A DNA stretch of 64,000 nucleotides from Planctomycetota bacterium (GTDB lineage: Bacteria; Planctomycetota; UBA1135; JAKEFM01). The position numbers were made by a program, and so were the translations under genes. The notes under the pieces were generated by a model. It did no database searches. It was not told the DNA's origin and saw only the letters and a list, made by a program, of their open reading frames with translations. Where the stretch lies: contig JAKEFM010000212.1 of assembly GCA_022616055.1 (NCBI GenBank), positions 18,228-82,227 on the forward strand. The letters run 5' to 3'. Positions 1 through 64,000 of this stretch are shown piece by piece (positions within the stretch are counted from its first letter, which is position 1; each line of letters opens with the position of its first letter).

Positions 1-1073
1 GGCTCGCGATCGCCCTCCTCATGGGGGGGGCCTACCTGATCAGCACGCAGGGGCTCGGCGACCTGATGATGGCCCCCGCGGTCTTCGCCTTCGGACTCGT
101 CGCGTTCGGTTTCCTCGGGATGGGCCCCGTCACGATCGCCGTCGACTCCTACGGCCCGGTCACCGACAACGCCCAGTCGGTCTACGAGCTCTCCCTCATC
201 GAGGAGGTGCCGGGCGTGAAGGAGGAGGTCCGGCGCGCGACCGGACGGGAGGTCGACTTCAAGAAGGCGAAGGAGCTCCTCGAGGAGAACGACGGGGCGG
301 GGAACACCTTCAAGGCGACCGCGAAGCCCGTCCTCATCGGGACGGCCGTCGTCGGCGCGACGACGATGATCTTCTCGATCGTCATGCTCCTGACGGACGG
401 GCTGAAGCCCGAGCACCTCCACAACCTCTCCCTCCTCCACGCCCCCTTCCTCCTCGGCCTCCTCCTCGGCGGGGCGATGATCTACTGGTTCACGGGGGCC
501 TCGATCCAGGCCGTCGCGACGGGGGCCTATCGCGCCGTCGAGTTCATCAAGAAGAACATCCGCCTCGAGGGGGCGGCGAAGGCCTCGATCGCCGACAGCA
601 AGCGGGTCGTCGGGATCTGCACCCAGTACGCGCAGAAGGGGATGTTCAACATCTTCCTCGCCGTCTTCTTCTCGACGCTCGCCTTCGCCTGCCTCGAGCC
701 CTACTTCTTCATCGGCTACCTGATCTCGATCGCGCTCTTCGGGCTCTTCCAGGCGGTCTTCATGGCGAACGCGGGCGGGGCCTGGGACAACGCGAAGAAG
801 GTGGTCGAGGTCGACCTGAAGGAGAAGGGGAGCGCCCTCCACGCGGCCGCCGTCGTCGGGGACACGGTGGGGGACCCCTTCAAGGACACCTCGTCCGTGG
901 CGATGAACCCGATCATCAAGTTCACGACCCTCTTCGGGCTCCTCGCCGTCGAGCTCGCCGTGGAACTCCCGCCCGCCACGAGCCGCCTGCTCGCGGTGGC
1001 CTTCTTCCTCGTCGGCGCGTTCTTCGTCCGCCGCTCCTTCTACGGGATGCGGATCCCGGTCGCGCAGGCCTGA
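1..1073 (+). CDS. hppA: Membrane-bound ion-translocating pyrophosphatase, C-terminal part. The 5' end lies outside the window and the codon phase starts at nt 3.
   Basis: The frame is open from the window edge. Motifs DSYGPVTDNAQ, GNTFKA and GDTVGDPFKDTSSVAMNPIIKF plus several TM helices are typical of M-PPases. Stop TGA at 1071-1073. Confidence 0.9.
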   Translation, partial: LAIALLMGGAYLISTQGLGDLMMAPAVFAFGLVAFGFLGMGPVTIAVDSYGPVTDNAQSVYELSLIEEVPGVKEEVRRATGREVDFKKAKELLEENDGAGNTFKATAKPVLIGTAVVGATTMIFSIVMLLTDGLKPEHLHNLSLLHAPFLLGLLLGGAMIYWFTGASIQAVATGAYRAVEFIKKNIRLEGAAKASIADSKRVVGICTQYAQKGMFNIFLAVFFSTLAFACLEPYFFIGYLISIALFGLFQAVFMANAGGAWDNAKKVVEVDLKEKGSALHAAAVVGDTVGDPFKDTSSVAMNPIIKFTTLFGLLAVELAVELPPATSRLLAVAFFLVGAFFVRRSFYGMRIPVAQA

Positions 1074-1081
1074 AACGACGC

Positions 1082-1103
1082 CGCCCCGGCGAGGGCCGGG
1101 GCG
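1082..1103. terminator. GC-rich hairpin in the convergent gap between hppA and the STAS gene (candidate bidirectional terminator)
   Basis: Perfect 8-bp stem cgccccgg/ccggggcg with a 6-nt loop in a 56-bp convergent gap. There is no clear U-tract. Confidence 0.35.
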
Positions 1104-1129
1104 GGGGTCTCCGCTCGGACGGGCGGGGG

Positions 1130-1939
1130 CTACTTCTTCCCCGTCGCCTGCTTGAGCTCCGTCTTCAGGTACCGCATGTCCTTGATGAACTGGTCGATCG
1201 CCTTGCCGTCCTCCGGGGTGACCCCGTCCAGGCGGACGCGGACCTTGACGGCCCCGTCGGGCTGCGCCTCGAATCCGAGCGCCGTCGAGTCGATCTCGAG
1301 CGGCCCCCGCTTCTTGTAGAGGGGGAGCCAGAACTTGAGGCGCATCGTCGCCTCCGAGCCGAAGATCTCCGCGGCCTGCACGGAGTCGACCTTCGCCTCG
1401 GCCCCTCCGTAGAGGAAGGCGAGCCCCTTCTCGTCGACGGTGGCGAGGCGGCCGACGCCGACCTCCTTGCCGAGCTTCTTGCGCCGGCCCGCGTCGTCGA
1501 GGGTGAAGAGAACGGTGGCGGCGTCCTTCACCTCGATCGGGCTGCGGGTCTCGACGAGGGGGTCGCGCCGGGGCGCCGGCGCCTCGGGCTCCTTCGCGGC
1601 GGGGGCGGCGACGTGGGCGAGGGCCTGCGCCTCGTCGGCGAACATCCGCAGCGAGTTCGCGAGGCCCACCTTCTCGATGACCCCCTTCACGAACGGGGAA
1701 GGCTGGGCGATCGCGAGCTCGCCCCCCGCCTCGCGCAGCCTCTTGCGCGCCTTGACGAGGGCCCCGAGCGCCGTCGAGTTCAAGAACGGCGTCAGCCGGA
1801 GGTTGAGGGCCACGCGGACGGCTCCGGCCTTCGCCAGGGCCTCGACCGCTTCGTTGAAGGCGGGGCAGTGGAACGTGTCGAACTCCCCCTTGAGGTGGAG
1901 CACGGCGCGATCCCCCTGGACGTTTTGTTCGATGTTCAT
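1130..1939 (-). CDS. STAS-domain protein (anti-sigma-factor-antagonist-like) with a ~150-aa uncharacterised C-terminal domain
   Basis: Start is placed at MNIEQNVQGDRAVLHLKGEFD (ATG 1937-1939). The N-terminal ~110 aa have a SpoIIAA/STAS-like pattern (LxLxGxxD ... LNSTALGALV). The upstream part of track ORF 1130..2758 is R/P/G-rich junk. Confidence 0.8.
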   Translation of the reverse strand: MNIEQNVQGDRAVLHLKGEFDTFHCPAFNEAVEALAKAGAVRVALNLRLTPFLNSTALGALVKARKRLREAGGELAIAQPSPFVKGVIEKVGLANSLRMFADEAQALAHVAAPAAKEPEAPAPRRDPLVETRSPIEVKDAATVLFTLDDAGRRKKLGKEVGVGRLATVDEKGLAFLYGGAEAKVDSVQAAEIFGSEATMRLKFWLPLYKKRGPLEIDSTALGFEAQPDGAVKVRVRLDGVTPEDGKAIDQFIKDMRYLKTELKQATGKK

Positions 1940-2007
1940 GTCGGAGGCCGGCGGCGGGCGAGTAGAGCGAGTGTAGGTGGACCCCTCCGGGGGGGCAAGG
2001 CGGGCCG

Positions 2008-3033
2008 TCAGCCCCTTCGAGCGGCCTTGATCCGGGCCGCGAACTCCTGCAACCCCTTCTCGACGGTCGCGACCTGCTCCGGCGTGAGGCGGCTCCCGCC
2101 CCCCTTCAACATCGAGAGGAAGTGGTCGATCTCCTCCGATTCCACGGGGCAGCCCACATTCCCCTTCGGTCCGTCCGAAGTCGCGGCGACCGCCCCTTTC
2201 GAGTCGAGGAAGGCGAACCAGGGGATCCCTCCCCCCTCTCCGGGGCGGAACCGCGCCTGGACCTCCTTGCCGTGGACCATCCGATCGATGTCGATCCTCG
2301 CCCGGACGAGATCGAGGCCGAGGACCCCGTCGATCTCCTTTCGCCCGAGGAACTCCTCGAGCCGGTGGCACCAGCCTCACCAGGGCGCGCCGAACCGGAG
2401 GAAGACCCTCTTCCCTTCCTTCCCGGCCCGGGCGACCGCCTCCGCGAGCACCTTCTCGGCGTCGAGGGGCGGGGCCGCCCACTTCTCGAGGAAGGTCTTC
2501 ACTTTCGCCGGGTCGTGCGCGGAACCCGCCTCCAGGGAGGAGGTCTCCTGGTTCGCGAGGGGCTTCCCCTCGGCGTCGAGGACCGTGAGGAAGGGGATGC
2601 CGTTCTGCCGGACGGGGGCGCCGAGGTCGGCCGCGAGGGCCTCGTTCTTGTCGAACCGTCCGACGTCGACCAGGACCTTCTCGTACTCGTAGAGGAGAAC
2701 GCGGGCGATCTCCGGGTTCTTCTTGAAGAGGTCGTCGAGCTTCCGGCACCACCCGCACCAGTTCGCCCCGAAGACGAGGAGCACTCGCTTGTTCTCCTCC
2801 TTCGCGCGGGCGAGGGCCGCCTCGATCTGCTTCTTCGCGTCGGCGGACTCGTCGTAGATCGGGGCGGGCTTCTTCTCCTCGGTGGACGGCGTCCCCTCCT
2901 GGGATCGCGCCGGAACCGCGATCAGGGCGGCGAGGAGGAGGAGGATCCCCGGCGCAGGCCTCGTCACGGAATCCGGCTCGCGTCGGGGCCCGTAGGGAGA
3001 TCGTTCGACCTTCCGAAGCAGGAGCTGCGCCAT
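2008..3033 (-). CDS. Secreted tandem thioredoxin-fold protein, predicted selenoprotein (in-frame UGA at 2377-2379 read as Sec)
   Basis: Track ORFs 2377..3033 and 2008..2280 are in the same frame, separated only by TGA. Domain 1 has VFGANWCGWC and domain 2 reads RFGAPW-TGA-GWCHRLEEF, so the TGA sits at the first Cys of a CxxC motif. An N-terminal hydrophobic signal is present (GILLLLAALIAVPA). The start may be GTG 2967 instead of 3033. Confidence 0.7.
2343..2362 (-). other. Candidate bacterial SECIS hairpin downstream of the in-frame UGA
   Basis: The mRNA GCUCGAGG-AGUU-CCUCGGGC forms an 8-bp stem (one G-U pair) with an apical loop containing GU. The loop starts 25 nt after the U of UGA, within the spacing I recall for bacterial SECIS models. 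Confidence 0.5.
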
Positions 3034-3098
3034 GGAGGACCTTGCCTTTCCGGCTCGGGTCGAGGGGAGCGGAGCGTGGGACAGCGGTCGAGAGGCAT

Positions 3099-3899
3099 CT
3101 AGCGCAGGGCCTGGATCCTCATCCGGCTGAACTTCACCTTCGTACCCTTGTCGACGACGATGCCGACCGAGCCCTTGCGGGAGGCCGTCCAGGGCATCTC
3201 CGTCTCGAAGGGCGGCCGGTCCCCTACCTTCAGGACGAACCGGTTCCCGATGCAGGAGATCTCACAGCCGGAGGGCGTCCCCGGCGTGAGTTGGCCCGGG
3301 GCGACGGCGAGGGAGACGCTCATGGCCCGCCGATCCGCATGCGGCCCGAGCCGGACGAAGAGCTCGACCTTGCCCGACTCGAAGGTGACCTCGAAGTCGA
3401 GGACGAAATCGCGCCATTTCTCCCGATCCCCGGTCGAGAGGATCCCCTTCTTCCCCGTCCCCTCGGCGGGCCCCACGATCCGGAGGGTCCCCCTCTCGAT
3501 TCGCCACGAGAAACCCTCGACCGAGTTGGCGATCCAGTCCCTCACCCTGTCGGGCGTGAGGAGATCGATCCACGGGACGGTCGCGATCGTCTCCGGGGTG
3601 AACACCGCCGCGCACAGCGCGTTGCTCTCGTCCAGGATGCCCCGGTACTGGCGCTCGAAGAACTCCTGGTCTTCCTTGACCCGCGAGACGAAGGAGCGCT
3701 CGAAGAGCCGGTAGACCTCCTCCTCCGCCTGCTTGTAGCGGTCGAGCGCCTCCCTCCCCTTGTCGGGGTTCGCGGCCAGGGCCTTCGCCTCCGCGTGCAG
3801 CCGACTAGCCTGGTCGCGATCGGGCTCGTTCGGCGCCTGGACGGCGGCGCCGCCGACGATCAGCAGAGGGACGCTCAGGGGAAGGACGGCAGCCCGCAT
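3099..3899 (-). CDS. Secreted DUF1080-like (3-keto-disaccharide hydrolase / LamG-fold) protein
   Basis: Start is placed at MRAAVLPLSVPLLIVGGAAVQA (signal peptide, ATG 3897-3899). The C-terminal W..G.L...G...L.T...Y.DF.L..E pattern (FSWRIERGTLRIVGP ... WRDFVLDFEV) resembles DUF1080. Confidence 0.75.
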   Translation of the reverse strand: MRAAVLPLSVPLLIVGGAAVQAPNEPDRDQASRLHAEAKALAANPDKGREALDRYKQAEEEVYRLFERSFVSRVKEDQEFFERQYRGILDESNALCAAVFTPETIATVPWIDLLTPDRVRDWIANSVEGFSWRIERGTLRIVGPAEGTGKKGILSTGDREKWRDFVLDFEVTFESGKVELFVRLGPHADRRAMSVSLAVAPGQLTPGTPSGCEISCIGNRFVLKVGDRPPFETEMPWTASRKGSVGIVVDKGTKVKFSRMRIQALR

Positions 3900-4017
3900 C
3901 GGCGAGGCTCCTTCGGGGGGAAAGGCAGGGTCGAGCACACTCTTGGACCCGCGCTGCGTCAAGGGCGAGACCAGAATGGACGCGACGCCGCGCATTCTCG
4001 CGGCGCCATGCCTCCTC

Positions 4018-5538
4018 TCAAGACCCTGCGCGAGCGAGCGAGCGGCGGATCTCGTCCTTCCGGATCTTCCCGGTGCCCGTCTTGGGCAGCTCGGGGAGGA
4101 AGACGAACCGCTTCGGGATCTTGAAGGAGGCGATGTGCTCCTTGAGATACGCGGCGAGCGCCTCGGGCTCGACCTGCTCGCCCGGGCGCAACACGACGGC
4201 CGCCGTCACCGCCTCTCCCCACTCCTCGTCCGGGAGGCCGACGACGGCGCACTCGAACACGGAGGCGTGGGTCGAGAGCGCGGCCTCGACCTCGACGGAG
4301 TAGACCTTCTCGCCGCCGGTGAGGATCACGTCCTTCTTCCGGTCGACGATGTTGACGGAGCCCTCCGCGTCCCAGGTCGCGAGGTCGCCGGTCTTGAACC
4401 AGCCGTCCTCGAACGCGGCGGCGGTCTCCTCGGGACGGTTCCAGTAGCCGGGCGTCACCCAGGGCGCCCGGACCCGGATCTCGCCGACGGAGCGGTCGTC
4501 GCGCGGGACGTCGCGGCCCGAATCGTCGACCACCCGCAGGCGGACGCCGATCGCGGGCCTTCCCGTCCGGGAGATCCAGCGTCGCTGCTCGGCGGCCGGC
4601 CGATCGCGGAGCGTCCGCTTGAGGGCGGAGAAGGTGAGGTAGGGGCTCGTCTCGGTGAGGCCGTAGGTCTGGACGTAGGTCGTGCCAAAGGTCTCGACGA
4701 CCCGCTCGAGGAGCGCGGGGGAGATCGGCGCGCCGCCCGAGAGGATCGCCCGGAGCGCGGGGAAGGGGGCCGCCCGTGCGGTGGGCTCGGCGACGAGGCG
4801 CGCGAGCATCGTCGGGACGAGGTTCGTGATCGTGACCCCTCGGGAGCGGAGCCCCTCGAGGACGGGACGGGGCTCGAAGTCGGGGAACATCGCGTGCCTC
4901 CCCCCGACCCAGGTGACGGCGAAGACGGCCCAGGCGTCGGCGAGGTGGAACATCGGCGCGACGTGGGCCCAGACATCGCCGTCCGCGAGGCCGAGCTCCG
5001 CGATCGCCATCAGGGAGTGGGAGGCGATGTTTCGCTGGAGGAGCATCGCCCCGCGAGGGCGCCCGGTCGTCCCGCTCGTGTAGTAGATCTGCGCGAGGTC
5101 GTCGGGCGTGCGCAGGGCGGGGGCGCTCCCGCCGACCGCGGCGTGGAGGGCGCCGACCTCCGCGACCCGCACTCCGCCCCCCGCCTTGGCGGAGGCTTCT
5201 TCCGCCAGCGGACGGAAGCGCGCCTCCGTCAGGAGAAGGCGGGCTCCGGCATCGCCGAGCTGCTCGCCGAGGGTCGCCGCGTCGAGCCGGACGTTGAGGG
5301 GGACGAGGACCTCGCCGCCGAGGAGCGTGCCGAACGCGGCCTGGAGGAAGCGGTGGCAGTTGCGGTGGAGGATCGCGACGCGGTCGCCGGGGAGGAGCCC
5401 GGCCGCACCGAGGCCGCCCGCGAGCGCGAGCGCCTCGCGCTCGAGGTCCGCGTACGTCCAGGCGTGGTCGCCGCAGAAGACCGAGGGCTCCCGGCCGTAG
5501 AGGAGGACCGCCCGCTCGAGGATCGAGGAGAGTTCCAT
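4018..5538 (-). CDS. AMP-dependent acyl-CoA synthetase/ligase (fatty-acid--CoA ligase family)
   Basis: Start at MELSSILERA (ATG 5536-5538). AMP-binding motifs YTSGTTGRPRGA, QTYGLTET, GWFKTGDLA and GKIRKDEIR are present. The longer track ORF 4018..5925 has a junk N-terminus. Confidence 0.92.
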   Translation of the reverse strand: MELSSILERAVLLYGREPSVFCGDHAWTYADLEREALALAGGLGAAGLLPGDRVAILHRNCHRFLQAAFGTLLGGEVLVPLNVRLDAATLGEQLGDAGARLLLTEARFRPLAEEASAKAGGGVRVAEVGALHAAVGGSAPALRTPDDLAQIYYTSGTTGRPRGAMLLQRNIASHSLMAIAELGLADGDVWAHVAPMFHLADAWAVFAVTWVGGRHAMFPDFEPRPVLEGLRSRGVTITNLVPTMLARLVAEPTARAAPFPALRAILSGGAPISPALLERVVETFGTTYVQTYGLTETSPYLTFSALKRTLRDRPAAEQRRWISRTGRPAIGVRLRVVDDSGRDVPRDDRSVGEIRVRAPWVTPGYWNRPEETAAAFEDGWFKTGDLATWDAEGSVNIVDRKKDVILTGGEKVYSVEVEAALSTHASVFECAVVGLPDEEWGEAVTAAVVLRPGEQVEPEALAAYLKEHIASFKIPKRFVFLPELPKTGTGKIRKDEIRRSLARAGS

Positions 5539-5573
5539 GTCCGCGGCGCGCGGCGGAGGGGGGGCGGGCCGGC

Positions 5574-6692
5574 CTAGGACGCCGCGAGCGCGCAGAGGAG
5601 GGCCGCGCCCATCGGCAGGACCTCCTCGTCGACGTCGAACGCGGGGTGGTGGTTGGGCGCGACGATCCCCCGGCGCTCGTTGCGGACGCCGAGGAACGCG
5701 TAGGCGGAGGGGACCTTCTGGGCGAAGTAGGCGAAGTCCTCGGCGCCGAGGACCCGGCGGCCCTCGCGCAGGACCGAGGCCGGGCCGAGGACCGAGGCGG
5801 CGACCTCCCGGGTGCGGGCCGCCTCCTCGGGGTCGTTCACGGTCACCGGATAGCCCCGACGGTAGTCGACCTCGGCTCGGCATCCGTGCGCGGAGGCCGC
5901 GGAGGCGGCCGCCTCGCGGATCCACTCCTCGAGCCGGTCGCGCAGCCCCGCCTCGAGGGCGCGGGCCGTCCCGCGGAGCTCGACCGACTCGGGGATGACG
6001 TTGAAGGCCGTCCCCCCCTGGACGGAGCAGACTGAGATCGCCGCCGGCGTGAACGGATCGACCCGGCGCGAGACGATCGCGTGGAGGGCGAGGATCGCGG
6101 CGGCCGCGGCCGGCAGCGGATCGGCGGCGAGGTGCGGGGCCGCCGGGTGTCCGCCGTGCCCCGCCACCCGGACGGAGAACTCGTCGGCCGAGGCCATCGT
6201 CGCCCCGTCGGCGACGCTCACGGTCCCCGCGTCGAGGTCGCCGATCACGTGGAGGGCGTAGGCGGCGGAGACCCCCTCGAGGGCCCCGGCCCGGACGAAG
6301 TCGACCGCGCCTCCCGGGCAGGACTCCTCGGCGTGCTGGAACACGAACCGGACGGAGGAGCGGAGGAGGTCGCGCCGGCCGGCGAGGAGGGAGGCGGCGC
6401 CGAGGAGCATCGCCGTGTGGGCGTCGTGGCCGCAGGCGTGGGCCAGCCCCGGGGACTCGCTCCGGAGGCCCGGACGGCAGGCGTCGGGCATCCGCAGCGC
6501 GTCGAGGTCCGCGCGCAGGAGGACCCGGCGAGCGGCCCGGGGGACCTCGAGGTCCGCGACGAGACCGGTCGCGCCGACCGGGCGCGGGGAGAGACCGACC
6601 GCCTGCAGCCTCTCCCGGACGAGGGCCGAGGTCCTGCGCTCCTCGAACGAGGGCTCGGGATGGCGGTGGAGGTCGGCGCGGACCTCCGCCAT
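5574..6692 (-). CDS. M20D-family amidohydrolase (N-acyl-L-amino-acid amidohydrolase / hippurate hydrolase-like)
   Basis: Motifs LHRHPEPSFEE, HACGHDAHTAML, FQHAEE and HHPAFDVDE. The start may lie slightly upstream at a non-ATG codon. Confidence 0.88.
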   Translation of the reverse strand: MAEVRADLHRHPEPSFEERRTSALVRERLQAVGLSPRPVGATGLVADLEVPRAARRVLLRADLDALRMPDACRPGLRSESPGLAHACGHDAHTAMLLGAASLLAGRRDLLRSSVRFVFQHAEESCPGGAVDFVRAGALEGVSAAYALHVIGDLDAGTVSVADGATMASADEFSVRVAGHGGHPAAPHLAADPLPAAAAAILALHAIVSRRVDPFTPAAISVCSVQGGTAFNVIPESVELRGTARALEAGLRDRLEEWIREAAASAASAHGCRAEVDYRRGYPVTVNDPEEAARTREVAASVLGPASVLREGRRVLGAEDFAYFAQKVPSAYAFLGVRNERRGIVAPNHHPAFDVDEEVLPMGAALLCALAAS

Positions 6693-6727
6693 GTCGGCGG
6701 CCAGGGACCGGGCGGCGTCGAGCCAGT

Positions 6728-7480
6728 TCAGGGGGCGGCCCCCTCCTTCTTCCCCGCGGCCTCGAGCGCCTCGATCTCCATCTTGATCCGCGCGATCTCC
6801 GCCTCGCTCACCATCAGGTCGATCTTCCGCTCGAGGGAGGCGGTCTCCGCCGCCCGGCGGGCGCGGTCGAGGTCCTGCGCCTTCGCCTCGACCTCGGCGG
6901 AGAGCTTCGCCCGCTCGAGGGGGAGGGTGTTCTGCTCGAGCCGCTGGACCTCCTGCTCCTGGAGCGCGAGGCGCTGCGTCGCCCGCTCGACCCGGCGCTT
7001 GCCGCGGCGGATGACGACCTCCTTCGTCATGTCGGCGAGGTCCTGCCCCTTGTACATCATCTCGAGCTGCTCGAGCTCCTCCTTCGCCTCGTCGAGCATG
7101 TCGCGCGCCTGCTGCATGTCGAGGCGGGCGCGCGCGCGACGCTGCGGGTCCTCCTTCTCCTCGAAGTCCCGCAGCCGCCCCAGGGCGAGGTCGTGCTCCT
7201 TCTTCGCCTTGTCGAGGGACACCTGATTCGCGGACTCCTGGTCCCCCTGCTCCTTCCTCGCCTTGGCGAGCTTCGCCTCCGCGATGGGGCGCTCGCGCTC
7301 GAGCCCGGCCCGCTTGAGGGCCTTCTGTCGCGCCTCCTCCTCCTTCTCCTTCGAGGGGGCGGCCGGGGCGGCGGCTCCCGGAGCCGATGCGGCCGATTGG
7401 GTCTGCGCGCTGCCGCAGCCGCCGGCGAGCAGGGCGGCAGCGAGGGCGCCCCCGAGGACGGGGGCGGAGAGACGGGTCAT
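6728..7480 (-). CDS. Coiled-coil lipoprotein of unknown function
   Basis: MTRLSAPVLGGALAAALLAGGC carries a lipobox. SD GGAGG lies 7 nt upstream of ATG 7478-7480. The rest is a K/E/R/Q/L-rich heptad-like sequence. Confidence 0.7.
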   Translation of the reverse strand: MTRLSAPVLGGALAAALLAGGCGSAQTQSAASAPGAAAPAAPSKEKEEEARQKALKRAGLERERPIAEAKLAKARKEQGDQESANQVSLDKAKKEHDLALGRLRDFEEKEDPQRRARARLDMQQARDMLDEAKEELEQLEMMYKGQDLADMTKEVVIRRGKRRVERATQRLALQEQEVQRLEQNTLPLERAKLSAEVEAKAQDLDRARRAAETASLERKIDLMVSEAEIARIKMEIEALEAAGKKEGAAP

Positions 7481-7684
7481 CGCGAATCCTCCCGGGGAAA
7501 AGGGCGAAGGCCGCGGCATCGTAGCCGCCCGGGAGAGAAGGGGGAGGCCGGACCCGGTCGCTCGAAGGAGGTGGGAGGGTCGCGAGGAGGGTCGCGGAGG
7601 GGCCCGGCCTCCCGTCAGATTGTCAAAACGTCTCGAGTGGGCCGACGCGGCCCCCGATCCGACAACGCCCGGGGAGAGAGAGCT

Positions 7685-7701
7685 TGCTGCGCACGCACCA
7701 G
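7685..7701 (-). promoter_or_regulatory. Second, weaker sigma-54-like box
   Basis: The minus strand reads CTGGTGCGTGCGCAGCA. GG and GC have the correct spacing, but the flanking bases diverge from TGGCAC-N5-TTGCW. Confidence 0.15.
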
Positions 7702-7736
7702 GTGGATCGGAGACCGCGCCGCGCGGGGGGGACCAC

Positions 7737-7752
7737 AACAATCTGCGTGCCA
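7737..7752 (-). promoter_or_regulatory. Candidate sigma-54 (-24/-12) promoter reading toward the 7480 lipoprotein operon
   Basis: The minus strand reads TGGCACGCAGATTGTT. The -24 element TGGCACG is perfect, but -12 is TTGT rather than TTGC. It lies ~100 bp downstream of the NtrC-family regulator gene. Confidence 0.3.
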
Positions 7753-7849
7753 GTTGTGCGGCGGCCCGGGAGGAGTCGTACGAGCGCTTCCCGGCTCGAT
7801 GCGCGGACTCGGCGGGGGGGGCGGGGCCGCGGCGGCCGCGGAGATTGCC

Positions 7850-9265
7850 TCAGACGGCCGCGAGGTTTTCCGGGGGGGTCGGTTTCCTTCCCTGCTCGAA
7901 CCCGAACTTCTCGATCCGGTATCGAATCTGGTCCCGATTCAGGCCGAGGAAGCGCGCCGCCTGGGACCGGTTCCCCTTGGCGCGCTCCAGGGCCTGGCGG
8001 ACGAGGTCGCGCTCGAGCTGCTCGAGGACGAGCCCGTCCGGGGGAAGGAGGAAGATGGAGGCGGGGAGGCCGTGGCGCCTCTCGTCCGCCCCCCCGACGA
8101 TCTCCCGGGGGAGATCGGCCCGGCGGACGATCCCTCCCTCCGCGAGGAGCACCGCCCGCTCGACGGCGTTGCGCAGCTCCCGGACGTTGCCCGGCCAGGG
8201 GTAGCGCTGGAAGGCCTGGAGCGCCGCGGGCTCGATCTCGGAGACGTCCTTCCGGAACTCCTTCCGGAAGTGCGCCAGGAACATGCGGGCGAGGGGCTGG
8301 AGGTCCTCGGGGCGTTCCCGCAGCGGGGGGATGAGGACCGGGATGACCTTGAGCCGGAAATAGAGGTCGCGGCGGAAGCGGCCCGCCTCCACTTCGGCGT
8401 CGAGGTCCCGGTTCGTGGCGGCGACGATGCGCACGGAGACCCTCAGGTCGCGCGTCCCCCCGACGCGCCGGAAGGACTTCTCCTCCAGGACCCGGAGGAG
8501 CTTCGCCTGCAGGCCGGGGGAGAGGTCTCCGATCTCGTCGAGGAAGAGGGTCCCGCCGTCCGCCAGCTCGAAGAGCCCGCGCTTCTGGACCTTCGCGTCG
8601 GTGAACGCTCCCCGCTCGTGTCCGAACAGCTCGGACTCGAGGAGGGTCTCGGGGATGGCGGTGCAGGTGACGTTCAGGAACGGGCGCTCGGCCGTCCGCC
8701 CTTCGTGGTGGAGGGCGCGGGCGGCGAGGCCCTTTCCCACTCCCGACTCCCCGAGGAGGAGGATCGTCGTCGCCTCGCTCTGGGCGACCCGCCGAAGGAG
8801 GTGGACCACCTCCCGCATCGCGGCGCTCTCGGCGACGAGGTTGGGGAGGCCGAACTGCCGCTTCTCCTCCTCCTGCCGGCGGGCGAGCTGGCGCCGGAGG
8901 GAGTAGGCCTCGAGGGCGCGCTCGACCCGGACCAGGAGGTCGTCGGCCTCGTAGGGCTTGGCAAGGTAGTCGTGCGCCCCCTCCCGGACGGCGGCGACGG
9001 CCCCCGCCAGGCTCGCGTGCGCGGTCAGGAGGAGGACCGGCACGTCGGGCGAGAGGGCCCGGATCGACTTGAGCACCTCGAGCCCCGTCCGATCCGGGAG
9101 CCGGTAGTCGAGGATGACCAGGTCCGGGGTCTCCCGGGAGAAGGCCTCGAGCGCGGCCCCGCCCTCGTCCGCCTCCTCGACCTCGTAGCCCGCCTCCTCC
9201 AGGCTCGCCTTCAGGGACCACCGGATCATCTTCTCGTCGTCGACGATCAGGATTCGGGCAGGCAT
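7850..9265 (-). CDS. Sigma-54-dependent response regulator (NtrC/AtoC family: REC + AAA+ + Fis-type HTH)
   Basis: ILIVDDE...DLVILDYRLPD (REC). GESGVGKG (Walker A), GAFTDA/ESELFGHERGAFT (GAFTGA-like sigma-54 contact loop), GTLFLDEIG and WPGNVRELRN (AAA+). C-terminal NRSQAARFLGLNRDQIRYRI (HTH). Confidence 0.95.
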   Translation of the reverse strand: MPARILIVDDEKMIRWSLKASLEEAGYEVEEADEGGAALEAFSRETPDLVILDYRLPDRTGLEVLKSIRALSPDVPVLLLTAHASLAGAVAAVREGAHDYLAKPYEADDLLVRVERALEAYSLRRQLARRQEEEKRQFGLPNLVAESAAMREVVHLLRRVAQSEATTILLLGESGVGKGLAARALHHEGRTAERPFLNVTCTAIPETLLESELFGHERGAFTDAKVQKRGLFELADGGTLFLDEIGDLSPGLQAKLLRVLEEKSFRRVGGTRDLRVSVRIVAATNRDLDAEVEAGRFRRDLYFRLKVIPVLIPPLRERPEDLQPLARMFLAHFRKEFRKDVSEIEPAALQAFQRYPWPGNVRELRNAVERAVLLAEGGIVRRADLPREIVGGADERRHGLPASIFLLPPDGLVLEQLERDLVRQALERAKGNRSQAARFLGLNRDQIRYRIEKFGFEQGRKPTPPENLAAV

Positions 9266-9310
9266 GCTGGTGGGTTGGGGGTGCCGGTCACGCGGGACAT
9301 TCCACCACCC

Positions 9311-9332
9311 CGCCGGGGAATATTCCCCGGCG
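9311..9332. promoter_or_regulatory. Perfect 22-bp palindrome in the divergent regulator/kinase intergenic region
   Basis: cgccggggaat|attccccggcg, 11+11 with no mismatch, 46 bp upstream of the regulator ATG (9265). A second TTCC-N-GGAA element (ctttcctggaaag) lies at about 9394-9406. Confidence 0.6.
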
Positions 9333-9448
9333 TTCCGCTGCCCGAGCCCCCGCCGGGAGGCCTTCCTGCATACCGCGGGCCTGCCGTTGGCTTTCCTGGA
9401 AAGGGCCGTACAGTGCCGAAGCGGTCACGGGATCGGAGCGAGATACAC

Positions 9449-11779
9449 GTGAAGCAGCGGGTCCTCGCCCCCTCCCCTGGAAAGAGCGACGCGGAGGTTC
9501 TCGCCCGTCTCTCCGGGGCGGTGGAGCCCCATCTCGGGTCGATCGCGGAAGGGTGCGCCGACGTTCTCCTCGGGCGCGAGGAGGCGAGGCGGTACTTCGC
9601 CGGGGAAGAGGGGAAGTGCCTCGACCGGACCGAGGAGCTCCTCGCCTGGCTCCGGGGGCTCTTCTCCGTCGAGGTCGAGTCGACCCGCCGGGCGCGGTGG
9701 GAGCGATTCGGCGGAGTCTGCTTCCGGATGGGGCTTCCCGTCCAGGTCGTCGTGGCCTGCGTCGGGGCCGCCCGCCAGCGGCTGGCCGAGATCCTGCGCC
9801 GCCGTCTCTCGCGGAGCCGGGACCTGCTCGCACGCTCCGTGAACGCCCTCCACCGCACGCTCGACACCGAGCTGGGCGGGATCCTCGAGGCCCACGAGGA
9901 GCACCGGCTCCGGGGGGTCGAGGAGAATCGACGACTGCTCGCGGAGGCGGAGATCGACCGCACGCGCAGGGAGGCCGAGGAGCGGTTCTGGCTGCTGGCG
10001 GAGGCGACGACCCTCGGGATCTACGACTGGGACATCCCGAAGGACCTCCTCTGGTGGAGCGAGGGGTTCTACCGCCTGTTCGGCTACGAGCCGGGGACCC
10101 GGACGTCGAACATCGCGTGGTGGAAGAAGGGGATCCACCCGAAGGACTACCCCCGCGTGGTCGCGGGGATCGAGAAGGCGATCGAGGAGAAGGCGCGGTT
10201 CTGGACCGACGAGTACCGGTTCGCCCGGGGGAACGGGACCTACGCCTGGGTCCTCGACCGCGGCTACTTCATCCGCGACGAGGCGGGGCGGGCCGCCCGG
10301 ATGGTGGGGGCGATGATCGACCTCTCGGACCGCCGCGAGTCCGAGGAGCGGTTCCGCCTCCTCGCGGAGGCGACGAACGACACCGTCTGGGACTGGGACC
10401 TCGTCAAGGACGTCGTCTGGTGGGGGGAGGGATTCCGGCGGATGTTCGGCGATGCCCCGGGGACGAGCGGCTGCATCAACAACTGGTGGACGCTGAGGAT
10501 CCATCCGGAGGACCGGGAGCGGGTCTCGGCGGGGCTCAAGGCCGTGGTCGAGAAGAGCCTCCCGTTCTGGACGGAAGAGTACCGGTTCCGGCGCGCGAAC
10601 GGGACCTACGCCGACATCCTCGACCGGGGGTACACGATCCTCGACGACTCCGGGAAGCCCGTCCGGATGGTCGGCGCGATGATGGACGTCACGGACCGGC
10701 GTCAGGCCGAGCAGGAGATCCGGCGTCAGAGGGACCTCGCCGAGCGGATCCTCCGCAGCAGCCGCGAGGCGATCGTCGTCGTCGACCGGGAGCTCCGGTT
10801 CACGCTCTGGAACCCCGCCGCGGAACGGATGTCGGGCCTGAAGGCGGAGGAGGTCCTCGACCGGAATGTCTTCGAGGTCTTCCCGTTCATCCGGGAGATG
10901 GGGGACGAGGGGGGCCTCTTCCGCGCTCTCGCGGGGGAGCCGGTGTCGCTGCGCCGCCGCCGCTTCCACATCCCCGCGACCGGGCGGGGCGGCCTCTACG
11001 ACGCGCAGCTGAGCCCGCTGCGGGACGAGAAGGGCGAGATCGTGGGGGTCCTCTCCGTCTCCCGGGACGTCACCGAGGAGGAGCGGATGAAGGAGACCCT
11101 CGGGCGCGCGGAGCGCTTCTCCGCGCTCGGCGAGGTCGCGGCGATGATCGCCCACGAGGTCCGCAACCCCCTCACGGCGACGAAGGGGGTGCTCCAGGTC
11201 CTGCTGCGGCGGCTCCCCCAGGAGTCCGCCGATCGCGCGGCGGTGTCGGAGACGGTGGAGCGGCTCGACGCCCTCGCCCGTCTCATCACCGACCTCCTCT
11301 CGTTCTCCCGGCCGATCCACGTCCAGGTCCGGCCGCTCGACGCGCGGGAGGCCCTGCGCACGATCGCGGAGGGTCTCGGCCGGGAGGAGGGGTTCCGGCT
11401 CCTCTCCGTCCGGTTCGAGGACCCGGGGGACGTCGGCCGGATCGCCGCCGACCCCGCCCTCCTCTGGATGGCCTTCCTCCACCTCGCCCGCAACGCCGTC
11501 GAGGCGGCGAACGGCCCCGCCGAGATCACCCTCCGGGCGGAGCGCGTCGGGGAACGGATGGCGCTCCGGATCCTCGACCGGGGCCCCGGCATCGATCCGG
11601 CCGTCGGCTCGAAGCTCTTCTCCCCCTTCTTCTCCACGAAGCCCGGCGGGACCGGCATCGGACTCGCCATGGTGAAGCGGATCGCGGAGGCCTTCGGCGG
11701 CGAGGTCGAGGCCTCGAACCGGCCGGGAGGCGGGGCGGTCTTCACCCTCTACCTCCCGCTCGCGGAGGCCGAAGCGTAG
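9449..11779 (+). CDS. Soluble sensor histidine kinase: globin-coupled-sensor-like N-domain + 3 PAS + HisKA + HATPase_c
   Basis: GTG 9449 is the first in-frame start after junk in track ORF 7193..11779. H-box MIAHEVRNPL, N-box LARNAVEA, G-boxes DRGPGI and GGTGIGLAMV. PAS_3-like repeats are present (WW.EGF.R.FG). Confidence 0.9.
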   Translation: MKQRVLAPSPGKSDAEVLARLSGAVEPHLGSIAEGCADVLLGREEARRYFAGEEGKCLDRTEELLAWLRGLFSVEVESTRRARWERFGGVCFRMGLPVQVVVACVGAARQRLAEILRRRLSRSRDLLARSVNALHRTLDTELGGILEAHEEHRLRGVEENRRLLAEAEIDRTRREAEERFWLLAEATTLGIYDWDIPKDLLWWSEGFYRLFGYEPGTRTSNIAWWKKGIHPKDYPRVVAGIEKAIEEKARFWTDEYRFARGNGTYAWVLDRGYFIRDEAGRAARMVGAMIDLSDRRESEERFRLLAEATNDTVWDWDLVKDVVWWGEGFRRMFGDAPGTSGCINNWWTLRIHPEDRERVSAGLKAVVEKSLPFWTEEYRFRRANGTYADILDRGYTILDDSGKPVRMVGAMMDVTDRRQAEQEIRRQRDLAERILRSSREAIVVVDRELRFTLWNPAAERMSGLKAEEVLDRNVFEVFPFIREMGDEGGLFRALAGEPVSLRRRRFHIPATGRGGLYDAQLSPLRDEKGEIVGVLSVSRDVTEEERMKETLGRAERFSALGEVAAMIAHEVRNPLTATKGVLQVLLRRLPQESADRAAVSETVERLDALARLITDLLSFSRPIHVQVRPLDAREALRTIAEGLGREEGFRLLSVRFEDPGDVGRIAADPALLWMAFLHLARNAVEAANGPAEITLRAERVGERMALRILDRGPGIDPAVGSKLFSPFFSTKPGGTGIGLAMVKRIAEAFGGEVEASNRPGGGAVFTLYLPLAEAEA
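9980..10711 (+). repeat. Tandem duplication of a PAS module inside the kinase gene (2 x 366 nt)
   Basis: ERFWLLAEATTLGIYDWDIPKDLLWWSEGFYRLFGYEPG... aligns with ERFRLLAEATNDTVWDWDLVKDVVWWGEGFRRMFGDAPG..., with a period of exactly 122 codons. Confidence 0.7.
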
Positions 11780-11804
11780 GGATCGGGCGGCGTTTGGCCC
11801 GCCG

Positions 11805-12608
11805 TCAGCGCAGTCCCGCGCCCCGGATCTCCGCCCGCAGGCGGGCCTCGACCTCCTCGAGCGCGACGCCGCTCCCTCCGTCGGCCGAGAGCGAGACGAC
11901 GATCCGGATCGAGTCCTTCGCGCCGGCCACCCGGGACTTGGCGTAGACGCCGGGGAACGCCTGCAGGATCGCGCGCAGGAGGGGGGCGAGGCCCGACTCG
12001 TCGCGGATCGCGAGCTCGACGTCCCGGTGGAGGGGGGCGAGCCCCCGCGGGAGGAGCCTCGCGATCTCCGGCTCGACCTCCTCGCGCCACACGACCTCCA
12101 TCTCGTCGGGTACGCCGGGGAGGCAGAAGAGGATCGCCCCGCCCGTCTCGATCGCGACCGCGGGGGCGGCCCCGACCCGGTTGCGGACCGGGCGGGCGCC
12201 CACCGGGAGCCGGGCCATCTTCTCCCGCTCGGGCGTCAGGTCCGCCGAGCCCGCGAGGCCGCGCGCGGCGAGATCGCGGTAGGACTCCGCCACCCACTCG
12301 AGCGCCGTCGGGTGGAGGCGGAACGGGCGGTCGAGGGCCCGGGAGAGACCCTCGAGGGTCCGGTCGTCGAAGGTCGGCCCGAGCCCTCCCGTCGAAACCA
12401 CGATTCTCGGCCGGAGGGCGAGGGCGGCGGCGAACTCCCGGGCGATCGCATCGGCGTCGTCGTCCGCCGCCGCGATCCGCAGGACCTCGGCGCCGAGGGA
12501 GGTCAGGCGACCGGCGAGGAAGTGGGCGTTCGTGTCGAGGGTCCGGCCCCGGAGGATCTCGCGCCCAATCGAGAGGACGGCCGCCGATCGGGTCCCCGCG
12601 TCAGACAT
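11805..12608 (-). CDS. CinA-like MoCF/molybdopterin-binding domain protein
   Basis: AVLSIGREILRGRTLDTNAHFLA and STGGLGPTFDDRT motifs. Its ATG lies inside the last 8 nt of pepQ. Confidence 0.85.
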   Translation of the reverse strand: MSDAGTRSAAVLSIGREILRGRTLDTNAHFLAGRLTSLGAEVLRIAAADDDADAIAREFAAALALRPRIVVSTGGLGPTFDDRTLEGLSRALDRPFRLHPTALEWVAESYRDLAARGLAGSADLTPEREKMARLPVGARPVRNRVGAAPAVAIETGGAILFCLPGVPDEMEVVWREEVEPEIARLLPRGLAPLHRDVELAIRDESGLAPLLRAILQAFPGVYAKSRVAGAKDSIRIVVSLSADGGSGVALEEVEARLRAEIRGAGLR

Positions 12609-13914
12609 GCGGGCGGGTGAGATTCCGGTGGCCGTCCGCCGTCGCCAGGACGTCGTCCTCGATGCGGATCCCCCCGCAGGGGACGAGGCGATCGACGAGG
12701 GCCCAGTCGACGAGGGAGGCGGCGGGCGCCGAGCGGAGGCCCCTCAGGAGCATCGGGATGAAGTAGACGCCGGGCTCGACGGTCACGACCTGTCCCTCCT
12801 CGATCGTCCGGGTCGTCCGGAGGAAGGGATGGCCCTCCGGGGGCGGGACCTCCCCTCCTTCCCGGGCGGCCTGCCGGCCCGCGACGTCGTGGACCTGGAG
12901 GCCGAGGAAGTGGCCCAGCCCGTGGGGGAAGAAAGGGGTCGTCAGCCCCGCCGCGAACGCCTCCTCGCCTCCCCGGCGCAGGATCCCCGTCCCGTGGAGG
13001 AGGTCCGCGATGCGGACGTGGGCGGCGCGGTGGAGATCGGGGAAGGGGATCCCCGGCCGCACGGCCGCGCAGAGCGACTGCTGGATCGACTCGAGGCCGC
13101 GGACCAGGTCGCGGAAGACCGGCTCGCACGCCGGCGTCGTCCAGGTCCGGGTGATGTCGGAGGCGTAGCCGAGGTGGCGCGCCCCCGAATCGAGGAGGAA
13201 GACCTTCCCGTCCCGGACCGCGCGCTTGACCGTGTAGTGGAGGGTCGCCGCCTTCTCGTCGAGGGCCACGATGCTCTCGTAGGGGAGGTCCTTGTCGACG
13301 CAGCCGAGGGCGGACACGTAGAGGCGGTGGAGCTCGATCTCGGAGCCGCCCGTCTCGAAGGCGGCGCGGGACGCGAGGTGTCCCTTCGCGGCGCGGCGGT
13401 TCGCCTCCTCGATGCAGGCGACCTCGTAGGGGGTCTTGAGGCTGCGATCCCAGTCGAGCCGGCGGAGAAGGCGTTCGGGGTTCACCGCCTCGGTCGGGAC
13501 GCCGCCGGCCCGGGCGCGCTCCGGAGCGTCGCCGATGTAGGCGGTGCGCCTCCCGGGCGAGGCCCGCTTCCAGGCCTTCTCCTCGTCGGGGACCTCGACG
13601 ATCTCGAACTCCCCGACCCAGAACGGATCCCCGAGGGGCGCCGGCTCGGTCCAGTAGTCCTCCGGCGCGACGCGGATCAGCAGAGGGGGGCCGCCCGGGC
13701 GGACGAGGAGCAGGTGATGGGGGCCCTCGAGCGGCGTCCACTGCGCGAACGGCGGATTCGTACGGAACGGCGCGTCCTGGTCGTCCTGGAAGTAGCGGGA
13801 GGGCCTGCCGGCGTCGAGGAGGATCGCGTCGAAACGTTCGGCGGCGAGCGTGTCGGTCGCGCGCCGGCGCATCCGCGCGAGGTGATCCCGGTAGAGGGCG
13901 GCCGGCGCGCTCAC
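12601..13914 (-). CDS. pepQ: Xaa-Pro dipeptidase (prolidase, M24B)
   Basis: GTG start overlaps the dtpT stop (GTGA). Motifs LLDSGARHLGYASDITRT, FPHGLGHFLGLQVHD, VTVEPGVYF and GGIRIEDDV. Confidence 0.9.
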   Translation of the reverse strand: MSAPAALYRDHLARMRRRATDTLAAERFDAILLDAGRPSRYFQDDQDAPFRTNPPFAQWTPLEGPHHLLLVRPGGPPLLIRVAPEDYWTEPAPLGDPFWVGEFEIVEVPDEEKAWKRASPGRRTAYIGDAPERARAGGVPTEAVNPERLLRRLDWDRSLKTPYEVACIEEANRRAAKGHLASRAAFETGGSEIELHRLYVSALGCVDKDLPYESIVALDEKAATLHYTVKRAVRDGKVFLLDSGARHLGYASDITRTWTTPACEPVFRDLVRGLESIQQSLCAAVRPGIPFPDLHRAAHVRIADLLHGTGILRRGGEEAFAAGLTTPFFPHGLGHFLGLQVHDVAGRQAAREGGEVPPPEGHPFLRTTRTIEEGQVVTVEPGVYFIPMLLRGLRSAPAASLVDWALVDRLVPCGGIRIEDDVLATADGHRNLTRPHV

Positions 13915-15476
13915 TTCGCGGCCCCGAGGAGGCGGCCGATCGGCCGGACGAAGAGGGAGAGGAGGACCGCGGCGGCGATCGCGGCCCCGCCGACCGTGGC
14001 GAAGATCCCGGGGAGGGGGAACGCCTCGAAGCGGCTCGCCACCCGCCCCCCCGCGTAATTCCCGACCGAGAGCGAGAGGAACCACGCGCCCATCATCAAC
14101 CCGCCCACGCGCTCGGGGGCGAGCCGGGTCATGGCACTGAGTCCGACGGGGGAGAGGCAGAGCTCGCCCATCGTGTGGAACAGGTAGGTGCCGACGAGCC
14201 ACAACGGGCCGACCCGCCGCGCCACGTCGTCGCCGCTCCCCGAGGCCGACGCGGGGCCGACGAGCAGGGCGAAGCCGAGTCCGGCGAAGAGGAGCCCGAG
14301 GGCGAACTTCGCCGGACTCGAGGGGTCGCGCGGGCCGAGCCGGAACCAGAGCCACGCGAAGACGGGAGCGAGGAGAACGATCAGGGCGCCGTTCACCGAC
14401 TGGAGCCAGGAGGCCGGGAAGCGCCAGCCGAAGAGGACGGTCTCGGTGTTCCGCTGGGCGAAGAGGTTGAGCGTCGAGCCCGCCTGCTCGAACACCGCCC
14501 AGAAGATCGCGGAGGCGGCGAAGAGGACCGCGATGACGAGGAGGCGCGTGCGTTCCGCCGGGCTCCACGATCCCGAGAGGAAGACCCAGGCGAAGAAGCC
14601 GACGACGAGGAGCGCGAGGAAGAGGGCGAAGGAGCGCGAGATCCCCTCGACGGTGAGGCGCACCGCGCCCGTCCCGTGGGCGAGCGCGAGCCCCGCCAGG
14701 AGGAGGACGACCCCCCCGAGGCCGAACCGGAGCTTCCGGATCGCCGCCGCCCGTTCCTCGGGGCTCCTCGAACCGGCGGGGCGCAGCCCTGCCTCCCCGA
14801 GACGGCGTCCGCCGGCGACGTACTGGACGAGGCCGAGCGCCATCCCGACCGCCGCCATCCCGAATCCGAAGCGCCAGGACCGCGCGGGGGAGACGCCGTT
14901 CGACTCGAGGAAACCCCGGAACCCCTCGTCCTGCGCGAGCCAGCCGCACACGAGCGGCGCGAGGAAGGCGCCGAGGTTGATCCCCATGTAGAAGATCGAG
15001 AAGCCCGAGTCCCGGCGCTTGTCCCCCTCCGCGTACTGCTGGCCCACCATCACGCTGATGTTGGGCTTGAGGAGCCCGGTCCCGAGCACGATCAGCGCCA
15101 GCCCCGCGTAGAAGGTCTCGAGGCTGTGGATCGCCAGGCAGACATGCCCGGAGAAGATCAGGACGCCCCCGTAGAGGACGGCCCGGCGCTGGCCGAGGAT
15201 GCGGTCGGCGATCCAGCCTCCCGGGAGCGAGAGGAGGTAGACGAGGGAGGTGTAGAGGCCGTAGATCGCCCCGGCCCTCGCGGTGTCGAATCCGAGCCCC
15301 CCCGCCTCCGCCGAGGCGGTCATGAAGAGGATGAGGAGGGCCCGCATCCCGTAGTAGGAGAAGCGCTCCCAGATCTCCGTGAAGAAGAGGGTGGAGAGCC
15401 CCCGCGGGTGGCCGAGGAAGCGGCGGTCCTCGACGGCGATCGCGGGGGCGGGCTGCGTCGCGGGCGCCGCGCTCAC
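13911..15476 (-). CDS. dtpT: POT/PTR2-family proton-dependent di/tripeptide permease
   Basis: FFTEIWERFSYYGMRALLILFM and GGWIADRILGQRR (PTR2 signatures) with about 14 TM segments. The GTG start overlaps the DPP-IV stop (GTGA). Confidence 0.9.
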   Translation of the reverse strand: MSAAPATQPAPAIAVEDRRFLGHPRGLSTLFFTEIWERFSYYGMRALLILFMTASAEAGGLGFDTARAGAIYGLYTSLVYLLSLPGGWIADRILGQRRAVLYGGVLIFSGHVCLAIHSLETFYAGLALIVLGTGLLKPNISVMVGQQYAEGDKRRDSGFSIFYMGINLGAFLAPLVCGWLAQDEGFRGFLESNGVSPARSWRFGFGMAAVGMALGLVQYVAGGRRLGEAGLRPAGSRSPEERAAAIRKLRFGLGGVVLLLAGLALAHGTGAVRLTVEGISRSFALFLALLVVGFFAWVFLSGSWSPAERTRLLVIAVLFAASAIFWAVFEQAGSTLNLFAQRNTETVLFGWRFPASWLQSVNGALIVLLAPVFAWLWFRLGPRDPSSPAKFALGLLFAGLGFALLVGPASASGSGDDVARRVGPLWLVGTYLFHTMGELCLSPVGLSAMTRLAPERVGGLMMGAWFLSLSVGNYAGGRVASRFEAFPLPGIFATVGGAAIAAAVLLSLFVRPIGRLLGAAK

Positions 15477-17689
15477 AGGTTCTCGCGGAAGAAGGCGGCC
15501 ATCGTCTCGTAGAGGTGGCGGCGCTGCTTCGCGTCGGTGATCCCGTGGCGGTTGCCGGGGTAGAGCATCAGGTCGAAGCGCTTCCCCGCGTCCTGCAGGG
15601 CCTTCGCGAACTGGAGCGTGTTCTGCGCGTGGACGTTCTCGTCGATCGTCCCGTGGATCAGCATCAGCCTCCCGTGGAGGTTCGCCGCCGCCGCGATCGC
15701 GGAGCTGCGCTTGTACCCCTCGGGGTTGCGCTGCGGCACGTCCATGTAGCGCTCCGTGTAGATCGAGTCGTACAGGCGCCAGTCCGTCACGGGCGCTCCC
15801 GCGATCCCGACCTTGAACTTCTTCGAGTGGGTGAGCGCGAAGGAGGTCATGTACCCGCCGTAGGACCACCCCCAGATCCCGATCCGCTCCGGGTCGGCGA
15901 TCCCCTGCTCGACGAGCCAGTCGATCCCGTCCTCGAGGTCGCGCAGCTCCTGCTCCCCGACGGCGCGGTGGATCCCCTTCGCGGAGGCGAGCCCCTTCCC
16001 GCTCGCCGACCGGTTGTCGCAGATCCAGATGGCGAACCCCTCCTGCGCGAGCATCTGGTGGAAGAGCCCGTTCACTCCCCCCCCGAAGGCGTCGCGCACG
16101 CTCGGGGCGAGGGGGCCCGCGTAGGTGTTGCAGACGACCGGATAGCGCCGGCCCGCCTCGAAGCCCGCGGGGCGCAGGAGGGCCGCCTCCATCTCGAAGC
16201 CGTCCCGGGTCTTCACCTTCACGAACTCGGGCGCCCGCCACCCCGCTTCCTTCGCCGGCTCCCCCTCGACGCGGGCGAGCGTGCGGAGGACGCGCCCGTC
16301 CGTCCGGCACAGGTCCGCGCGCCCCGGCTCGCTGCGGGAGGTGAAGAAGTCGACGAAGTACTTCCCCTTGGGCGACAGGAAGATCGAGTGCGTGCCCGGC
16401 TGCGCCGTGATCGCCGTCAGGCCGCTCCCGTCGAGCCCGACGCGGAAGAGCTGGGTACCCTTCACGTCCTCCTTGTCGGCCTCGAAGTAGACGATCCCCT
16501 TCTCCTCGTCGACCCCCTGGAACTCCTCGACGTCCCATTCCCCCTCCGTCAGGCGCCGCGCGAGCGTCCCGTCCCGGTCGTAGAGGTAGAGGTGGGAGTA
16601 GCCGTCGCGCTCCGAGACCCAGAGGAAGCGCTTCCCCTCCTCGATCCAGTGGGGGGCGTCGGTGGGGCTGGTCCAGGCGCCGGTCGAGTCCCGGAAGAGC
16701 CGGCGCACCTTCCCCGTCGTCGGATCCCCCGCGAGGAGGTCGAGCCAGGTCTGGATCCGGTCCTGGACCTGGAAGATCACCTCCTTCGAGTCTGGGCTCC
16801 AGCCTACGCGGACGATCAGGAACTCCTCCCGCTCGTACGCGCCGAGGTCGAGGAAGCGCGGCGCGCCCCCGGCGACGTCGACGACGGCGAGCCGCGCGGT
16901 CGGATTGGGGTCCCCCGCCTTCGGGTAGCGCATCTCCTCGAGCGGGGGGTGGGTCTCGCGGTGGTCGACGATCGTGTAGGAGGGGACGTTCGTCTCGTCG
17001 AGGACGAGGAACGCGATGCGGCTCGAGTCGGGCGACCACCAGTAGGCCCGCCAGCTCCCCCGGCCGTAGACCTCCTCCTGGTAGAGCCAGTCGAGGCGGC
17101 CGACGAGGACCGTCTCGCTCCCCTCGGTCGTCAGCGCGCGGGTCGCGCCCCCCTCGACGGGGACGACGTGGAGGTCGTGGTCGCGCACGAACGCGACGAG
17201 CCGCCCGTCGGGGGAGAAGGTCTCCTCCCCCTCCTCGACGGGATCCTCCGTCAGCCGGACGGCGGGACCGCGACCGTCGACGTGCCAGGCGAAGAGGTCG
17301 TTCGCCTCGTTGAGGAGGAGGGCCTGCTTCGAGGCGGAGAGGTTGAAGCTCGTCCGCCGGCTCCACCCCTTCGCCTTCTCGCGGGGGATCCCGGGGAGCG
17401 CCGCGAAGGCCTCCTCCATCCGGGCGGCATCGAAGTACGGCCTCGAGTGGCCGCTCGCGGCGTCGATGATGACGAGCTCGCGCCGGTCCGACTCCCCCTT
17501 CTTCTCGAGCGCGAGGTACTCCTCCCCGTCCGCCAGCCAGGCGACGTGCGTCCCCTGCGGGAGCCGGAACTTGCTCGCGAGCTCGAAGACCTTGTCGAGC
17601 GTCAGTCGTGGTCCGGGGGCGCTCTCCTGGGCGGGGACGGAGGAGCAGGCGGCGAGGAGGACGGAGGGGACGAGGAGGGCATGGCGCAC
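15473..17689 (-). CDS. Dipeptidyl-peptidase IV (S9B), secreted/lipoprotein
   Basis: Signal LLVPSVLLAAC. DPPIV N-terminal propeller pattern (WSPDGRLVAF, DWLYQEEV, YWWSPDS). Catalytic GWSYGGYM, HGTIDENV and GNRHGI. Confidence 0.93.
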   Translation of the reverse strand: MRHALLVPSVLLAACSSVPAQESAPGPRLTLDKVFELASKFRLPQGTHVAWLADGEEYLALEKKGESDRRELVIIDAASGHSRPYFDAARMEEAFAALPGIPREKAKGWSRRTSFNLSASKQALLLNEANDLFAWHVDGRGPAVRLTEDPVEEGEETFSPDGRLVAFVRDHDLHVVPVEGGATRALTTEGSETVLVGRLDWLYQEEVYGRGSWRAYWWSPDSSRIAFLVLDETNVPSYTIVDHRETHPPLEEMRYPKAGDPNPTARLAVVDVAGGAPRFLDLGAYEREEFLIVRVGWSPDSKEVIFQVQDRIQTWLDLLAGDPTTGKVRRLFRDSTGAWTSPTDAPHWIEEGKRFLWVSERDGYSHLYLYDRDGTLARRLTEGEWDVEEFQGVDEEKGIVYFEADKEDVKGTQLFRVGLDGSGLTAITAQPGTHSIFLSPKGKYFVDFFTSRSEPGRADLCRTDGRVLRTLARVEGEPAKEAGWRAPEFVKVKTRDGFEMEAALLRPAGFEAGRRYPVVCNTYAGPLAPSVRDAFGGGVNGLFHQMLAQEGFAIWICDNRSASGKGLASAKGIHRAVGEQELRDLEDGIDWLVEQGIADPERIGIWGWSYGGYMTSFALTHSKKFKVGIAGAPVTDWRLYDSIYTERYMDVPQRNPEGYKRSSAIAAAANLHGRLMLIHGTIDENVHAQNTLQFAKALQDAGKRFDLMLYPGNRHGITDAKQRRHLYETMAAFFRENL

Positions 17690-17774
17690 GGTCCGGCGGC
17701 TCCGGGGCGGGGTCGCGCCGGTGAGTCTACGGACCCGCCCCCGGAGGGGATACCGGACGGCGGCGGTCCCCCGC

Positions 17775-18815
17775 TCAGAAGCTCCAGCCGAACCCGAGGA
17801 TGTAGCGCACGTCCGTCCGCTCCTTGTCGACGGCGGGGGTCGAGTCCCAGTTCAGCGCGATCCGGCCCTCCGAGTACATCGACTTCGTCAGGCTGGCCCG
17901 GAGCGCCCACTCCGTCTGGACGAGGAAGTCGTGGGGGTCGTCGAAGCCGTGCACGGCCTCCATCGGGTGGAGGAACTTCAAGCTCGGATGGAGTTCCTTC
18001 TCGAAGCGGTAGGCGAGCCGCGCCGCGATCTGGTTCGTGTCCGCCGACGAATCAGGCGGGTCGGGCTCCTCGTAGTCCTCGTGGGCCCATCCCACCCCGA
18101 GCTCGGTCGAGAGTTTCGTCACGCCGGTCTCCACCCACTGGTAGCCGTAGCCGCCCGACGCGACGAGGCGGAGGTTGAGGTCCGCCGTGGCGTCGCTGTC
18201 GGCCTTCGCGGAGGCGAGGAGGTAGGAGCGGTCCGAGAGGAAGTAGTCGTACTTCAGGAACCCCGTGAGCAGGCGCTGGGAGGTCGACCGGTCGCCACCC
18301 GAATCCTCCTCCCGGGCCGCCGCGTACTCGCCGCGGAGGGAGATCCGGTCGACCTCCGACCGCCGGACGGCGTCGAGCACGACGCTGGCGGCGTCCTTGC
18401 GCGTGTTCCCCCGCACGAGGTTCGCGCCCGCCGTCGCCGAGCCGGTCCACTTCACCTCGGGTTTCGGGGGGTTCAGCGCGTCGATCTCCGAGAGGGGGAG
18501 GCTGCGGGGCGGGACCCCCCCCGCCTGCCCGATCGAGAACTTCCCCTCCTCGGAGGCCTGGGCCGGCTGGTTCACGACGGTGCCGTCCTTGAGGTGGATC
18601 TCGACGGCGCCGTCCGTCGCGAAGGTCTTCACCTTCGCGAGGTCGAGGGTGACCGATCCGATCCCCGCCGATTCGAAGGTCATCTTTCCGTCGACGACGG
18701 AGACGACCTTTCCGATCAGGCGCTCCCCGGAGACGAGGAGGACCTCGTCGGCGCGGGCGAGGGGGGAGGCGGAGAGGGCGAGGGAGAGGGCGAGGAAGAG
18801 GCGGAGGGGGCTCAT
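17775..18815 (-). CDS. DUF481-family outer-membrane beta-barrel protein (YdiY-like)
   Basis: Signal MSPLRLFLALSLALSASPLARA. Alternating beta-strand pattern with a terminal ...YILGFGWSF (aromatic C-terminus). SD GAGGA upstream of ATG 18813-18815. Confidence 0.8.
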   Translation of the reverse strand: MSPLRLFLALSLALSASPLARADEVLLVSGERLIGKVVSVVDGKMTFESAGIGSVTLDLAKVKTFATDGAVEIHLKDGTVVNQPAQASEEGKFSIGQAGGVPPRSLPLSEIDALNPPKPEVKWTGSATAGANLVRGNTRKDAASVVLDAVRRSEVDRISLRGEYAAAREEDSGGDRSTSQRLLTGFLKYDYFLSDRSYLLASAKADSDATADLNLRLVASGGYGYQWVETGVTKLSTELGVGWAHEDYEEPDPPDSSADTNQIAARLAYRFEKELHPSLKFLHPMEAVHGFDDPHDFLVQTEWALRASLTKSMYSEGRIALNWDSTPAVDKERTDVRYILGFGWSF

Positions 18816-18850
18816 GGAGGAGTCCTCGGGGTTCGCGGGGGGAGAGCGGG

Positions 18851-19279
18851 CTAGGCCGCCTTCACGTCGGAGGCGCAGTGCGCGCAGCGCGTCGCCTTGA
18901 GGGGGATCGCCGAGAGGCAGAAGGGACAGTCCCTCGTCGTCGGGGCGGCCGGGGCGGGGGCGGGCTTCCTCATCCGGTTCACCTGCTTGACGAGCACGAA
19001 CACGGCGAACGCGACGAGGACGAAGTCGATGACGGCGTTGATGAAGACGCCGACCTTGAGCTTCGGGGCCTTCGCGGGATCCGCTCCCGCGACGGCGAGG
19101 TCGATGGCGAGATTCGAGAAGTCGACCTTCCCGAGGAGCAGTCCGAGCGGCGGCATCAGGACGTCGTTCACGGCGGAGGTGACGATCTTCCCGAACGCGC
19201 CCCCGATGATGATCCCGATCGCCATGTCGAGGACGTTGCCCCGCATGGCGAACTCCTTGAATTCCTTCAGCATGCCCAC
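18851..19279 (-). CDS. mscL: Large-conductance mechanosensitive channel with a C-terminal CxxC...CxxC tail
   Basis: [30 protein letters not shown] is the canonical MscL N-terminus. SD AAGGAGG lies 7 nt upstream of GTG 19279. The tail reads [19 protein letters not shown]. Confidence 0.92.
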
Positions 19280-19368
19280 GGCGCTTCCTCCTTGCGACGA
19301 GACCGGCTCGGGGGGGGCAGGGACGGGCGCCCCGGCTCCCTTGCGCGCCGGGCGCCCGGTTTCCCGAA

Positions 19369-20679
19369 GTGCCGTCGGGCGGTCGCGGCTCCCCGGCTCG
19401 GGCTCGGGGCGCGATCATCCTTGTGCCCGGAAGGCCGTTCAAGGTCGCCCTCGCTAGGATCCGGGCTCCGGCCGTGCGGAAGTCGATCGGGTCCACGTTC
19501 GGGGAACCGACGCCCGGGGAGGTCCCCGTCGCCGGGCGCGAGACGGTCCTCCGCATCGAGCGGCTCGTGGCGGGCGGCGCCGGACTGGCGCGGATGCCCG
19601 ACGGCCGCGTCGCGTTCGTCCCCCTCGCGGCGCCGGGGGACCGCGTCCGGGCGAGGGTGGTCCGGGAGCGCCGACGCGAGGTCCACGCCGAGATCCTCGA
19701 GGTCGTGGAGCCCGGGCCCGCGAGGCGCGCGGCTCCCTGCCCGTACTTCGGGACGTGCGGCGGCTGCGACTGGATGCACCTCGCCGAGGAGGCGCAGCGG
19801 GAGGCGAAGGGGGCGATCCTCCGCGAGGCCCTGCGGAGGCTGGGCGGAGTCTCGTGGGAGGCGCCGATCGAGGTCGTCGCCTCGCCCCCCTTCGGCTACA
19901 GGTCCCGCGCCCGGCTCGCCGTCCGGGGGGGGCGCGTCGGCTTCCTCGAGGCGCGGAGCGCGAGGGTCGTCGACGTCGAGGCCTGCGCCGTGCTCGAGCC
20001 GGAGGGGAGCCGGGCCCTCGGCGAGGTCCGTCGGGCCGCGCGGGAGGGGAACGCCCCCGGCGAGGTCCATGTCGCCGTCGGGGAGGAGGGCGCGGCCTGC
20101 TCGCCCCCGATCCCGGGAGTGCCCGCCGGTCCCGTCACGTGGAGGCTCGGCGGCCAGGAGTTCCGTTTCGATCCCGACGCCTTCGCCCAGGCGAACCGCG
20201 CGCTCGCCGAGGATCTCCGGTGCGAAGCGGTCGGCGAAGGGCGAGGAGATCGCGCGCTCGACCTCTACTGCGGGGCCGGGTTCTTCTCGCTCGCCCTCGC
20301 GCCGCGCTTTCGGGAGGTCCTCGGCGTCGACGGCGACGCGCGGGCGATCGGGCGGGCGCGGGAGAACGCGCGGTCGCTGCCGGGCCTGCGCTTCGTCGCG
20401 GCGGGGGCGAGGGAATGGTTCGCGCGCGGCGAGGCTCCCGAGCGTGCCGACTTCGTCCTCCTCGATCCCCCGAGGACGGGGACGGAGCCGGAGGTCCTCG
20501 AGGGGGTCGCTCGGTTGCGGCCGGCCCGCGCCGTGCTCGTGGGGTGCGACCCGGCGACGTTCGCGCGTGACGTGGGGAGGCTCGTCCGTCTGGGGTGGAG
20601 GCTCGAGAGGCTACGGGCCTTCGATCTCTTCCCGCAGACCCATCACGTCGAGGCGGTCGGAAGGCTCGTTCCGGCCTGA
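19369..20679 (+). CDS. RumA/RlmD-family 23S rRNA (uracil-C5)-methyltransferase (TRAM + Cys cluster + SAM MTase)
   Basis: TRAM-like [31 protein letters not shown]. Cys cluster [22 protein letters not shown] (SAM motif I), LLDPPRTG and [10 protein letters not shown]. The start is uncertain (ATG 19369 or GTG 19474). Confidence 0.85.
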
Positions 20680-21053
20680 GTCCGGGGGCTCCCCGCGCCC
20701 TTGGGGCCGCGGGCGAGCGTGCGCTCCTCGAATCGGGTGATCGACTTCCCGATCACGATCGCGATGACGACGAGGCTCGCGATCATCCCCCCGAAGGCGT
20801 ACTCGAGCTGGTGCACGATGCTCCAGAACGGCGCCTCGACGGGGGCCGGGGGATGCCCGGCGGTCATCGAGAGGAGCGTCGCCGCGAGGGTGACGATCAC
20901 GTTCACCATCGCGACCCAGAACTTGCCGCGGTCCTCGTGCTCGCAGAGCTCGGTCAGGATCGCCGTCAGGCGCCCGCGAAGGAGGAGGAGGACCCCCAGG
21001 GCGACCGCGAACGAAAGCAGGGTTCCGACGATGAACGCGCCGACCTGCGTCAT
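20643..21053 (-). CDS. Small integral membrane protein (about 3 TM) of unknown function
   Basis: Three hydrophobic helices (FIVGTLLSFAVALGVLLLL, VAMVNVIVTLAATLL, GGMIASLVVIAIVIG) with GC3-rich codons. The 3' end overlaps the methyltransferase 3' end by 37 nt. Confidence 0.55.
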   Translation of the reverse strand: MTQVGAFIVGTLLSFAVALGVLLLLRGRLTAILTELCEHEDRGKFWVAMVNVIVTLAATLLSMTAGHPPAPVEAPFWSIVHQLEYAFGGMIASLVVIAIVIGKSITRFEERTLARGPKGAGSPRTQAGTSLPTAST

Positions 21054-21113
21054 GGCACCGCCTCCTGGCGAGGCGAATGTAGGGCCCTCGCGGGGGGTGC
21101 GGTAGGGGGATTC

Positions 21114-21443
21114 CTACACCCGGCAGGCGCACCCCTTCGCTCGCAGGCGTCGGCGCTGGGCGCGCGGGGAGTCGACGAAGGCGCGCTGGACGAGCGGGCC
21201 CTTCGCGAGGCGGCGGTCGAGGGGGCTCGCGTGCCGGTAGCCGCGCCGGAGCATCTCCTCCACGAGGGCCTGGTGCCTGCGGAAGAGCGCACGCGTCTTC
21301 CCCGCCCAGCGAAGGGTCTCGGGATGCCGGGAGTAGCCCCGCTTCCGGCGGGTGAGGATCGACCAGACGGCGTGGAGCTCGCGGTGCTCGCCGAGGAGAT
21401 GGGAGCGGCAGAGGAGGAGGGGGGAGAGGTCCCAGATCCGCAC
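21114..21443 (-). CDS. Pyrimidine-dimer DNA glycosylase family protein (T4 endonuclease V-like, Pyr_excise)
   Basis: VRIWDLSPLLLCRSHLLGEHRELHAVWSILT...GYSRHPETLRW matches the family N-terminus, which normally starts MRIWD. GTG 21441-21443 is therefore preferred over the track start at 21524. Confidence 0.72.
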   Translation of the reverse strand: MRIWDLSPLLLCRSHLLGEHRELHAVWSILTRRKRGYSRHPETLRWAGKTRALFRRHQALVEEMLRRGYRHASPLDRRLAKGPLVQRAFVDSPRAQRRRLRAKGCACRV

Positions 21444-21668
21444 TTTGGTACTCGGGAGGGGGACTTTCTCCCGGAGGGGGGGCGTCCGTCCATGGCCCGG
21501 TCCCTCCTCCGGCACGACCCACATGGGTCGCTCCGGCTCCGCCCCGCGGCAGGGAAGGCGGGGTATGTTTTTCCGATGCCCGCCCGGGGGGGCGGGTCGA
21601 GCCTAGAGTCGACGGGGAACGACGCCCCGGGGGAGGGATCCGACCGCGGGGCGGGACGGGAGCGCCGG

Positions 21669-23018
21669 ATGTCCGCAGGGAGAAAGCGCGTCGTCATCCT
21701 TGGGGCCGGGGGGAGGGACTTCCACGTCTTCAACACGACGTACCGGGACCGCCCGGACGTCGAGGTCGTGGCCTTCACCGCGACCCAGATCCCGAACATC
21801 GCCGACCGCCGCTACCCCCCGTCTCTCGCCGGCCCCCTCTACCCCGCCGGGATCGGGATCCGGGACGAGCGGGAGCTCCCCTCGATCCTCCGGGATCGCG
21901 CGGTCGAGGAGGTCGTCTTCGCCTACAGCGACGTCTCCTCGGCCTACCTCGAGGAACGAGCGCGCGCGGCGCGCGAGGCGGGGGCGGGGTTCCGCACGTT
22001 CGACGTCGAGCCGACGCTCCTCGAGTCGGACCTCCCCGTCGTCGCCGTCTGCGCCGTGCGGACGGGGTGCGGCAAGAGCCAGACGACGCGGCGCGTCGCC
22101 GCGCTGCTGCGCGCGATGGGGCGGCGGACGGTCGTCGTCCGGCATCCGATGCCCTACGGCGACCTCGAGCGCCAGGCGGTGCAGCGGTTCGCCTCGATCG
22201 GGGACCTCGCGCGCGAGGCGTGCACGATCGAGGAGATGGAGGAGTACGAGCCTCACCTGCGCGCGGGCTCCGTCGTCTTCGCCGGCGTCGACTACGCCCG
22301 GATCCTGCGCGCGGCCGAAAAGGAGGCCGACGTCCTCCTCTGGGATGGCGGGAACAACGACCTCCCCTTCTTCCGGCCGGCGGTCCACATCGTCGTCGCC
22401 GATCCGCTCCGGGCGGGCCACGAGCTCGAGTACTTCCCCGGCCGGATGAACCTCGAGCGCGCCGACGCCGTGGTCGTGAACAAGATCGACTCCGCCTGGT
22501 CCGAGGACGTCCGGCGGGTCGTCGCGAACGTCCGGAGCGTGAACCCGCGGGCGGCGCTCGTCCTCGCCCGCTCCCCCGTGACCGCCGCCGACCCCGGCGC
22601 GATCCGGGGCCGGCGGGTCCTCGTCGTCGAGGACGGCCCGACGCTCACCCACGGGGGCATGGCCTTCGGGGCCGGGGTGGTCGCGGCGAGGGGGTGCGGG
22701 GCGCGCGAGATCGTCGACCCGCGCCCGTACGCCGTCGGCTCGATCGCCGCGACCTTCCGGGCCTACCCGCGGACGGGTCCCGTCCTCCCGGCGATGGGGT
22801 ACGGCGAGGAGCAGGTCCGGGAGCTCGCCGAGACGATCGAGCGCACCCCCTGCGACGTCGTCGTCGTCGGGACCCCCGTCGACCTCGCGCGCGCCGTCCC
22901 CTTCTCGAAGCCCTCCGTGCGGGTCACCTACGAGCTCGAGGAGGCCTCTCGCCCCGGGCTCGCCGAGCTCCTCGCCTCCCGCCTCGGGGCCGGGGACCGG
23001 GCGGCCGCCGCCGGATGA
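21669..23018 (+). CDS. COG2403-type P-loop protein (cyclic 2,3-diphosphoglycerate synthetase-like / predicted GTPase)
   Basis: Start MSAGRKRVVILGAGGRDFHVFN. P-loop AVRTGCGKSQTT, then DGGNND and VVNKID (NKxD-like). The upstream part of track ORF 20595..23018 is junk. Confidence 0.82.
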   Translation: MSAGRKRVVILGAGGRDFHVFNTTYRDRPDVEVVAFTATQIPNIADRRYPPSLAGPLYPAGIGIRDERELPSILRDRAVEEVVFAYSDVSSAYLEERARAAREAGAGFRTFDVEPTLLESDLPVVAVCAVRTGCGKSQTTRRVAALLRAMGRRTVVVRHPMPYGDLERQAVQRFASIGDLAREACTIEEMEEYEPHLRAGSVVFAGVDYARILRAAEKEADVLLWDGGNNDLPFFRPAVHIVVADPLRAGHELEYFPGRMNLERADAVVVNKIDSAWSEDVRRVVANVRSVNPRAALVLARSPVTAADPGAIRGRRVLVVEDGPTLTHGGMAFGAGVVAARGCGAREIVDPRPYAVGSIAATFRAYPRTGPVLPAMGYGEEQVRELAETIERTPCDVVVVGTPVDLARAVPFSKPSVRVTYELEEASRPGLAELLASRLGAGDRAAAAG

Positions 23019-24073
23019 GCCGGTCGTTCCGCCACTTCCTCTCGCTCCGGGAGATCCCGAGGGAGGATCTCGACGCGCTCTGCCTGCTCGCCCTGAGCCT
23101 CAAGCGGCGCGAGGCGGTGGCCCGCCTGCCCGGACGCGTCCTCGGGATGCTCTTCTTCAACCCCTCCGTCCGGACGCGCGCCTCCTTCGAGTCGGCGATG
23201 GCGCGGCTCGGCGGGGCCTCGATCGCGCTCGCCGCCGGACGCGACACCTGGAACTTCGAGCACCGGGAGGGGATCGCGATGGACGGGGCGACCCAGGAGC
23301 ACGTGAAGGAGCTCGCCCCCGTCCTCTCCCGCTACTGCGACGTCCTCGGCGTGCGGAAGTCGGAGCTGGTGACGACCTCCGCCACGACCGCGGAGGTGAG
23401 CGGCTCGTGGGACGACCTCAAGCGGGACGGCTTCCTCCGCGCCCTCGCGCGGTACGCGACCGTCCCGGTGATCAACCTCGAGTCGAACGCCGACCACCCC
23501 TGCCAGGGGCTCGCCGACCGGATGACGCTCCTCGAGCGCTGCCCGGGCCCGGACGGGCCGAGGGGGGTCAAGTACGTCCTCACGTGGGCCTGGCACACGA
23601 AGTCGCTCCCGATGGCGACGCCGAACTCGCAGCTCGAGGCGGCGGCCTCGCTCGGGATGGACGTCACGCTCCTCTGTCCGGAGGGGTGGGAGCTCGACCC
23701 CGAGGTGACGGCGGCGGCGCGGGCCTCCGCGGAGGCGGCGGGCGGGGGGCTGCGGGTCACGCACGACCGGGACGCGGCGCTCGCGGGCGCGAGATTCCTC
23801 TGCGCGAAGGAGTGGGGCTCGACCCGGTACTACGGCCGCTTCGACGAGGAGAGGCGCGACAAGGAGAGGCTGCGGGAGGCGTGGCGCGTGGACGGGCGGT
23901 GGATGGCCCGCACGGCCGGGGCCTCCTTCATGCACTGCCTCCCGGTCCGCCGGGGCGTCGTCGTCGCGGACGACGTCCTCGACTCGCCCGCCTCGATCGT
24001 CGTCGATCAGGCCGAGAACCGGATGTGGGCGCAGATGGCCCTCCTCGCCTCCCTCCTCGGGGAGCCGGGGTGA
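23015..24073 (+). CDS. argF: N-acyl-L-ornithine carbamoyltransferase (ArgF' type: acetyl- or succinyl-ornithine transcarbamylase)
   Basis: ATGA overlap with the upstream gene. Motifs FFNPSVRTRASFE, HPCQGLAD, KYVLTWAWHTKSLPMATPNS and HCLPVRRG resemble the AOTCase/SOTCase subfamily rather than classical OTCase. Confidence 0.88.
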   Translation: MSRSFRHFLSLREIPREDLDALCLLALSLKRREAVARLPGRVLGMLFFNPSVRTRASFESAMARLGGASIALAAGRDTWNFEHREGIAMDGATQEHVKELAPVLSRYCDVLGVRKSELVTTSATTAEVSGSWDDLKRDGFLRALARYATVPVINLESNADHPCQGLADRMTLLERCPGPDGPRGVKYVLTWAWHTKSLPMATPNSQLEAAASLGMDVTLLCPEGWELDPEVTAAARASAEAAGGGLRVTHDRDAALAGARFLCAKEWGSTRYYGRFDEERRDKERLREAWRVDGRWMARTAGASFMHCLPVRRGVVVADDVLDSPASIVVDQAENRMWAQMALLASLLGEPG

Positions 24074-24675
24074 GGACCTCGCTCCTTCCCGGACGCCGGC
24101 GCGCCGGGACGAGGTTCGCGGTCCGCGTCCTCTTCGCGCGGGAGGACCACGCCCGGCACGCTCCGAGCGCGACGGCGCTCCTCCGCTGGGCGGCGCAGGA
24201 GGGCGCGGCCGTCGCGGCGAGGACGCCGTCGTACCTCGAGCGCCTGATGCGGGAGCGCAGGGCGGTCCTCGCGCTCGCGCGGGGGAGGCTCGTCGGGTTC
24301 GTTTTCCTCCAGGCCTGGGACGGGGGCGCCTTCGTCTCCCACTCGGGGCTCGTCGTCGACCCCGCGTTCCGGGGCGCGGGGGTCGCGCGCGCCCTGAAGG
24401 AGAAGATCCTCGTCCTCACCCGCCGTCGCTTCCCGCGCGCGGCGATCGTCTCCCTCACGCGCGCGCCGGAGGTCCTGCGCATGAACCGGAGGCTCGGCTT
24501 CCGGCGCGTCTCCCAGGCCGATCTCCCCCGGGACCCGGCGTTCTGGAAGGCCTGCCGGACCTGCCCCTACTACGAGAGCCCCGCGCGGCCGAAGGGGGAG
24601 CGCTGCTGCTGCAAGGCGACGCGCTACGATCCGCCCGGCTGCCTGCTCCCCCCTCCCCGGATCCTCCCCTGGTGA
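24070..24675 (+). CDS. GNAT N-acetyltransferase, short ArgA-like, with a Cys-rich C-terminal tail
   Basis: GTGA overlap with argF'. GNAT motif A VVDPAFRGAGVARAL. The tail reads FWKACRTCPYYESPARPKGERCCC. Confidence 0.8.
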   Translation: MRTSLLPGRRRAGTRFAVRVLFAREDHARHAPSATALLRWAAQEGAAVAARTPSYLERLMRERRAVLALARGRLVGFVFLQAWDGGAFVSHSGLVVDPAFRGAGVARALKEKILVLTRRRFPRAAIVSLTRAPEVLRMNRRLGFRRVSQADLPRDPAFWKACRTCPYYESPARPKGERCCCKATRYDPPGCLLPPPRILPW

Positions 24676-25895
24676 CCCCGCGCGAGTTCGTCGAGGAGCG
24701 CCGAGGCGTGATCCTCGAGCTGCTGCGACGCCTCGTCGGGATCGACAGCCGGACCGGGAGGGAGGGGCCGATCGCGCAGTACCTCGAGGGGTGGCTGAAG
24801 GTGGCGGGCCTCGAGGCGCGGCTCGAGCCGTACAAGGACCGCTGGAACGTCGTCGCCTGGTCGGGGAAGGGGGACCCGACGCTCGTCTTCTCGGGCCACC
24901 TCGACACGGTCCACCCGCTCGAGGGGGCCTGGACCTCCGACCCCTGGACGCCGGTCGAGGCGCAGGGGCGGCTCGTGGGGCTCGGCTCCTCCGACATGAA
25001 GGCCTCCCTCGCCTCCGCCGCCTTCGCCGCCCTCTATCACAAGGAGCGGGGGCTCCCCGGGCGCGTCGTCCTCGCGTTCACCGTCGAGGAGGAGACGACG
25101 GGGGACGGCACCTCCGCCTTCGTGCTCGGGGCGGTGACCTCGGGATTCCTCCCTCCCTCCTCCTCGGCCGTCGTCGTCATGGAGCCGACGGGGCTCGACC
25201 ACGTCTCGCTCGGCAACCGCGGCTCGACGTTCGTCACGGTGACCGTCCGGGGGGAGGGGGGGCACGGGGCGCGACCCCACCTCGCGAAGAACCCCATCCC
25301 GAAGCTCTGCGGCATCCTCGCCGCCGTCTCGGCGCTCGAGGAGCGGTGGGCCGCGCGGTATCCCGACCCCGAGCTCGGGGGAGTGAGCCTCACGCCGACC
25401 TGCGTGCGGGCGGGGGATCCCGCGCAGACGAACTCGATCCCCGAGGTCGGCTCCCTGGTCCTCGACTGCCGCGTCACGCGCCCTCTCGAGGACGCGGACT
25501 TCACGATCTTCCGGAGCGAGCTCTCGGCGTTCCTCCGGAGGTTCGAGGAGCCCGGCTACGCGATCGAGGTGAGGGAGGAGTTCGCCCGGGTGGGACACAA
25601 GCTCCCCGCCGAGCACCCCCTCGCTCAAACCGCCCTCGCGGTGCTCCGGGACGACCTCGGGATCCCCGACGCGCGCTTCGTCCACACCCCGGCGGCGAAC
25701 GACTCCGTCTACTTCGCCCGCGCGGGGCTCCCGACGATCAACAAGCTCGGGCCCGGGGATCCCGCCCAGGCGCACAAGGGGAACGAGTCGGTCGACCTCG
25801 AGAAGGTCGTCCTCGGCGCGGTCGCCTACGCGCGCCTCGCGGAGCGCTGGCTCGCCGGCTCCGGGGAGGCGGCGGCGCCCCCCACCGCCCGATAG
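24672..25895 (+). CDS. M20-family deacylase (ArgE/DapE-like)
   Basis: GTGA overlap with the GNAT gene. Motifs VFSGHLDTVHP, GLGSSDMKASLA and FTVEEETTGDG. Confidence 0.85.
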   Translation: MTPREFVEERRGVILELLRRLVGIDSRTGREGPIAQYLEGWLKVAGLEARLEPYKDRWNVVAWSGKGDPTLVFSGHLDTVHPLEGAWTSDPWTPVEAQGRLVGLGSSDMKASLASAAFAALYHKERGLPGRVVLAFTVEEETTGDGTSAFVLGAVTSGFLPPSSSAVVVMEPTGLDHVSLGNRGSTFVTVTVRGEGGHGARPHLAKNPIPKLCGILAAVSALEERWAARYPDPELGGVSLTPTCVRAGDPAQTNSIPEVGSLVLDCRVTRPLEDADFTIFRSELSAFLRRFEEPGYAIEVREEFARVGHKLPAEHPLAQTALAVLRDDLGIPDARFVHTPAANDSVYFARAGLPTINKLGPGDPAQAHKGNESVDLEKVVLGAVAYARLAERWLAGSGEAAAPPTAR

Positions 25896-26860
25896 GCGGA
25901 GAGCCTCCGGTCCGGCGCGTCGAGGACCGACCCGCCCTCCACCCGGCCCGCGACGTTCCGCTCGAGGAACGCGACCGCGTAGGTCCGGATCGTGTCGAAG
26001 TCCGCCTCGGTCCCGCTCCACGTCCTCGCCACGATCCCGCTCGCCGCCGGGAGGTTGAAGGAGAAGTGGGTGCCTCCCCGGATCTCGGCGAGGACCTTCG
26101 GGGCGGGGAGGCGCTCGAAGGCCCGATCGAGGACCTGCGCGCGGGTCAGCCGCCCGTGGACCTCGCCCCGCTCCTTCTCCCCGAGGAGGATCATCGTCGG
26201 CACCCCCACGCCGGAGAACTCCTCCTCGTCGAGGAGGGAGAGCGCGGGGGAGAAGAGGAGGCCGGCGGCGATCCGGGAGTCGCGCTCGCCCCGGACCGCA
26301 CCGCAGAGGGCGAGGGCGGCGAAGCCCCCGAGGGAGTGCCCCCCGACGGCGATCCGGCCGCGGTCGATCGCGGCCCCGGTCTCGGGGGAGGCGAGGAGCC
26401 CGTCGAGGACGATCCGGAGGTCGTCGAGCCGGTAGCGGAGGCTCCCCCGGTCGAAGTCGCGCCCGGCCCGCGCCATCGCCGAGGCCCGCTCGAGATAGGC
26501 GAAGCGGTCGACGCGCTGGCGACCGCCCCGCAGGCGCGCGAGCTTGTCCCGGTCCTCGTGGTCGGGGCAGGCGACGATCCATCCGCGCGCGGCGAGCGCC
26601 TCCGCGAGGAAGGCCGACCCGACGGCGTATCCGCCGTACCCGTGGGAGAAGACGAGGATCGGGAGAGGGGCCTGCGCCCGGATCGGCGCGTCGGGGGCGA
26701 CGCGGCCTCGATTCGGGCCCCCGGCGTAGCGGACCTCCACCGCCTCGGCATCGGTCGGGTACCAGAGCGCCGTCGCGACCGCCCTCTCTCCTTCACCCGT
26801 CCCGCCGCGGAGGTCGACCACGCGATAGCCGACGCGGGGCGGGGGGGGAGAGGAGGCCAT
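25826..26860 (-). CDS. Alpha/beta hydrolase (dienelactone-hydrolase / PAF-acetylhydrolase-like)
   Basis: Start MASSPPPP (ATG 26858-26860). LVFSHGYGG and nucleophile elbow GGHSLGG. The 3' end overlaps the convergent M20 gene by 70 nt. Confidence 0.78.
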   Translation of the reverse strand: MASSPPPPRVGYRVVDLRGGTGEGERAVATALWYPTDAEAVEVRYAGGPNRGRVAPDAPIRAQAPLPILVFSHGYGGYAVGSAFLAEALAARGWIVACPDHEDRDKLARLRGGRQRVDRFAYLERASAMARAGRDFDRGSLRYRLDDLRIVLDGLLASPETGAAIDRGRIAVGGHSLGGFAALALCGAVRGERDSRIAAGLLFSPALSLLDEEEFSGVGVPTMILLGEKERGEVHGRLTRAQVLDRAFERLPAPKVLAEIRGGTHFSFNLPAASGIVARTWSGTEADFDTIRTYAVAFLERNVAGRVEGGSVLDAPDRRLSAYRAVGGAAASPEPASQRSARRA

Positions 26861-27069
26861 GCGCGGGGGGGGCGGGCGGGGGGAGGACCCATCCTCGCCC
26901 CGCTCAACCCGGAGGTGAAGCGCGCCCGATAAGGACCGCGTTTCCCCGGGGCGCCGGCCGATCCGCGACCGGACCCCCGGCGATCCAAGGAGAGCCGAGT
27001 GGTCCCGCGCGTCCAATCCGTCTCGAGGCGGCGTCCCCGCCGGCGCGTCGCCCGCGGCTAGGAGACTCC

Positions 27070-27804
27070 ATGGAACGGCGGAGCCAGTATCGAATCGAGC
27101 TCGGGGAAAAGAGCACCGTCGAGGTGAGCATCCTCGTCAAGAACCGGCCGCTCATGGTCGGCCGCCTCCACGACGTCTCCGCCGAGGGGGCGGGGGTGGT
27201 GCTCCCGAGCCTCGCGAGCGCCCCTCTCGCCGTCGGCGAGGAGGCCGAGCTCGTCTTCGTCGGCAAGACGATCGTCAAGCCGCTGCGGGTCTCCGCGGTC
27301 CTCGTCCACCACCGGATCGAGGGGAGGGGGGCGGAGGCGGTCCAGCACTTCGGATTCGACTTCACGAACAAGGACGGGTTCGACGAGCTCCTGATCGCCC
27401 AGGACCTCCACGTCCTCTTCAACCGCCGCAAGACCCGGCGGGTCGAGCCGGACCCGGAGGAGCCGGTCGAGGCCCTCCTCGAGGACGAGGTCCGCGGCAA
27501 GTCGGGATCGGCGCGCGTCGTCGACCTCTCGACGTCCGGGGTCGGGCTCCACGTCACCTCCAAGGTCGACTCCCGGTTCGCCGAGGTGGAGAAGGTCCGC
27601 GTCGCGCTCCGGCTCCCGGGGATGACCGAGGACCTCCGGCTCGAGGGGAACGTCCGTCACCGCTCGGAGACGACCGGGGGAGGGATGCGGTACGGCATCG
27701 AGTTCGACCGGGTGCGGACGCCCCGTTTCGCCGAGCAGCAGGCGGTCCTCGTGCGGTACGTCGCCGGCTGCCTGCGCCAGCTCCTCAAGACCGGCGCGAA
27801 GTAG
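27070..27804 (+). CDS. Tandem PilZ-domain protein (putative c-di-GMP receptor)
   Basis: Two complete PilZ signatures: RRSQYR...DVSAEGAG and RRKTRR...DLSTSGVG. SD AGGAG lies 5 nt upstream of the ATG. Confidence 0.87.
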   Translation: MERRSQYRIELGEKSTVEVSILVKNRPLMVGRLHDVSAEGAGVVLPSLASAPLAVGEEAELVFVGKTIVKPLRVSAVLVHHRIEGRGAEAVQHFGFDFTNKDGFDELLIAQDLHVLFNRRKTRRVEPDPEEPVEALLEDEVRGKSGSARVVDLSTSGVGLHVTSKVDSRFAEVEKVRVALRLPGMTEDLRLEGNVRHRSETTGGGMRYGIEFDRVRTPRFAEQQAVLVRYVAGCLRQLLKTGAK

Positions 27805-28115
27805 CGCGCCTCGCGACGCTTCCCGGCCCGCCCGGGCCGCGGGTAGGATCGCGCCCGCTCTCCCGCCCCCGCGACGCGCGAGCGGGAGGATGCCATGATG
27901 CGACGCCCCGCACCGTTTTCAGCGACGTGGGCCTCCTCCCCGCGGCTCCGGCGCAGGCCCCTCGGGCGGCGAAGGCGAGCCGCGGGGACTTCGCGCGCGG
28001 CGACCCCCTCCTCGATGCGGCCCTCGCCCGGCGGGGTGAGTGGCCGGACGACGCCTCCCCCCCGGGCGCGGCTTCGCTTCACGAGGTCGACGGAGTAGCC
28101 GGGCGAGCCCGGATC

Positions 28116-30377
28116 ATGCGGATCACGTTCCGACTGATCGTCTCCCTCGTCGTCGTGGTGGCCGTGGTCGCGGCCACCTCGGCGTGGATCCACGTCGGCC
28201 AGGACCGCGCCCAGCGGCAGGACGAGATCGAGAGGCGATCTCGCCTCCTCGCGCTCACCCTCCAGGAGGTCGTCCAGCCCCTGGTGTCGGAGGAGACCTC
28301 CGAGCGGCTCCGGGGAATCGTCGAGAAGTACGCGAACCGGGAGCGACTGGCCGGCGTCGCGGTCTACGACAGGGAGGGACGCCTCCTCGCGGCGACCGCC
28401 GCCCTCTCCGGGGTGTTCGCCGAGCCCCCCGCGGCCGTCCGAGAGGCCCTGTCGAGATCCGTGGACGGGAGCGCGTTCGTCGAGATGGGGGGGAAGGAGG
28501 TCCACCTCTACGCCCTGCCCCTGACGGACGGGGGCGGGGTCGCCCACGCGCTCCTGATCGTCCACGATGCCTCCTTCATCCAGGCCCAGTTGCGGCAGAT
28601 CTGGCTGCACGCCTTCGTCAGGGTCCTCGCCCAATCCGCGCTCATCACCCTCGTCACGCTCCTCGTCATCCGGTGGAGCGTCTTCGGCCCGATCGCCCGG
28701 ATGGCGGAGTGGATGCGCGCGCTCCGCTCGGAGGGTGAGGTGCGCCCCCCGGAAGTCCCCAAGGGGGACCTCTTCGCGCCCATCGCCCGGGAGGTGACCA
28801 CCTTTGCCCGGCATCTGTCGGCGGCCAAGGCCGCGGCCGAGAGGGAGGCTGGACGCCCGCGGAAGGATGAGCCGGCCGGGACCCCGGAATGGCTCAAGGA
28901 GCATGTCCGCGCCCGCCTCGGGGACAAGCCGCTCTTCGTCGTCTCCAACCGGGAGCCCTACATGCACCTGCGGCGCGGCAGGGACGTGGAGGTCATCGTC
29001 CCTGCGGGAGGGCTCGTGACCGCGCTGGAGCCCGTGCTTCGGGCCTGCGGGGGGACGTGGATCGCGCATGGGGCCGGCGACGCCGACTTCGAGGTGACCG
29101 ACGGGAAGGGCCGGCTCCAGGTCCCCCCCGGCGACCCCCGCTACACCCTCCGGCGCGTCCCCCTCTCCAAGGAGGAGGAGCAGGGGTACTACTACGGCTT
29201 CTCCAACGAGGGGCTCTGGCCGCTCTGCCACCTCGCCCACACGCGCCCCATCTTCCGGGCCGACGATTGGGCCCAATACCAGCGGGTCAGCGAGAAGTTC
29301 GCGACGGCGGTCCTCGAGGAGGTGGAGGGGCTCGAGGATCCCTTCGTCCTCATCCAGGACTACCACTTCGCCCTCCTCCCGCGCCTCCTCAAGGAGCGCC
29401 GTCCCGAGATCCGGGCCGCCCTCTTCTGGCACATCCCCTGGCCCAATCCGGAGGCCTTCGGGATCTGTCCCTGGCAGCGCGAGCTGCTGCAGGGGATGCT
29501 CGGGGCCGATCTCGTCGGGTTCCAGACCCAGTCCCACTGCAACAACTTCCTCGACACGGTCGACGCCGCGCTCGAGGCGCGCGTGGACTGGGAGCGCTTC
29601 GGGGTCTCGAAGGAGGGCCACCTCACCCTGGTCAAGCCCTTCCCGATCAGCGTGGCGTTCCCCCCCGTCGCGCGGGATCCCTACCCGACGCCTCCCCGCG
29701 CGAAGGACCGCGACACGCTCCTGAAGGAGCTCGGGGTCCGCGCGAGGTTCCTCGGCGTGGGGGTGGACCGGCTCGACTACACGAAGGGGGTCCTCGAGCG
29801 CTTCCGGGCGATCGAGCGCTTCCTCGAGAAGCACCCCCGCTACCAGGGGGAGTTCGTCTTCGTCCAGATCGGCGCGCCGAGCCGGACCTACATCAAGCGC
29901 TACCACGACTTCCTCGCCGAGGTGGAGGCCGAGGCGCAGCGCATCAACTGGCGCTTCAAGAGGAAAGACTGGCGCCCGATCGTCTACCTCGAGAAGCACC
30001 ACAGCCACGAGGAGATCCTCCCGTACTATCTCGCCGCGGACCTCTGCATGATCACCTCCCTCCACGACGGGATGAACCTCGTCGCCAAGGAGTTCGTCGC
30101 CTCGAGGGAGGACGGGGAGGGGGTCCTCGTCCTGAGCCAGTTCGCCGGCGCCTCCCGGGAGCTGCGGGACGCCCTGATCGTCAATCCCTACAACGCCGAG
30201 CAGGGGGCGGAGGCGATCCGGTACGCGCTCGAGATGGACCCCGAGGAACGGCGGGCCCGGATGAAGGCGATGAGGGAGACGCTTCGCGAGAACAACGTCT
30301 ACCGCTGGGCCGGGAGCCTGATCGAGGAGCTCTCCCGCCTGCGGCTGCGCGAGCCCACTCCGGCGGGGAGCGAGTGA
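28116..30377 (+). CDS. otsA: Trehalose-6-phosphate synthase (GT20, OtsA-like) fused to an N-terminal 2-TM sensor and HAMP module
   Basis: The first ATG gives [25 protein letters not shown] (TM1). A ~165-aa loop, TM2 ([19 protein letters not shown]) and a HAMP-like region ([13 protein letters not shown]...[12 protein letters not shown]) follow. GT20 motifs are [49 protein letters not shown] and [13 protein letters not shown]. Confidence 0.9.
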
Positions 30378-30378
30378 G

Positions 30379-30777
30379 ATGCCCTCCGCCCTTTTCCTGT
30401 GCCGGCACAACGCCTGCCGGAGCCAGATCGCCGAGGCGGTCTGCCGGAGCCTCGCGCCGGCGTGGGACGTGGCGAGCGCGGGCTCGAGGCCGTCGGCGGA
30501 CGTGGACCGGAAGGCCGTGGAGATCCTCCGCCGCCACGGCCTCGCGATGGCGAGCCCTCGCCCCAAGGGCGTCCCCGGCCTCCCCTCCCGGCGCTGGGAC
30601 GTCGTCGTCTGCATGGGATGCGACGGCGCGGGCGCCGGCCTGCCGAGCGGTCGCTACGTCGAGTGGCCCGTCGAGGACCCCAGCGACGGGCCGATCGAGA
30701 TCTACGAGGCCCTCTTCCGGGAGTTGAGCGAGCGCGTCGGCGGGCTCGTCCGGGAAGCGGAGAGCCCCGCCCGATGA
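30379..30777 (+). CDS. Low-molecular-weight phosphotyrosine-phosphatase / ArsC-fold protein
   Basis: Starts 1 nt after the otsA stop. CX5R(S) P-loop LCRHNACRSQIAE. DPSDG (Asp loop)-like VEDPSDG. Only part of the Trx-coupled ArsC Cys triad is present. Confidence 0.82.
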   Translation: MPSALFLCRHNACRSQIAEAVCRSLAPAWDVASAGSRPSADVDRKAVEILRRHGLAMASPRPKGVPGLPSRRWDVVVCMGCDGAGAGLPSGRYVEWPVEDPSDGPIEIYEALFRELSERVGGLVREAESPAR

Positions 30778-31454
30778 TCCCGCGGGCGCGGGAGCCGTTC
30801 CGCTTCTTCGTCCGGACGAGCCTCACCCTCGTCACGGGGATCCGGGCCCGGACCGTCCGCGAGCTCGCCGGTCGCCTGAAGGAGGCCCCGGACTCCTGCG
30901 TCTACCAGCACACCCACCGGTTCCTCCAAGAGCACCAGTACCTCGTGCCGGAGCCGCCGAACGACTTCGCGTACTGGGCGACGGAGATGCTCCAGGACGA
31001 GGCGCTGGGCGAGCGCCTGGCCTCCGTCGACACGGTCCGGTTCCGCTCGCTCGGGGAGCTGCGGGCCGCCCTCCTCGGGGTCCTCGAGGACCATGTCCTC
31101 CGGAACGGGGAGGGCCGCCCCGCCCCCCCCGGGAAGGAGTTCCACTTCATGCGGGCCGTCCGCTTCTCCGTGCCGACCCGCGAGGTGGCCCACGATCTCG
31201 CCGAGTTCGGCGATTGCCTGCGCAGGGTGGGCCTCTCGAGCCTCTACCTCCACGTCTTCGAGGCCCGCCTTCGCCTCCCGAGCGTCGAGGCCAACGACTT
31301 CGCGGTCTGGTTCGAACGGGAGCTGGGGGAGGCCGAGCTCGCCCGGCGGGTGGGCCGCCTCGACCCCTACGCCCACACGCTCCAGGGCCTGCGCGCGCGT
31401 CTCCTCGCCATGGTGAGGAGCCGCCTCAAGGATCTCGGCCATGCCCCGGCTTGA
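30774..31454 (+). CDS. Conserved hypothetical protein, resembles the family I recall as DUF5752 (TreT-associated)
   Basis: ATGA overlap with the phosphatase gene. FFVRTSL...TGIRARTVRELAGRLKE...SCVYQHTHRFLQEH...NDFAYW. The family assignment is from memory only. Coding is supported by codon bias and coupling on both sides. Confidence 0.75.
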   Translation: MIPRAREPFRFFVRTSLTLVTGIRARTVRELAGRLKEAPDSCVYQHTHRFLQEHQYLVPEPPNDFAYWATEMLQDEALGERLASVDTVRFRSLGELRAALLGVLEDHVLRNGEGRPAPPGKEFHFMRAVRFSVPTREVAHDLAEFGDCLRRVGLSSLYLHVFEARLRLPSVEANDFAVWFERELGEAELARRVGRLDPYAHTLQGLRARLLAMVRSRLKDLGHAPA

Positions 31455-32661
31455 GGAGTACGCGCCGATCGTCGGCGCGGACACCCTCGAGGAGCTCTCC
31501 CTCGTCGCGGACCGCGTCAAGGGACGCTCCGTCCTCCACGTCAACTCGACGGCGGTGGGGGGGGGGGTCGCCGAGATCCTGCACCGCATGGTCCCCCTGT
31601 TCCGCGAGCTCGGCCTCGACGCCCACTGGGAGGTGATCCGCGGCGGCGAGGACTTCTACGCCGTGACGAAGAAATTCCACAACGCCCTCCACGGCCAGCC
31701 GGCGGAGTTCACGGCCCGGGACTTCCAGGTCTACGGCGAGACGACGGCGGAGAACTTGGCCCGCCTCGCGCTCGACGCGGAGGTCGTCTTCATCCACGAT
31801 CCGCAGCCCGCCGCCCTCGTGGAGAAGCGCGGGGCCAACCGCTGGGTGTGGCGCTGCCACATCGACCTCTCCCAGCCGGACGAGCGGGCCTGGGCCTTCC
31901 TCCGGCCGTACGTCGAGCGATACGACGCCTGCATCGTCTCGGCCCCCGGCTTCGCCCAGGAGCTCCCGATCCGCCAGGTGCTCATCGCCCCGTCCATCGA
32001 TCCCCTGAGCGAGAAGAACCGGGAGCTCTCCCCCGACGAGGTCCGCGGCGTCCTCGCGCGCCTCGGCATCCCGACGGACAAGCCCCTCGTCACGCAGGTC
32101 TCGCGCTTCGACCGCCTGAAGGATCCCCTCGGCGTGATCGAGGCGTTCCAGCGGGCCAAGCCCTACGTCGACGCGCGGCTCCTCCTGGTCGGGGGCTCGG
32201 CCGACGACGACCCGGAGGGGGCCCAGGTCCTCGCCGAGGTGCGGGACCGCGCCAGCGGCGAGCCGGACATCCTCGTCCACGAGCTCCCTCCCACGAGCCA
32301 CCTCGAGATCAACGCCATCCAGCGCGCCTCGACGGTCGTCCTCCAGAAGTCCCTGCGGGAGGGCTTCGGCCTCACGGTCGCCGAGGCCCTCTGGAAGGGG
32401 AAGCCGGTCATCGCGGGCGCGGTCGGCGGCATCCCCCTCCTGATCGCCCACAAGCACTCGGGGATCCTCGTCCACTCGGTAGAGGGGGCGGGCTACTGGA
32501 TGAGGCGCCTCCTCTCCGAGCCCGAGTTCGCCACCCGGCTCGGGGCCAACGGCCGGGAGCATGTCCGGCAGAATTTCCTCCTCACGCGCCACCTCCGGGA
32601 CTACCTCCTCCTCATCCTGTCCCTCGATCACCCCGGGGAGGACTTCGTCCCCCTGCGGTGA
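31441..32661 (+). CDS. treT: Trehalose glycosyltransferring synthase (TreT, GT4)
   Basis: Near-colinear by-eye match to my recollection of the archaeal TreT sequence: HVNSTAVGGGVAEILHRMVPL, FYAVTKKFHNALHG, HDPQPAAL, WRCHIDLS, PSIDPLSEKN, VSRFDRLKDP and SLREGFGLTVAEALWKGKPVI. It overlaps the upstream gene by 14 nt. Confidence 0.92.
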   Translation: MPRLEEYAPIVGADTLEELSLVADRVKGRSVLHVNSTAVGGGVAEILHRMVPLFRELGLDAHWEVIRGGEDFYAVTKKFHNALHGQPAEFTARDFQVYGETTAENLARLALDAEVVFIHDPQPAALVEKRGANRWVWRCHIDLSQPDERAWAFLRPYVERYDACIVSAPGFAQELPIRQVLIAPSIDPLSEKNRELSPDEVRGVLARLGIPTDKPLVTQVSRFDRLKDPLGVIEAFQRAKPYVDARLLLVGGSADDDPEGAQVLAEVRDRASGEPDILVHELPPTSHLEINAIQRASTVVLQKSLREGFGLTVAEALWKGKPVIAGAVGGIPLLIAHKHSGILVHSVEGAGYWMRRLLSEPEFATRLGANGREHVRQNFLLTRHLRDYLLLILSLDHPGEDFVPLR

Positions 32662-32704
32662 AGGGGGAGAGACCGGAGCCGGCGCGGGACCTATCCTCCG
32701 GACG

Positions 32705-34336
32705 ATGAGCGCGCCCGCCGGGTCGGTGCTCTCCGCGGCCCTCGCCGCGATCCTCCTCGGCTCGCCCGGCGACGACACCGAGGACCTGCGACGGTTCCTC
32801 GCCAAGTACCGCACGGGCGCGGTCGACGCCTCGGTGATCGGCCGGCTCATCCCGAGCCTCGAGCCTCCCCCGGCCTTCCCCGCCTACGAGCGCGCGCGGG
32901 AGAAGCTGCGCCTGGACCCCACCCCGGCGAAGGCGGCCGTCCTCCTCGAGGCGGCGGTCCTCCGGCTCGCCGAGGATCCCGAGGAGGAGCTCGCCCGGTT
33001 CGCGGCCTGCCAGCCCTGGGTCGTGCGAAGGCGGGCGATCGACGATCTCTGCTCGTTCCAGGGGAAGGAGGCGATCCAGGACTGGGCCCTCGGTCTCCTC
33101 GCCGATCCCTCCCTCCCTCTCCCCGAGCGGCGCGTCCTCGTCGAGTGTCTGGGTGCGGCCCTCGCGCGCCGTCCCCGCCCGGCCGTCTACGCGGCCCTGC
33201 TCGAGGCCCTCGAGCACTCCGACGCGACGGTCCGGGGCCTGGCGGCCGAGGGGCTCGGCCCCGCGCTCGAGCGCGCCGACCTCCTCCGGTTCCTCCAGCG
33301 CCTCTTCGACGGCGACGCCGGGGTCCGATTGCGCGCGGTCCGCGGGGTCCGGGCCGCCTTCCCTCGCCTGCAGGGGAGCCTCGCGGAGAAGGAGGAGCGC
33401 CGGGCCCTCGAGCTCCTCGGCTCGAGGCTCTCCGATCCCGATGCCCACGTCCGCCTCCTCCTGGCGGAGATCCTCCGGGAGTTCCCCCGTCCCCTCCTCA
33501 TCCCCTTCCTCGTGCGGGCCCTCGAGCAGGAGGAGAAGCGCGCGGGGACGGAGGAGGCGCGACTCCGATTCCGCCTCGCGATCGAGGACCTCCTCTACCG
33601 GCTCACCGGTCTCGGCTCCCCGCCGTGGCCCGCGCCCCGCTGGCGCCAGTGGCTCGACGCCCGCAAGCCCGAGGAGGTGGCGAAGCTCCCGACGCCGACG
33701 GCCGTCCCCGGCTCCATCCACCGGACCGCCGCCACCTACTTCGGGCGGGAGGTGCGATCCGACCGCGTCGTCTTCGTGATGGACTTCTCCGGGAGCATGC
33801 GCCGGACGACCGGCAACCTCGAGCACGACCGCGGCGAGGGGAAGCGCGACCCGCGCGCCCGGATCGACGTCGCGCGCCGGGAGCTCGCCGCGTACCTTCA
33901 CCCCCTCGACGAGACGCACCGCTTCAACGTCGTCGTCTTCGCCGTGGGCGCGCTCGCCGCCTTCGACGAGCTCGCGCCGGCGAGCGCCGAGAACAAGCGC
34001 CGCGCGATGGCGTTCGTGGACCAGGTTCCGGTCAGCGGCTCGACCGACCTGTTCTCGGGGATCCTCCGGGGACTGCGCTGCGGCGGGCTCGACGCCGGGA
34101 GCCGGTTCGGGACGAGGGCGGACACCGTCTTCCTCCTGAGCGACGGGGTCCCGACGGCCGGGGCGGTGACCGACCCGGGCGACATCGCGCGCCTCGTGAC
34201 GAAGATGAACGAGGGCTCCGGCCTCACGATCAACGTCGTCGACCTCGGCGTCCGGCACGAGGCCTTCCAGAAGCACCTGCGCGAGCTCGCCGCGCGCAAC
34301 GGCGGCGAGTACATCCGGGCCGAGTCCGCGCAGTAG
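32705..34336 (+). CDS. Secreted HEAT-repeat + von Willebrand factor A (VWA) domain protein
   Basis: Start MSAPAGSVLSAALAAILLG. HEAT-like repeats (DATVRGLAAEGLG, DAGVRLRAVRGV, DAHVRLLLAEIL). VWA MIDAS VMDFSGSM ... SGSTDL ... LLSDGVPT. Confidence 0.85.
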   Translation: MSAPAGSVLSAALAAILLGSPGDDTEDLRRFLAKYRTGAVDASVIGRLIPSLEPPPAFPAYERAREKLRLDPTPAKAAVLLEAAVLRLAEDPEEELARFAACQPWVVRRRAIDDLCSFQGKEAIQDWALGLLADPSLPLPERRVLVECLGAALARRPRPAVYAALLEALEHSDATVRGLAAEGLGPALERADLLRFLQRLFDGDAGVRLRAVRGVRAAFPRLQGSLAEKEERRALELLGSRLSDPDAHVRLLLAEILREFPRPLLIPFLVRALEQEEKRAGTEEARLRFRLAIEDLLYRLTGLGSPPWPAPRWRQWLDARKPEEVAKLPTPTAVPGSIHRTAATYFGREVRSDRVVFVMDFSGSMRRTTGNLEHDRGEGKRDPRARIDVARRELAAYLHPLDETHRFNVVVFAVGALAAFDELAPASAENKRRAMAFVDQVPVSGSTDLFSGILRGLRCGGLDAGSRFGTRADTVFLLSDGVPTAGAVTDPGDIARLVTKMNEGSGLTINVVDLGVRHEAFQKHLRELAARNGGEYIRAESAQ

Positions 34337-34433
34337 CGCTCGCGGCCGGGGGAGCGACCGCGACCTTCGCCTCCCGAGGTCCAACTCCGTCCTCCTCGCC
34401 CCGTAGACTCGTTCGCCCGACCCCGAGGATTCG

Positions 34434-36920
34434 ATGACGGACCTCCTCGCCTGGCTCTTCCTCGCCGCGTGTCCCCAGGGCCCACCGGAGACGGCCAGGG
34501 GCGAGCGCGGGATGACGGTGGAGGACCTGCTCTCCGTCGAGAACCTGGGGACGATCGCGCTCTCGCCCGACGGACGGTGGGCGGCCGTCGCGATCCAGCG
34601 CTCGAAGCGGGAGGCCGGGTTCTTCACTCGCACCCGGCTCGGCGGGGACGATCGCTCCGACCTCTGGCTCGTCGCGACCTCGACGGGCGAGCGCCGCCGC
34701 CTCACCGACGGCGCCGGCGACGGCAGCGGCACCTGGGCGCCCGCCTGGTCCCCGGACGGGGAGCGGCTCGCGATGCTCACGAGCCAGGGCGGCGACCAAG
34801 CCCGCCTCCTCGTCTGGTCGCGGGGCACGGGGACGCTCGAGCGCGTCGCGGAGGAGGGGATCCACCTGGGCGCCCCGCTCGCGACGGGCGCCGCGAGGGC
34901 GTACGGGTTCGCGTGGCTGGACGAGACGAGGATCCTCGCCGTCCTCGTCCCTCCCGACTTCCGCCCCTTCGACTTCGGCGGCGACCACGAGACGCAGATC
35001 CTGGCGCCGAGGGCGTGGACGAGGATGCAGCGCGGACTCGAGCCGAGCGTGAGCGTCCTCGTGAGCGGAGCACCGCCGCCTCCCGCCGGGGTCGCGACGG
35101 TCGCGATCCTCGACGTCGCGGGGCGCCGGACGACTCCCCTCGCCGAGGTCGAGGCCGCCCTCCTGTCCGCTCCGCAGGCGAGTCTCGCCCCGGACGGGCG
35201 GCACCTCGCCGTCCTCGAGACGGCGCCTCGCCCCCCGCCGGCGCCCGGAAGACCGATGACGTTCGCCGATCGCGGACGGACCCGGGTCGCCCTCGTCCGG
35301 GTCGGACCCGGGCGCGATTCGCCCCGCTGGCTCGAGGGGATCGAGCGGGCGAGCCTCGACACGGTGGCCTGGTCCCCCGACGGCAGGACGCTCGCCGCGC
35401 TCGCGCCGCGCCAGGGCGAGGGCTCGGACGACGCCGTACACCGGATCGACGCGCAAAGCGGCGAGCGGCGGCCCGCGAGCCCGCCGGGCTGGAAGGTCAC
35501 GCGGCTCCTGTGGCTCGACTCCGAGCGCCTCGTCGTCCAGGCCACGACCGACGCGGGGAGGCCCGGGTCCGCGCCGCGGAGCGACTGGTGGCTGCTCTCC
35601 CCCGACGGCGAGCCCCGCAACCTGACCGCGGCGGTCCCGGAACCGCCCGCCGCGGTCACCCGGGGCCCGGACGGCATCCTGCTCGCCGTCGCGGGCGGCG
35701 AGCTCTGGCGGATCGATCCCGCGAGCGGGCCCTCGAGCCTCACGGCCTCCTTCGCGCCCACGGTCCGTTCCCTCGCGAGGCGGGAAGGACCTCCGGGGAA
35801 GAGGGACCTCCCCGAAGTCGTGATCGACGCGGGCGAGGAGGGCGCGACGTCGCCCTACCGGGTTTCCCTGGAGGAGGGGCCCCACCCGATCGAGTCCGTG
35901 CCCGTCCCTTCGTCCCACGCGACGGTCGACGCGCACTGGCCCTCGCAGCGAGCCGTCGTCTTCCGGGCCGTCGAGGACGAGGGCGTCTTCGCCTGGGCGA
36001 CGGACCTGTCCACCGGGCGCACGACGCGCCTCGCCGCGCTCAACGAGCACCTCGCCGACGTCGCGCCCGCCCGCCAGCGGATCGTCGAGTATCGCGGCGC
36101 GGACGGGGACCCGCTGAACGCGCTCGTCCTCCTCCCCCACGACTACCAGGAGGGGAAGCGGTACCCCGTCCTCACTTGGGTCTACGCCGGGGACGTTTAC
36201 CGCAAGATCCGGAGGCGGCCTCCCCTCGCTGACAAGTTCAGCGAGAACTCGCTCAATCTGCTGCCGCTCCTCGCGCGGGGGTACGTCGTGCTCCTTCCGA
36301 GCATCCCTCTCCCGCCCGAGGGGAAGCCGGCGGACCCGATGATCGACCTTCCGAAGGGGGTGATCCCGGCCGTGGACCGGCTGATCGAGCTCGGGATCGC
36401 CGATCCGGATCGGCTCGCGGTGGGCGGGCACAGCTACGGCGGCTACAGCGCCTACGCGATGATCGCGACCACGAACCGGTTCAAGGCCGCGATCGCCTCG
36501 GCCGGCACCTCCGACCTCGTCAGCCAGTACGGCACCCTCGACGCGCGGTTCCGCTACGGGGAGACCGCGACGGAGGGAGACTCCGAGCGGCGCTGGTCGG
36601 AAGGGGGCCAAGGGCGGATGGGCGTCCCCCCCTACGAGAACCTCTGGAGGTACCTCCGCAACAGCCCGATCCACTTCGTGGACCGCGTGCAGACGCCGGT
36701 CCTCATCATCCAGGGGGACATGGACTTCGTCCCCCTCGCGCAGGGGGAGGAGCTCTTCCTCGGGCTCCACCGCCAGGGGAAGAGCGCGCGGTTCCTGCGC
36801 TACTTCGGCGAGGGCCACACCGTGGAGTCGCCCGCCAACGTCCGCCACATGTGGGGGGAGATCTTCGCCTGGCTCGATACTCACCTCGGCCCGCCGGATC
36901 GTCCGCCGTCGGCGAAGTGA
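34434..36920 (+). CDS. S9-family serine peptidase (prolyl oligopeptidase / acylaminoacyl-peptidase-like) with an N-terminal beta-propeller
   Basis: WD40/TolB-like repeats (LSPDGRWAAV, WSPDGERLAM, WSPDGRTLAA). Catalytic GGHSYGGY, GDMDFVP and GEGHTV. SD GAGGA precedes the ATG. Confidence 0.9.
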   Translation: MTDLLAWLFLAACPQGPPETARGERGMTVEDLLSVENLGTIALSPDGRWAAVAIQRSKREAGFFTRTRLGGDDRSDLWLVATSTGERRRLTDGAGDGSGTWAPAWSPDGERLAMLTSQGGDQARLLVWSRGTGTLERVAEEGIHLGAPLATGAARAYGFAWLDETRILAVLVPPDFRPFDFGGDHETQILAPRAWTRMQRGLEPSVSVLVSGAPPPPAGVATVAILDVAGRRTTPLAEVEAALLSAPQASLAPDGRHLAVLETAPRPPPAPGRPMTFADRGRTRVALVRVGPGRDSPRWLEGIERASLDTVAWSPDGRTLAALAPRQGEGSDDAVHRIDAQSGERRPASPPGWKVTRLLWLDSERLVVQATTDAGRPGSAPRSDWWLLSPDGEPRNLTAAVPEPPAAVTRGPDGILLAVAGGELWRIDPASGPSSLTASFAPTVRSLARREGPPGKRDLPEVVIDAGEEGATSPYRVSLEEGPHPIESVPVPSSHATVDAHWPSQRAVVFRAVEDEGVFAWATDLSTGRTTRLAALNEHLADVAPARQRIVEYRGADGDPLNALVLLPHDYQEGKRYPVLTWVYAGDVYRKIRRRPPLADKFSENSLNLLPLLARGYVVLLPSIPLPPEGKPADPMIDLPKGVIPAVDRLIELGIADPDRLAVGGHSYGGYSAYAMIATTNRFKAAIASAGTSDLVSQYGTLDARFRYGETATEGDSERRWSEGGQGRMGVPPYENLWRYLRNSPIHFVDRVQTPVLIIQGDMDFVPLAQGEELFLGLHRQGKSARFLRYFGEGHTVESPANVRHMWGEIFAWLDTHLGPPDRPPSAK

Positions 36921-37013
36921 CCGGCGCGGGGCTCGCTCCCCGGCTGGAAGGAGCGCCCCGAGCAGCGCAACCGTACTTGACAAATAGTGCGCCTAGCCGT
37001 AAAGGACGGTGGC

Positions 37014-38144
37014 GTGATCGAGCGCCCCTTCTGGCTCGCCCGCATCGAGAGCGCCTGGAAGCAGGCCCCCGTCGCCTGGCTCTCCGGGGTGCGACGCTCC
37101 GGGAAGACGACCCTCGCCCTGGGGCTCGGGGCCGAGCGGGCCCTCCACGTGAACTGCGACCTCCCCGCCGTGGAGGAGACCGTGCGGGATCCGGTGCTCT
37201 TCTACCGGAACGTCCCCAAGCGGGTCGTCGTCTTCGACGAGATCCATCAACTCCGGGATCCGAGCCGGCTGCTGAAGATCGGCGCCGATCTGTTCCCGCG
37301 GCTGAGGATCCTCGCCACGGGACCCTCCACGCTCGCCGCCACCCGGAAGTTCCGCGACACGCTCACGGGCCGCAAGCGAGAGGTGCGCCTCCTCCCCGTC
37401 CTGTGGGAGGAGCTGGCGGCGTTCGGGGCCATGCTCCCGAAGCGGCTGTACGACGGCGGCCTCCCTGCGGCGCTCCTCGCCGAGGAGAAGTCGCCGGCGC
37501 TGTACCGCGAGTGGATGGACTCCTTCTTCGCGAGGGACATCCAACGCCTCTTCGGATTCCGGAACGTCGATCGGTTCAATGCGCTCCTGGAGTACCTCCT
37601 GCGCCAGAGCGGGGGACTCCTGGAGCGATCTCGCGCCGCGGCGGCCCTCGGCATCTCGCGGCCCACCGTGGACAGCCACCTTCGGGCGCTCGAGATCACG
37701 CGCGCGATCACGCTCGTCCGGCCCTTTCACGGCGGGCGCCAGCGCGAGATCCTCCGGATGCCCAAGGTCTACGGGTTCGACACGGGCTTCGTCAGCTTCG
37801 CGCGCGGCTGGGATCCGCTGCGTCCCGAGGACCACGGCATTCTCTGGGAGCACCTCGTCCTGGAGCACCTCCAGGCGCACCTCCCGGACCCACCGATCCG
37901 CTACTGGCGGGACAAGGCGGGACACGAGGTGGACTTCGTGCTCGTGCGCTCGCGGGATCGGGTGGACGCCGTCGAGTGCAAGTGGGATCCCTCGGCGTTC
38001 GATCCGGCGGGATTGAAGGTGTTCCGCTCCCACTATGCGGACGGGAAGAACTACCTCGTCACGCCGGAGGAGGGCCCCGCCCATTCGCGCAGGCTCGGAG
38101 GGCTCGAGGTCCGCGTAGGCGGTCCGGAGGGGATCGGCGCCTGA
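37014..38144 (+). CDS. AAA_14 / DUF4143 ATPase (paralog 1)
   Basis: Walker A GVRRSGKTTL and Walker B VVVFDEIH. The DUF4143-like C-terminus includes EVDFVL (PD-(D/E)xK-like). GTG 37014 with SD AAGGA is preferred over the track start at 36987. Confidence 0.85.
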   Translation: MIERPFWLARIESAWKQAPVAWLSGVRRSGKTTLALGLGAERALHVNCDLPAVEETVRDPVLFYRNVPKRVVVFDEIHQLRDPSRLLKIGADLFPRLRILATGPSTLAATRKFRDTLTGRKREVRLLPVLWEELAAFGAMLPKRLYDGGLPAALLAEEKSPALYREWMDSFFARDIQRLFGFRNVDRFNALLEYLLRQSGGLLERSRAAAALGISRPTVDSHLRALEITRAITLVRPFHGGRQREILRMPKVYGFDTGFVSFARGWDPLRPEDHGILWEHLVLEHLQAHLPDPPIRYWRDKAGHEVDFVLVRSRDRVDAVECKWDPSAFDPAGLKVFRSHYADGKNYLVTPEEGPAHSRRLGGLEVRVGGPEGIGA

Positions 38145-38151
38145 ACGCCGG

Positions 38152-39393
38152 CTATCGGAGGAGGGGGAGCGGCTCGAAGGCCGCCCCGAGCGTCGCCTCC
38201 GCGCGCCAGCCGAGCCAGCGCTCGAGAACGGCCGCGTAGACGCTCCGGAAGTCGACGGCGAACCGAACGTCGCCGTCGTCGAGGTTGGCGAGATCCGGAG
38301 GCGGCCCGTGAACGCCCCCGCTCACGGTTCCGGCGAGGAACATCGGCCCCGCCGCGCCATGGTCGGTGCCGTGCGATCCGTTCTCCCGCACGCGGCGACC
38401 GAACTCGGAGAAAGCCAGTAGGAGGACGCGGCCGCCGAGACCCTGTCCGTCGAGGTCGGCGAAGAAGGCGGCCACGGCCTCGGCGAACTCGCGGAGCAAT
38501 CGCGGTTGGACGGAGGACTGCTCCGCGTGCGTGTCGAAGCCGTAGTGGCTGACGTGGAAGAGGCGCGTGCCGAATCCCGCCCGGAGCACTTGCGAGACGG
38601 CGCGGAGGTCGCGGCCGAGGTCGGTGGCGGGATAGGCGGCGGAGACCTTGGCATTCGAGGTGGCCCGCTCGAGGGCCTCGGCGCTGGCGAAGGCGGAACG
38701 ACTGGCGACCGCGACGAAGGCGAGGTCGGTCCCTTGGGGTCTGGGGTGGGCGGCGAGATCGGCGAGGAGGGATCGACGGAGTTCGGAACCGGGACCGGCC
38801 GCGGGCGCGACGCGGTAGGCGTCGAGGGAGAGGATGGCGGTGGCGCGGCCGCGGTCGCCAACGAGGGAGAGGGGGAGCTCCGGGTCGCCGAAGGAGACGG
38901 CGGGGAGCGAGCCCTCGGAAAGGTCGCCCGCCGCGTCGAGGGCGCGCCCGAGCCAGCCGGTGAGGACGAGTTCCTTCTCGGGGAGGCCGGTCTCCCAGAT
39001 GTCCATCGCGCGGAAGTGGGAGCGGTTCGGGTTCGGGTATCCCGCGGTCGGGACGATCGCGAGACGGCCCGCGTCGAGGAGGGGGCGGAGTGCCCTCATC
39101 TCGGCGTTGAGCCCGAGGCGGTCGTCGATCCGGATCGCCCCCTTCGCCGCGGCGCGGAGAGTGGGGCGGGCGCGGTGGTAGGCGTCGTCCTCGAACGGAA
39201 CGACGGTGTTCAGGCCGTCGTTCCCCCCGCCGAGGCGGACGACGACGAGGGCGTTCTCGGGCGAGCCGTGGCCGGAGCGGAGAGCCTTCTCTCCGAGGAA
39301 GTGCCGGAGGAAACCCGGTGCCGAAGCCCAGGCGAGAGGAGGGCCGATCGCCGCGAAGGCGCCCCGTCGGAGGAACGAGCGGCGGTCGAGCAT
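38152..39393 (-). CDS. DUF1501 protein (sulfatase-like fold) with a Tat signal
   Basis: MLDRRSFLRRG twin-arginine motif. GGNDGLNTVVP, NRSHF, GFDTHA and GTDHG motifs. Confidence 0.9.
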   Translation of the reverse strand: MLDRRSFLRRGAFAAIGPPLAWASAPGFLRHFLGEKALRSGHGSPENALVVVRLGGGNDGLNTVVPFEDDAYHRARPTLRAAAKGAIRIDDRLGLNAEMRALRPLLDAGRLAIVPTAGYPNPNRSHFRAMDIWETGLPEKELVLTGWLGRALDAAGDLSEGSLPAVSFGDPELPLSLVGDRGRATAILSLDAYRVAPAAGPGSELRRSLLADLAAHPRPQGTDLAFVAVASRSAFASAEALERATSNAKVSAAYPATDLGRDLRAVSQVLRAGFGTRLFHVSHYGFDTHAEQSSVQPRLLREFAEAVAAFFADLDGQGLGGRVLLLAFSEFGRRVRENGSHGTDHGAAGPMFLAGTVSGGVHGPPPDLANLDDGDVRFAVDFRSVYAAVLERWLGWRAEATLGAAFEPLPLLR

Positions 39394-39394
39394 G

Positions 39395-40731
<1,337 letters not shown>

Positions 40732-40732
<1 letters not shown>

Positions 40733-42429
40733 CAGTAGAGGAAGCGGAGCACCGCCTCCAGGGAGACGCCCGAGCCGTCGGGGCCGAACGATAGGGTCGC
40801 CCCCTCGACGCGGGAGAGGAGGTCGAGGAAGAGGCGGAAGTCGGCGAGCACGCGCTCGCGCGGCTTCCCCTTGAGGACCTCGTTCGCCACGATCGGCGCC
40901 TCGTTCTCCTCGAGGATCTCGCGGAGGACCGGCCCGTCGACGTCGAGGCGGTCGACCGGGCGGGTCGGGGCGAGCCCCGCGTCGATCGCGGCCTTCAGGG
41001 ACTCGAGGCTCGAGGAGAGGTAGAGGCGGTCCCCGACGAGGGCGTAGGCCGGGGTCGCGTTGAACTCGACGGGGAGCGGGCCGTCCCCATCGGGCGGGAC
41101 GTAACGCGCGACGTGGACCGTCGCGTCGCCGTGCTTCTCCGTGGAGAGGAGGAGCCCCTCCTTCCCCTCCTGCCCGCGCTGCGCGTTCGCGAGGCCGACG
41201 CCGGTCTGGAACGCCATCGTCAGCGCCGAGCGGAGCGCGTCGGGATTCTTCAGTCGCCAGACGAGGACCCCGCCCGGCAGTCGGACCTGCGGGGGGCGCG
41301 GGAGGCTGTCGAACGCCTGCCGGCAGAGGAAGAAATCCACCTCGGCGCCGAGGTGGGGGAGGATGTCCTGCTCGAACCGGCGTCCCCCGAAGAGGACGCG
41401 CGCCGCCATCCGGAGTCCGGAGTCGTCGAGAGGGCCGAGCGCCTCGCGCGCGTTCCAGAACGCCTCGAAGTCGCGATGGAGGCGCAGGGCGAGGAACTCG
41501 CCCTGGGGAGGGACCGCCCGGGGGGGAGAAGGAGCGTCCTTCGCCGGGAAGAAGATCGGTCGGATCTCGGCGGGGAGGTCCCCGGGCGGGACGGGGACGT
41601 GGAGGCTCGCCCGGAACGATCGGCCCGAGCCGGAGACGGCGAGGCCGAGGAAGGGGGAGGCGTTGACGAGCTCCCGGATCGCGCCGAAGAGGAAGGCGGC
41701 GCCGGCGTCGGGGGGGGCAGGGAGGAGCTTCCGGTCCGGACGGCTGGCGGCGATCCTCGCCGCATCGAGGAAGGCGAAGAGGGAGGCTCCTCCCGGGGCG
41801 CTCCTCCTCGCCGCGCGGAAGGGGGGGGCGGCCGAGAGGGAGGTCGAGGTCCCTCCGGCGGCGCGGGAGAGGGCCGCCTTCAGGAGCGTCTCGCTCGTCG
41901 AGGCGAGCGTGAGGGGCCCGCTCGAGGCCGCGAAGACCTTCTCGTCGATCGCGAAGAGGACGCCCTCGCCGATCTCCTCGCGCCGGATCCCCTCCCCCTT
42001 GCGCCCCAGCGTCACGAGGTTCGCGAGCCCCTGGAGCGTCTCCGCGGCGAACTCGGCGTCTTCCTCGGCGGCCCGGGCGAGGAGGAGAAGGTCGGGCTTC
42101 TCCGGCGAGGAACCGGGGAGGAGGGCCGCGGCGAAACCCTTCGAGACGATGCGGCGGATCGACTCGTCGAGGGGGACGCCGGAGAGCCCCTTCCAGGCGG
42201 CGAGCACCTTCTCGAGATTCCTCCCCTTCGGGCTCGCCAGGAACTCCTTCCACCCCGGCGAGCCGCGGACCGCGCTTTCGAGGGGAGATCCCCGGAACCT
42301 CGTGTAGAGCGCGCCCGGCTCGAGGAGCTCGGCGTAGGCGACCGCCTCGGCGGGGGCGAGCGCGGCGAGGTCCTCGACGACCCCGCAGCCGGTTCGCGGG
42401 AGGAGGAGCGCGGCGAGGGCGAGGAGCAT
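40732..42429 (-). CDS. Large exported hypothetical protein (565 aa)
   Basis: N-terminal hydrophobic segment MLLALAALLLPRTGC. SD GGAGG lies 9 nt upstream. Globular composition and GC3 bias. Coupled (1-nt overlap) to the DUF1800 gene. Confidence 0.7.
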
Positions 42430-42510
42430 CGGCGGGGGCCTCCAGCCCGCGGATGCGCGGGCCTCGAGGGGTATTGTGAAGCCCTTCTTCGGGCGGGAGG
42501 TAGCGCGGGA

Positions 42511-42858
42511 TTACCGGGGCCGGAGGAGGGCCCGGAGGGATCCGAGGAGGGTCCTCCGGACGAAGACCGAGCCGTCCCGCACGCGCGTCCGGTAGGCGGG
42601 GACCCGGACGCCGCGGAAATGGAGATGCTCGCCGGTCCGGGCGTCGAACGCCCAGCCGTGCGAGGGGCAGACCGCCGTCGATTCCTCCACGAGATCGGTT
42701 CCGAGGAATCCTCCCTGGTGGGGGCAGCGCGCCCCGAGGGCGGAAAGGCTCTCCCCGATCCGGAAGAGCACGATCGGCTCGCCGTCGACGCTCGTCCGGA
42801 TCCCGCACCCGGGCTCGACCTCCTCGAGGGAGGCGACGCGCTGCCAGAGGAGGCTCAC
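42511..42858 (-). CDS. Rieske [2Fe-2S] domain protein
   Basis: CPHQGG-X13-CPSHGW fits the CxH-X16-CxxH Rieske signature. The GTG start overlaps the stop of the LAB_N gene (GTGA). Confidence 0.85.
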   Translation of the reverse strand: MSLLWQRVASLEEVEPGCGIRTSVDGEPIVLFRIGESLSALGARCPHQGGFLGTDLVEESTAVCPSHGWAFDARTGEHLHFRGVRVPAYRTRVRDGSVFVRRTLLGSLRALLRPR

Positions 42859-43244
42859 GCTCCCGCGGCGCCGCCGCCGGAGGCCGCCTTCAGGCGGATA
42901 AAGTGGAGGTTGCGGAGGTAGATCGCCGTGTTCGGGAGGTAGGCGAGGATGCCGACCGGATCCCGGCGCTCGACGAAGTAGGCGAGCATCAGGAGCGTCC
43001 CGCCGATGCTCCAGTACCAGAAGGAGACGGGGATGACGCTCTCTCGCCGCCGCTCCGAGGCCATCCACTGGACGAGGAAGCGGACCGAGAAGGCGGCGTT
43101 GCCGAGGAGACCGACGACGACGAAGGGTCCCCACTCGAGGCCGGTCACCCACTCGACGACGTGCCGCCACACGAAGAGCACCGCGTTCCCGAATCCGCCG
43201 GGGGAATCGAGGAGGGCCGTCGCACACGGGAGCAGGCAATCCAT
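42855..43244 (-). CDS. Lipid-A-disaccharide-synthase N-terminal (LAB_N) domain membrane protein
   Basis: GNAAFSVRFLVQWMASERRRESVIPVSFWYWSIGGTLLMLAYFVERRDPVGI matches the LAB_N pattern (RF.vQW..SE+...S..P..FW..S..G). Confidence 0.8.
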   Translation of the reverse strand: MDCLLPCATALLDSPGGFGNAVLFVWRHVVEWVTGLEWGPFVVVGLLGNAAFSVRFLVQWMASERRRESVIPVSFWYWSIGGTLLMLAYFVERRDPVGILAYLPNTAIYLRNLHFIRLKAASGGGAAGA

Positions 43245-43328
43245 GGAAGTCCTCCGCCCCTTTTCTCCCCCGCTGCGGGCCGGAGTTCCAGGGGCTACCA
43301 GGCCTCGGCCGCAGCCACGGCGCGGCGG

Positions 43329-44645
43329 TCAATCCTCGGGGCGAAGGCCCGAGCCCCGGAGCATCCAGTAGGGGAGGAGGTAGTCGACCCCCGCGAACTC
43401 GCTGGTGCCCCGGGCGCCCGGGTCCTCGACGACGCGGAAGGGGTCGGAGGTCCAGATGAACGAGCCGGCGGGCCTCCGGTGGACGGGGACGGCGCGCTTC
43501 GTCCGGGCGCGGAAGTCGGTCCCGGGCAGGCAACGGCGGCCGAGGATCGGGAGGAGGTCGCGGTTGTCCGTGGCGTACCGGATCTTCTCTGTGGGAAAGA
43601 GGCGGAGCGAGCCGACGGCCTCCTCGAACGCTCCCGGAGCCCGCGCTCCGAGGTGGCGGTGGACGATCGCGGCGAACAGCGCGTTGGCGTTCCCGCGCAC
43701 CATCCCCCATCCCCGCTCGAGGCCCGCGAGGTAGGCCTCCCGGATCTCCGGGTCCTTCTCGAGCGAGAGGAGCCCGTCGAGACAGAGGAGGGTCATGTTG
43801 TCGTTGTCGAAGTTCCCGATCCCGAGGATCCGGTAGAACCCCGAACCCACCCGTCCGGGCCACCCGTCCCGGACGAGGTCGGCGTACCGCCGGGCGTGAC
43901 GCTCCTCCCCCGTCGCTTCCGCGGCGACCTTCGCGGCGAGGAGGACGACCCCCGCGTTCACGCCGTTGGCGAAGAGGCCGAGGACGCGGCCCGACAGGTT
44001 CCCGTGGGTCGTGCGCCGCCCCTTCTCCCGGATCTCGAGGTCGTTGGAGAAGATGTGATCGGAGATCGGTCCGACGGCCGCCGCGACCTCCCTCCGCAGC
44101 TCCTCGTCGGAGGCGCGCGCGAGGGCCGTCGTGAAGCCGAAGAGGACCATCGCGTACTGGTCCCGGCTCGATTCGCCCCGGAAGGAGAATCGTTCGAACG
44201 GGGGCGCGCCGCGCTGGAAGCGAGCGTCGAACGGCGGACCCTCGAAGGCGCTCCGCGCGACATATCCCGGCTCCCCGGTGACGCGCTGGAGGAGGAGCAG
44301 CGCGCTCGCCCTGCGCCGGGCGGCGACGAGGACGTCCTCCTCTCCCGTCGCGGCGTGGCGCCAGGCCTCGGCGGCGAGGAGGCAGCCGGTCCACGCCGCC
44401 TGGTCCGAGAGGCCGCCGTACCGGATCCGGGGAAGCGGCGCGCCCAGCTGGCGGGCCTCCGTCGGGCCGTCGTAGAGGAGGAGACCCTCGGGCGAGAGGT
44501 GGTGGTTCTCGAGGTCGCGCTGCCAGATCCCCGCCTTCTCCCCCAGCGTGGCGAGCGGGATCTCCGGCGGTCGGACGACCCCGGTCACCCGGGGGATGCA
44601 TCCGGCGAGGAGAAGGGGTCCGAGGAGAGGGGCCGCGCCTCGCAA
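43329..44645 (-). CDS. Lipoprotein of unknown function (possibly an alpha/alpha-toroid fold)
   Basis: MRGAAPLLGPLLLAGC lipobox. 438 aa with globular composition. First gene of a same-strand string running to 38152. Confidence 0.7.
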   Translation of the reverse strand: MRGAAPLLGPLLLAGCIPRVTGVVRPPEIPLATLGEKAGIWQRDLENHHLSPEGLLLYDGPTEARQLGAPLPRIRYGGLSDQAAWTGCLLAAEAWRHAATGEEDVLVAARRRASALLLLQRVTGEPGYVARSAFEGPPFDARFQRGAPPFERFSFRGESSRDQYAMVLFGFTTALARASDEELRREVAAAVGPISDHIFSNDLEIREKGRRTTHGNLSGRVLGLFANGVNAGVVLLAAKVAAEATGEERHARRYADLVRDGWPGRVGSGFYRILGIGNFDNDNMTLLCLDGLLSLEKDPEIREAYLAGLERGWGMVRGNANALFAAIVHRHLGARAPGAFEEAVGSLRLFPTEKIRYATDNRDLLPILGRRCLPGTDFRARTKRAVPVHRRPAGSFIWTSDPFRVVEDPGARGTSEFAGVDYLLPYWMLRGSGLRPED

Positions 44646-44853
44646 GGCGGCGGAGTTTACCCACCCGCGACCCGGGATCCGCCCGGCCCGGAGGAACGCG
44701 CGGCGAGGTGAAAACCCCCGCCCTCTTCACGGTTCCTTCAGACCGTCCGTAGACGGTGGGGCCTGCCGCCGTCTCCCGGGGGCGGGTCCCGTTCTTGCAA
44801 CGGTGACCGGCGTCGCGCCCGGTGCTACTCACGCTCGAACCCCAGGAGCCTGG

Positions 44854-45951
44854 TTGAGTCTCCGTACTGGAGGGTGGTCCGGACTAGCGCGGTGGGCCCT
44901 CCGGGTCGTCCTCGCCCTCTCCGCCGCAGTCCTCGTCGCGAGCCACGCCTGGGGCTACAAGCACCTGCGGCTCTCTCGGCCCCGGAACATCGGGAACCTC
45001 CCCTCGAGCCTCCTCCAGCTCCCCGACCCCGGCGGCTCCGGCGCCTACCGCTTCGCCGTGATCGGGGACCCGGAGGACGGGATCGAGGTCTTCGAGCGCA
45101 GCCTCGTCGCCATGAAGGAGCGGGGATGCGCTTTCGCCGTGATCTGCGGCGACCTCGTGAAGGAGCCGGACGCCGCGGCCTACGACTTCTTCCTCTCCGA
45201 GTTCGCGGAGGGGGATTTCCCCGGCCCCGTCTTCACCGTGATCGGGAACCACGACGCCCCGCGGGGGGACGATCGGCTGTTCCGGACACACTTCGGGTCC
45301 CCGAACTTCGTCTTCGAGTTCCGGGGCGACCTCTTCGTGGGGATCGACAACGCGCGGGGGATGACGGAGGAGTCGAAGCGGTTCCTCGAGGAGACCCTCC
45401 GGGAGAAGCGGCCGGGGACCCGCCGCGCCTTCGTCTTCGCCCACTGCCCCTTCTTCCGGGTCGCGCATCACGGGACGAAGATGGAGCCGACGCCCACCGC
45501 CTGGTTCGTGGAGGCCGAGCGCCTCTTCGCCCGGCATCGAGTCGACGCCGTCTTCGCCGGGCACCTTCACGGCTACCGCCGGGAGGTCCGGGACGGCGTC
45601 CTCCACGTCGTCACGGGGGGCGCGGGGGGATGGCTGGACGAGCCGGAGGCCTTCAACCACTACGTCGAGGTCGAGGTCGACGGCGAGGGCGCCCGGGACG
45701 AGATCGTGCCGCTCGCTCCGATCTCCTCCGGCGAGCGGATCGAGCAGACGGCGGAGAAGATCCTCGTCCGGTACGTCTTCTTCACGTTCTGGACCCGGCC
45801 GGGGATGTACCTGCTCCTCCTCCTCTTCGTCCCCCTCTATCTCCTCTCGCGCGGCGGCGGGGGAGGTCGTCGCGGGACGTCTCCGGGGGTGTCGGCCCTG
45901 CGCGGCCTGCGTCACGCGCTAGCCGGGCGCTTCTCGGGCCCGATCACGTAG
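44854..45951 (+). CDS. Membrane-anchored calcineurin-like metallophosphoesterase
   Basis: TTG 44854 with SD AGGAG is preferred, because the region upstream in the track ORF is junk. N-terminal TM. Motifs VIGDPED, ICGDLV, GNHD and GHLHGY. C-terminal TM (MYLLLLLFVPLYLL). Confidence 0.8.
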   Translation: MSLRTGGWSGLARWALRVVLALSAAVLVASHAWGYKHLRLSRPRNIGNLPSSLLQLPDPGGSGAYRFAVIGDPEDGIEVFERSLVAMKERGCAFAVICGDLVKEPDAAAYDFFLSEFAEGDFPGPVFTVIGNHDAPRGDDRLFRTHFGSPNFVFEFRGDLFVGIDNARGMTEESKRFLEETLREKRPGTRRAFVFAHCPFFRVAHHGTKMEPTPTAWFVEAERLFARHRVDAVFAGHLHGYRREVRDGVLHVVTGGAGGWLDEPEAFNHYVEVEVDGEGARDEIVPLAPISSGERIEQTAEKILVRYVFFTFWTRPGMYLLLLLFVPLYLLSRGGGGGRRGTSPGVSALRGLRHALAGRFSGPIT

Positions 45952-48245
45952 CGGTGGTACGCCCAGGAGGCGGCGACGAGGACCATCCCCGTCCCGAGGA
46001 AGGAGAAGATCCGGTAGACGAGGTCGACCTGAGAGAGATCGACGAAAAGGATCTTGACGATCGTGGCGCCGAAGACGACGAGGCCGAAGCGCCGCAGGAC
46101 CGCGTCCCCTCGCGCGATGCCGATCGCGAGGATCCCCATGGCGGCGCCCCCCCACGTGAGGGTGAGAGCGGTCTGCGCGGCGGTGCCTAGGAAGCGCGCC
46201 TCGAGGAGAAGGTCCCACGGCGAGCGCGCGGCCGCCTCGACGGCGAGCCCGACCGTCTCCCCCGACAGCAGGGCGAGGAGGACGGCCACCCCCACCGACT
46301 TCGTCGCCGCGAGGTGCCAACCCGGCGACGGCCCGCGGGAGAAGCGCCGGTCGACCGCGGGCGAGAGCAGGATCCCCGCCGCGTAGACCGCCAGCAGGAC
46401 CGCCCGGCCGTTGGCGAGGAAACGCCAGTCGGCGACCTCCAGGGAGAGAGCGAAGAAACGAGCGGGGTTGGCCCCGACCGGCCGGTCGAGGAGGCCGGCC
46501 GACTCGGAAGCGAGGATCACGACGCCGACCATCCACGCCGCGTGGTCGAGGCCTCGGCCGAACGCGTCGGACCGCCCGCGCAGGCCGGCGAGACCGCGGG
46601 CCGAGAGCCAGAAAACCGCGGCCGCGGCGATCCAGAAGACGCACCGGGCGTTCGCGAAGGGGAGGTATCCGCCGATCGGCGCCGCGAAGGACATCACGAC
46701 CCAGGGCGCCCGCCCGTCCGCGTGAGAGGCAAGCCCGGCGAACTCGCTCCCCACGGCGAGCGCCATCCAGAGCGTGCCGAGAAGCCAAGAGACCGGGACC
46801 CTCCCGCGACGCGTGCGGCCGAGGAAGTGCGCGCAGAGCGCCGCCGCGACCAGGGCCGCCCCCGCCGCGGTCCAGGTCGAGACGCGCTCGTTCCAGAAGG
46901 GAATCCAGGGTGCCCTGGATGGCCGGTAGTCGAACCAGTGGTGGAAGACGAGCCCACGGGAGATGACCCAGCCGTGGAGGAGTACCGCCCCGAGCCGGAC
47001 GAGCGGGAGGTTCGTTCGGGCGGCCAGCCCCCCGACGACCGCCGCCCACGCCGCGAGGAGGACGGTAAGCGTCGCGTCCTCGAACCCCCGCGCGAGCCCC
47101 TCCGTGAAGAGGAGCCCCCCGAGGCCGAACAGGATCGCCGGGAACCTGGCGAGCTCCGGTTCCCGCGCCGCCCGGCGCCCGAATGCGAGGCCCATCCCCG
47201 CGAACGCCGCAGCGAGGGTGAAGGAGAGGAGTGAGGCGGCGAGGTCGCGGTCCGGCCCGAGGAGCCAGAGCGCCGCCGGCGCGTAGAGGGACGTAGGGAG
47301 GAGCATCCCGGCGAGGTCTTGGACCCCGTCGACCCGCCCTCGCGAGAAGGCCCTCGCGACGGGCGCGGCGAGGAAGACGGCGTAGAAGAGCGAGAGGAAG
47401 CGGAGCGTCGGGACGAGCTTCGTCCCGTCGTAGTGGCGCTCCGTCCAGGCCTGGAAGAGGAGTGCCGTCCCTGCCCACCCGATCCACTCGGTCAGCCTCC
47501 ACCCCTTCCTCCAGGAGACGACGACCAGCCCCGCGTCGAGGACGAGGAGGAAGGTCATCAGCGCGACCTGGCGGTCCATCCCCGTGTCGAGCATGACCGG
47601 CGTGAAGAAGCCGCCGAGCTGCGCGAGGACGGCGAGGGGGAGCGAGCCCCACCGGAGGGCGAGGAGCACCCCTCCGAGGGTGACCCCCGCCGACAGGGCG
47701 AAGGCGAGGGGGTCGCCGAAGAACCCGTAGAAGGCGTGCCCCGCGTAGACCGTCAGGTAGAGGAGAGCGATCCCTCCCCCGGTCAGCCCGGCTCCGAAGC
47801 GGGAATAGGCGCGGCGCCGGGCGACCTCCCCGCCGAGGACCAGGCCGAGACCGGCGGCGAACCCGCTCGCGACGCGGAGCGAGGGGGAGATCCAGCCCCG
47901 CTCGAAGGAGAGTTTCAGGAGGAAGGCGAACCCGAGGAAGATCGCCGCGAGGCCGAGGCGCTGGAGGAGGCTCCCGCCGATGAGGGACTCGAGGTCGGGT
48001 CGCGGGGGCTTCTCCCGGCCCGGGTCCGCGCGCCTGCCTCGCCAGGGTTGGAACCGCCTGCCCGAGGGCGGAGGCTCCGTCGTCCGCGGGGTCTCGCCAG
48101 GGGGAGAGGCCTCGGGGACTCTCGCCCCCGGCGAGCCAGTCCGCTCGAGGTCCGCGATGCGCCGCTCGAGCTCCTCGACGCGCCGCTGGAGTTCCCGGTG
48201 CCGGTCCTCGGGAGACGGGTCCAAGGGATCCTGCCGCTCCGCCAC
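45912..48245 (-). CDS. DUF2339 polytopic membrane protein
   Basis: N-terminal coiled coil (ELQRRVEELERRIADLER) followed by about 20 TM helices, the typical DUF2339 architecture. Confidence 0.85.
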   Translation of the reverse strand: MAERQDPLDPSPEDRHRELQRRVEELERRIADLERTGSPGARVPEASPPGETPRTTEPPPSGRRFQPWRGRRADPGREKPPRPDLESLIGGSLLQRLGLAAIFLGFAFLLKLSFERGWISPSLRVASGFAAGLGLVLGGEVARRRAYSRFGAGLTGGGIALLYLTVYAGHAFYGFFGDPLAFALSAGVTLGGVLLALRWGSLPLAVLAQLGGFFTPVMLDTGMDRQVALMTFLLVLDAGLVVVSWRKGWRLTEWIGWAGTALLFQAWTERHYDGTKLVPTLRFLSLFYAVFLAAPVARAFSRGRVDGVQDLAGMLLPTSLYAPAALWLLGPDRDLAASLLSFTLAAAFAGMGLAFGRRAAREPELARFPAILFGLGGLLFTEGLARGFEDATLTVLLAAWAAVVGGLAARTNLPLVRLGAVLLHGWVISRGLVFHHWFDYRPSRAPWIPFWNERVSTWTAAGAALVAAALCAHFLGRTRRGRVPVSWLLGTLWMALAVGSEFAGLASHADGRAPWVVMSFAAPIGGYLPFANARCVFWIAAAAVFWLSARGLAGLRGRSDAFGRGLDHAAWMVGVVILASESAGLLDRPVGANPARFFALSLEVADWRFLANGRAVLLAVYAAGILLSPAVDRRFSRGPSPGWHLAATKSVGVAVLLALLSGETVGLAVEAAARSPWDLLLEARFLGTAAQTALTLTWGGAAMGILAIGIARGDAVLRRFGLVVFGATIVKILFVDLSQVDLVYRIFSFLGTGMVLVAASWAYHRYVIGPEKRPASA

Positions 48246-48318
48246 GGTATGCCCCGGACGGGGCCCGGTATCGTACGGGCCTCGTCCGCGTGAGGGTTCC
48301 CTTGCGCGGAACGATCGC

Positions 48319-48324
48319 TATACT
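48319..48324 (+). promoter_or_regulatory. -10-like hexamer TATACT upstream of glnA (candidate promoter element)
   Basis: An AT hexamer matching TATAAT at 5 of 6 positions in a ~70% GC background. No convincing -35 at 16-18 nt. Confidence 0.2.
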
Positions 48325-48390
48325 CGCGCGCCCATGCCGGGACGGGCGGGCGACGCGCATGGGATTCGTCGGCCGCTCGAAGTCCCCCGA

Positions 48391-48527
48391 CCCCTCTCGG
48401 CTCGCGAGAGGGGAAAGCCCGCGCCCTCCGCCGATCCGCGGCTCCCCGTTCATCCGCGCGGGGTGATCCCCGCGCTTCCCGATCGTCGGCCGCCCTCCGG
48501 GACGGCCGATTCCGTTTCTTTCTCTTC
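48391..48527 (+). promoter_or_regulatory. Structured glnA 5' leader: three strong hairpins, the last terminator-like with a pyrimidine/U-rich tail
   Basis: Hairpins at 48391-48413 (9 bp perfect), 48456-48475 (8 bp perfect) and 48487-48508 (9 bp with a 1-nt bulge). The last is followed by attccgtttctttctcttc (48509-48527), ending 27 nt before the glnA ATG. Confidence 0.4.
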
Positions 48528-48554
48528 CCCCGACCGAGGACCAGGGAGGTGACG

Positions 48555-50072
48555 ATGCCGACCGAGAAGACGAACGTCCGAGAGAAGACGGCTCCGAAGA
48601 CCCCGGACGCGGCGGCCCCGAAGGCGCCGGCCGCGCCCGCCGGGTCGGCCGAGCGGATCCACGAGCTGTGCCGCAAGGCCGGCGCGCGGGTGATCGACCT
48701 GCGCTTCTGCGACCTCTTCGGGACCCTCCAGCATTTCTCGATCAGCCTCACCGAGTGCGACGAGGGGCTCTTCGGGCTCGGGATCGGGTTCGACGGATCG
48801 AGCATCCGGGGCTTCCAGCAGATCCACGAGAGCGACATGGTGCTCCTCCCCGACCCGGAGACGGCGCACCTCGACCCCTGCTACCAGGTCCCGACGGTCG
48901 CCCTCATGTGCGACGTGATCGACCCGATCACGCGCGAGCCCTACTCCCGCGACCCCCGCCAGGTCGCGCGGAAGGCGGAGGCCCACCTCAAGGCGACCGG
49001 GATCGCGGAGACCTCGTTCTGGGGACCCGAGCTCGAGTTCTTCGTCTTCGACCACGTCCGCTTCGACCAGAACAGCCACGAGGGCTACTTCTTCATCGAC
49101 TCGGACGACGGGATCTGGAACAGCGGGAAGGACCGCAACGGGGACCCCGGCACCCGCAATCACGGCTACCGCCCCCGTTACAAGGAGGGGTACTTCCCCC
49201 TCCCGCCCGTCGACCACCTCCAGGATTTCCGCTCCCGCGCGATCGAGAAGATGGAGCGGGCGGGGATCCGGGTCGAGGTCCACCACCACGAGGTCGCGAC
49301 CGCGGGTCAGTGCGAGATCGACATGCGCTACCAGACCCTGCGGAAGATGGGCGACCAGGTGATGCTCTACAAGCACGTCCTCCGCAACGTCGCCCGCGAG
49401 CACGGCAAGACCGTCACCTTCATGCCGAAGCCCCTCTACGGGGACAACGGCACGGGGATGCACGTCCACTCGAGCCTCTGGAAGGGGGGGAAGAACCTCT
49501 TCTACGACGAGAAGGGGTACGCCCTCCTCTCGAAGACGGCGATGCACTACATCGGCGGCCTGCTGAAGCACGGCCCCGCGATCCTCGCCCTCGCCGCCCC
49601 GACGACGAACTCCTACCGCCGCCTCGTGCCGGGCTACGAGGCGCCCGTGAACCTCGTCTACTCGGCCCGCAACCGCTCGGCGGCGGTCCGCATCCCGATG
49701 TACTTCACGACGCCGGGGGCGAAGCGGATCGAGTTCCGGCCGCCCGACCCCTCGTCGAACCCCTACCTCACCTTCGCCGCGATCCTGCTGGCGGGCCTCG
49801 ACGGGATCGAGAGGAAGATCGACCCGGGCGACCCGCTCGACGTCGACGTCTACGAGCTCAGCCCCGAGGAGGCGAGGAAGGTCCCGCAGGTGCCGGGCTC
49901 CCTCTCCGAGTCGCTCGAGGCGCTCGAGAAGGACCACGACTTCCTCCTCAAGGGGGGCGTCTTCACGCGCGACGTCCTCGAGACCTGGATCGAGACGAAG
50001 CGCAAGAAGGAGATCGACGCGGTGAGGCTCCGGCCCCACCCCTACGAGTTCTTCCTCTACTACGACGCGTAG
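48555..50072 (+). CDS. glnA: Glutamine synthetase type I
   Basis: SD GGGAGG lies 5 nt upstream of ATG 48555 (GTG 48549 is also possible). Motifs FDGSSIRGF, GPELEFFVFD, KPLYGDNGTGMHVH, NSYRRLVPGYEAP and SARNRSAAVRIP. Adenylylation-site-like YELSPEE. Confidence 0.95.
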   Translation: MPTEKTNVREKTAPKTPDAAAPKAPAAPAGSAERIHELCRKAGARVIDLRFCDLFGTLQHFSISLTECDEGLFGLGIGFDGSSIRGFQQIHESDMVLLPDPETAHLDPCYQVPTVALMCDVIDPITREPYSRDPRQVARKAEAHLKATGIAETSFWGPELEFFVFDHVRFDQNSHEGYFFIDSDDGIWNSGKDRNGDPGTRNHGYRPRYKEGYFPLPPVDHLQDFRSRAIEKMERAGIRVEVHHHEVATAGQCEIDMRYQTLRKMGDQVMLYKHVLRNVAREHGKTVTFMPKPLYGDNGTGMHVHSSLWKGGKNLFYDEKGYALLSKTAMHYIGGLLKHGPAILALAAPTTNSYRRLVPGYEAPVNLVYSARNRSAAVRIPMYFTTPGAKRIEFRPPDPSSNPYLTFAAILLAGLDGIERKIDPGDPLDVDVYELSPEEARKVPQVPGSLSESLEALEKDHDFLLKGGVFTRDVLETWIETKRKKEIDAVRLRPHPYEFFLYYDA

Positions 50073-50112
50073 GCTCTCCCCTCCGGGGAGGCCGGTTCCG
50101 AGTTCTCAAGCG

Positions 50113-50132
50113 GGGGGCCCCCATGGGCCCCC
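50113..50132. terminator. GC hairpin between convergent glnA and the ATPase gene (candidate bidirectional terminator)
   Basis: gggggccc-ccat-gggccccc forms an 8-bp perfect stem. A second small hairpin ctcccc-tcc-ggggag lies at about 50075-50089. No U-tract. Confidence 0.3.
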
Positions 50133-50140
50133 TGCTCGCA

Positions 50141-51313
50141 TCACGGGTGGGCTCTCAGCCTCTTGAGCAGCCCCTCGATTCCGACGGCGCTCACCCCAGG
50201 CCGGAGGGCCTCGAGGGTCTCCGCCTCGCGCGTGGGGCGATGCACCACGAGGCGCTCGACCCGGTACCGCGACATCGACCGCGCGAGACGATCGAGCGAG
50301 TCGGCCATCCCCGGTCGCGCCGTGCGCGACGCCTTCGCCTCGACGAGGAGGAGCCGCCGGTGGCCGGCCGGGATGACGAAGTCGACCTCGAGACCCTTCA
50401 GGTCGCGGAAGTGATACACCTCCTTCCGGCGGCCCCCGCCGGTCTGCTCCTTCACGACCTCGGAGGCGACGAAGCCCTCGAAGAGCGCGCCTAGGAAGGG
50501 GGAATCGCGCAGCGTCGCCTCCGACTCGATTCCGAGGAGGTGGCAGGCGAGCCCGGAGTCGACGAAGTAGAGCTTCGGCGATTTCACGAGGCGCTTGCCG
50601 AGGTTCTCGAAGTACGGGGGGATGAGGAGGATCTGCTGGGTGACCTCGAGAATGCTCAGCCATTCCCCGATCGTGGGGATCGAGACGCCGAGGGAACAGG
50701 CGAGATCGGTCCGGTTGAGGAGTCCCCCGATCCGGCTCGCGACGAGGGCCAGGAATCGCCGGAACGTCGCGAGGTCGCGGATCGCGGTCACCGCCCGCAC
50801 GTCCCGCTCGAGATAGGTCTGGACGTAGGAGCGGAACCAGCTCGACGCCTCCGACGGTCGGGCGAGGGCCTCCGGAAAACCGCCCCGAAGGAGGGACACC
50901 TTCCCCGTCTCGCGGGTCGAGAGGGGGAGAAGCTCGAAGACGGCGGCCCTCCCCGCGAGCGACTCGGTCACCCCGCGCATGAGGGGGGCTTCCTGGGAGC
51001 CGGTCAGGATCCACGGGCCCTTCCTGCGGCGCGCGAGGTCGATCCGGGTGCGGACGTAGTTGAGGATCTCCGGGACGTTCTGGATCTCGTCGAGGATCGC
51101 GGGAGGGGCCAGGTCCTCGAGGAACCCGCGCGGATCCGACCGCACGCGGGCGACGACGTCGGGGTCCTCCATGAGGCGGTACGCGGCGCGCGGGAAGAGT
51201 CTCCGGAGGAGCGTCGTCTTCCCCGCCCGCCGGGGCCCCGTGAGGATCAGCGCTGGGGAGTGGCGGGCGGCGCGGGCGATCTCCCGCCCGAGACGGCGAG
51301 GGACGAAGCGCAT
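50141..51313 (-). CDS. AAA_14 / DUF4143 ATPase (paralog 2)
   Basis: Walker A GPRRAGKTTLL and Walker B AILDEIQ. The DUF4143-like C-terminus includes LEVDFVI. Confidence 0.88.
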   Translation of the reverse strand: MRFVPRRLGREIARAARHSPALILTGPRRAGKTTLLRRLFPRAAYRLMEDPDVVARVRSDPRGFLEDLAPPAILDEIQNVPEILNYVRTRIDLARRRKGPWILTGSQEAPLMRGVTESLAGRAAVFELLPLSTRETGKVSLLRGGFPEALARPSEASSWFRSYVQTYLERDVRAVTAIRDLATFRRFLALVASRIGGLLNRTDLACSLGVSIPTIGEWLSILEVTQQILLIPPYFENLGKRLVKSPKLYFVDSGLACHLLGIESEATLRDSPFLGALFEGFVASEVVKEQTGGGRRKEVYHFRDLKGLEVDFVIPAGHRRLLLVEAKASRTARPGMADSLDRLARSMSRYRVERLVVHRPTREAETLEALRPGVSAVGIEGLLKRLRAHP

Positions 51314-51320
51314 GGGATAA

Positions 51321-51341
51321 TTCTAAGGTTGCATCTTAGAA
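51321..51341. promoter_or_regulatory. AT-rich perfect inverted repeat TTCTAAG-N7-CTTAGAA immediately upstream of ATPase paralog 2
   Basis: A 7+7 perfect repeat in the lowest-GC patch of the window. On the minus strand it contains TAGAAT (-10-like) ending 6 nt before the ATG, and there is no SD, which is consistent with a leaderless mRNA. Confidence 0.5.
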
Positions 51342-51371
51342 AACACACGCCTTCGCTCCCCTTCCGCCCGG

Positions 51372-53699
51372 TCACGGCCGCGTCGAGAACCTCAGTTCGT
51401 AGTGGACGAGGGTGTTCCCCGCGAGGTCCCGGAACAAGTGCCGGAGCGGCAGGAGGTACGTGGCCCCGGGCCGCAGGGGTCCCGAGAGGTCGTAGACGAG
51501 GACCGTGCCTCCCTCCTCCCAGCGCGACGGGGACCTCCCGACGAGGGGGAAAAGCAGGCCCTTCTTCTCGTTCTCCGCGACCTCGGTCCCCGAGTACCCC
51601 CTCCCGGGGCGCATCGGCTCCGAGAAGACGATGCGGATCTGCTTCAGGCCGGGATCCACCTCGGTCGCGCCGGCCGCCGGCTCGCTTCGTACGACCTGCG
51701 GCTGCTCTGAATCGGCGGAGGCGACCGTCCGGAATCGCACCTTGGCCTCGGGGATCGGGACTCCTCGCGCGTCGAGGAGGACGCCGTCGAGGTCGACGAG
51801 GATCTCCCGGTCGGGGGAAAGGGGGTTCTTGAGCGAGAGGACGAGAGCCCGCCCGTCCTCCTCCAGGGAGACTCCTCCGAGCCACGGCGAGTCCGCCCCA
51901 GCCGCCTTCGCACGCTCCGTGACTGGGCCACCGAGTTCCTCATGGGCGCCAGGACCGATCGGCGCGAGCGGCCCGTCGAACACGAGCCGGATCCGCTCGA
52001 GGAGGTAGGGGGCGTCCCGGGCGCCGTCGGGAGGATCGCTCCGCGCGAGGCGGACCGGGCGGAGGACGTGGACCGGCGGATCCGCGATCGGAACCGTGGC
52101 CTCCGGGTCGACGGCGAGGGCGACGGGCGAGTCCCCCGTGTCGAGCTTGAAGTCCCCGCGATCCCCGAGCAGGACGTCGAGGTCGACCTCCTCCTTCTCC
52201 GTCGTCAATCGGATGGGAACCCGAGCCGGGAGGAGCGAGGGGATCCCCTTTGGACAGGGTCGGGACTCAAGCACTCCCGAGATCTTCTGCTCCGTGCCGT
52301 CCACTCGGACGTCCTTGAACGCGAGGTGTGCGTGTCCCTCGCGCAGGATCCAGGGGAGCACCTCCCGAGCCTCCTTCCCCGCCCCTTCGAGGCACTCGAG
52401 GAACTCGGGGAGCTCGCTCCCCTTCCCCGCACAGCGCCGGTGGTAGGCGGCGAGTGCCCTGTCGAGCGCATCTCGGCCGACGGCGGCCTCGAGTCCGCGC
52501 AGGACGAGGGCGCTCTTGGCGTACGCGAGCCCCTGGTATCCCTTCGTCCCGAAGACGACCTGAGCCAACCCTGGATCGGCTCCGGCTTCGTGCACCGCCG
52601 CGAGGTACCGGTTCCGCTGCTCCGCGGCGTGCCGGCGCGCGGCCGCCTCTCCTTCGCGCGCCTCGAGCCAGCGCCAGGAGGAGTGCTCGGCCAGGCCTTC
52701 GGTGAGGAAGCGTTCCCCCGGACCTCGAGCCTCGACCGCCCCGCCCCACCAGAGGTGGGCGACCTCGTGACCGATCGTCTCCGAAGGGAGGCCCTCCTCG
52801 CCGAACGCGTCCCGGTCGAAGGTGAGGAGCCCGGGGGCGGCCCAGTTGTAGGAGCCCATGATGCAATCGATCTCGCAGACGCCCAGGACGGCCGAGTCGA
52901 CGGACCCGAAGCGCTCCACGTAGAAGTCGTGCGCGCGCGCCACATCGTCGAGGACGCGGGGACCGAGGGCCGCGTGCTCCTCCTTGAGGAGGGCGACGAG
53001 GAGCGTCTTTCCGCTCCTCCTCTCGTGGCGCCGGTAGCGGCCTGCGACGACGGAGAGGGTGGACGGAGTCGCGATCTCGAACGCCCACGAGCGCCCTCCG
53101 GGCGGAGCCGGGACCGGCGCGCCGACCGGGACGCCCGACACGTACACCTCGAAGTCCCGGGGCGCGATCACGCGGACGGACCCCCGCACCGGCTCGACGC
53201 CGGGCCCTTCGAGGTCGGCGGGGACCTGGGGGTAGAACACCGTCTGCTCGGACATCCGGAACTCCTCGGGAGCGAGGAGGAGGATCCCGCGCCAGTCCTG
53301 CTTCCCAGATCCGTCCGCGGCGCGGCCGGACCACTCCAGAGCGATGCGGACGCGCTCTCCCGCAGGGTCGGGCTTCCTCCCGAGGTCGAGCCGCACGACG
53401 CGTCCCTCGCGGTGGTACTTCGAGGGAGCCGGACCGCCCTCGCTCCAGAGGAGGGGCACCCCGCCCTCGATTCTTGCCGAGACGAGGAAGAGACTCCGGT
53501 TGAGGAGGATGGGGATCTCGCGAGTCCGGACTCCCGCGAGGGCGAGGGTGGCGCTCGCCTCGAACGCCGGCGGCTGATGCAGCCGGAGTTCGAGGTCGAT
53601 GCTCTCGATCGTAGGCCAGCCTTCGGAGGCGGGAATCTCCGGCGGGTCGACGGTGGCGGTGACGGTGAGGAGCAGGCCGAGGGCGATCGCGCTGGTCAT
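51372..53699 (-). CDS. Secreted M1-family (gluzincin) aminopeptidase-like protein with C-terminal Ig-like domains
   Basis: Start MTSAIALGLLLTVTA (ATG 53697-53699). HEVAHLWWG-X..-FLTEGLAE fits HExxH-X18-E. The C-terminal ~250 aa are beta-rich repeats. Confidence 0.85.
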   Translation of the reverse strand: MTSAIALGLLLTVTATVDPPEIPASEGWPTIESIDLELRLHQPPAFEASATLALAGVRTREIPILLNRSLFLVSARIEGGVPLLWSEGGPAPSKYHREGRVVRLDLGRKPDPAGERVRIALEWSGRAADGSGKQDWRGILLLAPEEFRMSEQTVFYPQVPADLEGPGVEPVRGSVRVIAPRDFEVYVSGVPVGAPVPAPPGGRSWAFEIATPSTLSVVAGRYRRHERRSGKTLLVALLKEEHAALGPRVLDDVARAHDFYVERFGSVDSAVLGVCEIDCIMGSYNWAAPGLLTFDRDAFGEEGLPSETIGHEVAHLWWGGAVEARGPGERFLTEGLAEHSSWRWLEAREGEAAARRHAAEQRNRYLAAVHEAGADPGLAQVVFGTKGYQGLAYAKSALVLRGLEAAVGRDALDRALAAYHRRCAGKGSELPEFLECLEGAGKEAREVLPWILREGHAHLAFKDVRVDGTEQKISGVLESRPCPKGIPSLLPARVPIRLTTEKEEVDLDVLLGDRGDFKLDTGDSPVALAVDPEATVPIADPPVHVLRPVRLARSDPPDGARDAPYLLERIRLVFDGPLAPIGPGAHEELGGPVTERAKAAGADSPWLGGVSLEEDGRALVLSLKNPLSPDREILVDLDGVLLDARGVPIPEAKVRFRTVASADSEQPQVVRSEPAAGATEVDPGLKQIRIVFSEPMRPGRGYSGTEVAENEKKGLLFPLVGRSPSRWEEGGTVLVYDLSGPLRPGATYLLPLRHLFRDLAGNTLVHYELRFSTRP

Positions 53700-53893
53700 G
53701 GGAGAGGTGCGGAGGGGTGTCGACTCGAGAGCGGGCCGGACGAGGAGAAGGTCATCCACGTCCCCGCAGGGCGCCGACCGGACGGGAGAGCATACCCAGG
53801 GGAAGGAGGGGCCCCGGACGAGGCTGTAGTCGGGAGGGCCTCGGCGGAATAGGAAGACTCCGGCATCGTCCGAAGGCGCCGGAGCCGGTTCCC

Positions 53894-54967
53894 ATGGGTC
53901 CGAGATCCCCTCGCCGCCTCGTCGTCGGTCTCCTCCTCGGGGCGGCCGACGTCGAGGCGATCGCACAGGACTCCCGGCCTGCTCTCCCGAATCCCCCCGA
54001 GGGCGCGAGGCGGCATCTCGAGGGCGGGTCGACCTACACGGTCGAGTGGAGGATTCCAGTCGTGTGGGGAGCCGACGCGGAGATCGAGGTCGACTCCGGG
54101 AGGTACGACTGCTGCATGGAACGCGAACCCGCTCTGGCGTGGTACCGCCTTCGCCGGCTCGGCGATCACGCGGAGATCCTCCACTTGGAGACGGGAGGGG
54201 GGAGCGACTCGGAGGAAGCGCTGAGAGTTCGCCTCGATCGTGCGGGAATCCCGCTGGCCGACTACCTCGAGCTGCTCCGCGATCTGGCCTGGATCTCCGC
54301 CGCGCGCCTCGATCGACGTCGGACGGACCCCGGGCTCTGGTCGATCATCGGCTGCGAAGCCTGGAGCTACGTGCGACTCTCGGAAGGGGCTCGTACGGCC
54401 TGGGAGGACGCATGGGCGGGAGCGACCAGCTCGTTCGACGAGGTTCGCTACGCGAAGTCGCGAGCCTGCGTTGCACGGGTCGAGGAAGCCGCTTCCAAGG
54501 CCGGACACGTGTCGTTCGTCCCCTCTCCCGAGGTTCGGAGACGGATCCTCGATTCTCTCTGCCTGCGCACCTATGCGGGTCGACCTTGGGACGCGTTTGG
54601 CGGTGCGGGACGGCTGACCGACCTCTATCGGCGTTGCGTGCTCGCGCTGGGCGGCGAGCCGGCAAGTTGCCTGCCGCAGCCACGGGAGGAGGTCGAGATC
54701 GTTATCGAGGGGACGCGGTCCTGGTTCGAGGTGGGGGACCACGTGACGGTCTGGGCGGGCTCCGGCAAGGAGGTCCCCATCCCTCCATTTCCCAGTCTCG
54801 GGCTTTGGAGGGGCCCGCGGTGCCACGCCGTCCGCCTGGCGCCGGGCGAGTACACGGTGGCCCTCGATACCCCCGAATTCGAGCCTCGCCGGTTCCCGCT
54901 CACCGTCCGGCGCGGCGAGCCGGCGACTGTCGAACTCGATCTCGTGAGGCGAGAGACGCCACGATGA
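53894..54967 (+). CDS. Secreted hypothetical protein with a C-terminal PEGA/CarboxypepD_reg-like beta-sandwich
   Basis: Start MGPRSPRRLVVGLLLGAADVEA. The C-terminal AVRLAPGEYTVALDTPEFEPRRFPLTVRRGEPATVELDL is PEGA-like. Codon usage is noticeably less GC3-biased than in the neighbours. Confidence 0.62.
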   Translation: MGPRSPRRLVVGLLLGAADVEAIAQDSRPALPNPPEGARRHLEGGSTYTVEWRIPVVWGADAEIEVDSGRYDCCMEREPALAWYRLRRLGDHAEILHLETGGGSDSEEALRVRLDRAGIPLADYLELLRDLAWISAARLDRRRTDPGLWSIIGCEAWSYVRLSEGARTAWEDAWAGATSSFDEVRYAKSRACVARVEEAASKAGHVSFVPSPEVRRRILDSLCLRTYAGRPWDAFGGAGRLTDLYRRCVLALGGEPASCLPQPREEVEIVIEGTRSWFEVGDHVTVWAGSGKEVPIPPFPSLGLWRGPRCHAVRLAPGEYTVALDTPEFEPRRFPLTVRRGEPATVELDLVRRETPR

Positions 54968-55025
54968 TTCCATCCGTGGACGCTCAGACCGGACGGCGAC
55001 TGGCCCCTTCCCCGGGAGATCCTCC

Positions 55026-57017
55026 ATGACGACGATCCTCCTCTCCCTCGCGGTCCTCCTCGCGGTCGGATGCCCGGACAAGGTCCAGCCGGCCGACCCC
55101 GACGCCGACCGCGACGGGCTCTCCGACTTCCAGGAGACCCACAAGTACTTCACCGACCCGAAGTCGGCCGACTCCGACAAGGACGGGCTTCCCGACGGCG
55201 ACTGGGAGGAGCGGCGCGAGTTCGCGTACACGGTCCGCTCGATCGTGCACGTGTTGCCGCCGGTCACCGAGGACGTCCTGTGCGACGACTACCAGGACGC
55301 CCGGATCCTCGAGAAGTCTGAGGATTACGTCGAGCTCGAGGTGATCCACTACCCGCTCAACACCGTCGCCGATGCGATCGCGGGCAACCCGGACTGGCGG
55401 CGGGACGCGGCGAGGATGAAGGATTGGGTCGCGCCCGGGCTCACCGCGAACTGGGACGAGGAGATGCGAGGGAAGCTCGTCGCGTCGCTGAAGAAGGAGG
55501 GGATCGATCCGGACGCGCTCGACGACAAGGGTCTGGTCGAGCGGGCGTCGAAGTGGCTCCTCGGGCACGCGCGAAGCGTGGACGGATTCTCGACCTTCTG
55601 CTCCTGGTTCCCGGGCGGGAAGGCGGCGATCTATCCGGGGCTGGAGGAGTCGGCGGAGCGGGGGAAGGCGGGGAAGGGCCTGACGGTGGAGGAGCAGTGG
55701 CAGCGGGAACTGTTCGCGAAGGGGATGTTCGAGAACGCCGTGCGCGGGACCTGCACCTCGAGCGCGATCTACATGAACGGCTGCCTGAAGGCGCTCGGCA
55801 TCCCGACGCGGATCGTCCTCTGCATCCCGGTCGTCGACGCCTCCGACGAGAGGGAGGTGGGTTTCGTGCGGAGCGAGATCCGCCACGCCCGCGTGCGGGG
55901 AGCCATCCTCCGGGCGGTCCAGGGGCAGGAGAGGAGCTGGACGAGCCACACCTTCAACGAGGTGTTCGTCGGGGGGCGGTGGCGGCGCCTCAACTACGAG
56001 CGGCTCGGACAGGGCATCCTCGATCCGAACTACCTCGGCCTGATGACGCACGTCGCCACGTTCCGCGACTGGGCGGACGGCGAGATGGCGAAGACCTGGG
56101 GACTTCGATCGGGCGGGAAGTGGGCGGGACGGGACGTCTTCGGAGGCCCGAACCCCTACTCGGCGGTCGCGCTGTCGGATCGCTTCGGCCCCAACGCGAA
56201 GGTCGATTCCGAGGAATTCCGGTCCCTCACGATCGAGCGCGTCTACTGGTGGGACTCGCCGGAGCGGACGGTGGAGATGCAGCTCGACGATCGGGAGACG
56301 GCCGGGCACCTCCTGATGCACGTCCGCGAGGGACGGTCGGAGGAGGGGACGGAGCAGTACGCGACCTTTTACGGGAAGGTCAGCAAGGGCTTCGTGCTGC
56401 GCGCCGAGGGCCGCCCGGACGTCCGCGCGGGCGCCGCGCGGGGGTACTGGGTGGATTCCGCGGCGGGGATGCGGGAGTTCTATCTCCGGATCGAGCCGAG
56501 CGAGCTGCCGAAGGTGACGCCCGGGGTGCCCTACTCCCTCGTCCCGGTCGGGGAGAACGAGACGTATCGCTGGGTCGTTGCCGACGGGGTGAAGGTCGTC
56601 CGCCTGAAGTCCGGCGAGCGGCCGCCCAAGCCGAAGGCCGACGTCACGATCGCCAGGGCGGTCTGGTCCGATGCCGCGGAGATCCCGGAGGAGATCCGGA
56701 AGGCCTTCTCCGGCGACCGCCCCGTCCTCCTTTGCAGGGTGGCGGAGAAGAAGGACGCGGCCGAGCTGAAGGAGTTCACGAGTCGAGCCGACCTGCGGTT
56801 CTTCCTCGAGGCGGAAGGACAGCCGACCCTCAAGGTGGGGGCCGACGTCGGGTCGGTCACCTCCGGCGCGGACCTGGCTTGGGTCGTGGTCCGTCTGGGC
56901 CCGGCCGACTGGGAAGGCCTGGCGGCGGACGTCGGCTACCGGCTCCGGCCGCAGAACGCTCGGCCGGGGAGCCGGTGGGCCGTCGCGGACGGAGTCGTCG
57001 TCCCGGGGCGGAAGTAG
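55026..57017 (+). CDS. Lipoprotein with thrombospondin-type-3-like Ca-binding repeats and a transglutaminase-like cysteine-protease core
   Basis: Lipobox LLAVGC. DPDADRDGLSDFQE and DSDKDGLPDGDWE repeats. Putative catalytic Cys (RGTCTSSAIYMNGCLKALGIPTR), His (SHTFNEVFVGGRW) and Asp (ILDPNY). Confidence 0.78.
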   Translation: MTTILLSLAVLLAVGCPDKVQPADPDADRDGLSDFQETHKYFTDPKSADSDKDGLPDGDWEERREFAYTVRSIVHVLPPVTEDVLCDDYQDARILEKSEDYVELEVIHYPLNTVADAIAGNPDWRRDAARMKDWVAPGLTANWDEEMRGKLVASLKKEGIDPDALDDKGLVERASKWLLGHARSVDGFSTFCSWFPGGKAAIYPGLEESAERGKAGKGLTVEEQWQRELFAKGMFENAVRGTCTSSAIYMNGCLKALGIPTRIVLCIPVVDASDEREVGFVRSEIRHARVRGAILRAVQGQERSWTSHTFNEVFVGGRWRRLNYERLGQGILDPNYLGLMTHVATFRDWADGEMAKTWGLRSGGKWAGRDVFGGPNPYSAVALSDRFGPNAKVDSEEFRSLTIERVYWWDSPERTVEMQLDDRETAGHLLMHVREGRSEEGTEQYATFYGKVSKGFVLRAEGRPDVRAGAARGYWVDSAAGMREFYLRIEPSELPKVTPGVPYSLVPVGENETYRWVVADGVKVVRLKSGERPPKPKADVTIARAVWSDAAEIPEEIRKAFSGDRPVLLCRVAEKKDAAELKEFTSRADLRFFLEAEGQPTLKVGADVGSVTSGADLAWVVVRLGPADWEGLAADVGYRLRPQNARPGSRWAVADGVVVPGRK

Positions 57018-57021
57018 GTCT

Positions 57022-59001
57022 CTACGGCCGCGCCGGGAGATCGAAGGCGATCTCGACTTCCCTCCCGTCCCGCAGGACGACGACCTTCGCCTTCTCGTCC
57101 TCGCCGGAGAGGGCGGGGAAGAGCTCCATCAGGCTCGTCACCGCCTCGCCGTTGACGCGGACGATCTTGTCCCCGCTCTTGAACCCCGCCTTCGCGGCGG
57201 GGCCGTCCTCGACGACCTCCTCGATCGCGAGGTCCTCGCCGAGCCCTCGGAGGCCGAGCCGCCGTCCGAAGCCCCCCTGCCCGGGGGGCGGCAGTTCGAC
57301 GGCGACCGCCACCTCCTTGCCGTCCCGGAGGACCGCGACGGTGGTTTTCGCGGGCGCGGCCTGGAGCGCCTCGCGCATCTCGTCGGTGTCGGCCACCGCC
57401 CGGTCGCCGATCTTCAGGAGGCGGTCGCCGACCTTGAGGCCGATCTTCTCGGCCAGCCCTCCCTCGACGACCTCCTCGATCTTCAGGTCGTCCGCGAGCT
57501 GGACGCCGAGCCGGCGGCCGCCCATGCCGCCCGGGAGGCGGAGGTTCTCGCGCGAGAGGAGGTCGGGGAGGTTCGCGATCCCGAGGGCGCCGACCGCGAT
57601 CACGATCGCCGAATTGCGCTGATACTCGGGGATCGCCGCGTCGAAGGTGTCGAACTGCGTGTGGTGGGTCCGGTTGTAGTTCGCGCGCCCCTTCTGGTCC
57701 CAGAAGAAGCCCGGGACGTTCTCCCGGAGGAAGGAGGCGTGGTCGCTGCCGCCGCCGGAGAGCCCCTTCACCTCGCGGACCTTGAAGGGGATCTCGGGAT
57801 CGAGGTCCTTCACGGAGGCGAAGATGGTCTCGAAGGCCTCCTTCATGGGGGGCGTCGCCGTGATCCCGGCGCAGTAGTTCGTCCCTCCGTCGTGGACGAG
57901 GACGGCGGAGATCTTGGCGAGCTCCTCCTTGTGCTTCCGGACCCAGGCGGCCGAGCCGAGGAGCCCCTGCTCCTCGCCGCCCCAGAGCATGAAGCGGATC
58001 GTGCGCTTGGGCTTCACCTTCGCCTTCCCGAGGAGGCGCGCCGCCTCCATCGTGGTGGCGCAGCCCGTCCCGTTGTCCGTCGTCCCCGTCGCGCCGTCCC
58101 AGGAGTCGAGGTGGCCGCCGACGATCACGACCTCGTCGGGCTTCTCGGACCCGGGGATCTCCGCGATCACGTTGTGGAGCGTCACCGGCCCCTTCTCGAA
58201 CCAGTTGCGGATGTCGAACTCGAGGCGGACCTCCTTCCCCTCGGTCAGGAGGTCGCAGATCTCCTTGTGCTCGGCGGCGAGGAGCGTGATCGCCGCCCGC
58301 GTGGGGAGCTTCTCCCAGGAGACGCGGGAGTTGCCGCCGGTGTGGACCAGCTCGCCCCGGTCGGCGCGGATCGTCCCGAGGACCCCTTCCTCCTGGTAGG
58401 CCTTCTCCAGCCTGTCCCGGAACGCCCGGTCGGGTCCGGCGGGCCTCCCCGAGCGGCCGTCGGACGGCGTCTCCCGGTCGGCTCCGCCGGCCACGGCCTC
58501 GACCGGACGGGCCTCGCGGCGAGCGGAGGGGCGGGGGGGGGCGGGACGGGTGACGACCCAGGCCCCCTTGAGCCTCGGACGGGCGGCCGCGAGCTCGTCC
58601 TCGTTCGTCGGGGCGAGGACCGCGTGGCCCTCGACGCGCCCCTTCGTGCCCGCCGTCCAGGCGTTCGTCGCGAAGTGGAGGACCTTGTCGGACGGGGCGA
58701 GGAGCCGCCCGGAGGAGGGCCCGCGGTTGAATCCGACCGGGAACTCCCCCCACTCCTCGAGCCGGGCGTTCTCGAGGCCGAAGGCCTCGAACTGCCCGCG
58801 CGTCCACTCGCAGGCGAGCCGGAAGTTCTGCGACCCCGTGAGGCGCGGCCCGATCCGGTTCGAGAGATGGTCGAGGTGCTCCATCACGCGGCTGTCCGCG
58901 CGGCCGAGGGCGATCACCCTCTCGACTTCCGACTCCTGGGCGAGGGCGATCGGGGCGGCAAGGAGGAGGGAGAGGACGGGGAAGGGGCGCCTCGGGGACA
59001 T
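57022..59001 (-). CDS. Secreted M28-family aminopeptidase with two C-terminal PDZ domains
   Basis: Start MSPRRPFPVLSLLLAAPIALA (ATG 58999-59001). GGHLDSWDGATGTTDNGTG, WGGEEQGLLGS and GGGSDHASF. Two PDZ-like repeats (EEVVEGGLAEKIGLKVGDRLLKIG and EEVVEDGPAAKAGFKSGDKIVRVNG). Confidence 0.9.
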   Translation of the reverse strand: MSPRRPFPVLSLLLAAPIALAQESEVERVIALGRADSRVMEHLDHLSNRIGPRLTGSQNFRLACEWTRGQFEAFGLENARLEEWGEFPVGFNRGPSSGRLLAPSDKVLHFATNAWTAGTKGRVEGHAVLAPTNEDELAAARPRLKGAWVVTRPAPPRPSARREARPVEAVAGGADRETPSDGRSGRPAGPDRAFRDRLEKAYQEEGVLGTIRADRGELVHTGGNSRVSWEKLPTRAAITLLAAEHKEICDLLTEGKEVRLEFDIRNWFEKGPVTLHNVIAEIPGSEKPDEVVIVGGHLDSWDGATGTTDNGTGCATTMEAARLLGKAKVKPKRTIRFMLWGGEEQGLLGSAAWVRKHKEELAKISAVLVHDGGTNYCAGITATPPMKEAFETIFASVKDLDPEIPFKVREVKGLSGGGSDHASFLRENVPGFFWDQKGRANYNRTHHTQFDTFDAAIPEYQRNSAIVIAVGALGIANLPDLLSRENLRLPGGMGGRRLGVQLADDLKIEEVVEGGLAEKIGLKVGDRLLKIGDRAVADTDEMREALQAAPAKTTVAVLRDGKEVAVAVELPPPGQGGFGRRLGLRGLGEDLAIEEVVEDGPAAKAGFKSGDKIVRVNGEAVTSLMELFPALSGEDEKAKVVVLRDGREVEIAFDLPARP

Positions 59002-59096
59002 AGGGCTCCTTTCCTCTCGGCAGGCGGGGCTCGTGCCGTCCGCGGGAGGGGGGGTCCTCGAGTGTACCGGAGCCGGGCGACCCTCGTCGGCTAGCC

Positions 59097-59618
59097 TTGC
59101 GAGGGATGGGGAAACCACCCCGGAAACCGCGGCCGCTCCGCCCGTTCGAGGATCGCCCATTGTGGCGGTGTCCGCGGTGCGGGAAGCGGTTCGTCACCCG
59201 AAACATCTACCACTCCTGCACGCGCGTCCCCCTCGAGGACCACTTCCGGGGCCGACCCCTCGCGAAGGCGATCTTCATGCGGATCGACGCGCTCCTGCGC
59301 TCGTTCGGGCCGGTCCGGATCGTGTCGAACAGGACTCGCGTCGGTTGGATGGTCCGCGTCCGGTTCGGGGGCATCCATCCGCTGAAGGACGGGGCGTGGC
59401 TCGACCTCTGGCTGTCGCGTCCCCTCCACCACCCGCGCGTCGCCAAGGTCCGGGAGGTCTCTCCGCGCTGCCACTTGCACTCGGTCCGCCTCCGGGATCC
59501 CGAGGAGGTCGACGGGGAGGTCCGGGAGATGCTGCGCCGGGCCTATGCGGTGGGCTGCCAGGAGCACCTGCGGGAGCGACGGGAGGGGTCGATTGCGACG
59601 CCGGAATCCGCCGGCTAG
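59097..59618 (+). CDS. DUF5655-like protein with an N-terminal zinc-ribbon motif
   Basis: WRCPRCGKRFVTRNIYHSC followed by a pattern I recall for DUF5655. The start is uncertain (TTG 59097 or ATG 59106). Confidence 0.6.
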   Translation: MRGMGKPPRKPRPLRPFEDRPLWRCPRCGKRFVTRNIYHSCTRVPLEDHFRGRPLAKAIFMRIDALLRSFGPVRIVSNRTRVGWMVRVRFGGIHPLKDGAWLDLWLSRPLHHPRVAKVREVSPRCHLHSVRLRDPEEVDGEVREMLRRAYAVGCQEHLRERREGSIATPESAG

Positions 59619-59628
59619 CGTCGCCGCA

Positions 59629-60219
59629 ATGCGCGCCGCTTCGATCCGTCCCCGCCTCGAGCTTCCCGACCCCGCGGTCGCCCGGGAGCGGCTGAAGGCG
59701 CTTCTGAGGGAACGATCGCTCCGGGAGGGGGTCGACGTCGTCCTCGCCTCCGGGAAGAAGAGCGACGTCTACGTCGACGGCAAGCAGGTGACGCTCGAGG
59801 GGGAGGGGCTCCTCCTCGTCGCGTCCCTGATCCTGCGGCAGATGGAGGGGGAGCGCGTGACGGCGGTCGGCGGGCTCACGCTCGGGGCCGACCCGATCGC
59901 CTCGGGGGTCGCCCTCCTCTCCCACCTCGCGGGCCGGCCGCTCCGGGCCTTCCTCGTCCGGAAGGACCCCAAGACCCACGGGACGAAGCGCTCGATCGAG
60001 GGGGGAATCGGCCGGGAGGACCGGGTCGTCCTCGTCGACGACGTGATCACCACCGGCGGGTCGGTCCTCAAGGCCGCCGAGGCCGTGCGGGCCGCCGGCG
60101 CCGAGATCGCCTTCGTCTCCGTCGTCGTCGACCGGGAGGATCCCGACGGGGCCGCGGCCCTCGCCCCCCTCGACTACCGCCCGATCTTCCGCCTCTCCGA
60201 GCTCCGGACCCGGCCGTGA
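59629..60219 (+). CDS. pyrE: Orotate phosphoribosyltransferase
   Basis: LASGKKSDVYVDGK and the PRPP-binding VVLVDDVITTGGS. ATG 59629. The upstream part of the track ORF overlaps the previous gene. Confidence 0.9.
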   Translation: MRAASIRPRLELPDPAVARERLKALLRERSLREGVDVVLASGKKSDVYVDGKQVTLEGEGLLLVASLILRQMEGERVTAVGGLTLGADPIASGVALLSHLAGRPLRAFLVRKDPKTHGTKRSIEGGIGREDRVVLVDDVITTGGSVLKAAEAVRAAGAEIAFVSVVVDREDPDGAAALAPLDYRPIFRLSELRTRP

Positions 60220-60527
60220 CCTCCCGGAAGGACGTCGAGACGAAGTGCCCGCACTGCGGGACGCGGCTCCTCGTCGACGTCGCGACGGGACAGGTCCTCC
60301 GCAAGGAGGTCCCCGGGTCCTCGGGGGAGAAGCCGAAGGCCGAGCACTTCGACGAGGCCGTCCGCCAGCGGGGGGAGCGGAACCGCCAGCTCGACGACGT
60401 CTTCGGGGGGGCGGTCGAGGAGGAGGCGCAGAAGAAGAAGCGCCTGGAGGAGGCCTTCGAGAAGGCGAAGAAGCGCGCCGCCGAGGGGGGGGACGAGGGG
60501 CAGCCGCCGCCCGGTTTCAACTGGTAG
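60216..60527 (+). CDS. Small zinc-ribbon + charged-helix protein of unknown function
   Basis: GTGA overlap with pyrE. KCPHCGTRLLVD, then a K/E-rich helix. Confidence 0.62.
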   Translation: MTSRKDVETKCPHCGTRLLVDVATGQVLRKEVPGSSGEKPKAEHFDEAVRQRGERNRQLDDVFGGAVEEEAQKKKRLEEAFEKAKKRAAEGGDEGQPPPGFNW

Positions 60528-60646
60528 CCGGCCCGGGCTCGCCGGCCGCACGCTTTCCGGACCGGGGTCCATCCGCTACCCTCATGTTCCGGGCCGCGCG
60601 CCGGCGCCGCGGCGTCCGACGCGAGGGAAGGCCAGCGGAGCGTGCG

Positions 60647-61087
60647 ATGCGTTCGTGGATCCTGAAGACGGAGCCGTCCGAGTACTCCTTCGAGCGGCTG
60701 ATGGCGGAGGGGCGCACCCGCTGGGACGGCATCACGAACAACCTGGCCCTCCTCCACCTCCGCGCGATGCGCCGGGGCGACCGGGCGATCGTCTACCACA
60801 CCGGGGACGAGCGGTCCGCCGTGGGGACCTCCCTGATCACCCGCGACCCTTACCCCGACCCCAACGCCGGCAACCCCCGCATCCTCGTCGTCGACGTCGA
60901 GGCGGGGGAGCCCTTCCCGAAGTCGGTCCCCCTCGACGTCTTCCGCCGGGAGCCGCTCCTCGCGACGACCGACCTCGTCCGGATCTCGCGCCTCTCGATC
61001 GTCCCGATCACCGACGAGCAGTGGAGCCTGGTCGAGCGGCTCGCGGGCGTGCGCCCCCGCCGCAAGGCGCGGCGGGCGCGCGTCTGA
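60647..61087 (+). CDS. EVE (PUA-like, DUF55) domain protein
   Basis: MRSWILKTEPSEYSFERL...RWDGITNNLALLHLRAMRRGDRAIVYHTG is the canonical EVE N-terminus. Confidence 0.85.
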   Translation: MRSWILKTEPSEYSFERLMAEGRTRWDGITNNLALLHLRAMRRGDRAIVYHTGDERSAVGTSLITRDPYPDPNAGNPRILVVDVEAGEPFPKSVPLDVFRREPLLATTDLVRISRLSIVPITDEQWSLVERLAGVRPRRKARRARV

Positions 61088-61094
61088 TCCCCCG

Positions 61095-61586
61095 CTAGTC
61101 GCGGTCGAAGATCCGCAGCGTCCCCGCCTCGTAGTGGAGGAAGTCCGCCAGCCGCTCCGTGCGGCCGCGGAGCGCGGGGGCGAGGCGGGCCTCCGCCGTC
61201 GCGAGCACCTCCCCCCCCTCGCTCCGGATCTCCCCGGCGGCGCGGAATCCCTCCTCGCGTCCGTCCCGCGCGCGCGCCGCGAGGAGGAGCGGCGTCCCGG
61301 TCGGCACGGGGCGCGCGAAGCGGACGGAGAGCTCGACCGTCACGCAGAAGCGCCGCAGCGCGACCATCGTCGCCCAGGCGAGGGCCTCGTCGAGGAGCGC
61401 GGCGACGATCCCGCCGTGCGCGGTGCCGGGGTAGCCCTGGAAGCGGTCGGGGATCTCGACGCGCCCGACGACCTCCTCGCCGCTGCGCTCGAGGCGCGCG
61501 CGGAATCCGTGCGAGTTGTCGCGACCGCAGACGAAGCAGTCGCGGGAGAGGGGAAGCGGTCCGTCGGGAAAGGTCTTGCGATCCAT
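61095..61586 (-). CDS. PaaI-family hotdog-fold thioesterase
   Basis: Start MDRKTF (ATG 61584-61586). CFVCGRDNSHGFRARL and GTAHGGIVAALLDEA motifs. Confidence 0.8.
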   Translation of the reverse strand: MDRKTFPDGPLPLSRDCFVCGRDNSHGFRARLERSGEEVVGRVEIPDRFQGYPGTAHGGIVAALLDEALAWATMVALRRFCVTVELSVRFARPVPTGTPLLLAARARDGREEGFRAAGEIRSEGGEVLATAEARLAPALRGRTERLADFLHYEAGTLRIFDRD

Positions 61587-61753
61587 CGGAGCCGTACTCT
61601 CGCAGATGTCCTCCCCGTGCGCACGGAGGGCGCGGCGGGCTTTACGGCCCACGGATCCCGTGTTAAACGGAAAGGAACTCGTCGGAGGCTTCGCGTCGCC
61701 GTTCGGGCACGAATCGGGACGCGGCCGCTCGCCGGGGAAACGCCGGGGCAAGA

Positions 61754-63016
61754 ATGGACGGAGACGCAGATCGAGAGACCCTCGTCGGGAGGCTGGAGCG
61801 CATCCTGCGCCGGCTCGGGCACGATCCCTGCGCCTTCTCCTTCCTCGCCTACACGGGAAGCCTCGGCGGCGACTTCAACCGCCACGTCCGCGCGCGCTGC
61901 GCGGTCCGGCCCCTCCTCCTGCCGGACGGCTGGACGAACCGCGACGAGCCCGATCCGGGCGCCCCGCTCGGCCTCGCCGAGTTCACCCTCGCCGGCCGGA
62001 CGGGCTACCTCTACGCGGACTTCGTCCCCGACTCCCTCGGGCCGAGCCTCCTCGTCGTCGCCGCGGCGCCGCGCGGGCCCTGGGTCGAGGACCTCCGGAC
62101 CGAGTTCCTGCGGGCCCGCGCGCGCTCCTTCGAGGGGAGCCGCTTCGCCTACAAGAACGGCTGCTGGACGCGCTTCGAGCCGGAGCCGGCGCGCTTCGCC
62201 GACCTCCTCGCCAACCCCGACTTCCTCGAGGACTTCCGCGGGAACGTCGACCACTTCTTCGGCGCGCGGGGCTACTTCGAGAGGAACCGGCTGCCCTACC
62301 GGCGCGGGTTCCTCCTCTGCGGGCCGCCGGGCAACGGCAAGACCCTCCTCCTCCGCGTCCTCGCCCAGGAGTACCCCGCCGTCGCCTTCGTCGTCTTCGG
62401 CGAGGGGCAGCGCAATCCCGACGACGACGACCTCGACGCGTTCTTCGACAACTGCCCGCTCGGCAAGGACACGCCGCGCTTCCTCGTCTTCGAGGACCTC
62501 GACTCCCTCTTCGGCGAGCAGCGGATCTCCCTCTCCCACTTCCTGAACCGCATCGACGGCCTGAAGCCCCTCGCCGGGACCCTCCTCCTCGCGACGACGA
62601 ACCGGCCCGAGGCGGTCGACCCCGCGCTGATCCGCCGCCCGAGCCGGTTCGACCGCGTCTGGCGGCTCGGCGATCCTCCCTACGCGCTGCGGCGGTCCTA
62701 CCTGCTCCGGCTCTTCGGCGAGGAGGCGACGGGTCTGCGCGAGGGGATCGACGCCGCCGCCCGCGACTCCGAGGGGTTCTCCTTCGCGATGATCCGCGAG
62801 GTCTTCCTCTCCGCCGGCGTCCTCGCGCACGCGGCGAAGGCTCCCGCCGTCCACTCCGAGCACCTGCGTCTCGCCGTCGATCGGATGCGGGAGCAGGACG
62901 CCTTCACGCGCCGGCCCGCGGAGCTCTCGCCGGAGCCGGTCGGCTTCCGCGTCGGGGCCGAGGAGCCGGCGGAGACCGCCGCGGGGAAGGGGGCGGAGGC
63001 GCCCCCTCCCGCCTAG
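61754..63016 (+). CDS. BCS1-like classical AAA+ ATPase with a ~190-aa unique N-domain
   Basis: RRGFLLCGPPGNGKT (Walker A), FLVFEDLD (Walker B) and TTNRPEAVDPALIRRPSRFD (SRH/Arg finger). The pre-Walker region FADLLANPDFLEDFRGNVDHFF resembles BCS1-type AAA. Confidence 0.85.
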   Translation: MDGDADRETLVGRLERILRRLGHDPCAFSFLAYTGSLGGDFNRHVRARCAVRPLLLPDGWTNRDEPDPGAPLGLAEFTLAGRTGYLYADFVPDSLGPSLLVVAAAPRGPWVEDLRTEFLRARARSFEGSRFAYKNGCWTRFEPEPARFADLLANPDFLEDFRGNVDHFFGARGYFERNRLPYRRGFLLCGPPGNGKTLLLRVLAQEYPAVAFVVFGEGQRNPDDDDLDAFFDNCPLGKDTPRFLVFEDLDSLFGEQRISLSHFLNRIDGLKPLAGTLLLATTNRPEAVDPALIRRPSRFDRVWRLGDPPYALRRSYLLRLFGEEATGLREGIDAAARDSEGFSFAMIREVFLSAGVLAHAAKAPAVHSEHLRLAVDRMREQDAFTRRPAELSPEPVGFRVGAEEPAETAAGKGAEAPPPA

Positions 63017-63072
63017 GCCCCGGCACCCGTCGAACCGATAGGCCGTCCCGGCGTCGGAGGGAGGGCGCCCAC

Positions 63073-64000
63073 CGGACTCCCCATGCCGACGCCTCTCTCC
63101 GGCCTGGTCTTCCTCGGCCTCCCTCTCCTCGCCGCCGTCGCGGCCCCCCTCGGGTCGCAGGCGGAGTCCCGGCCCGCGGAAGAATCGAGCCGACCCGGGA
63201 TCTACTCCTGCGTCCCCGACCATCCCTGGGAACTCGTCCACCGGGCGCTCTGGGTGCGCACGGAGCCGGACGGGAAGGAGCACGGCGTCGACGACCTCGA
63301 TCCCCTCCTCTGGCCGCAGAGCCGCTACCTCCTCGAGGAGCCGGCCTTCTCCCGCGCGGTCTCCGCGCTCGACGCCTTCCTCGCGACGAACGCCGAGCGC
63401 CTCTTTCCCGATCCGTTGAAGCGCGTCGTCCTCCAGCGCGACCTGTGGGCGATCTTCGACTGGCTCGCGTCGGTCTCTCGGGAGAGCGAGCCGCGCGCGG
63501 CGGAACTCGCCAAGCAAATCGCCCGGGCGATGCGTCGGGTCGCCCTCTCGTCCGAGGAGATCCGCTCGCTCCCCCACAACTACGACGCGGCGGTCGCCTC
63601 CGGCGCTTTCCCGCCCGGGCCGACGGCGGGGGAGAGGAGCGAGCCCTTCCTGGGGCCGGGACTCCTGGACCTCGACGGGTCGTGGGTTCGCCTGGCGCAG
63701 GAAGGCCCGGAGCCTCTCGCACCCTCGCACCTGCACCATGTGGACGGCCGCTCCCTGTTCCTCGTCTGCCTGCGGCTCCCGGGCGGGCGCGAGGCGACCG
63801 TCCAGTACCTCCGGAAGCTGAGGGACTTCCCCGAACCCCTCGTCCACGAAGGGGAGAGGCGTCGGCTGAACCCGAGCCTCCCGCAGTTCCCGCCGGGCAC
63901 GGCCGTGGCCCTCCTCCGGCGGACGCTCGCCATCGACGACCAGGGCCGACTCACCACCACCCCCGTCACGGAAAGCGTCCAGGTCCGGCTCTTTCGCTCG
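63073..64000 (+). CDS. Secreted hypothetical protein, 3'-truncated by the window edge and absent from the supplied ORF track
   Basis: ATG 63073 gives MPTPLSGLVFLGLPLLAAVAAPLGSQA (signal peptide). I read 309 codons to nt 63999 without a stop, with strong GC3 bias. Confidence 0.7.

Follow-up and report, generated by a model that had tools for sequence, protein, structure and literature searches.

Thioredoxin-fold proteins with a UxxC motif form the commonest class of predicted bacterial selenoproteins. In members of this class selenocysteine (Sec) takes the place of the N-terminal Cys of a CxxC motif, homologs with Cys far outnumber the Sec forms, and the SECIS element directly follows the UGA, inside the coding sequence. 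The speeding-up of thiol–disulfide exchange by Sec is established selenoprotein chemistry. The stretch of DNA analysed here (64,000 nucleotides from a Planctomycetota bacterium, referred to below as the window) carries on its minus strand, at 2008-3033, a gene whose product appears to have these same features and which, judged on its sequence, is most likely a further example of the known UxxC thioredoxin-fold selenoproteins and not a new principle. The window protein differs from those described in that its thioredoxin-fold domains are in tandem, with Sec in the second only, and in that its best Pfam match is to Thioredoxin_7 (PF13899).

A Sec-containing redox motif alongside a Thioredoxin_7-type domain is also a property of the Trx7/PDZ (seleno)protein family (NCBIfam NF041199). 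That family combines a CxxU motif with a PDZ domain, whereas the window protein has UxxC and no PDZ match in Pfam, and membership was rejected at 21.1 bits against a cutoff of 300. Indeed, the window protein fell below every specific cutoff of the curated NCBIfam selenoprotein models that were tried; the selenoprotein TsoB (NF045694, a rhodanese/DsbD fusion) was matched through its thioredoxin-like part only, at 49.6 bits against a cutoff of 805. Among the entries covered from the 119-family inventory of 2026, the only Thioredoxin_7-related one is a CxxU Trx7/PDZ family, and a Thioredoxin_7 protein with a UxxC motif and tandem architecture is not among them when these are compared by description. 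A literature search for PF13899 paired with ‘selenoprotein’ found no paper, and it is possible that a generic ‘Trx-like’ heading already includes the family.

The closest solved folds and sequences are those of the DsbD gamma domain, Chlamydia DsbH and the Xylella protein 3fk8, which are exported CxxC thioredoxin-fold proteins that pass reducing equivalents in the periplasm and all of which use Cys. By sequence the nearest are 3fk8 (a Xylella ‘disulphide isomerase’, E = 2e-19) and DsbH (2ju5). The DsbH model (NF043050) was matched at 48.8 bits against a cutoff of 190 and the DsbD model (NF001419) at 36.2 bits against a cutoff of 330, and the window protein has no membrane domain; on these comparisons it is a relative, not a member, of the DsbH and DsbD families.

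Reading frame and domain architecture

Translation of the minus strand from 3033 to 2008 gives a single frame of 341 codons whose sole interruption is a TGA at 2379-2377, with 218 codons before it and a further 122 after it, up to a terminal TGA at 2010-2008. A mechanical list of open reading frames divides this frame into two ORFs on the minus strand, 2377..3033 (218 aa) and 2008..2280 (90 aa). The initial annotation had recognized that the two share a frame that stays open from the TGA down to 2008, and had expected standard annotation to truncate or split the gene; this is what is found, as the GenBank entry (MCI0588218.1, ‘thioredoxin family protein’) is a shortened product of 196 aa and other gene callers return products of 218 aa and 90 aa. 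The start codon is taken here to be the ATG at 3033-3031, the GenBank start being the GTG at 2967-2965. The complete gene (2008..3033, minus strand; 218 aa, Sec and 122 aa, 341 sense codons) is delimited on the basis of the single open frame, an end-to-end alignment with Cys homologs of ~325 aa, and equal dN/dS on either side of the UGA. The codon-position composition 3′ of the TGA is coding-like (GC1 0.68, GC2 0.47, GC3 0.89). An open frame alone is weak evidence because the GC content is 72%, and the case for a selenoprotein is made here from comparative data, not from the open frame or from the folding energy of the hairpin described below.

The two halves of the protein are paralogous (33% identity by BLASTP, E = 2e-20). 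When Cys is put in for the stop, Pfam matches are obtained to Thioredoxin_7 (79.3 bits against a gathering cutoff of 27, in two stretches), to Thioredox_DsbH and to Thioredoxin_2, and the protein also matches PF13098. The first thioredoxin-fold domain (2572..2838, minus strand; PF13899 at residues 66-154, 3fk8 at E = 2e-19) has the active site C93-G-W-C96 at 2757-2746, within the NWCGWC motif that had been picked out from the sequence at the outset. The second domain (2011..2466, minus strand) contains the second Thioredoxin_7 stretch, has the active site U219-G-W-C222 at 2379-2368 and is followed by a C-terminal helical extension. The TGA is aligned with the first Cys of the CGWC of the first domain, in agreement with the earlier reading of the motif as APW[TGA]GWC, in which a stop codon replaces the N-terminal Cys of a CxxC.

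A protein search returned 924 relatives, the typical one of which is a two-domain Planctomycetota protein of ~325 aa. One Cys homolog, P0004, is 54-58% identical to the window protein and was used in its stead for structural work. The AlphaFold2 model of P0004 (pLDDT 91.5, pTM 0.84) consists of two thioredoxin folds, with Cys81 and Cys207 at the N-termini of helices; the Sec column corresponds to Cys207, which lies between a strand (197-203) and a helix (208-218). Its neighbours in Foldseek are 3fk8, DsbH (2ju5), DsbD-gamma (2fwf), and the tandem-thioredoxin proteins ERp72 a0a and Pyrococcus PDO. Assignment of the window protein to Pfam Thioredoxin_7 is thus supported both by a score above the cutoff and by the position of the CxxC motifs at helix N-termini in the P0004 model. 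The protein begins with a probable signal peptide (…RPAPGILLLLAALIAVPARS|QEG; 2902..2967, minus strand), a hydrophobic stretch followed by small residues for which the consensus among homologs is LxAxLxAxxAxAQE. From the resemblance of this N-terminus (…GILLLLAALIAVPARS|QEG) to a signal peptide, export to the periplasm is probable.

Recoding of the in-frame UGA

Alignment of the window protein with 77 full-length Planctomycetota homologs showed Cys to be invariant in these at positions 219 and 222, the former being the position of the in-frame UGA (2377..2379, minus strand; codon 219). The three closest database proteins, and likewise a fourth, end exactly at …GAPW, and on the contigs that encode these truncated proteins (L001, from GCA_035260065.1, and L002-L004, from ENA and Logan; 81-83% identical) the TGA is kept and is followed by 122 conserved in-frame codons. 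In a scan of GTDB with one genome per species 80 loci were kept, and the motif was located in 74. At the Sec column TGA is found in 8 of these 74 species-representative loci, among them L005 (72% identical), L009, L013, L015, L018 and L028 (46-51%), and L066; 62 loci encode Cys, by TGC or TGT. The L001 contig is a further TGA locus outside the species scan, so that TGA is recorded at this column in L001-L005, L009, L013, L015, L018, L028 and L066. The alignment that had been suggested as a check therefore gives Sec/Cys pairs at exactly this column, and in a neighbour-joining tree the Sec forms are found in three groups among the Cys forms.

The UGA is followed by a candidate bacterial SECIS hairpin, GCUCGAGG-AGUU-CCUCGGGC (2343..2362, minus strand), with a stem of 8 bp (G18-C37…G25-C30) that includes one G·U pair, and an apical loop AGUU at 2354-2351; the hairpin sequence encodes R-LEEFL-G. 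The initial annotation had noted a stem-loop that starts 17 nt past the UGA, counted from its U, and has GU in its apical loop; it is located accordingly at 2362-2343. The consensus for bacterial SECIS elements has been defined as a loop of 3-9 nt, a stem of 4-16 bp, a G in the first two loop positions followed by a U, a spacing of 16-37 nt between UGA and loop, and a minimum free energy of -7.5 kcal/mol or lower (PMC13188914, Fig. 2). With a loop of 4 nt (AGUU), a stem of 8 bp, a spacing of 22 nt from UGA to loop and a folding energy of -14.8 kcal/mol, the window hairpin agrees with this consensus in all four respects (PMC13188914). In common with the SECIS/SelB system of the E. coli fdhF type, the hairpin lies right 3′ of the UGA inside the ORF, has G-U in the apical loop and is spaced within the consensus range. 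It differs from the fdhF type in having no bulged U in the stem, in its loop (AGUU) and in that binding of SelB is a proposal; its 16-nt core is also unusually invariant across lineages that are ~50% divergent in protein.

By itself the fit to the consensus constitutes modest evidence, and the comparative evidence is much stronger. The folding energy is ordinary (z = -0.12 versus shuffles), and a hairpin of at least 8 bp and equal quality follows ~4.6% of the 719 TGA trinucleotides in the window. In this GC-rich region the Cys-form loci, too, give stable folds at the same place (mean -11.0 kcal/mol versus -13.1 kcal/mol in the Sec forms), and folding energy was dropped as evidence for a SECIS on the two grounds of the z score and of the folding of the Cys-form loci. 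The 16-nt core CTCGAGGAGTTCCTCG is present at an identical offset in 11 of 12 TGA loci and in 0 of 62 Cys loci. In lower-GC lineages, the chance of the exact core codons given the codon usage of the gene itself was 0.007 for L013, 0.045 for L018 and 0.065 for L009. Cys-encoding sister lineages have LDDFLA, LDAFLR or LEDWMA at the place of the hairpin, as against LEEFLG in the Sec forms. When the codon before the core was left free to be TGA, TGC or TGT, at least 120 metagenome stretches matched, and among the matches listed the codon was TGA in 120 out of 120, each with a long in-frame continuation.

Across the loci, no compensatory changes were found in the hairpin: five pairs are invariant, one has U·G replaced by U·A, and some lineages have lost the two basal pairs. 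In the 101 unique metagenome sequences among the matches listed, the stem ranges from 5 to 10 bp, and pair 18-37 is the only one that is paired more often than in shuffles. The support for the hairpin as a putative SECIS is therefore its invariance, a single replacement (of U·G by U·A) that is compatible with pairing, and its link to the UGA. Rfam returned no SECIS family, either for the whole window at the gathering threshold or in a permissive scan of 2200-2480, and the weak matches obtained (Scr5676, L31 leader) are unrelated.

Two further observations were made on hairpins among the relatives. In L066 (3484-3560) there is a TGA at the same column without the core, and a different hairpin, UGGCC-CGUGA-GGCCA, whose loop starts 33 nt after the UGA; this could reflect an independent Cys-to-Sec conversion or turnover of the SECIS. 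In three Cys-form loci (L040, L044 and L055) a longer hairpin is present at +17, counted from the Cys codon, for example AGCUCGAGGCGUGGAUGGCCAGGCCCGAGG, with energies of -14 to -17 kcal/mol, which may be either a SECIS relic or a chance product of GC-rich coding DNA.

The single frame, the Sec/Cys column, the conservation of the UGA and of the codons downstream, the thioredoxin fold, and a hairpin that is both conserved and exclusive to the UGA forms are all directly supported. Taken together, they make it highly probable that 2008-3033 (minus strand) constitutes a single gene, whose product is an exported two-domain thioredoxin-fold protein with Sec, encoded by UGA, at its second active site. 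The initial proposal of a probable selenoprotein is borne out in the same way, by a TGA at an invariant-Cys column, by conserved coding downstream of it and by a hairpin that occurs only with TGA. The product would comprise ~340 residues and have two DsbD-gamma/DsbH-like thioredoxin-fold domains (Pfam Thioredoxin_7): the first would have an ordinary CGWC, and in the second the first, attacking residue would be Sec (UGWC) from the UGA at 2379-2377. According to the proposed mechanism, the hairpin at 2362-2343, 14 nt past the UGA, would bind SelB·GTP·Sec-tRNA(Sec), and Sec would be inserted at codon 219 in place of termination. Translation would then run for 122 more codons and terminate at the TGA at 2010-2008, which is without such a hairpin. 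The protein is probably a periplasmic thiol–disulfide (selenosulfide) oxidoreductase, a role for which we infer export, redox direction and physiological partners. Sec would occupy the exposed attacking position, as in known UxxC selenoproteins, where the selenolate, as the faster nucleophile, would allow quicker thiol–disulfide exchange.

The same full-length protein could be made without selenium if the UGA were read through independently of Sec, by a near-cognate tRNA (Trp or Cys) or a mis-acylated tRNA, with the hairpin acting as a general stimulator. Such read-through would accord with the lack of covariation in the hairpin, and sequence alone does not tell which residue is inserted. It would also accord with the absence of Sec machinery from the sequence searched, namely the window and the 8 kb beyond it, in which no selA, selB, selD or tRNA-Sec gene was found; the 8 kb past the window end hold the rest of an H+-pyrophosphatase gene, ExbB/ExbD genes and TPR genes. 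Pfam identified no SelA, SelB or SelD domain among 40 window ORFs. ARAGORN found no tRNA in the window or in ten Sec-form loci, and no tRNA-Sec among the 3 tRNAs detected across 205 sequences (the window and loci). When the window and 1.2 Mb of related loci were searched by tblastn, the SelA, SelB and SelD proteins of E. coli gave no match to the machinery, the sole match being a generic GTPase in a Cys-form locus. Full sets of Sec-insertion genes have been reported in other Planctomycetes (PMC4807772), so that the phylum does include organisms with the trait. Against Sec-independent read-through, the recoded column is precisely that of a redox Cys in a CxxC motif, a position at which Sec and Cys typically replace one another, and the loop sequence and spacing of the hairpin agree with the consensus for SECIS elements of the SelB type (PMC13188914). 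Moreover, the trait has been kept across lineages that are ~50% divergent, although TGC and TGT are only one mutation away if Cys were wanted. Read-through of this kind is judged very unlikely.

If the TGA were a true stop, the locus would be a pseudogene, or would encode a single-domain product of 218 aa together with an unrelated 90-aa ORF. GenBank and all gene callers annotate it so, and TGA is an ordinary stop in this genome. Termination here would, however, cut the second domain inside its active site. Homologs that uniformly ended at this position, which had been named in advance as an argument against a selenoprotein, are not what was found, as the Cys forms run to their full length of ~325 aa. 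The TGA is followed by 118-122 in-frame codons in 12 TGA loci, and conservation at the protein level extends over the 32 codons that separate the TGA from the first ATG, that for the second Cys of the motif among them. For the window versus L001, L002 and L005, dN/dS was 0.19-0.38 over the 122 downstream codons and 0.19-0.40 over 170 upstream codons; for all six pairs of these four sequences the ranges were 0.19-0.52 downstream and 0.19-0.47 upstream. The downstream ratio thus equals the upstream one, and therefore the stretch after the ‘stop’ evolves as translated protein. Many lineages, and at least 120 metagenome contigs, retain the TGA, and in each case the frame stays open for a long way beyond it, which likewise argues against termination. 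A true stop is considered a still more remote explanation than Sec-independent read-through. The Sec/Cys column, and the conserved UGA with purifying selection downstream, are both as expected of a bacterial selenoprotein gene.

The source is a metagenome-assembled genome, but an artefact of sequencing or assembly, or a genetic code that reads UGA as sense throughout, is effectively refuted: GCA_973789155.1 and two separate SRA runs hold a gene 100% identical to that of the window, TGA included, so that the identical TGA in three further assemblies (four in all) rules out a sequencing error; TGA closes 17 of the 33 Pfam-supported window ORFs (TAG closes 16), and is therefore a normal terminator, which excludes a reassigned code; and the residue that homologs carry at the column is Cys and neither Trp nor Gly. 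Resequencing that gave TGC or TGT in place of TGA had been named at the outset as a refutation; these independent assemblies and sequencing runs all have TGA.

Related architectures and the surrounding genes

It is conceivable, though we hold the idea only tentatively and would not put it at an even chance, that the UGWC domain and its LEEFL-encoding hairpin, with a near-invariant core (CUCGAGGAGUUCCUCG), form a widespread uncatalogued selenoprotein module of Planctomycetota and neighbours, one that occurs in several architectures, is systematically split in annotation and leaves the selenoproteome of the phylum under-counted. Several architectures are seen in the metagenome loci (L087-L125). 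Some are tandem proteins with an active first domain; others are tandem proteins with a degenerate first domain that lacks CxxC (L088, L090, L093, L106, L110 and L123); and some are short, lipoprotein-like single-domain forms with ‘…LILAGCTPAP…’ (L092, L094, L112 and L119). In three-domain relatives (L096, L109 and L114) a second in-frame TGA lies in an N-terminal TlpA/redoxin-like domain (‘DFWGTW-U-GPC’), which in L096 is upstream of 1208-1244, and these three are candidate double selenoproteins.

The practical value of these findings is in the repair of annotation, since GenBank and automatic callers cut the gene at its active site, and the same mis-annotation affects at least 120 metagenome contigs and 8 species-representative genomes. 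If the family were recognized, the selenoproteome of Planctomycetota would gain a periplasmic member, and the lineages that carry it would be marked as users of selenocysteine. The family also offers a clean natural set in which to study constraints on the SECIS, as its 16-nt core is tied to the UGA and forces LEEFL on the protein. The understanding of Sec decoding itself is unchanged, and nothing mechanistically unexpected was encountered.

A second selenoprotein candidate was not found in the 64-kb window. Same-frame ORF pairs at 43329 and 30375 proved to be ordinary adjacent genes, and a composition scan of the window left only the TGA at 2379-2377 and an ordinary stop at 20677. The latter (20677-20679, plus strand) is the sole other TGA in the window whose flanks both have coding-like GC3; it ends a tRNA(U5)-methyltransferase-like ORF (19369-20679) and has no redox motif; the high GC3 that follows it is probably the antisense of a minus-strand ORF at 20643-21113.

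The order of genes around the thioredoxin-fold gene is kept in the close relatives L001, L002, L003 and L207: next to it comes a gene for a 269-aa STAS-domain protein, and after that a convergent H+-pyrophosphatase gene (window 1130-3033 and 3-1073). Immediately upstream of the selenoprotein gene is an ORF (3099-3995, minus strand) of 298 aa with no Pfam match at E <= 1e-5, and other long high-GC3 ORFs without a Pfam match at this threshold are found at 6728-7741 (minus), 20595-23018 (plus), 40732-42429 (minus) and 43329-44645 (minus). A sigma-54 (NtrC-type) response regulator gene (7850-9265, minus strand) is divergent from that of a protoglobin-PAS-PAS histidine kinase (~9299-11779, plus strand). 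Two paralogous AAA_14/DUF4143 ATPase genes, at 36987-38144 (plus) and 50141-51313 (minus), are ~12 kb apart. On the plus strand at 27927-32661, Pfam matches point to a candidate trehalose-related cluster, which is preceded by a gene for a PilZ-domain protein (27070-27804) and which consists of genes for an 816-aa Glyco_transf_20 protein (OtsA-type trehalose-6-phosphate synthases belong to this family), for a DUF5752 protein and for a trehalose synthase of the TreT type.

Follow-up and report, generated by a model that had tools for sequence, protein, structure and literature searches.

We describe a bacterial locus that probably encodes a two-route trehalose operon composed of two separable sub-modules, one pairing a receptor-bearing OtsA with a phosphatase and the other a DUF5752 protein with TreT. 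The locus lies in a 64,000-nucleotide stretch of Planctomycetota DNA, referred to here as the window, and we favor reading it as one version of a four-gene trehalose operon that is widespread in bacteria and occurs in many uncultured phyla. It is a real variant of trehalose biosynthesis operons, apparently undescribed. Apart from the Thermoproteus tenax homologues, no component of the operon has been characterized so far.

Gene organization and conservation of the locus

Five plus-strand open reading frames, with junctions read directly from the sequence, lie at the trehalose locus of the window (Table 1). Despite a background of long spurious open reading frames in all frames at 72% GC, these five are real genes, and the gene calls recorded for CCZJXZ010000084.1 (GCA_973789155.1), the same contig, are identical to ours. 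The last four are closely packed. A single nucleotide separates the OtsA and LMWPc genes (TGA-g-ATG, +1), the LMWPc and DUF5752 genes overlap by 4 nt (ATGA, -4), and the DUF5752 and TreT genes overlap by 14 nt (-14). An earlier note, made from the sequence alone, had listed five same-strand genes with these junctions and a domain for each; coordinates and spacings agree, and every domain call is matched in Pfam (Glyco_transf_20, TreT_GT1, DUF5752, LMWPc and PilZ).

Table 1. Features of the trehalose locus and its immediate neighbors (positions within the window)
Feature	Position	Strand	Basis and remarks
Tandem PilZ protein, 244 aa	27070..27804	+	Pfam PilZ, two stretches; neighbor, outside the conserved module
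PilZ-OtsA spacer, 311 nt	27805..28115	+	Junction read from sequence
OtsA fusion, whole	ATG 28116-30377	+	Open reading frame opens at GTG 27927
OtsA N-terminal receptor module (predicted)	28116..28850	+	AF2 model, Foldseek, weak Pfam matches in homologues
OtsA catalytic GT20 domain (putative trehalose-6-phosphate synthase)	28926..30377	+	Pfam Glyco_transf_20, NCBIfam, PDB 5JIJ
LMW-PTP/ArsC-fold phosphatase, 132 aa	30379..30777	+	Family matches; occupies the OtsB slot
DUF5752/OrfY-family protein, 226 aa	30774..31454	+	Pfam DUF5752; PDB 4CSO
TreT-type GT4 protein (putative trehalose synthase), 406 aa	31441..32661	+	Pfam TreT_GT1 and Glycos_transf_1; PDB 6ZJ4
HEAT-repeat/VWA protein, signal-peptide-like N-terminus	32706..34336	+	Pfam HEAT_2, VWA_3; outside the conserved module

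Relatives of the DUF5752 protein are encoded in the genomes of at least 560 species. Gene order was compared in the 80 best related loci, those most similar to the window, a sample in which counts are biased and loci are not phylogenetically independent. DUF5752 is followed by TreT in all 80, and in 64 of them OtsA precedes the pair on the same strand, most of the remainder being cut contigs. The gene order recurs in independent genomes from at least eight phyla, which settles in the affirmative the conservation beyond its own genome that the earlier note had named as a check. The core order of sensor-OtsA, phosphatase, DUF5752 and TreT is strongly conserved, and this recurrence across genomes and phyla indicates that the four packed genes are a conserved unit and no one-genome accident. 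Each half also occurs by itself: OtsA-LMWPc without DUF5752 and TreT in loci L081, L085 and L090, and DUF5752-TreT without OtsA in L017, L034 and L175. This makes it unlikely that the four proteins form an obligate complex.

A receptor-type OtsA

The catalytic part of the OtsA protein matches Pfam Glyco_transf_20 with 388.5 bits, against a gathering cut-off of 32.5. Among the NCBIfam models, it scores 427 bits with OtsA, 480 bits with TPSP and 293 bits with GgpS, so that OtsA is its best GT20 subfamily with the exception of the fused TPSP model; the OtsA score lies below the equivalog cut-off of TIGR02400 (427 vs 565 bits). Aligned with the OtsA of M. thermoresistibile (5JIJ, 272 bits), the protein has the DYH, RLDYTKG and DGMNLVAKE motifs intact, and its orthologues adjoin true OtsB genes. 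These results agree with the earlier placement of the GT20 protein in a trehalose subfamily, and we regard it as a putative trehalose-6-phosphate synthase using NDP-glucose and glucose-6-phosphate.

In the AF2 model (pLDDT 79.5 overall and about 90 in the sensor part), the N-terminus consists of a first transmembrane helix (about aa 5-25), a periplasmic PDC/single-Cache domain (about aa 26-164), a second transmembrane helix (about aa 165-187) and HAMP-like helices (about aa 188-245). Foldseek matched this region to the full-length WalK model 9a5d_A (TMq 0.63 over 301 columns) and to the sensor domains of WalK, CitA, DcuS and DctB. Among 28 OtsA homologues, weak Pfam matches were found to sCache_3_2 in 10, to SMP_2 in 16 and to HAMP in three (best E 0.014). 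Taken together, the structure model and these matches suggest a WalK-like module of transmembrane helix, Cache domain, transmembrane helix and HAMP-like segment, and the receptor module is kept across phyla. The idea of a receptor-type OtsA thus holds up well. The label GT20-HAMP given earlier needs a correction in that Pfam calls no HAMP domain in the window protein; the HAMP-like segment is based on two helices that follow the second transmembrane helix and match the WalK model in alignment, and on the weak matches in 3/28 homologues. The literature searched contained no account of a trehalose-6-phosphate synthase linked to a HAMP domain.

An ArsC-fold protein in the OtsB slot

The gene after OtsA encodes a protein with a Pfam LMWPc match of 64 bits, a P-loop of the form C8-x-H-N-A-C-R14-S and the pair D100-P101. 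Its subfamily, in which C8, R14, S15, D100 and P101 are invariant, is small and stands sharply apart from generic ArsC/LMWPc proteins. In each of the 16 distinct loci for which sequence upstream was available, L081, L085 and L090 among them, the subfamily member follows a 753-aa sensor-OtsA at a distance of 1-8 nt, and OtsA was found beside none of 76 outgroup LMWPc genes.

In OtsB-type loci, this slot belongs to a different fold: nine of nine proteins sampled there match the HAD family Trehalose_PPase. The tenth protein sampled, from L079, is encoded by an inserted MscS channel gene. Across the 80 related loci, OtsB is present in 63, LMWPc in eight, neither in nine and both in none (Fisher p = 8e-7, kinship ignored). 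With an OtsB profile that recovered 8/8 positive controls, neither the 64-kb window nor any of the 12 scanned LMWPc loci gave a match at E <= 1. One subclade of the OtsA tree contains LMWPc-linked and OtsB-linked enzymes in interleaved positions. An assignment of the window protein to HAD-type OtsB (Trehalose_PPase, PF02358) was rejected, the fold being LMWPc instead. Given the replacement of OtsB in its slot and their mutual exclusivity, the LMWPc protein is probably a non-homologous candidate trehalose-6-phosphate phosphatase, "OtsB-like in role", which is a claim about function. The earlier note had missed that the phosphatase occupies the slot normally held by OtsB.

It is possible, but rather unlikely, that the protein is an arsenate reductase or a Tyr/Arg protein phosphatase that regulates OtsA, with trehalose-6-phosphate handled by an unlinked OtsB or a promiscuous phosphatase. 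Its closest solved relatives are indeed arsenate reductases (best PDB match 3T38, 101 bits), as are its best NCBIfam matches, and the GCGDxCP pair, with both distal cysteines of thioredoxin-coupled ArsC, is kept in 13/23 subfamily members. Single-cysteine thiol-dependent ArsC enzymes also exist, so arsenate reduction is compatible with the sequence, and since the OtsB scans covered loci, an OtsB could lie elsewhere in the genome. However, the NCBIfam scores fall below the ArsC cut-offs (51 vs 158 and 35 vs 174 bits), and ten of the 23 members lack at least one of the distal cysteines. These include the window protein, which reads GCDGAGAG and is without the second distal (third) cysteine, and P0147, which lies in an identical four-gene cluster. 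A thioredoxin-coupled ArsC with a three-cysteine cascade was accordingly rejected for the window protein, the missed cut-offs and an upstream gene that is always OtsA weighing in the same direction. Pfam families were listed for five subfamily contexts, and no ars genes were called next to the LMWPc gene in these. As for a protein phosphatase, the cluster has no conserved kinase. The subfamily does have the P-loop C-X5-R-(S/T) and the DP general-acid motif of LMW protein tyrosine phosphatases. The aromatic residues of DPYY wall the phosphotyrosine pocket in these enzymes, whereas the subfamily carries DPxDGP(M/L/I) at this position. We therefore prefer the trehalose-6-phosphate phosphatase reading, which would also account for the exact positional replacement of OtsB with zero co-occurrence.

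The DUF5752-TreT pair

The third protein of the module matches Pfam DUF5752 (PF19027) with 190.6 bits and, by profile and model comparison (AF2 pLDDT 86.6), is a member of the family of T. tenax OrfY, PDB 4CSO (Foldseek E 9e-14; hmmsearch E 1.5e-30). This relationship to a family with a solved structure had gone unnoticed in the earlier note. The protein is internally duplicated (hhalign probability 98.4%), with two tandem repeats that each comprise a long beta-hairpin and helices. No published function of OrfY was found in the literature searched; the depositors of 4CSO labeled it a transcription factor. Among 20 long DUF5752 proteins, there are 15 MscS fusions, one OtsB fusion and one protein with a maltokinase cap. 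In Chloroflexota, mechanosensitive channels of the MscS type carry the DUF5752 domain as a fusion on their cytoplasmic side. The MscS fusions tie DUF5752 to osmotic homeostasis and argue against the depositors' label. Sensor-bearing OtsA pairs with plain DUF5752 and sensor-less OtsA with MscS-DUF5752, and no locus among those compared combines the two long forms.

TreT matches Pfam TreT_GT1 with 188 bits and Glycos_transf_1 with 71 bits. Its match to the Thermoproteus enzyme 6ZJ4, listed as trehalose phosphorylase/synthase, is full length (434.6 bits over residues 4-395), which bears out the earlier assignment of this GT4 protein to a trehalose subfamily, and it scores 349 bits with the P. horikoshii TreT 2X6Q. 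The score with NCBIfam TreT_Thcocales, a model named for Thermococcales, is below the equivalog cut-off (368.7 vs 775).

TreT might alternatively run in reverse and degrade or recycle trehalose (trehalose + NDP -> NDP-glucose + glucose), as has been suggested for Thermococcus litoralis, with DUF5752 setting the direction, and the operon would then pair synthesis by OtsA and the phosphatase with controlled re-mobilization. Two synthetic routes in one operon do look redundant, the maltokinase cap found in one DUF5752 fusion is a domain of a trehalose-consuming pathway, and the TreT enzymes of Thermococcales are reversible. Nevertheless, we consider this proposal improbable, as the best match is of the Thermoproteus type and the TreT pathway of T. 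tenax has been described as unidirectional (PMC3634074). Additionally, DUF5752-TreT pairs exist without OtsA, and the cluster is without a transporter or trehalase.

The PilZ gene and other neighbors

Least probable of all is the proposal of the earlier note that a c-di-GMP signal is passed on by the tandem PilZ protein to a complex formed by OtsA, the phosphatase, DUF5752 and TreT, in which TreT activates the GT20 enzyme. The PilZ gene (Pfam PilZ, 67.8 bits) does lie on the same strand, its product has the canonical c-di-GMP motifs RxxxR and DxSxxG in both domains, gene and spacer are conserved in the close relative L174, and the last four genes are tightly coupled translationally. The precedent named there is also correct: in the msc-gt-tpsp operon of T. 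tenax, a GT4 protein activates TPSP, which requires this partner (Zaparty et al. 2013, PMC3634074). However, PilZ was found in 0/80 related loci, a Peptidase_S41 gene takes its place in the close relative L173, the sub-modules occur alone as described above, and the T. tenax activator is PimA-like, no TreT, and acts on a fused TPS-TPP (PMC3634074). A multi-protein trehalose synthase complex at the window locus is thus an analogy only, and gating of the module by c-di-GMP is not supported: PilZ is a local neighbor with no conserved link to the trehalose genes.

Homology between L173 and the window begins no more than 145 nt upstream of the start of OtsA. The proximal spacer, about 27971-28115, is conserved even in this PilZ-less relative (alignments, sliding identity), which makes it a probable upstream control region of the module itself. 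The 311-nt spacer had no Rfam match and a fold z-score of 0.11; no sigma-70-like promoter was found in it, a result that is uninformative at the GC content of the window. On the other side, the HEAT/VWA gene beginning 44 nt downstream of TreT is a local neighbor only, present downstream in the 92%-identical relative L089 alone and without a match in the 80 related loci.

Proposed working of the operon

From the gene anatomy, family memberships, conservation, mutual exclusivity and fusions observed directly, we infer the enzyme activities, the LMWPc substrate, the receptor gating and the role of DUF5752. OtsA would make trehalose-6-phosphate from NDP-glucose and glucose-6-phosphate, its receptor part presumably switching the enzyme upon an envelope or osmotic cue. 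The product of the next gene would strip the phosphate, this being the HAD enzyme OtsB in most lineages; in the clade of the window, OtsB appears to have been displaced by an ArsC-derived enzyme of the LMW-PTP fold. Catalysis by the latter may proceed through a Cys8 phospho-enzyme, in which Arg14 would hold the phosphate and Asp100 serve as general acid. The DUF5752 and TreT genes are translationally coupled; TreT would make trehalose directly from NDP-glucose and glucose, and DUF5752 may be its partner or regulatory subunit. This reading of the operon implies a role in stress, with trehalose made by two routes.

Comparison with known systems

The LMWPc protein has the same fold, P-loop (CxHNAxRS) and DP motif as ArsC of the C. 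glutamicum type (3T38) and of S. aureus pI258, but it is without the third cysteine, scores far below the ArsC cut-offs and, in the contexts examined, has proteins of its type beside OtsA and never beside ars genes. Over its N-terminal 300 aa, OtsA can be superposed on the WalK model and on Cache sensor domains, which places it near the transmembrane sensors of the WalK/CitA/DcuS type (extracytoplasmic PAS/Cache plus HAMP); instead of a histidine kinase, a chemoreceptor or a cyclase, the protein in the window has a glycosyltransferase as its output.

T. tenax msc-gt-tpsp shares GT20, HAD phosphatase, GT4 and MscS channel components with the clusters related to the window, and both suggest a role in osmotic stress. 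TPS and TPP are fused there and encoded by separate genes here, the GT is PimA-like there whereas the GT4 of the window is TreT-type, the MscS gene is absent from the conserved unit of the window, and the window genes have no HAD domain.

With E. coli-type otsBA, the locus has in common a GT20 synthase with intact motifs and an adjacent phosphatase gene, and in the majority of related clusters the slot is filled by a true OtsB (Pfam Trehalose_PPase). In the window, OtsA adds an N-terminal receptor module of about 245-270 aa, the phosphatase has the LMW-PTP/ArsC fold in place of the HAD fold, and the pair is joined to DUF5752-TreT. The latter two are homologues of Thermoproteus OrfY (4CSO) and TreT (6ZJ4), and orfY reportedly adjoins treT in T. 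tenax; here the locus is bacterial, and the pair forms part of an operon that also encodes OtsA and a phosphatase.

The trehalose gene cluster

Five plus-strand genes, the last four tightly packed, as described in an earlier note, were recovered at the same coordinates, and each is backed by Pfam despite the many spurious long open reading frames in the window, whose GC content is 72%.

Genes of the cluster, in window coordinates
Gene	Coordinates	Strand	Pfam match
PilZ	27070-27804	+	PilZ, 68 bits
OtsA fusion	28116-30377	+	GT20, 388 bits
LMWPc	30379-30777	+	LMWPc, 64 bits
DUF5752	30774-31454	+	DUF5752, 191 bits
TreT	31441-32661	+	TreT_GT1, 188 bits

Read from the sequence, OtsA and LMWPc are separated by 1 nt, LMWPc and DUF5752 overlap at an ATGA, and DUF5752 and TreT overlap by 14 nt, while a 311-nt spacer lies between PilZ and OtsA. 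Database gene calls for the contig that holds the window, CCZJXZ010000084.1 (MAG GCA_973789155.1, labelled Planctomycetes), are identical to those made here. Antisense ORFs of up to 985 and 1049 aa over the real genes (27657-30614 on the minus strand, and other frames) were dismissed as artefacts of the high GC content. A downstream HEAT/VWA gene was rejected as a sixth member, being common only to the window and L089, a related locus of 92% identity (L numbers denote such loci in other genomes or metagenomes, P numbers homologous proteins).

Conservation and modularity

A DUF5752 alignment was scanned against one genome per species; at least 560 genomes carry a relative, and the 80 best loci were retained for analysis. 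In 80/80 of these, tblastn places TreT after DUF5752 on one strand, and OtsA lies upstream on that strand in 64. The remaining 16 comprise ten loci that end within 1.5 kb upstream, two with OtsA placed elsewhere and four without OtsA. Elusimicrobiota, Omnitrophota, Planctomycetota, Nitrospirota, Chloroflexota/Dehalococcoidia, Binatia, Krumholzibacteriota and Lindowbacteria are represented. Because the order recurs across genomes, the module proposed in the earlier note cannot be set aside as peculiar to this genome; the cluster is real and more general than was first thought. It is a new variant among operons for trehalose synthesis, and its predicted activities offer three novelties open to test: an ArsC-fold trehalose-6-phosphate phosphatase, OtsA as a receptor-enzyme, and a role for OrfY/DUF5752. 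No relevant description of this operon or of a HAMP-OtsA was found in the literature searched.

The two sub-modules also occur singly, OtsA-LMWPc in L081, L085 and L090, and DUF5752-TreT in L017, L034 and L175, so there is no need to assume an obligate complex of all four proteins.

The phosphatase slot

In most loci, a gene of about 260 aa lies between OtsA and DUF5752. Ten proteins from this gap were sampled; nine were slot proteins, all matching Pfam Trehalose_PPase (OtsB), and the tenth was an inserted MscS channel gene in L079. Across the 80 best loci, OtsB occupies the slot in 57, directly follows TreT in five and lies elsewhere in one, the LMWPc gene fills the slot in eight, and nine have neither. 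The two phosphatases never occur together in these loci (Fisher p = 8e-7, in a test that ignores shared ancestry). An OtsB hidden within the window or the LMWPc loci was rejected: tblastn revealed none, and a 61-sequence OtsB profile, which recovered 8/8 positive controls at E <= 1e-60, gave no match at E <= 1 across the 64 kb of the window or at any of 12 LMWPc-type loci. In a neighbour-joining tree of OtsA, the LMWPc-linked enzymes all fall within one subclade, interleaved with OtsB-linked ones, which is the pattern expected of interchangeable parts. From these sequence comparisons we infer that the LMWPc protein would be the trehalose-6-phosphate (T6P) phosphatase of the pathway, a non-orthologous displacement of OtsB.

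The LMWPc subfamily is small (about 29 clusters, at least 46% identity), with a sharp drop in score to generic ArsC/LMWPc proteins beyond it. At all 16 distinct loci with upstream sequence, a member lies 1-8 nt 3' of a 753-aa sensor-OtsA. No OtsA was found at the locus of P0148, a more distant member (49% identity), or at 76 outgroup LMWPc loci; the outgroup was drawn from a metagenome scan for further members, in which 4/80 loci belonged to the subfamily. LMWPc-OtsA fusions were absent among 43 homologues. The OtsA-LMWPc pair is followed by DUF5752-TreT in L083, L089 and L093, by a DUF1646 gene in L085, by no same-strand gene in L090 and by a 467-aa protein in L081, which is secreted, unrelated and was rejected as a pathway member.

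Two of these loci have further features. In L085, in one lineage, the DUF1646 membrane protein gene (8425-9621) overlaps the LMWPc stop, and a Cache-HAMP histidine kinase and then a sigma-54 activator lie beyond. In L090, a truncated N-terminal LMWPc subfamily fragment of 53 aa (3110-3268; 74% identical to the window protein), which ends in stop codons, adjoins an ArsR/MerT/MerA-like cluster; the intact OtsA-LMWPc pair is 4.5 kb downstream of it.

The subfamily profile finds arsenate reductases as its best matches (3T38, 101 bits; 1Y1L, 83 bits), compared with about 54 bits for LMW protein tyrosine phosphatases. Of 23 members, 13 have both distal cysteines that mark thioredoxin-coupled ArsC (GCGDxCP); the other ten lack at least one of the two, among them the protein of the window (GCDGAGAG) and P0147, from an identical four-gene cluster. 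The window protein also scores far below the cut-offs of all ArsC NCBIfam models. The invariant residues are those of the P-loop (C8, H10, N11, C13, R14 and S15), plus D100-P101. It may be that the protein reduces arsenate by a single-cysteine, small-thiol mechanism. The residue pattern fits an ArsC-derived scaffold that would now be selected for P-loop chemistry only, that is, hydrolysis via a phosphocysteine intermediate.

The receptor-type OtsA

The assignment of the GT20 protein to the trehalose subfamily stood: trehalose models score above the glucosylglycerol-phosphate synthase model, and the catalytic half matches the solved OtsA 5JIJ with 272 bits, the DYH, RLDYTKG and DGMNLVAKE motifs being intact. 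In an AF2 model, the N-terminal 270 aa form TM1, an alpha/beta PDC domain, TM2 and two long helices, with a sensor pLDDT of about 90. Foldseek aligned all 300 modelled residues with a WalK model (9a5d_A, TMq 0.63), and the sensor part with WalK, CitA, DcuS and DctB domains. Pfam matches among homologues are weak, to sCache_3_2 in 10/28 and to HAMP in 3/28. The N-terminal module is kept with the cluster across phyla, and receptor-type OtsA is spread over eight or more phyla, mostly uncultured, among them Omnitrophota, Elusimicrobiota, Planctomycetota and Nitrospirota. The receptor-type architecture claimed earlier is thus supported by the structural model, the Foldseek alignments and cross-phylum conservation, and gating of OtsA by this module is predicted.

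Compared with L174, the periplasmic sensor (28191-28607) is the fastest-evolving stretch (72-92% nt identity, against about 98% for PilZ and 82-98% for the non-coding spacer), perhaps because the ligand or cue that it recognises is changing. In L009, from an Elusimicrobia MAG, the OtsA C-terminus and OtsB share one stop-free frame (7908-9992), possibly a fused TPS-TPP protein.

DUF5752 and TreT

Full-length similarity of the GT4 protein to 6ZJ4 (434.6 bits), the TreT of Thermoproteus uzoniensis (PMC11046441), upholds its earlier identification as TreT; the match to Pyrococcus horikoshii TreT is 349 bits. Some GT4 enzymes, as in Sulfolobus, are instead T6P synthases (PMC7688234), but similarity to TreT structures over the whole length favours TreT here.

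The DUF5752 protein was modelled (AF2, pLDDT 86.6) as two tandem copies, each a long beta-hairpin with a helical bundle, and hhalign shows the halves to be homologous (probability 98.4%). The PDB holds a single structural relative, 4CSO (Foldseek E 9e-14, hmmsearch E 1.5e-30). This is OrfY of Thermoproteus tenax, whose gene presumably adjoins treT. No papers on OrfY, DUF5752 or 4CSO were found in the literature searched. When 1.84 billion representative proteins were searched with a profile, 1138 members emerged, and the best 150 of these include 20 long forms: 15 with an MscS beta-domain followed by DUF5752, one Trehalose_PPase fusion, one fusion to a maltokinase cap domain and three with no second Pfam domain detected. 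In the MscS fusions of Dehalococcoidia and Chloroflexota, DUF5752 is C-terminal, after the beta-domain, where the usual MscS C-terminal domain would be; Pfam did not detect that domain in these proteins.

In Dehalococcoidia and Chloroflexota, the order is OtsA (490 aa, no sensor), OtsB, MscS-DUF5752 (457 aa) and TreT. Plain DUF5752 accompanies sensor-OtsA, and MscS-DUF5752 accompanies OtsA without a sensor; the two long forms never share a locus and three loci contain neither, so that a membrane-embedded element is nearly always in the cluster. This complementary distribution and the MscS fusions lead us to read DUF5752 as a probable partner of TreT, or a domain that regulates it, with a link to osmotic homeostasis, rather than as a plain transcription factor. 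A DNA-binding role is unlikely, given the MscS fusions, a family median pI of 6.4 and the lack of Foldseek similarity to DNA-binding folds.

MscS-DUF5752 was observed at L037 (9281-10654) and in L019, L028, L032, L035, L055, L061, L069, L075, L067 and L077 (Dehalococcoidia, Chloroflexota). Stand-alone MscS genes lie in or beside the cluster in some Omnitrophota and Elusimicrobiota (L079, 7804-8850; L012, 15262-16170). P0299 (745 aa), P0316 (713 aa) and P0301 (526 aa) have a C-terminal DUF5752 and 300-500 N-terminal residues in which Pfam detects nothing or just a maltokinase N-terminal cap, and are possible further trehalose-related fusions.

The upstream region

Both PilZ domains carry canonical c-di-GMP motifs. 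The PilZ gene is absent from all 80 related genome loci; it is kept in L174 (89% nt identity to the window; spacer of 316 nt), and in L173 (85%) a Peptidase_S41 gene stands in its place, 70 nt upstream. The part of the window to which L173 is homologous begins 145 nt ahead of the OtsA start, at 27971. It follows that the trehalose genes probably have their own control region and that PilZ adjacency is probably local synteny; the c-di-GMP link suggested in the earlier note is accordingly dropped. The stretch 27971-28115, kept in L173 despite the different upstream gene, is possibly a promoter or operator.

A regulatory RNA in the 311-nt spacer was rejected: it has no Rfam match at E <= 1 apart from chance microRNA matches, and it folds no better than shuffled sequences (z = 0.11). 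Scans found no promoter-like sites and two terminator-like sites, both inside genes and equal to shuffle expectation; such scans say little at this GC content.

Significance and comparison with the T. tenax system

Trehalose synthesis ranks among the central stress responses; because accumulated T6P is toxic, it is also a drug target in pathogens. Tentatively, and with more doubt than confidence, the observations can be joined in one reading. An ArsC-derived, LMW-PTP-fold T6P phosphatase would have displaced the HAD phosphatase OtsB repeatedly, the Cache/HAMP module of a transmembrane OtsA would gate a metabolic glycosyltransferase directly, and DUF5752/OrfY would be a cytoplasmic osmolyte or crowding sensor with TreT and, in its fused form, MscS channels under its control. 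If this is true, an arsenate-reductase scaffold has been turned (back) into a hydrolytic phosphatase, placing a new fold at a classical pathway step; a second, unrelated phosphatase fold would alter pathway annotation, and genomes now recorded as having no OtsB may possess the full pathway. In receptor-type OtsA, a metabolic enzyme would be under the direct control of a transmembrane switch. DUF5752/OrfY, which has a crystal structure and no known role, gains a testable function and a tie to mechanosensitive channels, through which solute release and solute synthesis would be hard-wired together.

The precedent cited in the earlier note is real: the msc-gt-tpsp operon of T. tenax encodes a fused TPS-TPP enzyme that has a GT4 protein as its activator (PMC3634074). 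The related clusters, pooled, likewise carry GT20, HAD phosphatase, GT4 and MscS channel genes, and the stand-alone MscS genes by the clusters of L079 and L012 recall that arrangement. However, the T. tenax glycosyltransferase is PimA-like, whereas the GT4 protein here is TreT, and the fusion state of TPS and TPP is not the same, so that the precedent holds as an analogy only.

Follow-up and report, generated by a model that had tools for sequence, protein, structure and literature searches.

Accumulation of trehalose 6-phosphate (T6P) is toxic, and otsA is hence normally co-expressed with a phosphatase. Cysteine phosphatases of the CX5R type are able to cleave sugar phosphate esters, as is the case for laforin, SEX4, the PTP-like phytases and, with FMN as substrate, ACP1. 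The T6P phosphatases in the literature examined are all HAD enzymes, the 'novel' Sulfolobus enzyme included (PMC7688234), and our literature search returned nothing relevant on a non-HAD T6P phosphatase, on otsA with LMWPc/arsC, or on DUF5752, OrfY or 4CSO. In T. tenax, the genes for trehalose synthesis are linked with a mechanosensitive channel in the TPSP-GT-MSC operon, and the synthase activity needs an accessory protein (Zaparty et al. 2013, PMC3634074).

The DNA analyzed here is a stretch of 64,000 nt from a Planctomycetota bacterium (GCA_022616055.1, contig JAKEFM010000212.1, positions 18,228-82,227, forward strand), referred to below as the window. Its genes between 28116 and 32661 appear to constitute one translationally coupled trehalose-metabolism operon, which encodes a sensor-OtsA, a cysteine phosphatase of the LMWPc/ArsC fold (LMWPc), a DUF5752 protein and TreT.

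Organization of the trehalose operon

Table 1. Features of the trehalose operon (positions in the window)
Feature	Position	Strand	Description
otsA	28116..30377	+	T6P synthase; N-terminal membrane sensor module followed by a GT20 catalytic domain (residues ~274-753)
OtsA N-terminal module	28116..28934	+	TM1, periplasmic single-Cache-like domain, TM2, HAMP-like linker
LMWPc/ArsC-fold cysteine phosphatase gene	30379..30777	+	132 aa; P-loop CRHNACRS; in the OtsB slot; putative T6P phosphatase
DUF5752/OrfY-family gene	30774..31454	+	226 aa; PF19027; two tandem repeats
treT	31441..32661	+	TreT homologue (trehalose glycosyltransferring synthase); GT4

A spacer of 1 nt separates the otsA stop (30377) from the LMWPc gene, the LMWPc stop and the DUF5752 start share an ATGA overlap, and the treT start overlaps the end of the DUF5752 gene by 14 nt. 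The first-pass annotation had described the same layout, with a phosphatase gene 1 nt after otsA that is ATGA-coupled to a protein of ~226 aa overlapping treT, and every coordinate and junction was confirmed. The ATGA junction between LMWPc and DUF5752 and the -14 nt junction between DUF5752 and treT are conserved, and the 14-nt overlap was kept in 10/11 operons compared. The four-gene order and its junctions are shared by members of different phyla, which exceeds what chance would produce. No fifth conserved operon gene was found 3' of TreT; the 34 downstream ORFs were heterogeneous, and thus the HEAT+VWA gene of the window lies outside the system. An Rfam scan and scans for promoters and terminators (26.5-34.5 kb of the window) yielded nothing exceeding background.

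The OtsA protein matched Glyco_transf_20 (PF00982, E 5.5e-116) in Pfam. Its score against TIGR02400 was 427 bits, which is under the equivalog cut-off of 565 but still higher than that against the GgpS model (293 bits). All homologues are 753 aa long, and the start of otsA was therefore set at the ATG at 28116, which gives this length; the upstream GTG at 27927 was rejected. Hydropathy analysis indicated that residues 1-29 and 162-194 form TM segments. The N-terminus of the window protein gave weak Pfam matches to SMP_2 and dCache, and the N-termini of its homologues gave weak matches to sCache_like, sCache_3_2 and HAMP (E 2e-4 to 8e-6). TreT matched TreT_GT1 (PF21269, E 7e-56) and PF00534 (E 9.5e-20) and scored 369 bits against the NF041139 equivalog, under the cut-off of 775; the TreT proteins of the related operons all shared 52-74% identity with it.

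Occupation of the otsB position

Operon structures were surveyed in 80 genome loci anchored on DUF5752. The prevailing gene order, found in many bacterial phyla, was OtsA-OtsB-DUF5752-TreT; OtsA and OtsB were present in 55 of the 80 loci, and all of the full-length OtsB genes scanned from those loci (57/57) belonged to PF02358. In 8 of the 80 loci, as well as in the window and in a further locus (L003), LMWPc was located between OtsA and DUF5752 in place of OtsB, with the same tight junctions. No locus among these 80, the window and L003 carried both LMWPc and OtsB. In the phylogeny, LMWPc operons and OtsB operons were interleaved inside one OtsA clade. The catalytic domains of OtsA were 65-76% identical, and the OtsA product should therefore be the same.

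The absence of a HAD-type T6P phosphatase from the cluster and the window, as claimed in the first-pass annotation, was borne out. HAD motif I (DxDGT) was absent from all six frames of the 64-kb window, and an HMM made from 57 operon OtsB genes gave no match there (best E = 2), with positive controls at 1e-69 and 1e-75. Across the 227 kb that the 15 LMWPc loci comprise, no OtsB HMM match was obtained at E<=0.01, with controls of 1e-69 to 1e-75. The LMWPc protein itself showed no similarity to the HAD trehalose-phosphatase family PF02358, whether by homology or by DxDGT motif I, and would thus be solely a functional analogue of OtsB. Three DUF5752 operons (L050, L067 and L080) had no phosphatase gene nearby. 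The gene for a T6P phosphatase can therefore lie in another part of a genome, and here a canonical otsB could be located beyond the 64-kb window.

In 15/15 subfamily loci with readable upstream DNA, the LMWPc gene followed a 753-aa OtsA at a distance of 0-12 nt, and it stayed with OtsA even where DUF5752 and TreT were absent (L001, L005 and L088). No trehalose gene was located near outgroup ArsC/LMWPc genes (0/76 loci) or near the Asp-less relative P0028. Fusions of OtsA with LMWPc, parallel to the known OtsA-OtsB fusions, were not found in 5.8 billion clusters and 1.8 billion representatives; the multi-domain matches in this search were actinobacterial ArsR-ArsC-ArsC fusions. LMWPc genes are currently annotated as 'low molecular weight phosphatase family protein' or 'arsenate reductase'.

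Candidate function of LMWPc

The LMWPc protein matched PF01451 with 64.3 bits (gathering cut-off 23.2, E 1.9e-17). The Rossmann-like fold of this superfamily, with a four-stranded parallel beta-sheet, was supported by its AF2 model (pLDDT 93), for which Foldseek gave TM-scores of 0.76-0.83 to ArsC and LMW-PTP structures. Both the N-terminal CX5R(S/T) P-loop (C8-RHNA-C13-R14-S15) and the C-terminal Asp general acid (D100-P101) are present. Residues C8, N11, C13, R14, S15, D100, P101 and G104 (CxHNACRS, DP) were invariant in 51/51 subfamily members, and the signature of the subfamily comprises Cys13, W29, DPxDGP and Y109. The post-DP motif of the window protein is DPSDGP, not the DPYY of LMW protein tyrosine phosphatases. 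By both sequence and structure, the closest solved relatives were the arsenate reductases 3T38 (profile E 2e-35), 8P6M, 3RH0, 1Y1L and 2L17. Nevertheless, the scores against the NCBIfam models stayed below their cut-offs for thioredoxin-coupled ArsC (TIGR02691; 35.3 bits, cut-off 174.3), for glutaredoxin-coupled ArsC of the Synechocystis type (TIGR02689; 51.3 bits, cut-off 157.6) and for Wzb/Etp (20-22 bits, cut-offs 243-247).

Cys8, Cys13, Cys78 and Cys81 are present in the window protein, with Gly at position 85, so the three-Cys relay of thioredoxin-coupled ArsC is incomplete (Cys8 and Cys81, but Gly85). Across the subfamily, Cys81 was found in 38/51 members and Cys85 in 25/51, while 8/51 had neither of the two; both redox cysteines (the GCGDxCP motif, as in Cg_ArsC1') were retained by 25/51. 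The first-pass annotation had noted a partial Cys triad and had doubted arsenate reductase activity; the former is correct for the window protein, and the latter was justified, as the redox cysteines are unconserved in the subfamily.

The exchange of OtsB for LMWPc in the slot, together with the mutual exclusion of the two genes, suggests that LMWPc acts on T6P. Judged from sequence and gene order, it seems fairly probable that LMWPc is a non-orthologous T6P phosphatase derived from thioredoxin-type ArsC. This function had been proposed in the first-pass annotation, and of the hypotheses made there it is the best supported at the level of genomic context, through the shared slot, the exclusion of OtsB and the position after a long OtsA in 15/15 loci. 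According to this model, a descendant of the thioredoxin-type arsenate reductases would have taken over the job of OtsB, converting the T6P made by OtsA to trehalose. The P-loop CRHNACRS would bind the 6-phosphate, and attack by Cys8 would give a phosphocysteine intermediate. Asp100, in the invariant DP-x-DGP motif, may then protonate the sugar O6 leaving group and subsequently activate water. In contrast to the HAD enzyme OtsB, neither Mg2+ nor an aspartyl-phosphate would be involved. The ArsC redox cysteines would be superfluous and decaying, with Cys81 kept and the equivalent of Cys85 lost in the window protein. Several points count against this function. No LMW-PTP-fold enzyme is known to act physiologically on a sugar phosphate, the members with a complete Cys triad (about half of the subfamily) could still reduce arsenate, fusions of OtsA with LMWPc were not found, and an otsB could lie beyond the window.

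Fold relatives of LMWPc include the protein Tyr/Arg phosphatases Wzb, PtpA and YwlE, and LMWPc always lies beside an OtsA with a signalling-type N-terminus (TM, Cache-like, HAMP-like). It might accordingly be a regulatory protein phosphatase that acts on Tyr, Arg, His or Ser of sensor-OtsA, DUF5752 or TreT and switches trehalose synthesis, with OtsB located elsewhere, as the related operons lacking a nearby phosphatase would allow. We regard such a role as unlikely. In sister operons that share the sensor-OtsA, DUF5752 and TreT, the slot holds OtsB and LMWPc is absent within +-10 kb. These operons would thus manage without the regulator, and a regulatory role would need two independent changes; on these grounds, the earlier suggestion that LMWPc regulates OtsA/TreT by dephosphorylation is disfavoured. 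In addition, no conserved kinase adjoins LMWPc, the aromatic residues of the pTyr pocket (DPYY) are replaced by DPxDGP, and the Wzb/Etp scores are 20-22 bits against ~245.

The relatedness to solved arsenate reductases (3T38, E 2e-35) and the GCGDxCP redox pair kept in 25/51 members would also fit continued arsenate reduction or some other redox role within the ArsC branch, with linkage to otsA for a reason other than T6P, e.g., stress co-regulation. Single-Cys thiol-coupled ArsCs exist, and a mechanism of that kind would be compatible with the sequence. However, the triad is missing in the window protein and in half of the family, and 8/51 members have no such Cys while the operon position is still kept. 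The NCBIfam ArsC equivalogs are far under cut-off (51 vs 158; 35 vs 174), no ars genes (arsB, acr3 or arsR-type) flank LMWPc in the window, L001, L003 or L005, and the genuine ArsC-like outgroups (76 loci) never adjoin trehalose genes; the chance that the enzyme is still a reductase appears slight. It is also quite improbable that LMWPc is a small-molecule phosphatase for another substrate of the pathway, for instance one releasing free glucose from G6P or G1P as the acceptor for TreT. This would suit the requirement of TreT for free glucose, of which cells contain little (PMC7688234, PMC13597711), and the location of the gene between otsA and the DUF5752-treT pair. On the other hand, LMWPc is linked to OtsA even without DUF5752 and TreT, it excludes OtsB instead of adding to it, and the OtsB-type operons possess TreT without an extra phosphatase of this kind.

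The DUF5752 protein and comparison with known systems

The DUF5752 assignment made in the first-pass annotation held in an HMM search (PF19027; 190.6 bits, cut-off 23, E 2.9e-56). The protein was related to OrfY of T. tenax (PDB 4CSO) over residues 3-214 with 29% identity (profile E 5e-31); Foldseek aligned it to 4CSO with a TM-score of 0.67 and returned no other fold relatives. An internal repeat was detected (E 2e-4). The family occurs in at least 560 species and includes invariant His, Asp and Glu residues. Its co-occurrence with TreT, which had been marked for checking, was nearly complete, with TreT directly downstream of DUF5752 in 78/79 loci whether OtsB or LMWPc was present. This adjacency agrees with orfY reportedly being co-transcribed with treT in T. 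tenax. In Chloroflexi, an MscS-type channel carries DUF5752 as its C-terminal domain.

As a constant partner of TreT and a homologue of OrfY that is fused to MscS in Chloroflexi, DUF5752 probably acts as an OrfY-type partner of TreT with the function of a regulatory subunit or adaptor. It may link TreT to osmotic or membrane signals and would have no part in the phosphatase step. The scaffold or regulator role put forward in the first-pass annotation is thus plausible, but its title, which placed DUF5752 'where OtsB would be expected', was misleading, since DUF5752 is the constant member upstream of TreT. Its invariant His, Asp and Glu residues led us to consider it as the missing phosphatase; this was rejected because it is equally present in OtsB operons, and because its linkage is with TreT rather than with OtsA. 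A transcription factor, as OrfY is labelled in the PDB, is unlikely in view of the MscS fusions and the near-neutral pI.

We see about even prospects that the ArsC-derived LMWPc subfamily represents the first non-HAD T6P phosphatase, caught midway in a change of function, inside a trehalose module controlled by membrane signals (through TM-Cache-HAMP on OtsA, or through the MscS fusion of OrfY/DUF5752). If so, a cysteine-based, metal-independent T6P phosphatase of the ArsC/LMW-PTP fold would be a clear-cut example of non-orthologous gene displacement. The annotations would need correction, as such genomes are now scored as lacking a complete OtsAB pathway, and the subfamily would provide a natural series from arsenate reductase to sugar-phosphate phosphatase. 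The survey also frames the function of DUF5752/OrfY, through its link to TreT, the conserved four-gene operon, the MscS fusion and the solved structure.

Among the known systems, the thioredoxin-coupled ArsCs (C. glutamicum Cg_ArsC1', 3T38; S. aureus pI258 ArsC; D. indicus ArsC2, 8P6M) are nearest to LMWPc by profile as well as by structure (TM 0.79-0.83). They share with the subfamily the CxHNAxRSQ P-loop and the W..DP acid motif, and their GCGDxCP Cys pair is present in half of it. Unlike them, however, the subfamily has unconserved redox cysteines, with no third Cys in the window protein, and stands in a trehalose rather than an ars context; its window member misses the NCBIfam ArsC cut-offs by ~100 bits or more. 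The LMW protein Tyr/Arg phosphatases Wzb, Etp, PtpA and YwlE have the same fold, P-loop and Asp general acid, whereas LMWPc lacks the aromatic pTyr-pocket residues after DP and has no BY-kinase or capsule genes nearby.

OtsB (HAD, PF02358) and LMWPc occupy the same operon slot, with OtsA upstream, DUF5752-TreT downstream and tight junctions, and would catalyze the same reaction. Their folds are unrelated. OtsB, which bears DxDGT motifs, depends on Mg2+ and works through an aspartyl-phosphate, whereas a metal-independent CX5R phosphocysteine mechanism is proposed for LMWPc. Laforin, SEX4/LSF2 and the PTP-like phytases apply the same catalytic chemistry to sugar or inositol phosphate esters, which makes the proposed reaction chemically reasonable; however, their fold is that of the dual-specificity or classical PTPs, and their substrates are polymers or inositol phosphates, not T6P.

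The TPSP-GT-MSC operon of T. tenax, which encodes a TPS-TPP fusion, a GT and a stand-alone MSC, contains neither DUF5752 nor LMWPc (PMC3634074). OrfY of the same organism (4CSO) shares with DUF5752 a two-repeat fold with NDF-x-W motifs. Although OrfY is labelled a 'transcription factor' in the PDB, the bacterial DUF5752 proteins, with a median pI of 6.5, are not basic, and in Chloroflexi they are MscS-fused, which argues against DNA binding.

Gene organization of the trehalose operon

Family support resolved a single coherent + strand gene set in this region, for which many spurious ORFs are listed owing to its high GC content (about 72%). The set consists of otsA, encoding the trehalose-6-phosphate (T6P) synthase, a gene for a protein of the low-molecular-weight phosphatase/arsenate reductase (LMWPc) fold, a DUF5752 gene, and treT, for a homologue of the glycosyltransferring synthase TreT. 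Re-reading of the successive junctions showed 1 nt between otsA and the LMWPc gene, an ATGA overlap between the LMWPc and DUF5752 genes, and 14 nt shared by the DUF5752 gene and treT, in full agreement with the first-pass annotation, which had placed the LMWPc gene 1 nt past otsA and coupled it by ATGA to the gene for a protein of about 226 aa overlapping treT. An identical LMWPc protein in the databases, from a Planctomycetes MAG, is annotated as 'low molecular weight phosphatase family protein'. The longest otsA ORF (816 aa) begins at GTG 27927; its homologues are without exception 753 aa long and begin at the equivalent of ATG 28116 ('MRITFRL'), which is therefore taken as the true start. 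Automatic annotation from the GTG could lengthen otsA by 63 extra codons.

The first-pass annotation had also found no HAD-type T6P phosphatase (OtsB, PF02358) in the window. This was upheld by the absence of the DxDGT motif from all frames of the 64 kb and by a profile HMM trained on 57 OtsB genes taken from related operons, which gave no match in the window (best E = 2; control loci, 1e-69 and 1e-75) or across 15 LMWPc loci totaling 227 kb.

Upstream of otsA on the same strand, at a distance of 311 nt, lies a gene whose product contains two PilZ domains (c-di-GMP-binding type). The gene for a HEAT-repeat and von Willebrand A protein begins about 44 nt past treT and is probably unrelated to the operon, since no gene was conserved downstream of TreT among 34 related loci.

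Features of the window operon and of related loci (positions in the window unless a locus is named)
Feature	Location	Strand	Support
Two-PilZ-domain protein	27070-27804	+	
otsA, GT20 T6P synthase	28116 (predicted start, ATG)-30377	+	homologue length 753 aa
Membrane module of OtsA	28116-28934	+	
LMWPc-fold protein, 132 aa	30379-30777	+	PF01451, E 1.9e-17
DUF5752 protein, 226 aa	30774-31454	+	PF19027, E 2.9e-56
TreT homologue	31441-32661	+	PF21269, E 7e-56
HEAT-repeat and von Willebrand A protein	32705-34336		
MscS-DUF5752 fusion	L038:9275-10654		
MscS-DUF5752 fusion	L067:3058-4470		
Other MscS-DUF5752 fusions	L025, L034, L041, L043, L045, L061, L073, L075, L081, L083		
DUF1646 membrane protein	L005:8425-9621		
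Mercury-resistance context of an OtsA-LMWPc pair	L088:1-2086		

The phosphatase position in related operons

DUF5752 is a large and well-conserved family (1200 database matches) that spans at least 560 GTDB species; members from Elusimicrobiota, Omnitrophota, Chloroflexota, Planctomycetota, Nitrospirota, and other groups share 45-65% identity. The window proteins and an OtsB probe were mapped onto each of 80 genome loci anchored on DUF5752. The co-occurrence with TreT that the first-pass annotation had raised was nearly constant, DUF5752 being immediately followed by TreT in 78 of the 79 loci with room, and the 79th carrying a split TreT. Upstream of DUF5752, OtsA followed by a Trehalose_PPase gene was found in 55 loci, and Pfam assigned all full-length OtsB copies scanned (57/57) to Trehalose_PPase; the widespread operon is thus OtsA-OtsB-DUF5752-TreT. 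An LMWPc gene rather than OtsB lay between OtsA and DUF5752 in 8 of the 80 loci, as well as in the window and in the Nitrospirota locus L003, and no locus carried both. The junctions matched those of the window: 0-12 nt between OtsA and LMWPc, mostly an ATGA overlap between LMWPc and DUF5752, and -14 nt between DUF5752 and TreT in 10 of 11 operons. DUF5752 itself was rejected as the OtsB substitute because it occurs in OtsB-type and LMWPc-type operons alike.

In the OtsA tree, the LMWPc operons fell within one clade, interleaved with OtsB operons; as their OtsA proteins are 69-76% identical, the product of the synthase should be the same. OtsB was located behind TreT instead of before DUF5752 in four loci (L013, L020, L022, and L051), with OtsA abutting DUF5752 directly in the first three and the upstream flank of L051 too short for OtsA to be seen. 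Since L013 and L020 group as sisters to LMWPc-type operons in the OtsA tree, the phosphatase position is evolutionarily labile in this clade, and the phosphatase gene has seemingly turned over more than once.

The reverse analysis was anchored on the LMWPc subfamily, a small group in which a gap in scores sets about 54 clusters (90% identity) apart from other sequences. The 753-aa OtsA directly preceded LMWPc in all 15 members with readable upstream DNA, including three loci devoid of DUF5752 or TreT (L001, L005, and L088), indicating that the partner of LMWPc is OtsA and not TreT. Trehalose genes were absent from the surroundings of all 76 LMWPc/ArsC loci of the outgroup (28-41% identity), and P0028, the closest divergent relative, lacks the catalytic Asp and has an unrelated genomic context. 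In L005, the pair is followed by a DUF1646 membrane protein, another of which follows TreT in a different operon; it may be an occasional accessory transporter. A mercury-resistance cluster (HTH_5 regulator, MerT, and MerA-like reductase) is found a few kb upstream of the L088 pair, which also adjoins PIN/VapB toxin-antitoxin genes and may thus sit in an island or a mobile element.

Membrane modules of OtsA and DUF5752

The N-terminus of the window OtsA is a membrane module of about 273-274 aa fused to the synthase, in which TM helices (residues 1-29 and 162-194) bracket a periplasmic Cache-like domain and a HAMP-like linker comes last, the Pfam matches being sub-threshold. Judged by this architecture, OtsA looks like a one-component sensor-glycosyltransferase. 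A two-TM module of this kind (about 274 aa) was present on OtsA in 39 loci with free DUF5752. In 12 of the 80 loci, DUF5752 was fused to the C-terminal end of an MscS-type channel (TM helices and PF00924 beta-domain), and OtsA was soluble in all 10 of these where it was scorable; the membrane modules are therefore complementary. Fusion loci with a named taxon belonged to Chloroflexota or Dehalococcoidia.

DUF5752 is built of two repeats in tandem; both contain an NDF-x-W motif as well as conserved His, Glu, and Asp residues. Its homologue is OrfY of Thermoproteus tenax (PDB 4CSO; E 5e-31, Foldseek TM 0.67), and no other PDB relative of the fold was found. OrfY is labeled a transcription factor in the PDB, whereas DUF5752 proteins, with a median pI of 6.5, are not basic. 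From the constant partnership with TreT and the MscS fusions, we infer that DUF5752 is a regulatory or adaptor partner tying TreT to osmotic or membrane signals, in line with the scaffold or regulatory subunit proposed earlier. The TPSP-GT-MSC operon of T. tenax is a precedent for a link between trehalose and a mechanosensitive channel (PMC3634074).

Candidate function of the LMWPc protein

The presence of LMWPc in the operon slot of OtsB is real and non-trivial. We consider it probable, though far from certain, that an LMWPc cysteine phosphatase of ArsC descent takes the place of OtsB in a variant OtsAB pathway. T6P as the probable substrate is deduced from the slot replacement, the mutual exclusion, and the known need of OtsA for a co-expressed phosphatase.

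By profile and structure, the closest solved proteins to LMWPc (AF2 model, pLDDT 93) are arsenate reductases of the same fold, including Cg_ArsC1' (3T38; profile E 2e-35), D. indicus ArsC2 (8P6M; TM 0.83), 3RH0, 1Y1L, and 2L17; LMW-PTPs, Wzb, and YwlE are somewhat more distant. LMWPc scored below every NCBIfam equivalog cut-off for ArsC and Wzb/Etp. The phosphatase residues C8, N11, C13, R14, S15, D100, P101, and G104 are invariant in a 51-member alignment, together with W29, S33, G35, P38, D43, K45, P62, W73, W96, and Y109, whereas both redox cysteines (the GCGDxCP motif of Cg_ArsC1') are kept in only about half of the subfamily. Cys occurs at position 81 in 38 members, at 85 in 25, and at neither in 8, and operon-embedded members occur in all three classes. 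The window protein retains Cys81 and has Gly at 85, confirming the partial ArsC triad noted previously. Invariant phosphatase residues with variable redox cysteines fit descent from an ArsC that was recruited for phosphate hydrolysis, with selection for the reduction relay relaxed. Despite the structural kinship, a residual arsenate reductase is the least probable of the readings. The nearest outgroup proteins (P0251, P0255, and P0257; 281-460 aa), with tandem ArsC domains, a CVHNAGRSQ P-loop, the GCGDxCP pair, likeness to the C. glutamicum enzyme and, in P0251, an ArsR-like N-terminal stretch, point to this ancestry.

A regulatory protein phosphatase, also envisaged in the first-pass annotation, would suit the LMW-PTP-like fold and is unlikely, if the best of the alternatives; LMW-PTPs carry aromatic pTyr-pocket residues (DPYY), whereas LMWPc has DPSDGP there. 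Action on another sugar phosphate appears quite improbable, only marginally less so than arsenate reduction. The main weaknesses of the T6P phosphatase reading are the full ArsC triad in half of the subfamily and the few DUF5752 operons with no nearby phosphatase gene (L050, L067, and L080).

In the proposed reaction, whose chemistry is borrowed from the family, OtsA would make T6P, the LMWPc P-loop would take up its 6-phosphate, Cys8 would give a phosphocysteine intermediate, and Asp100 would protonate the leaving sugar hydroxyl and then activate water. We know of no LMWPc-fold phosphatase acting on carbohydrate phosphates; nevertheless, laforin, SEX4, and PTP-like phytases are CX5R phosphatases with such substrates, which makes the reaction feasible. 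Full-text literature searches gave no link of an LMWPc/ArsC-fold protein, DUF5752, or OrfY to T6P. The Sulfolobus TPP, although called 'novel', is still a HAD protein (PMC7688234).
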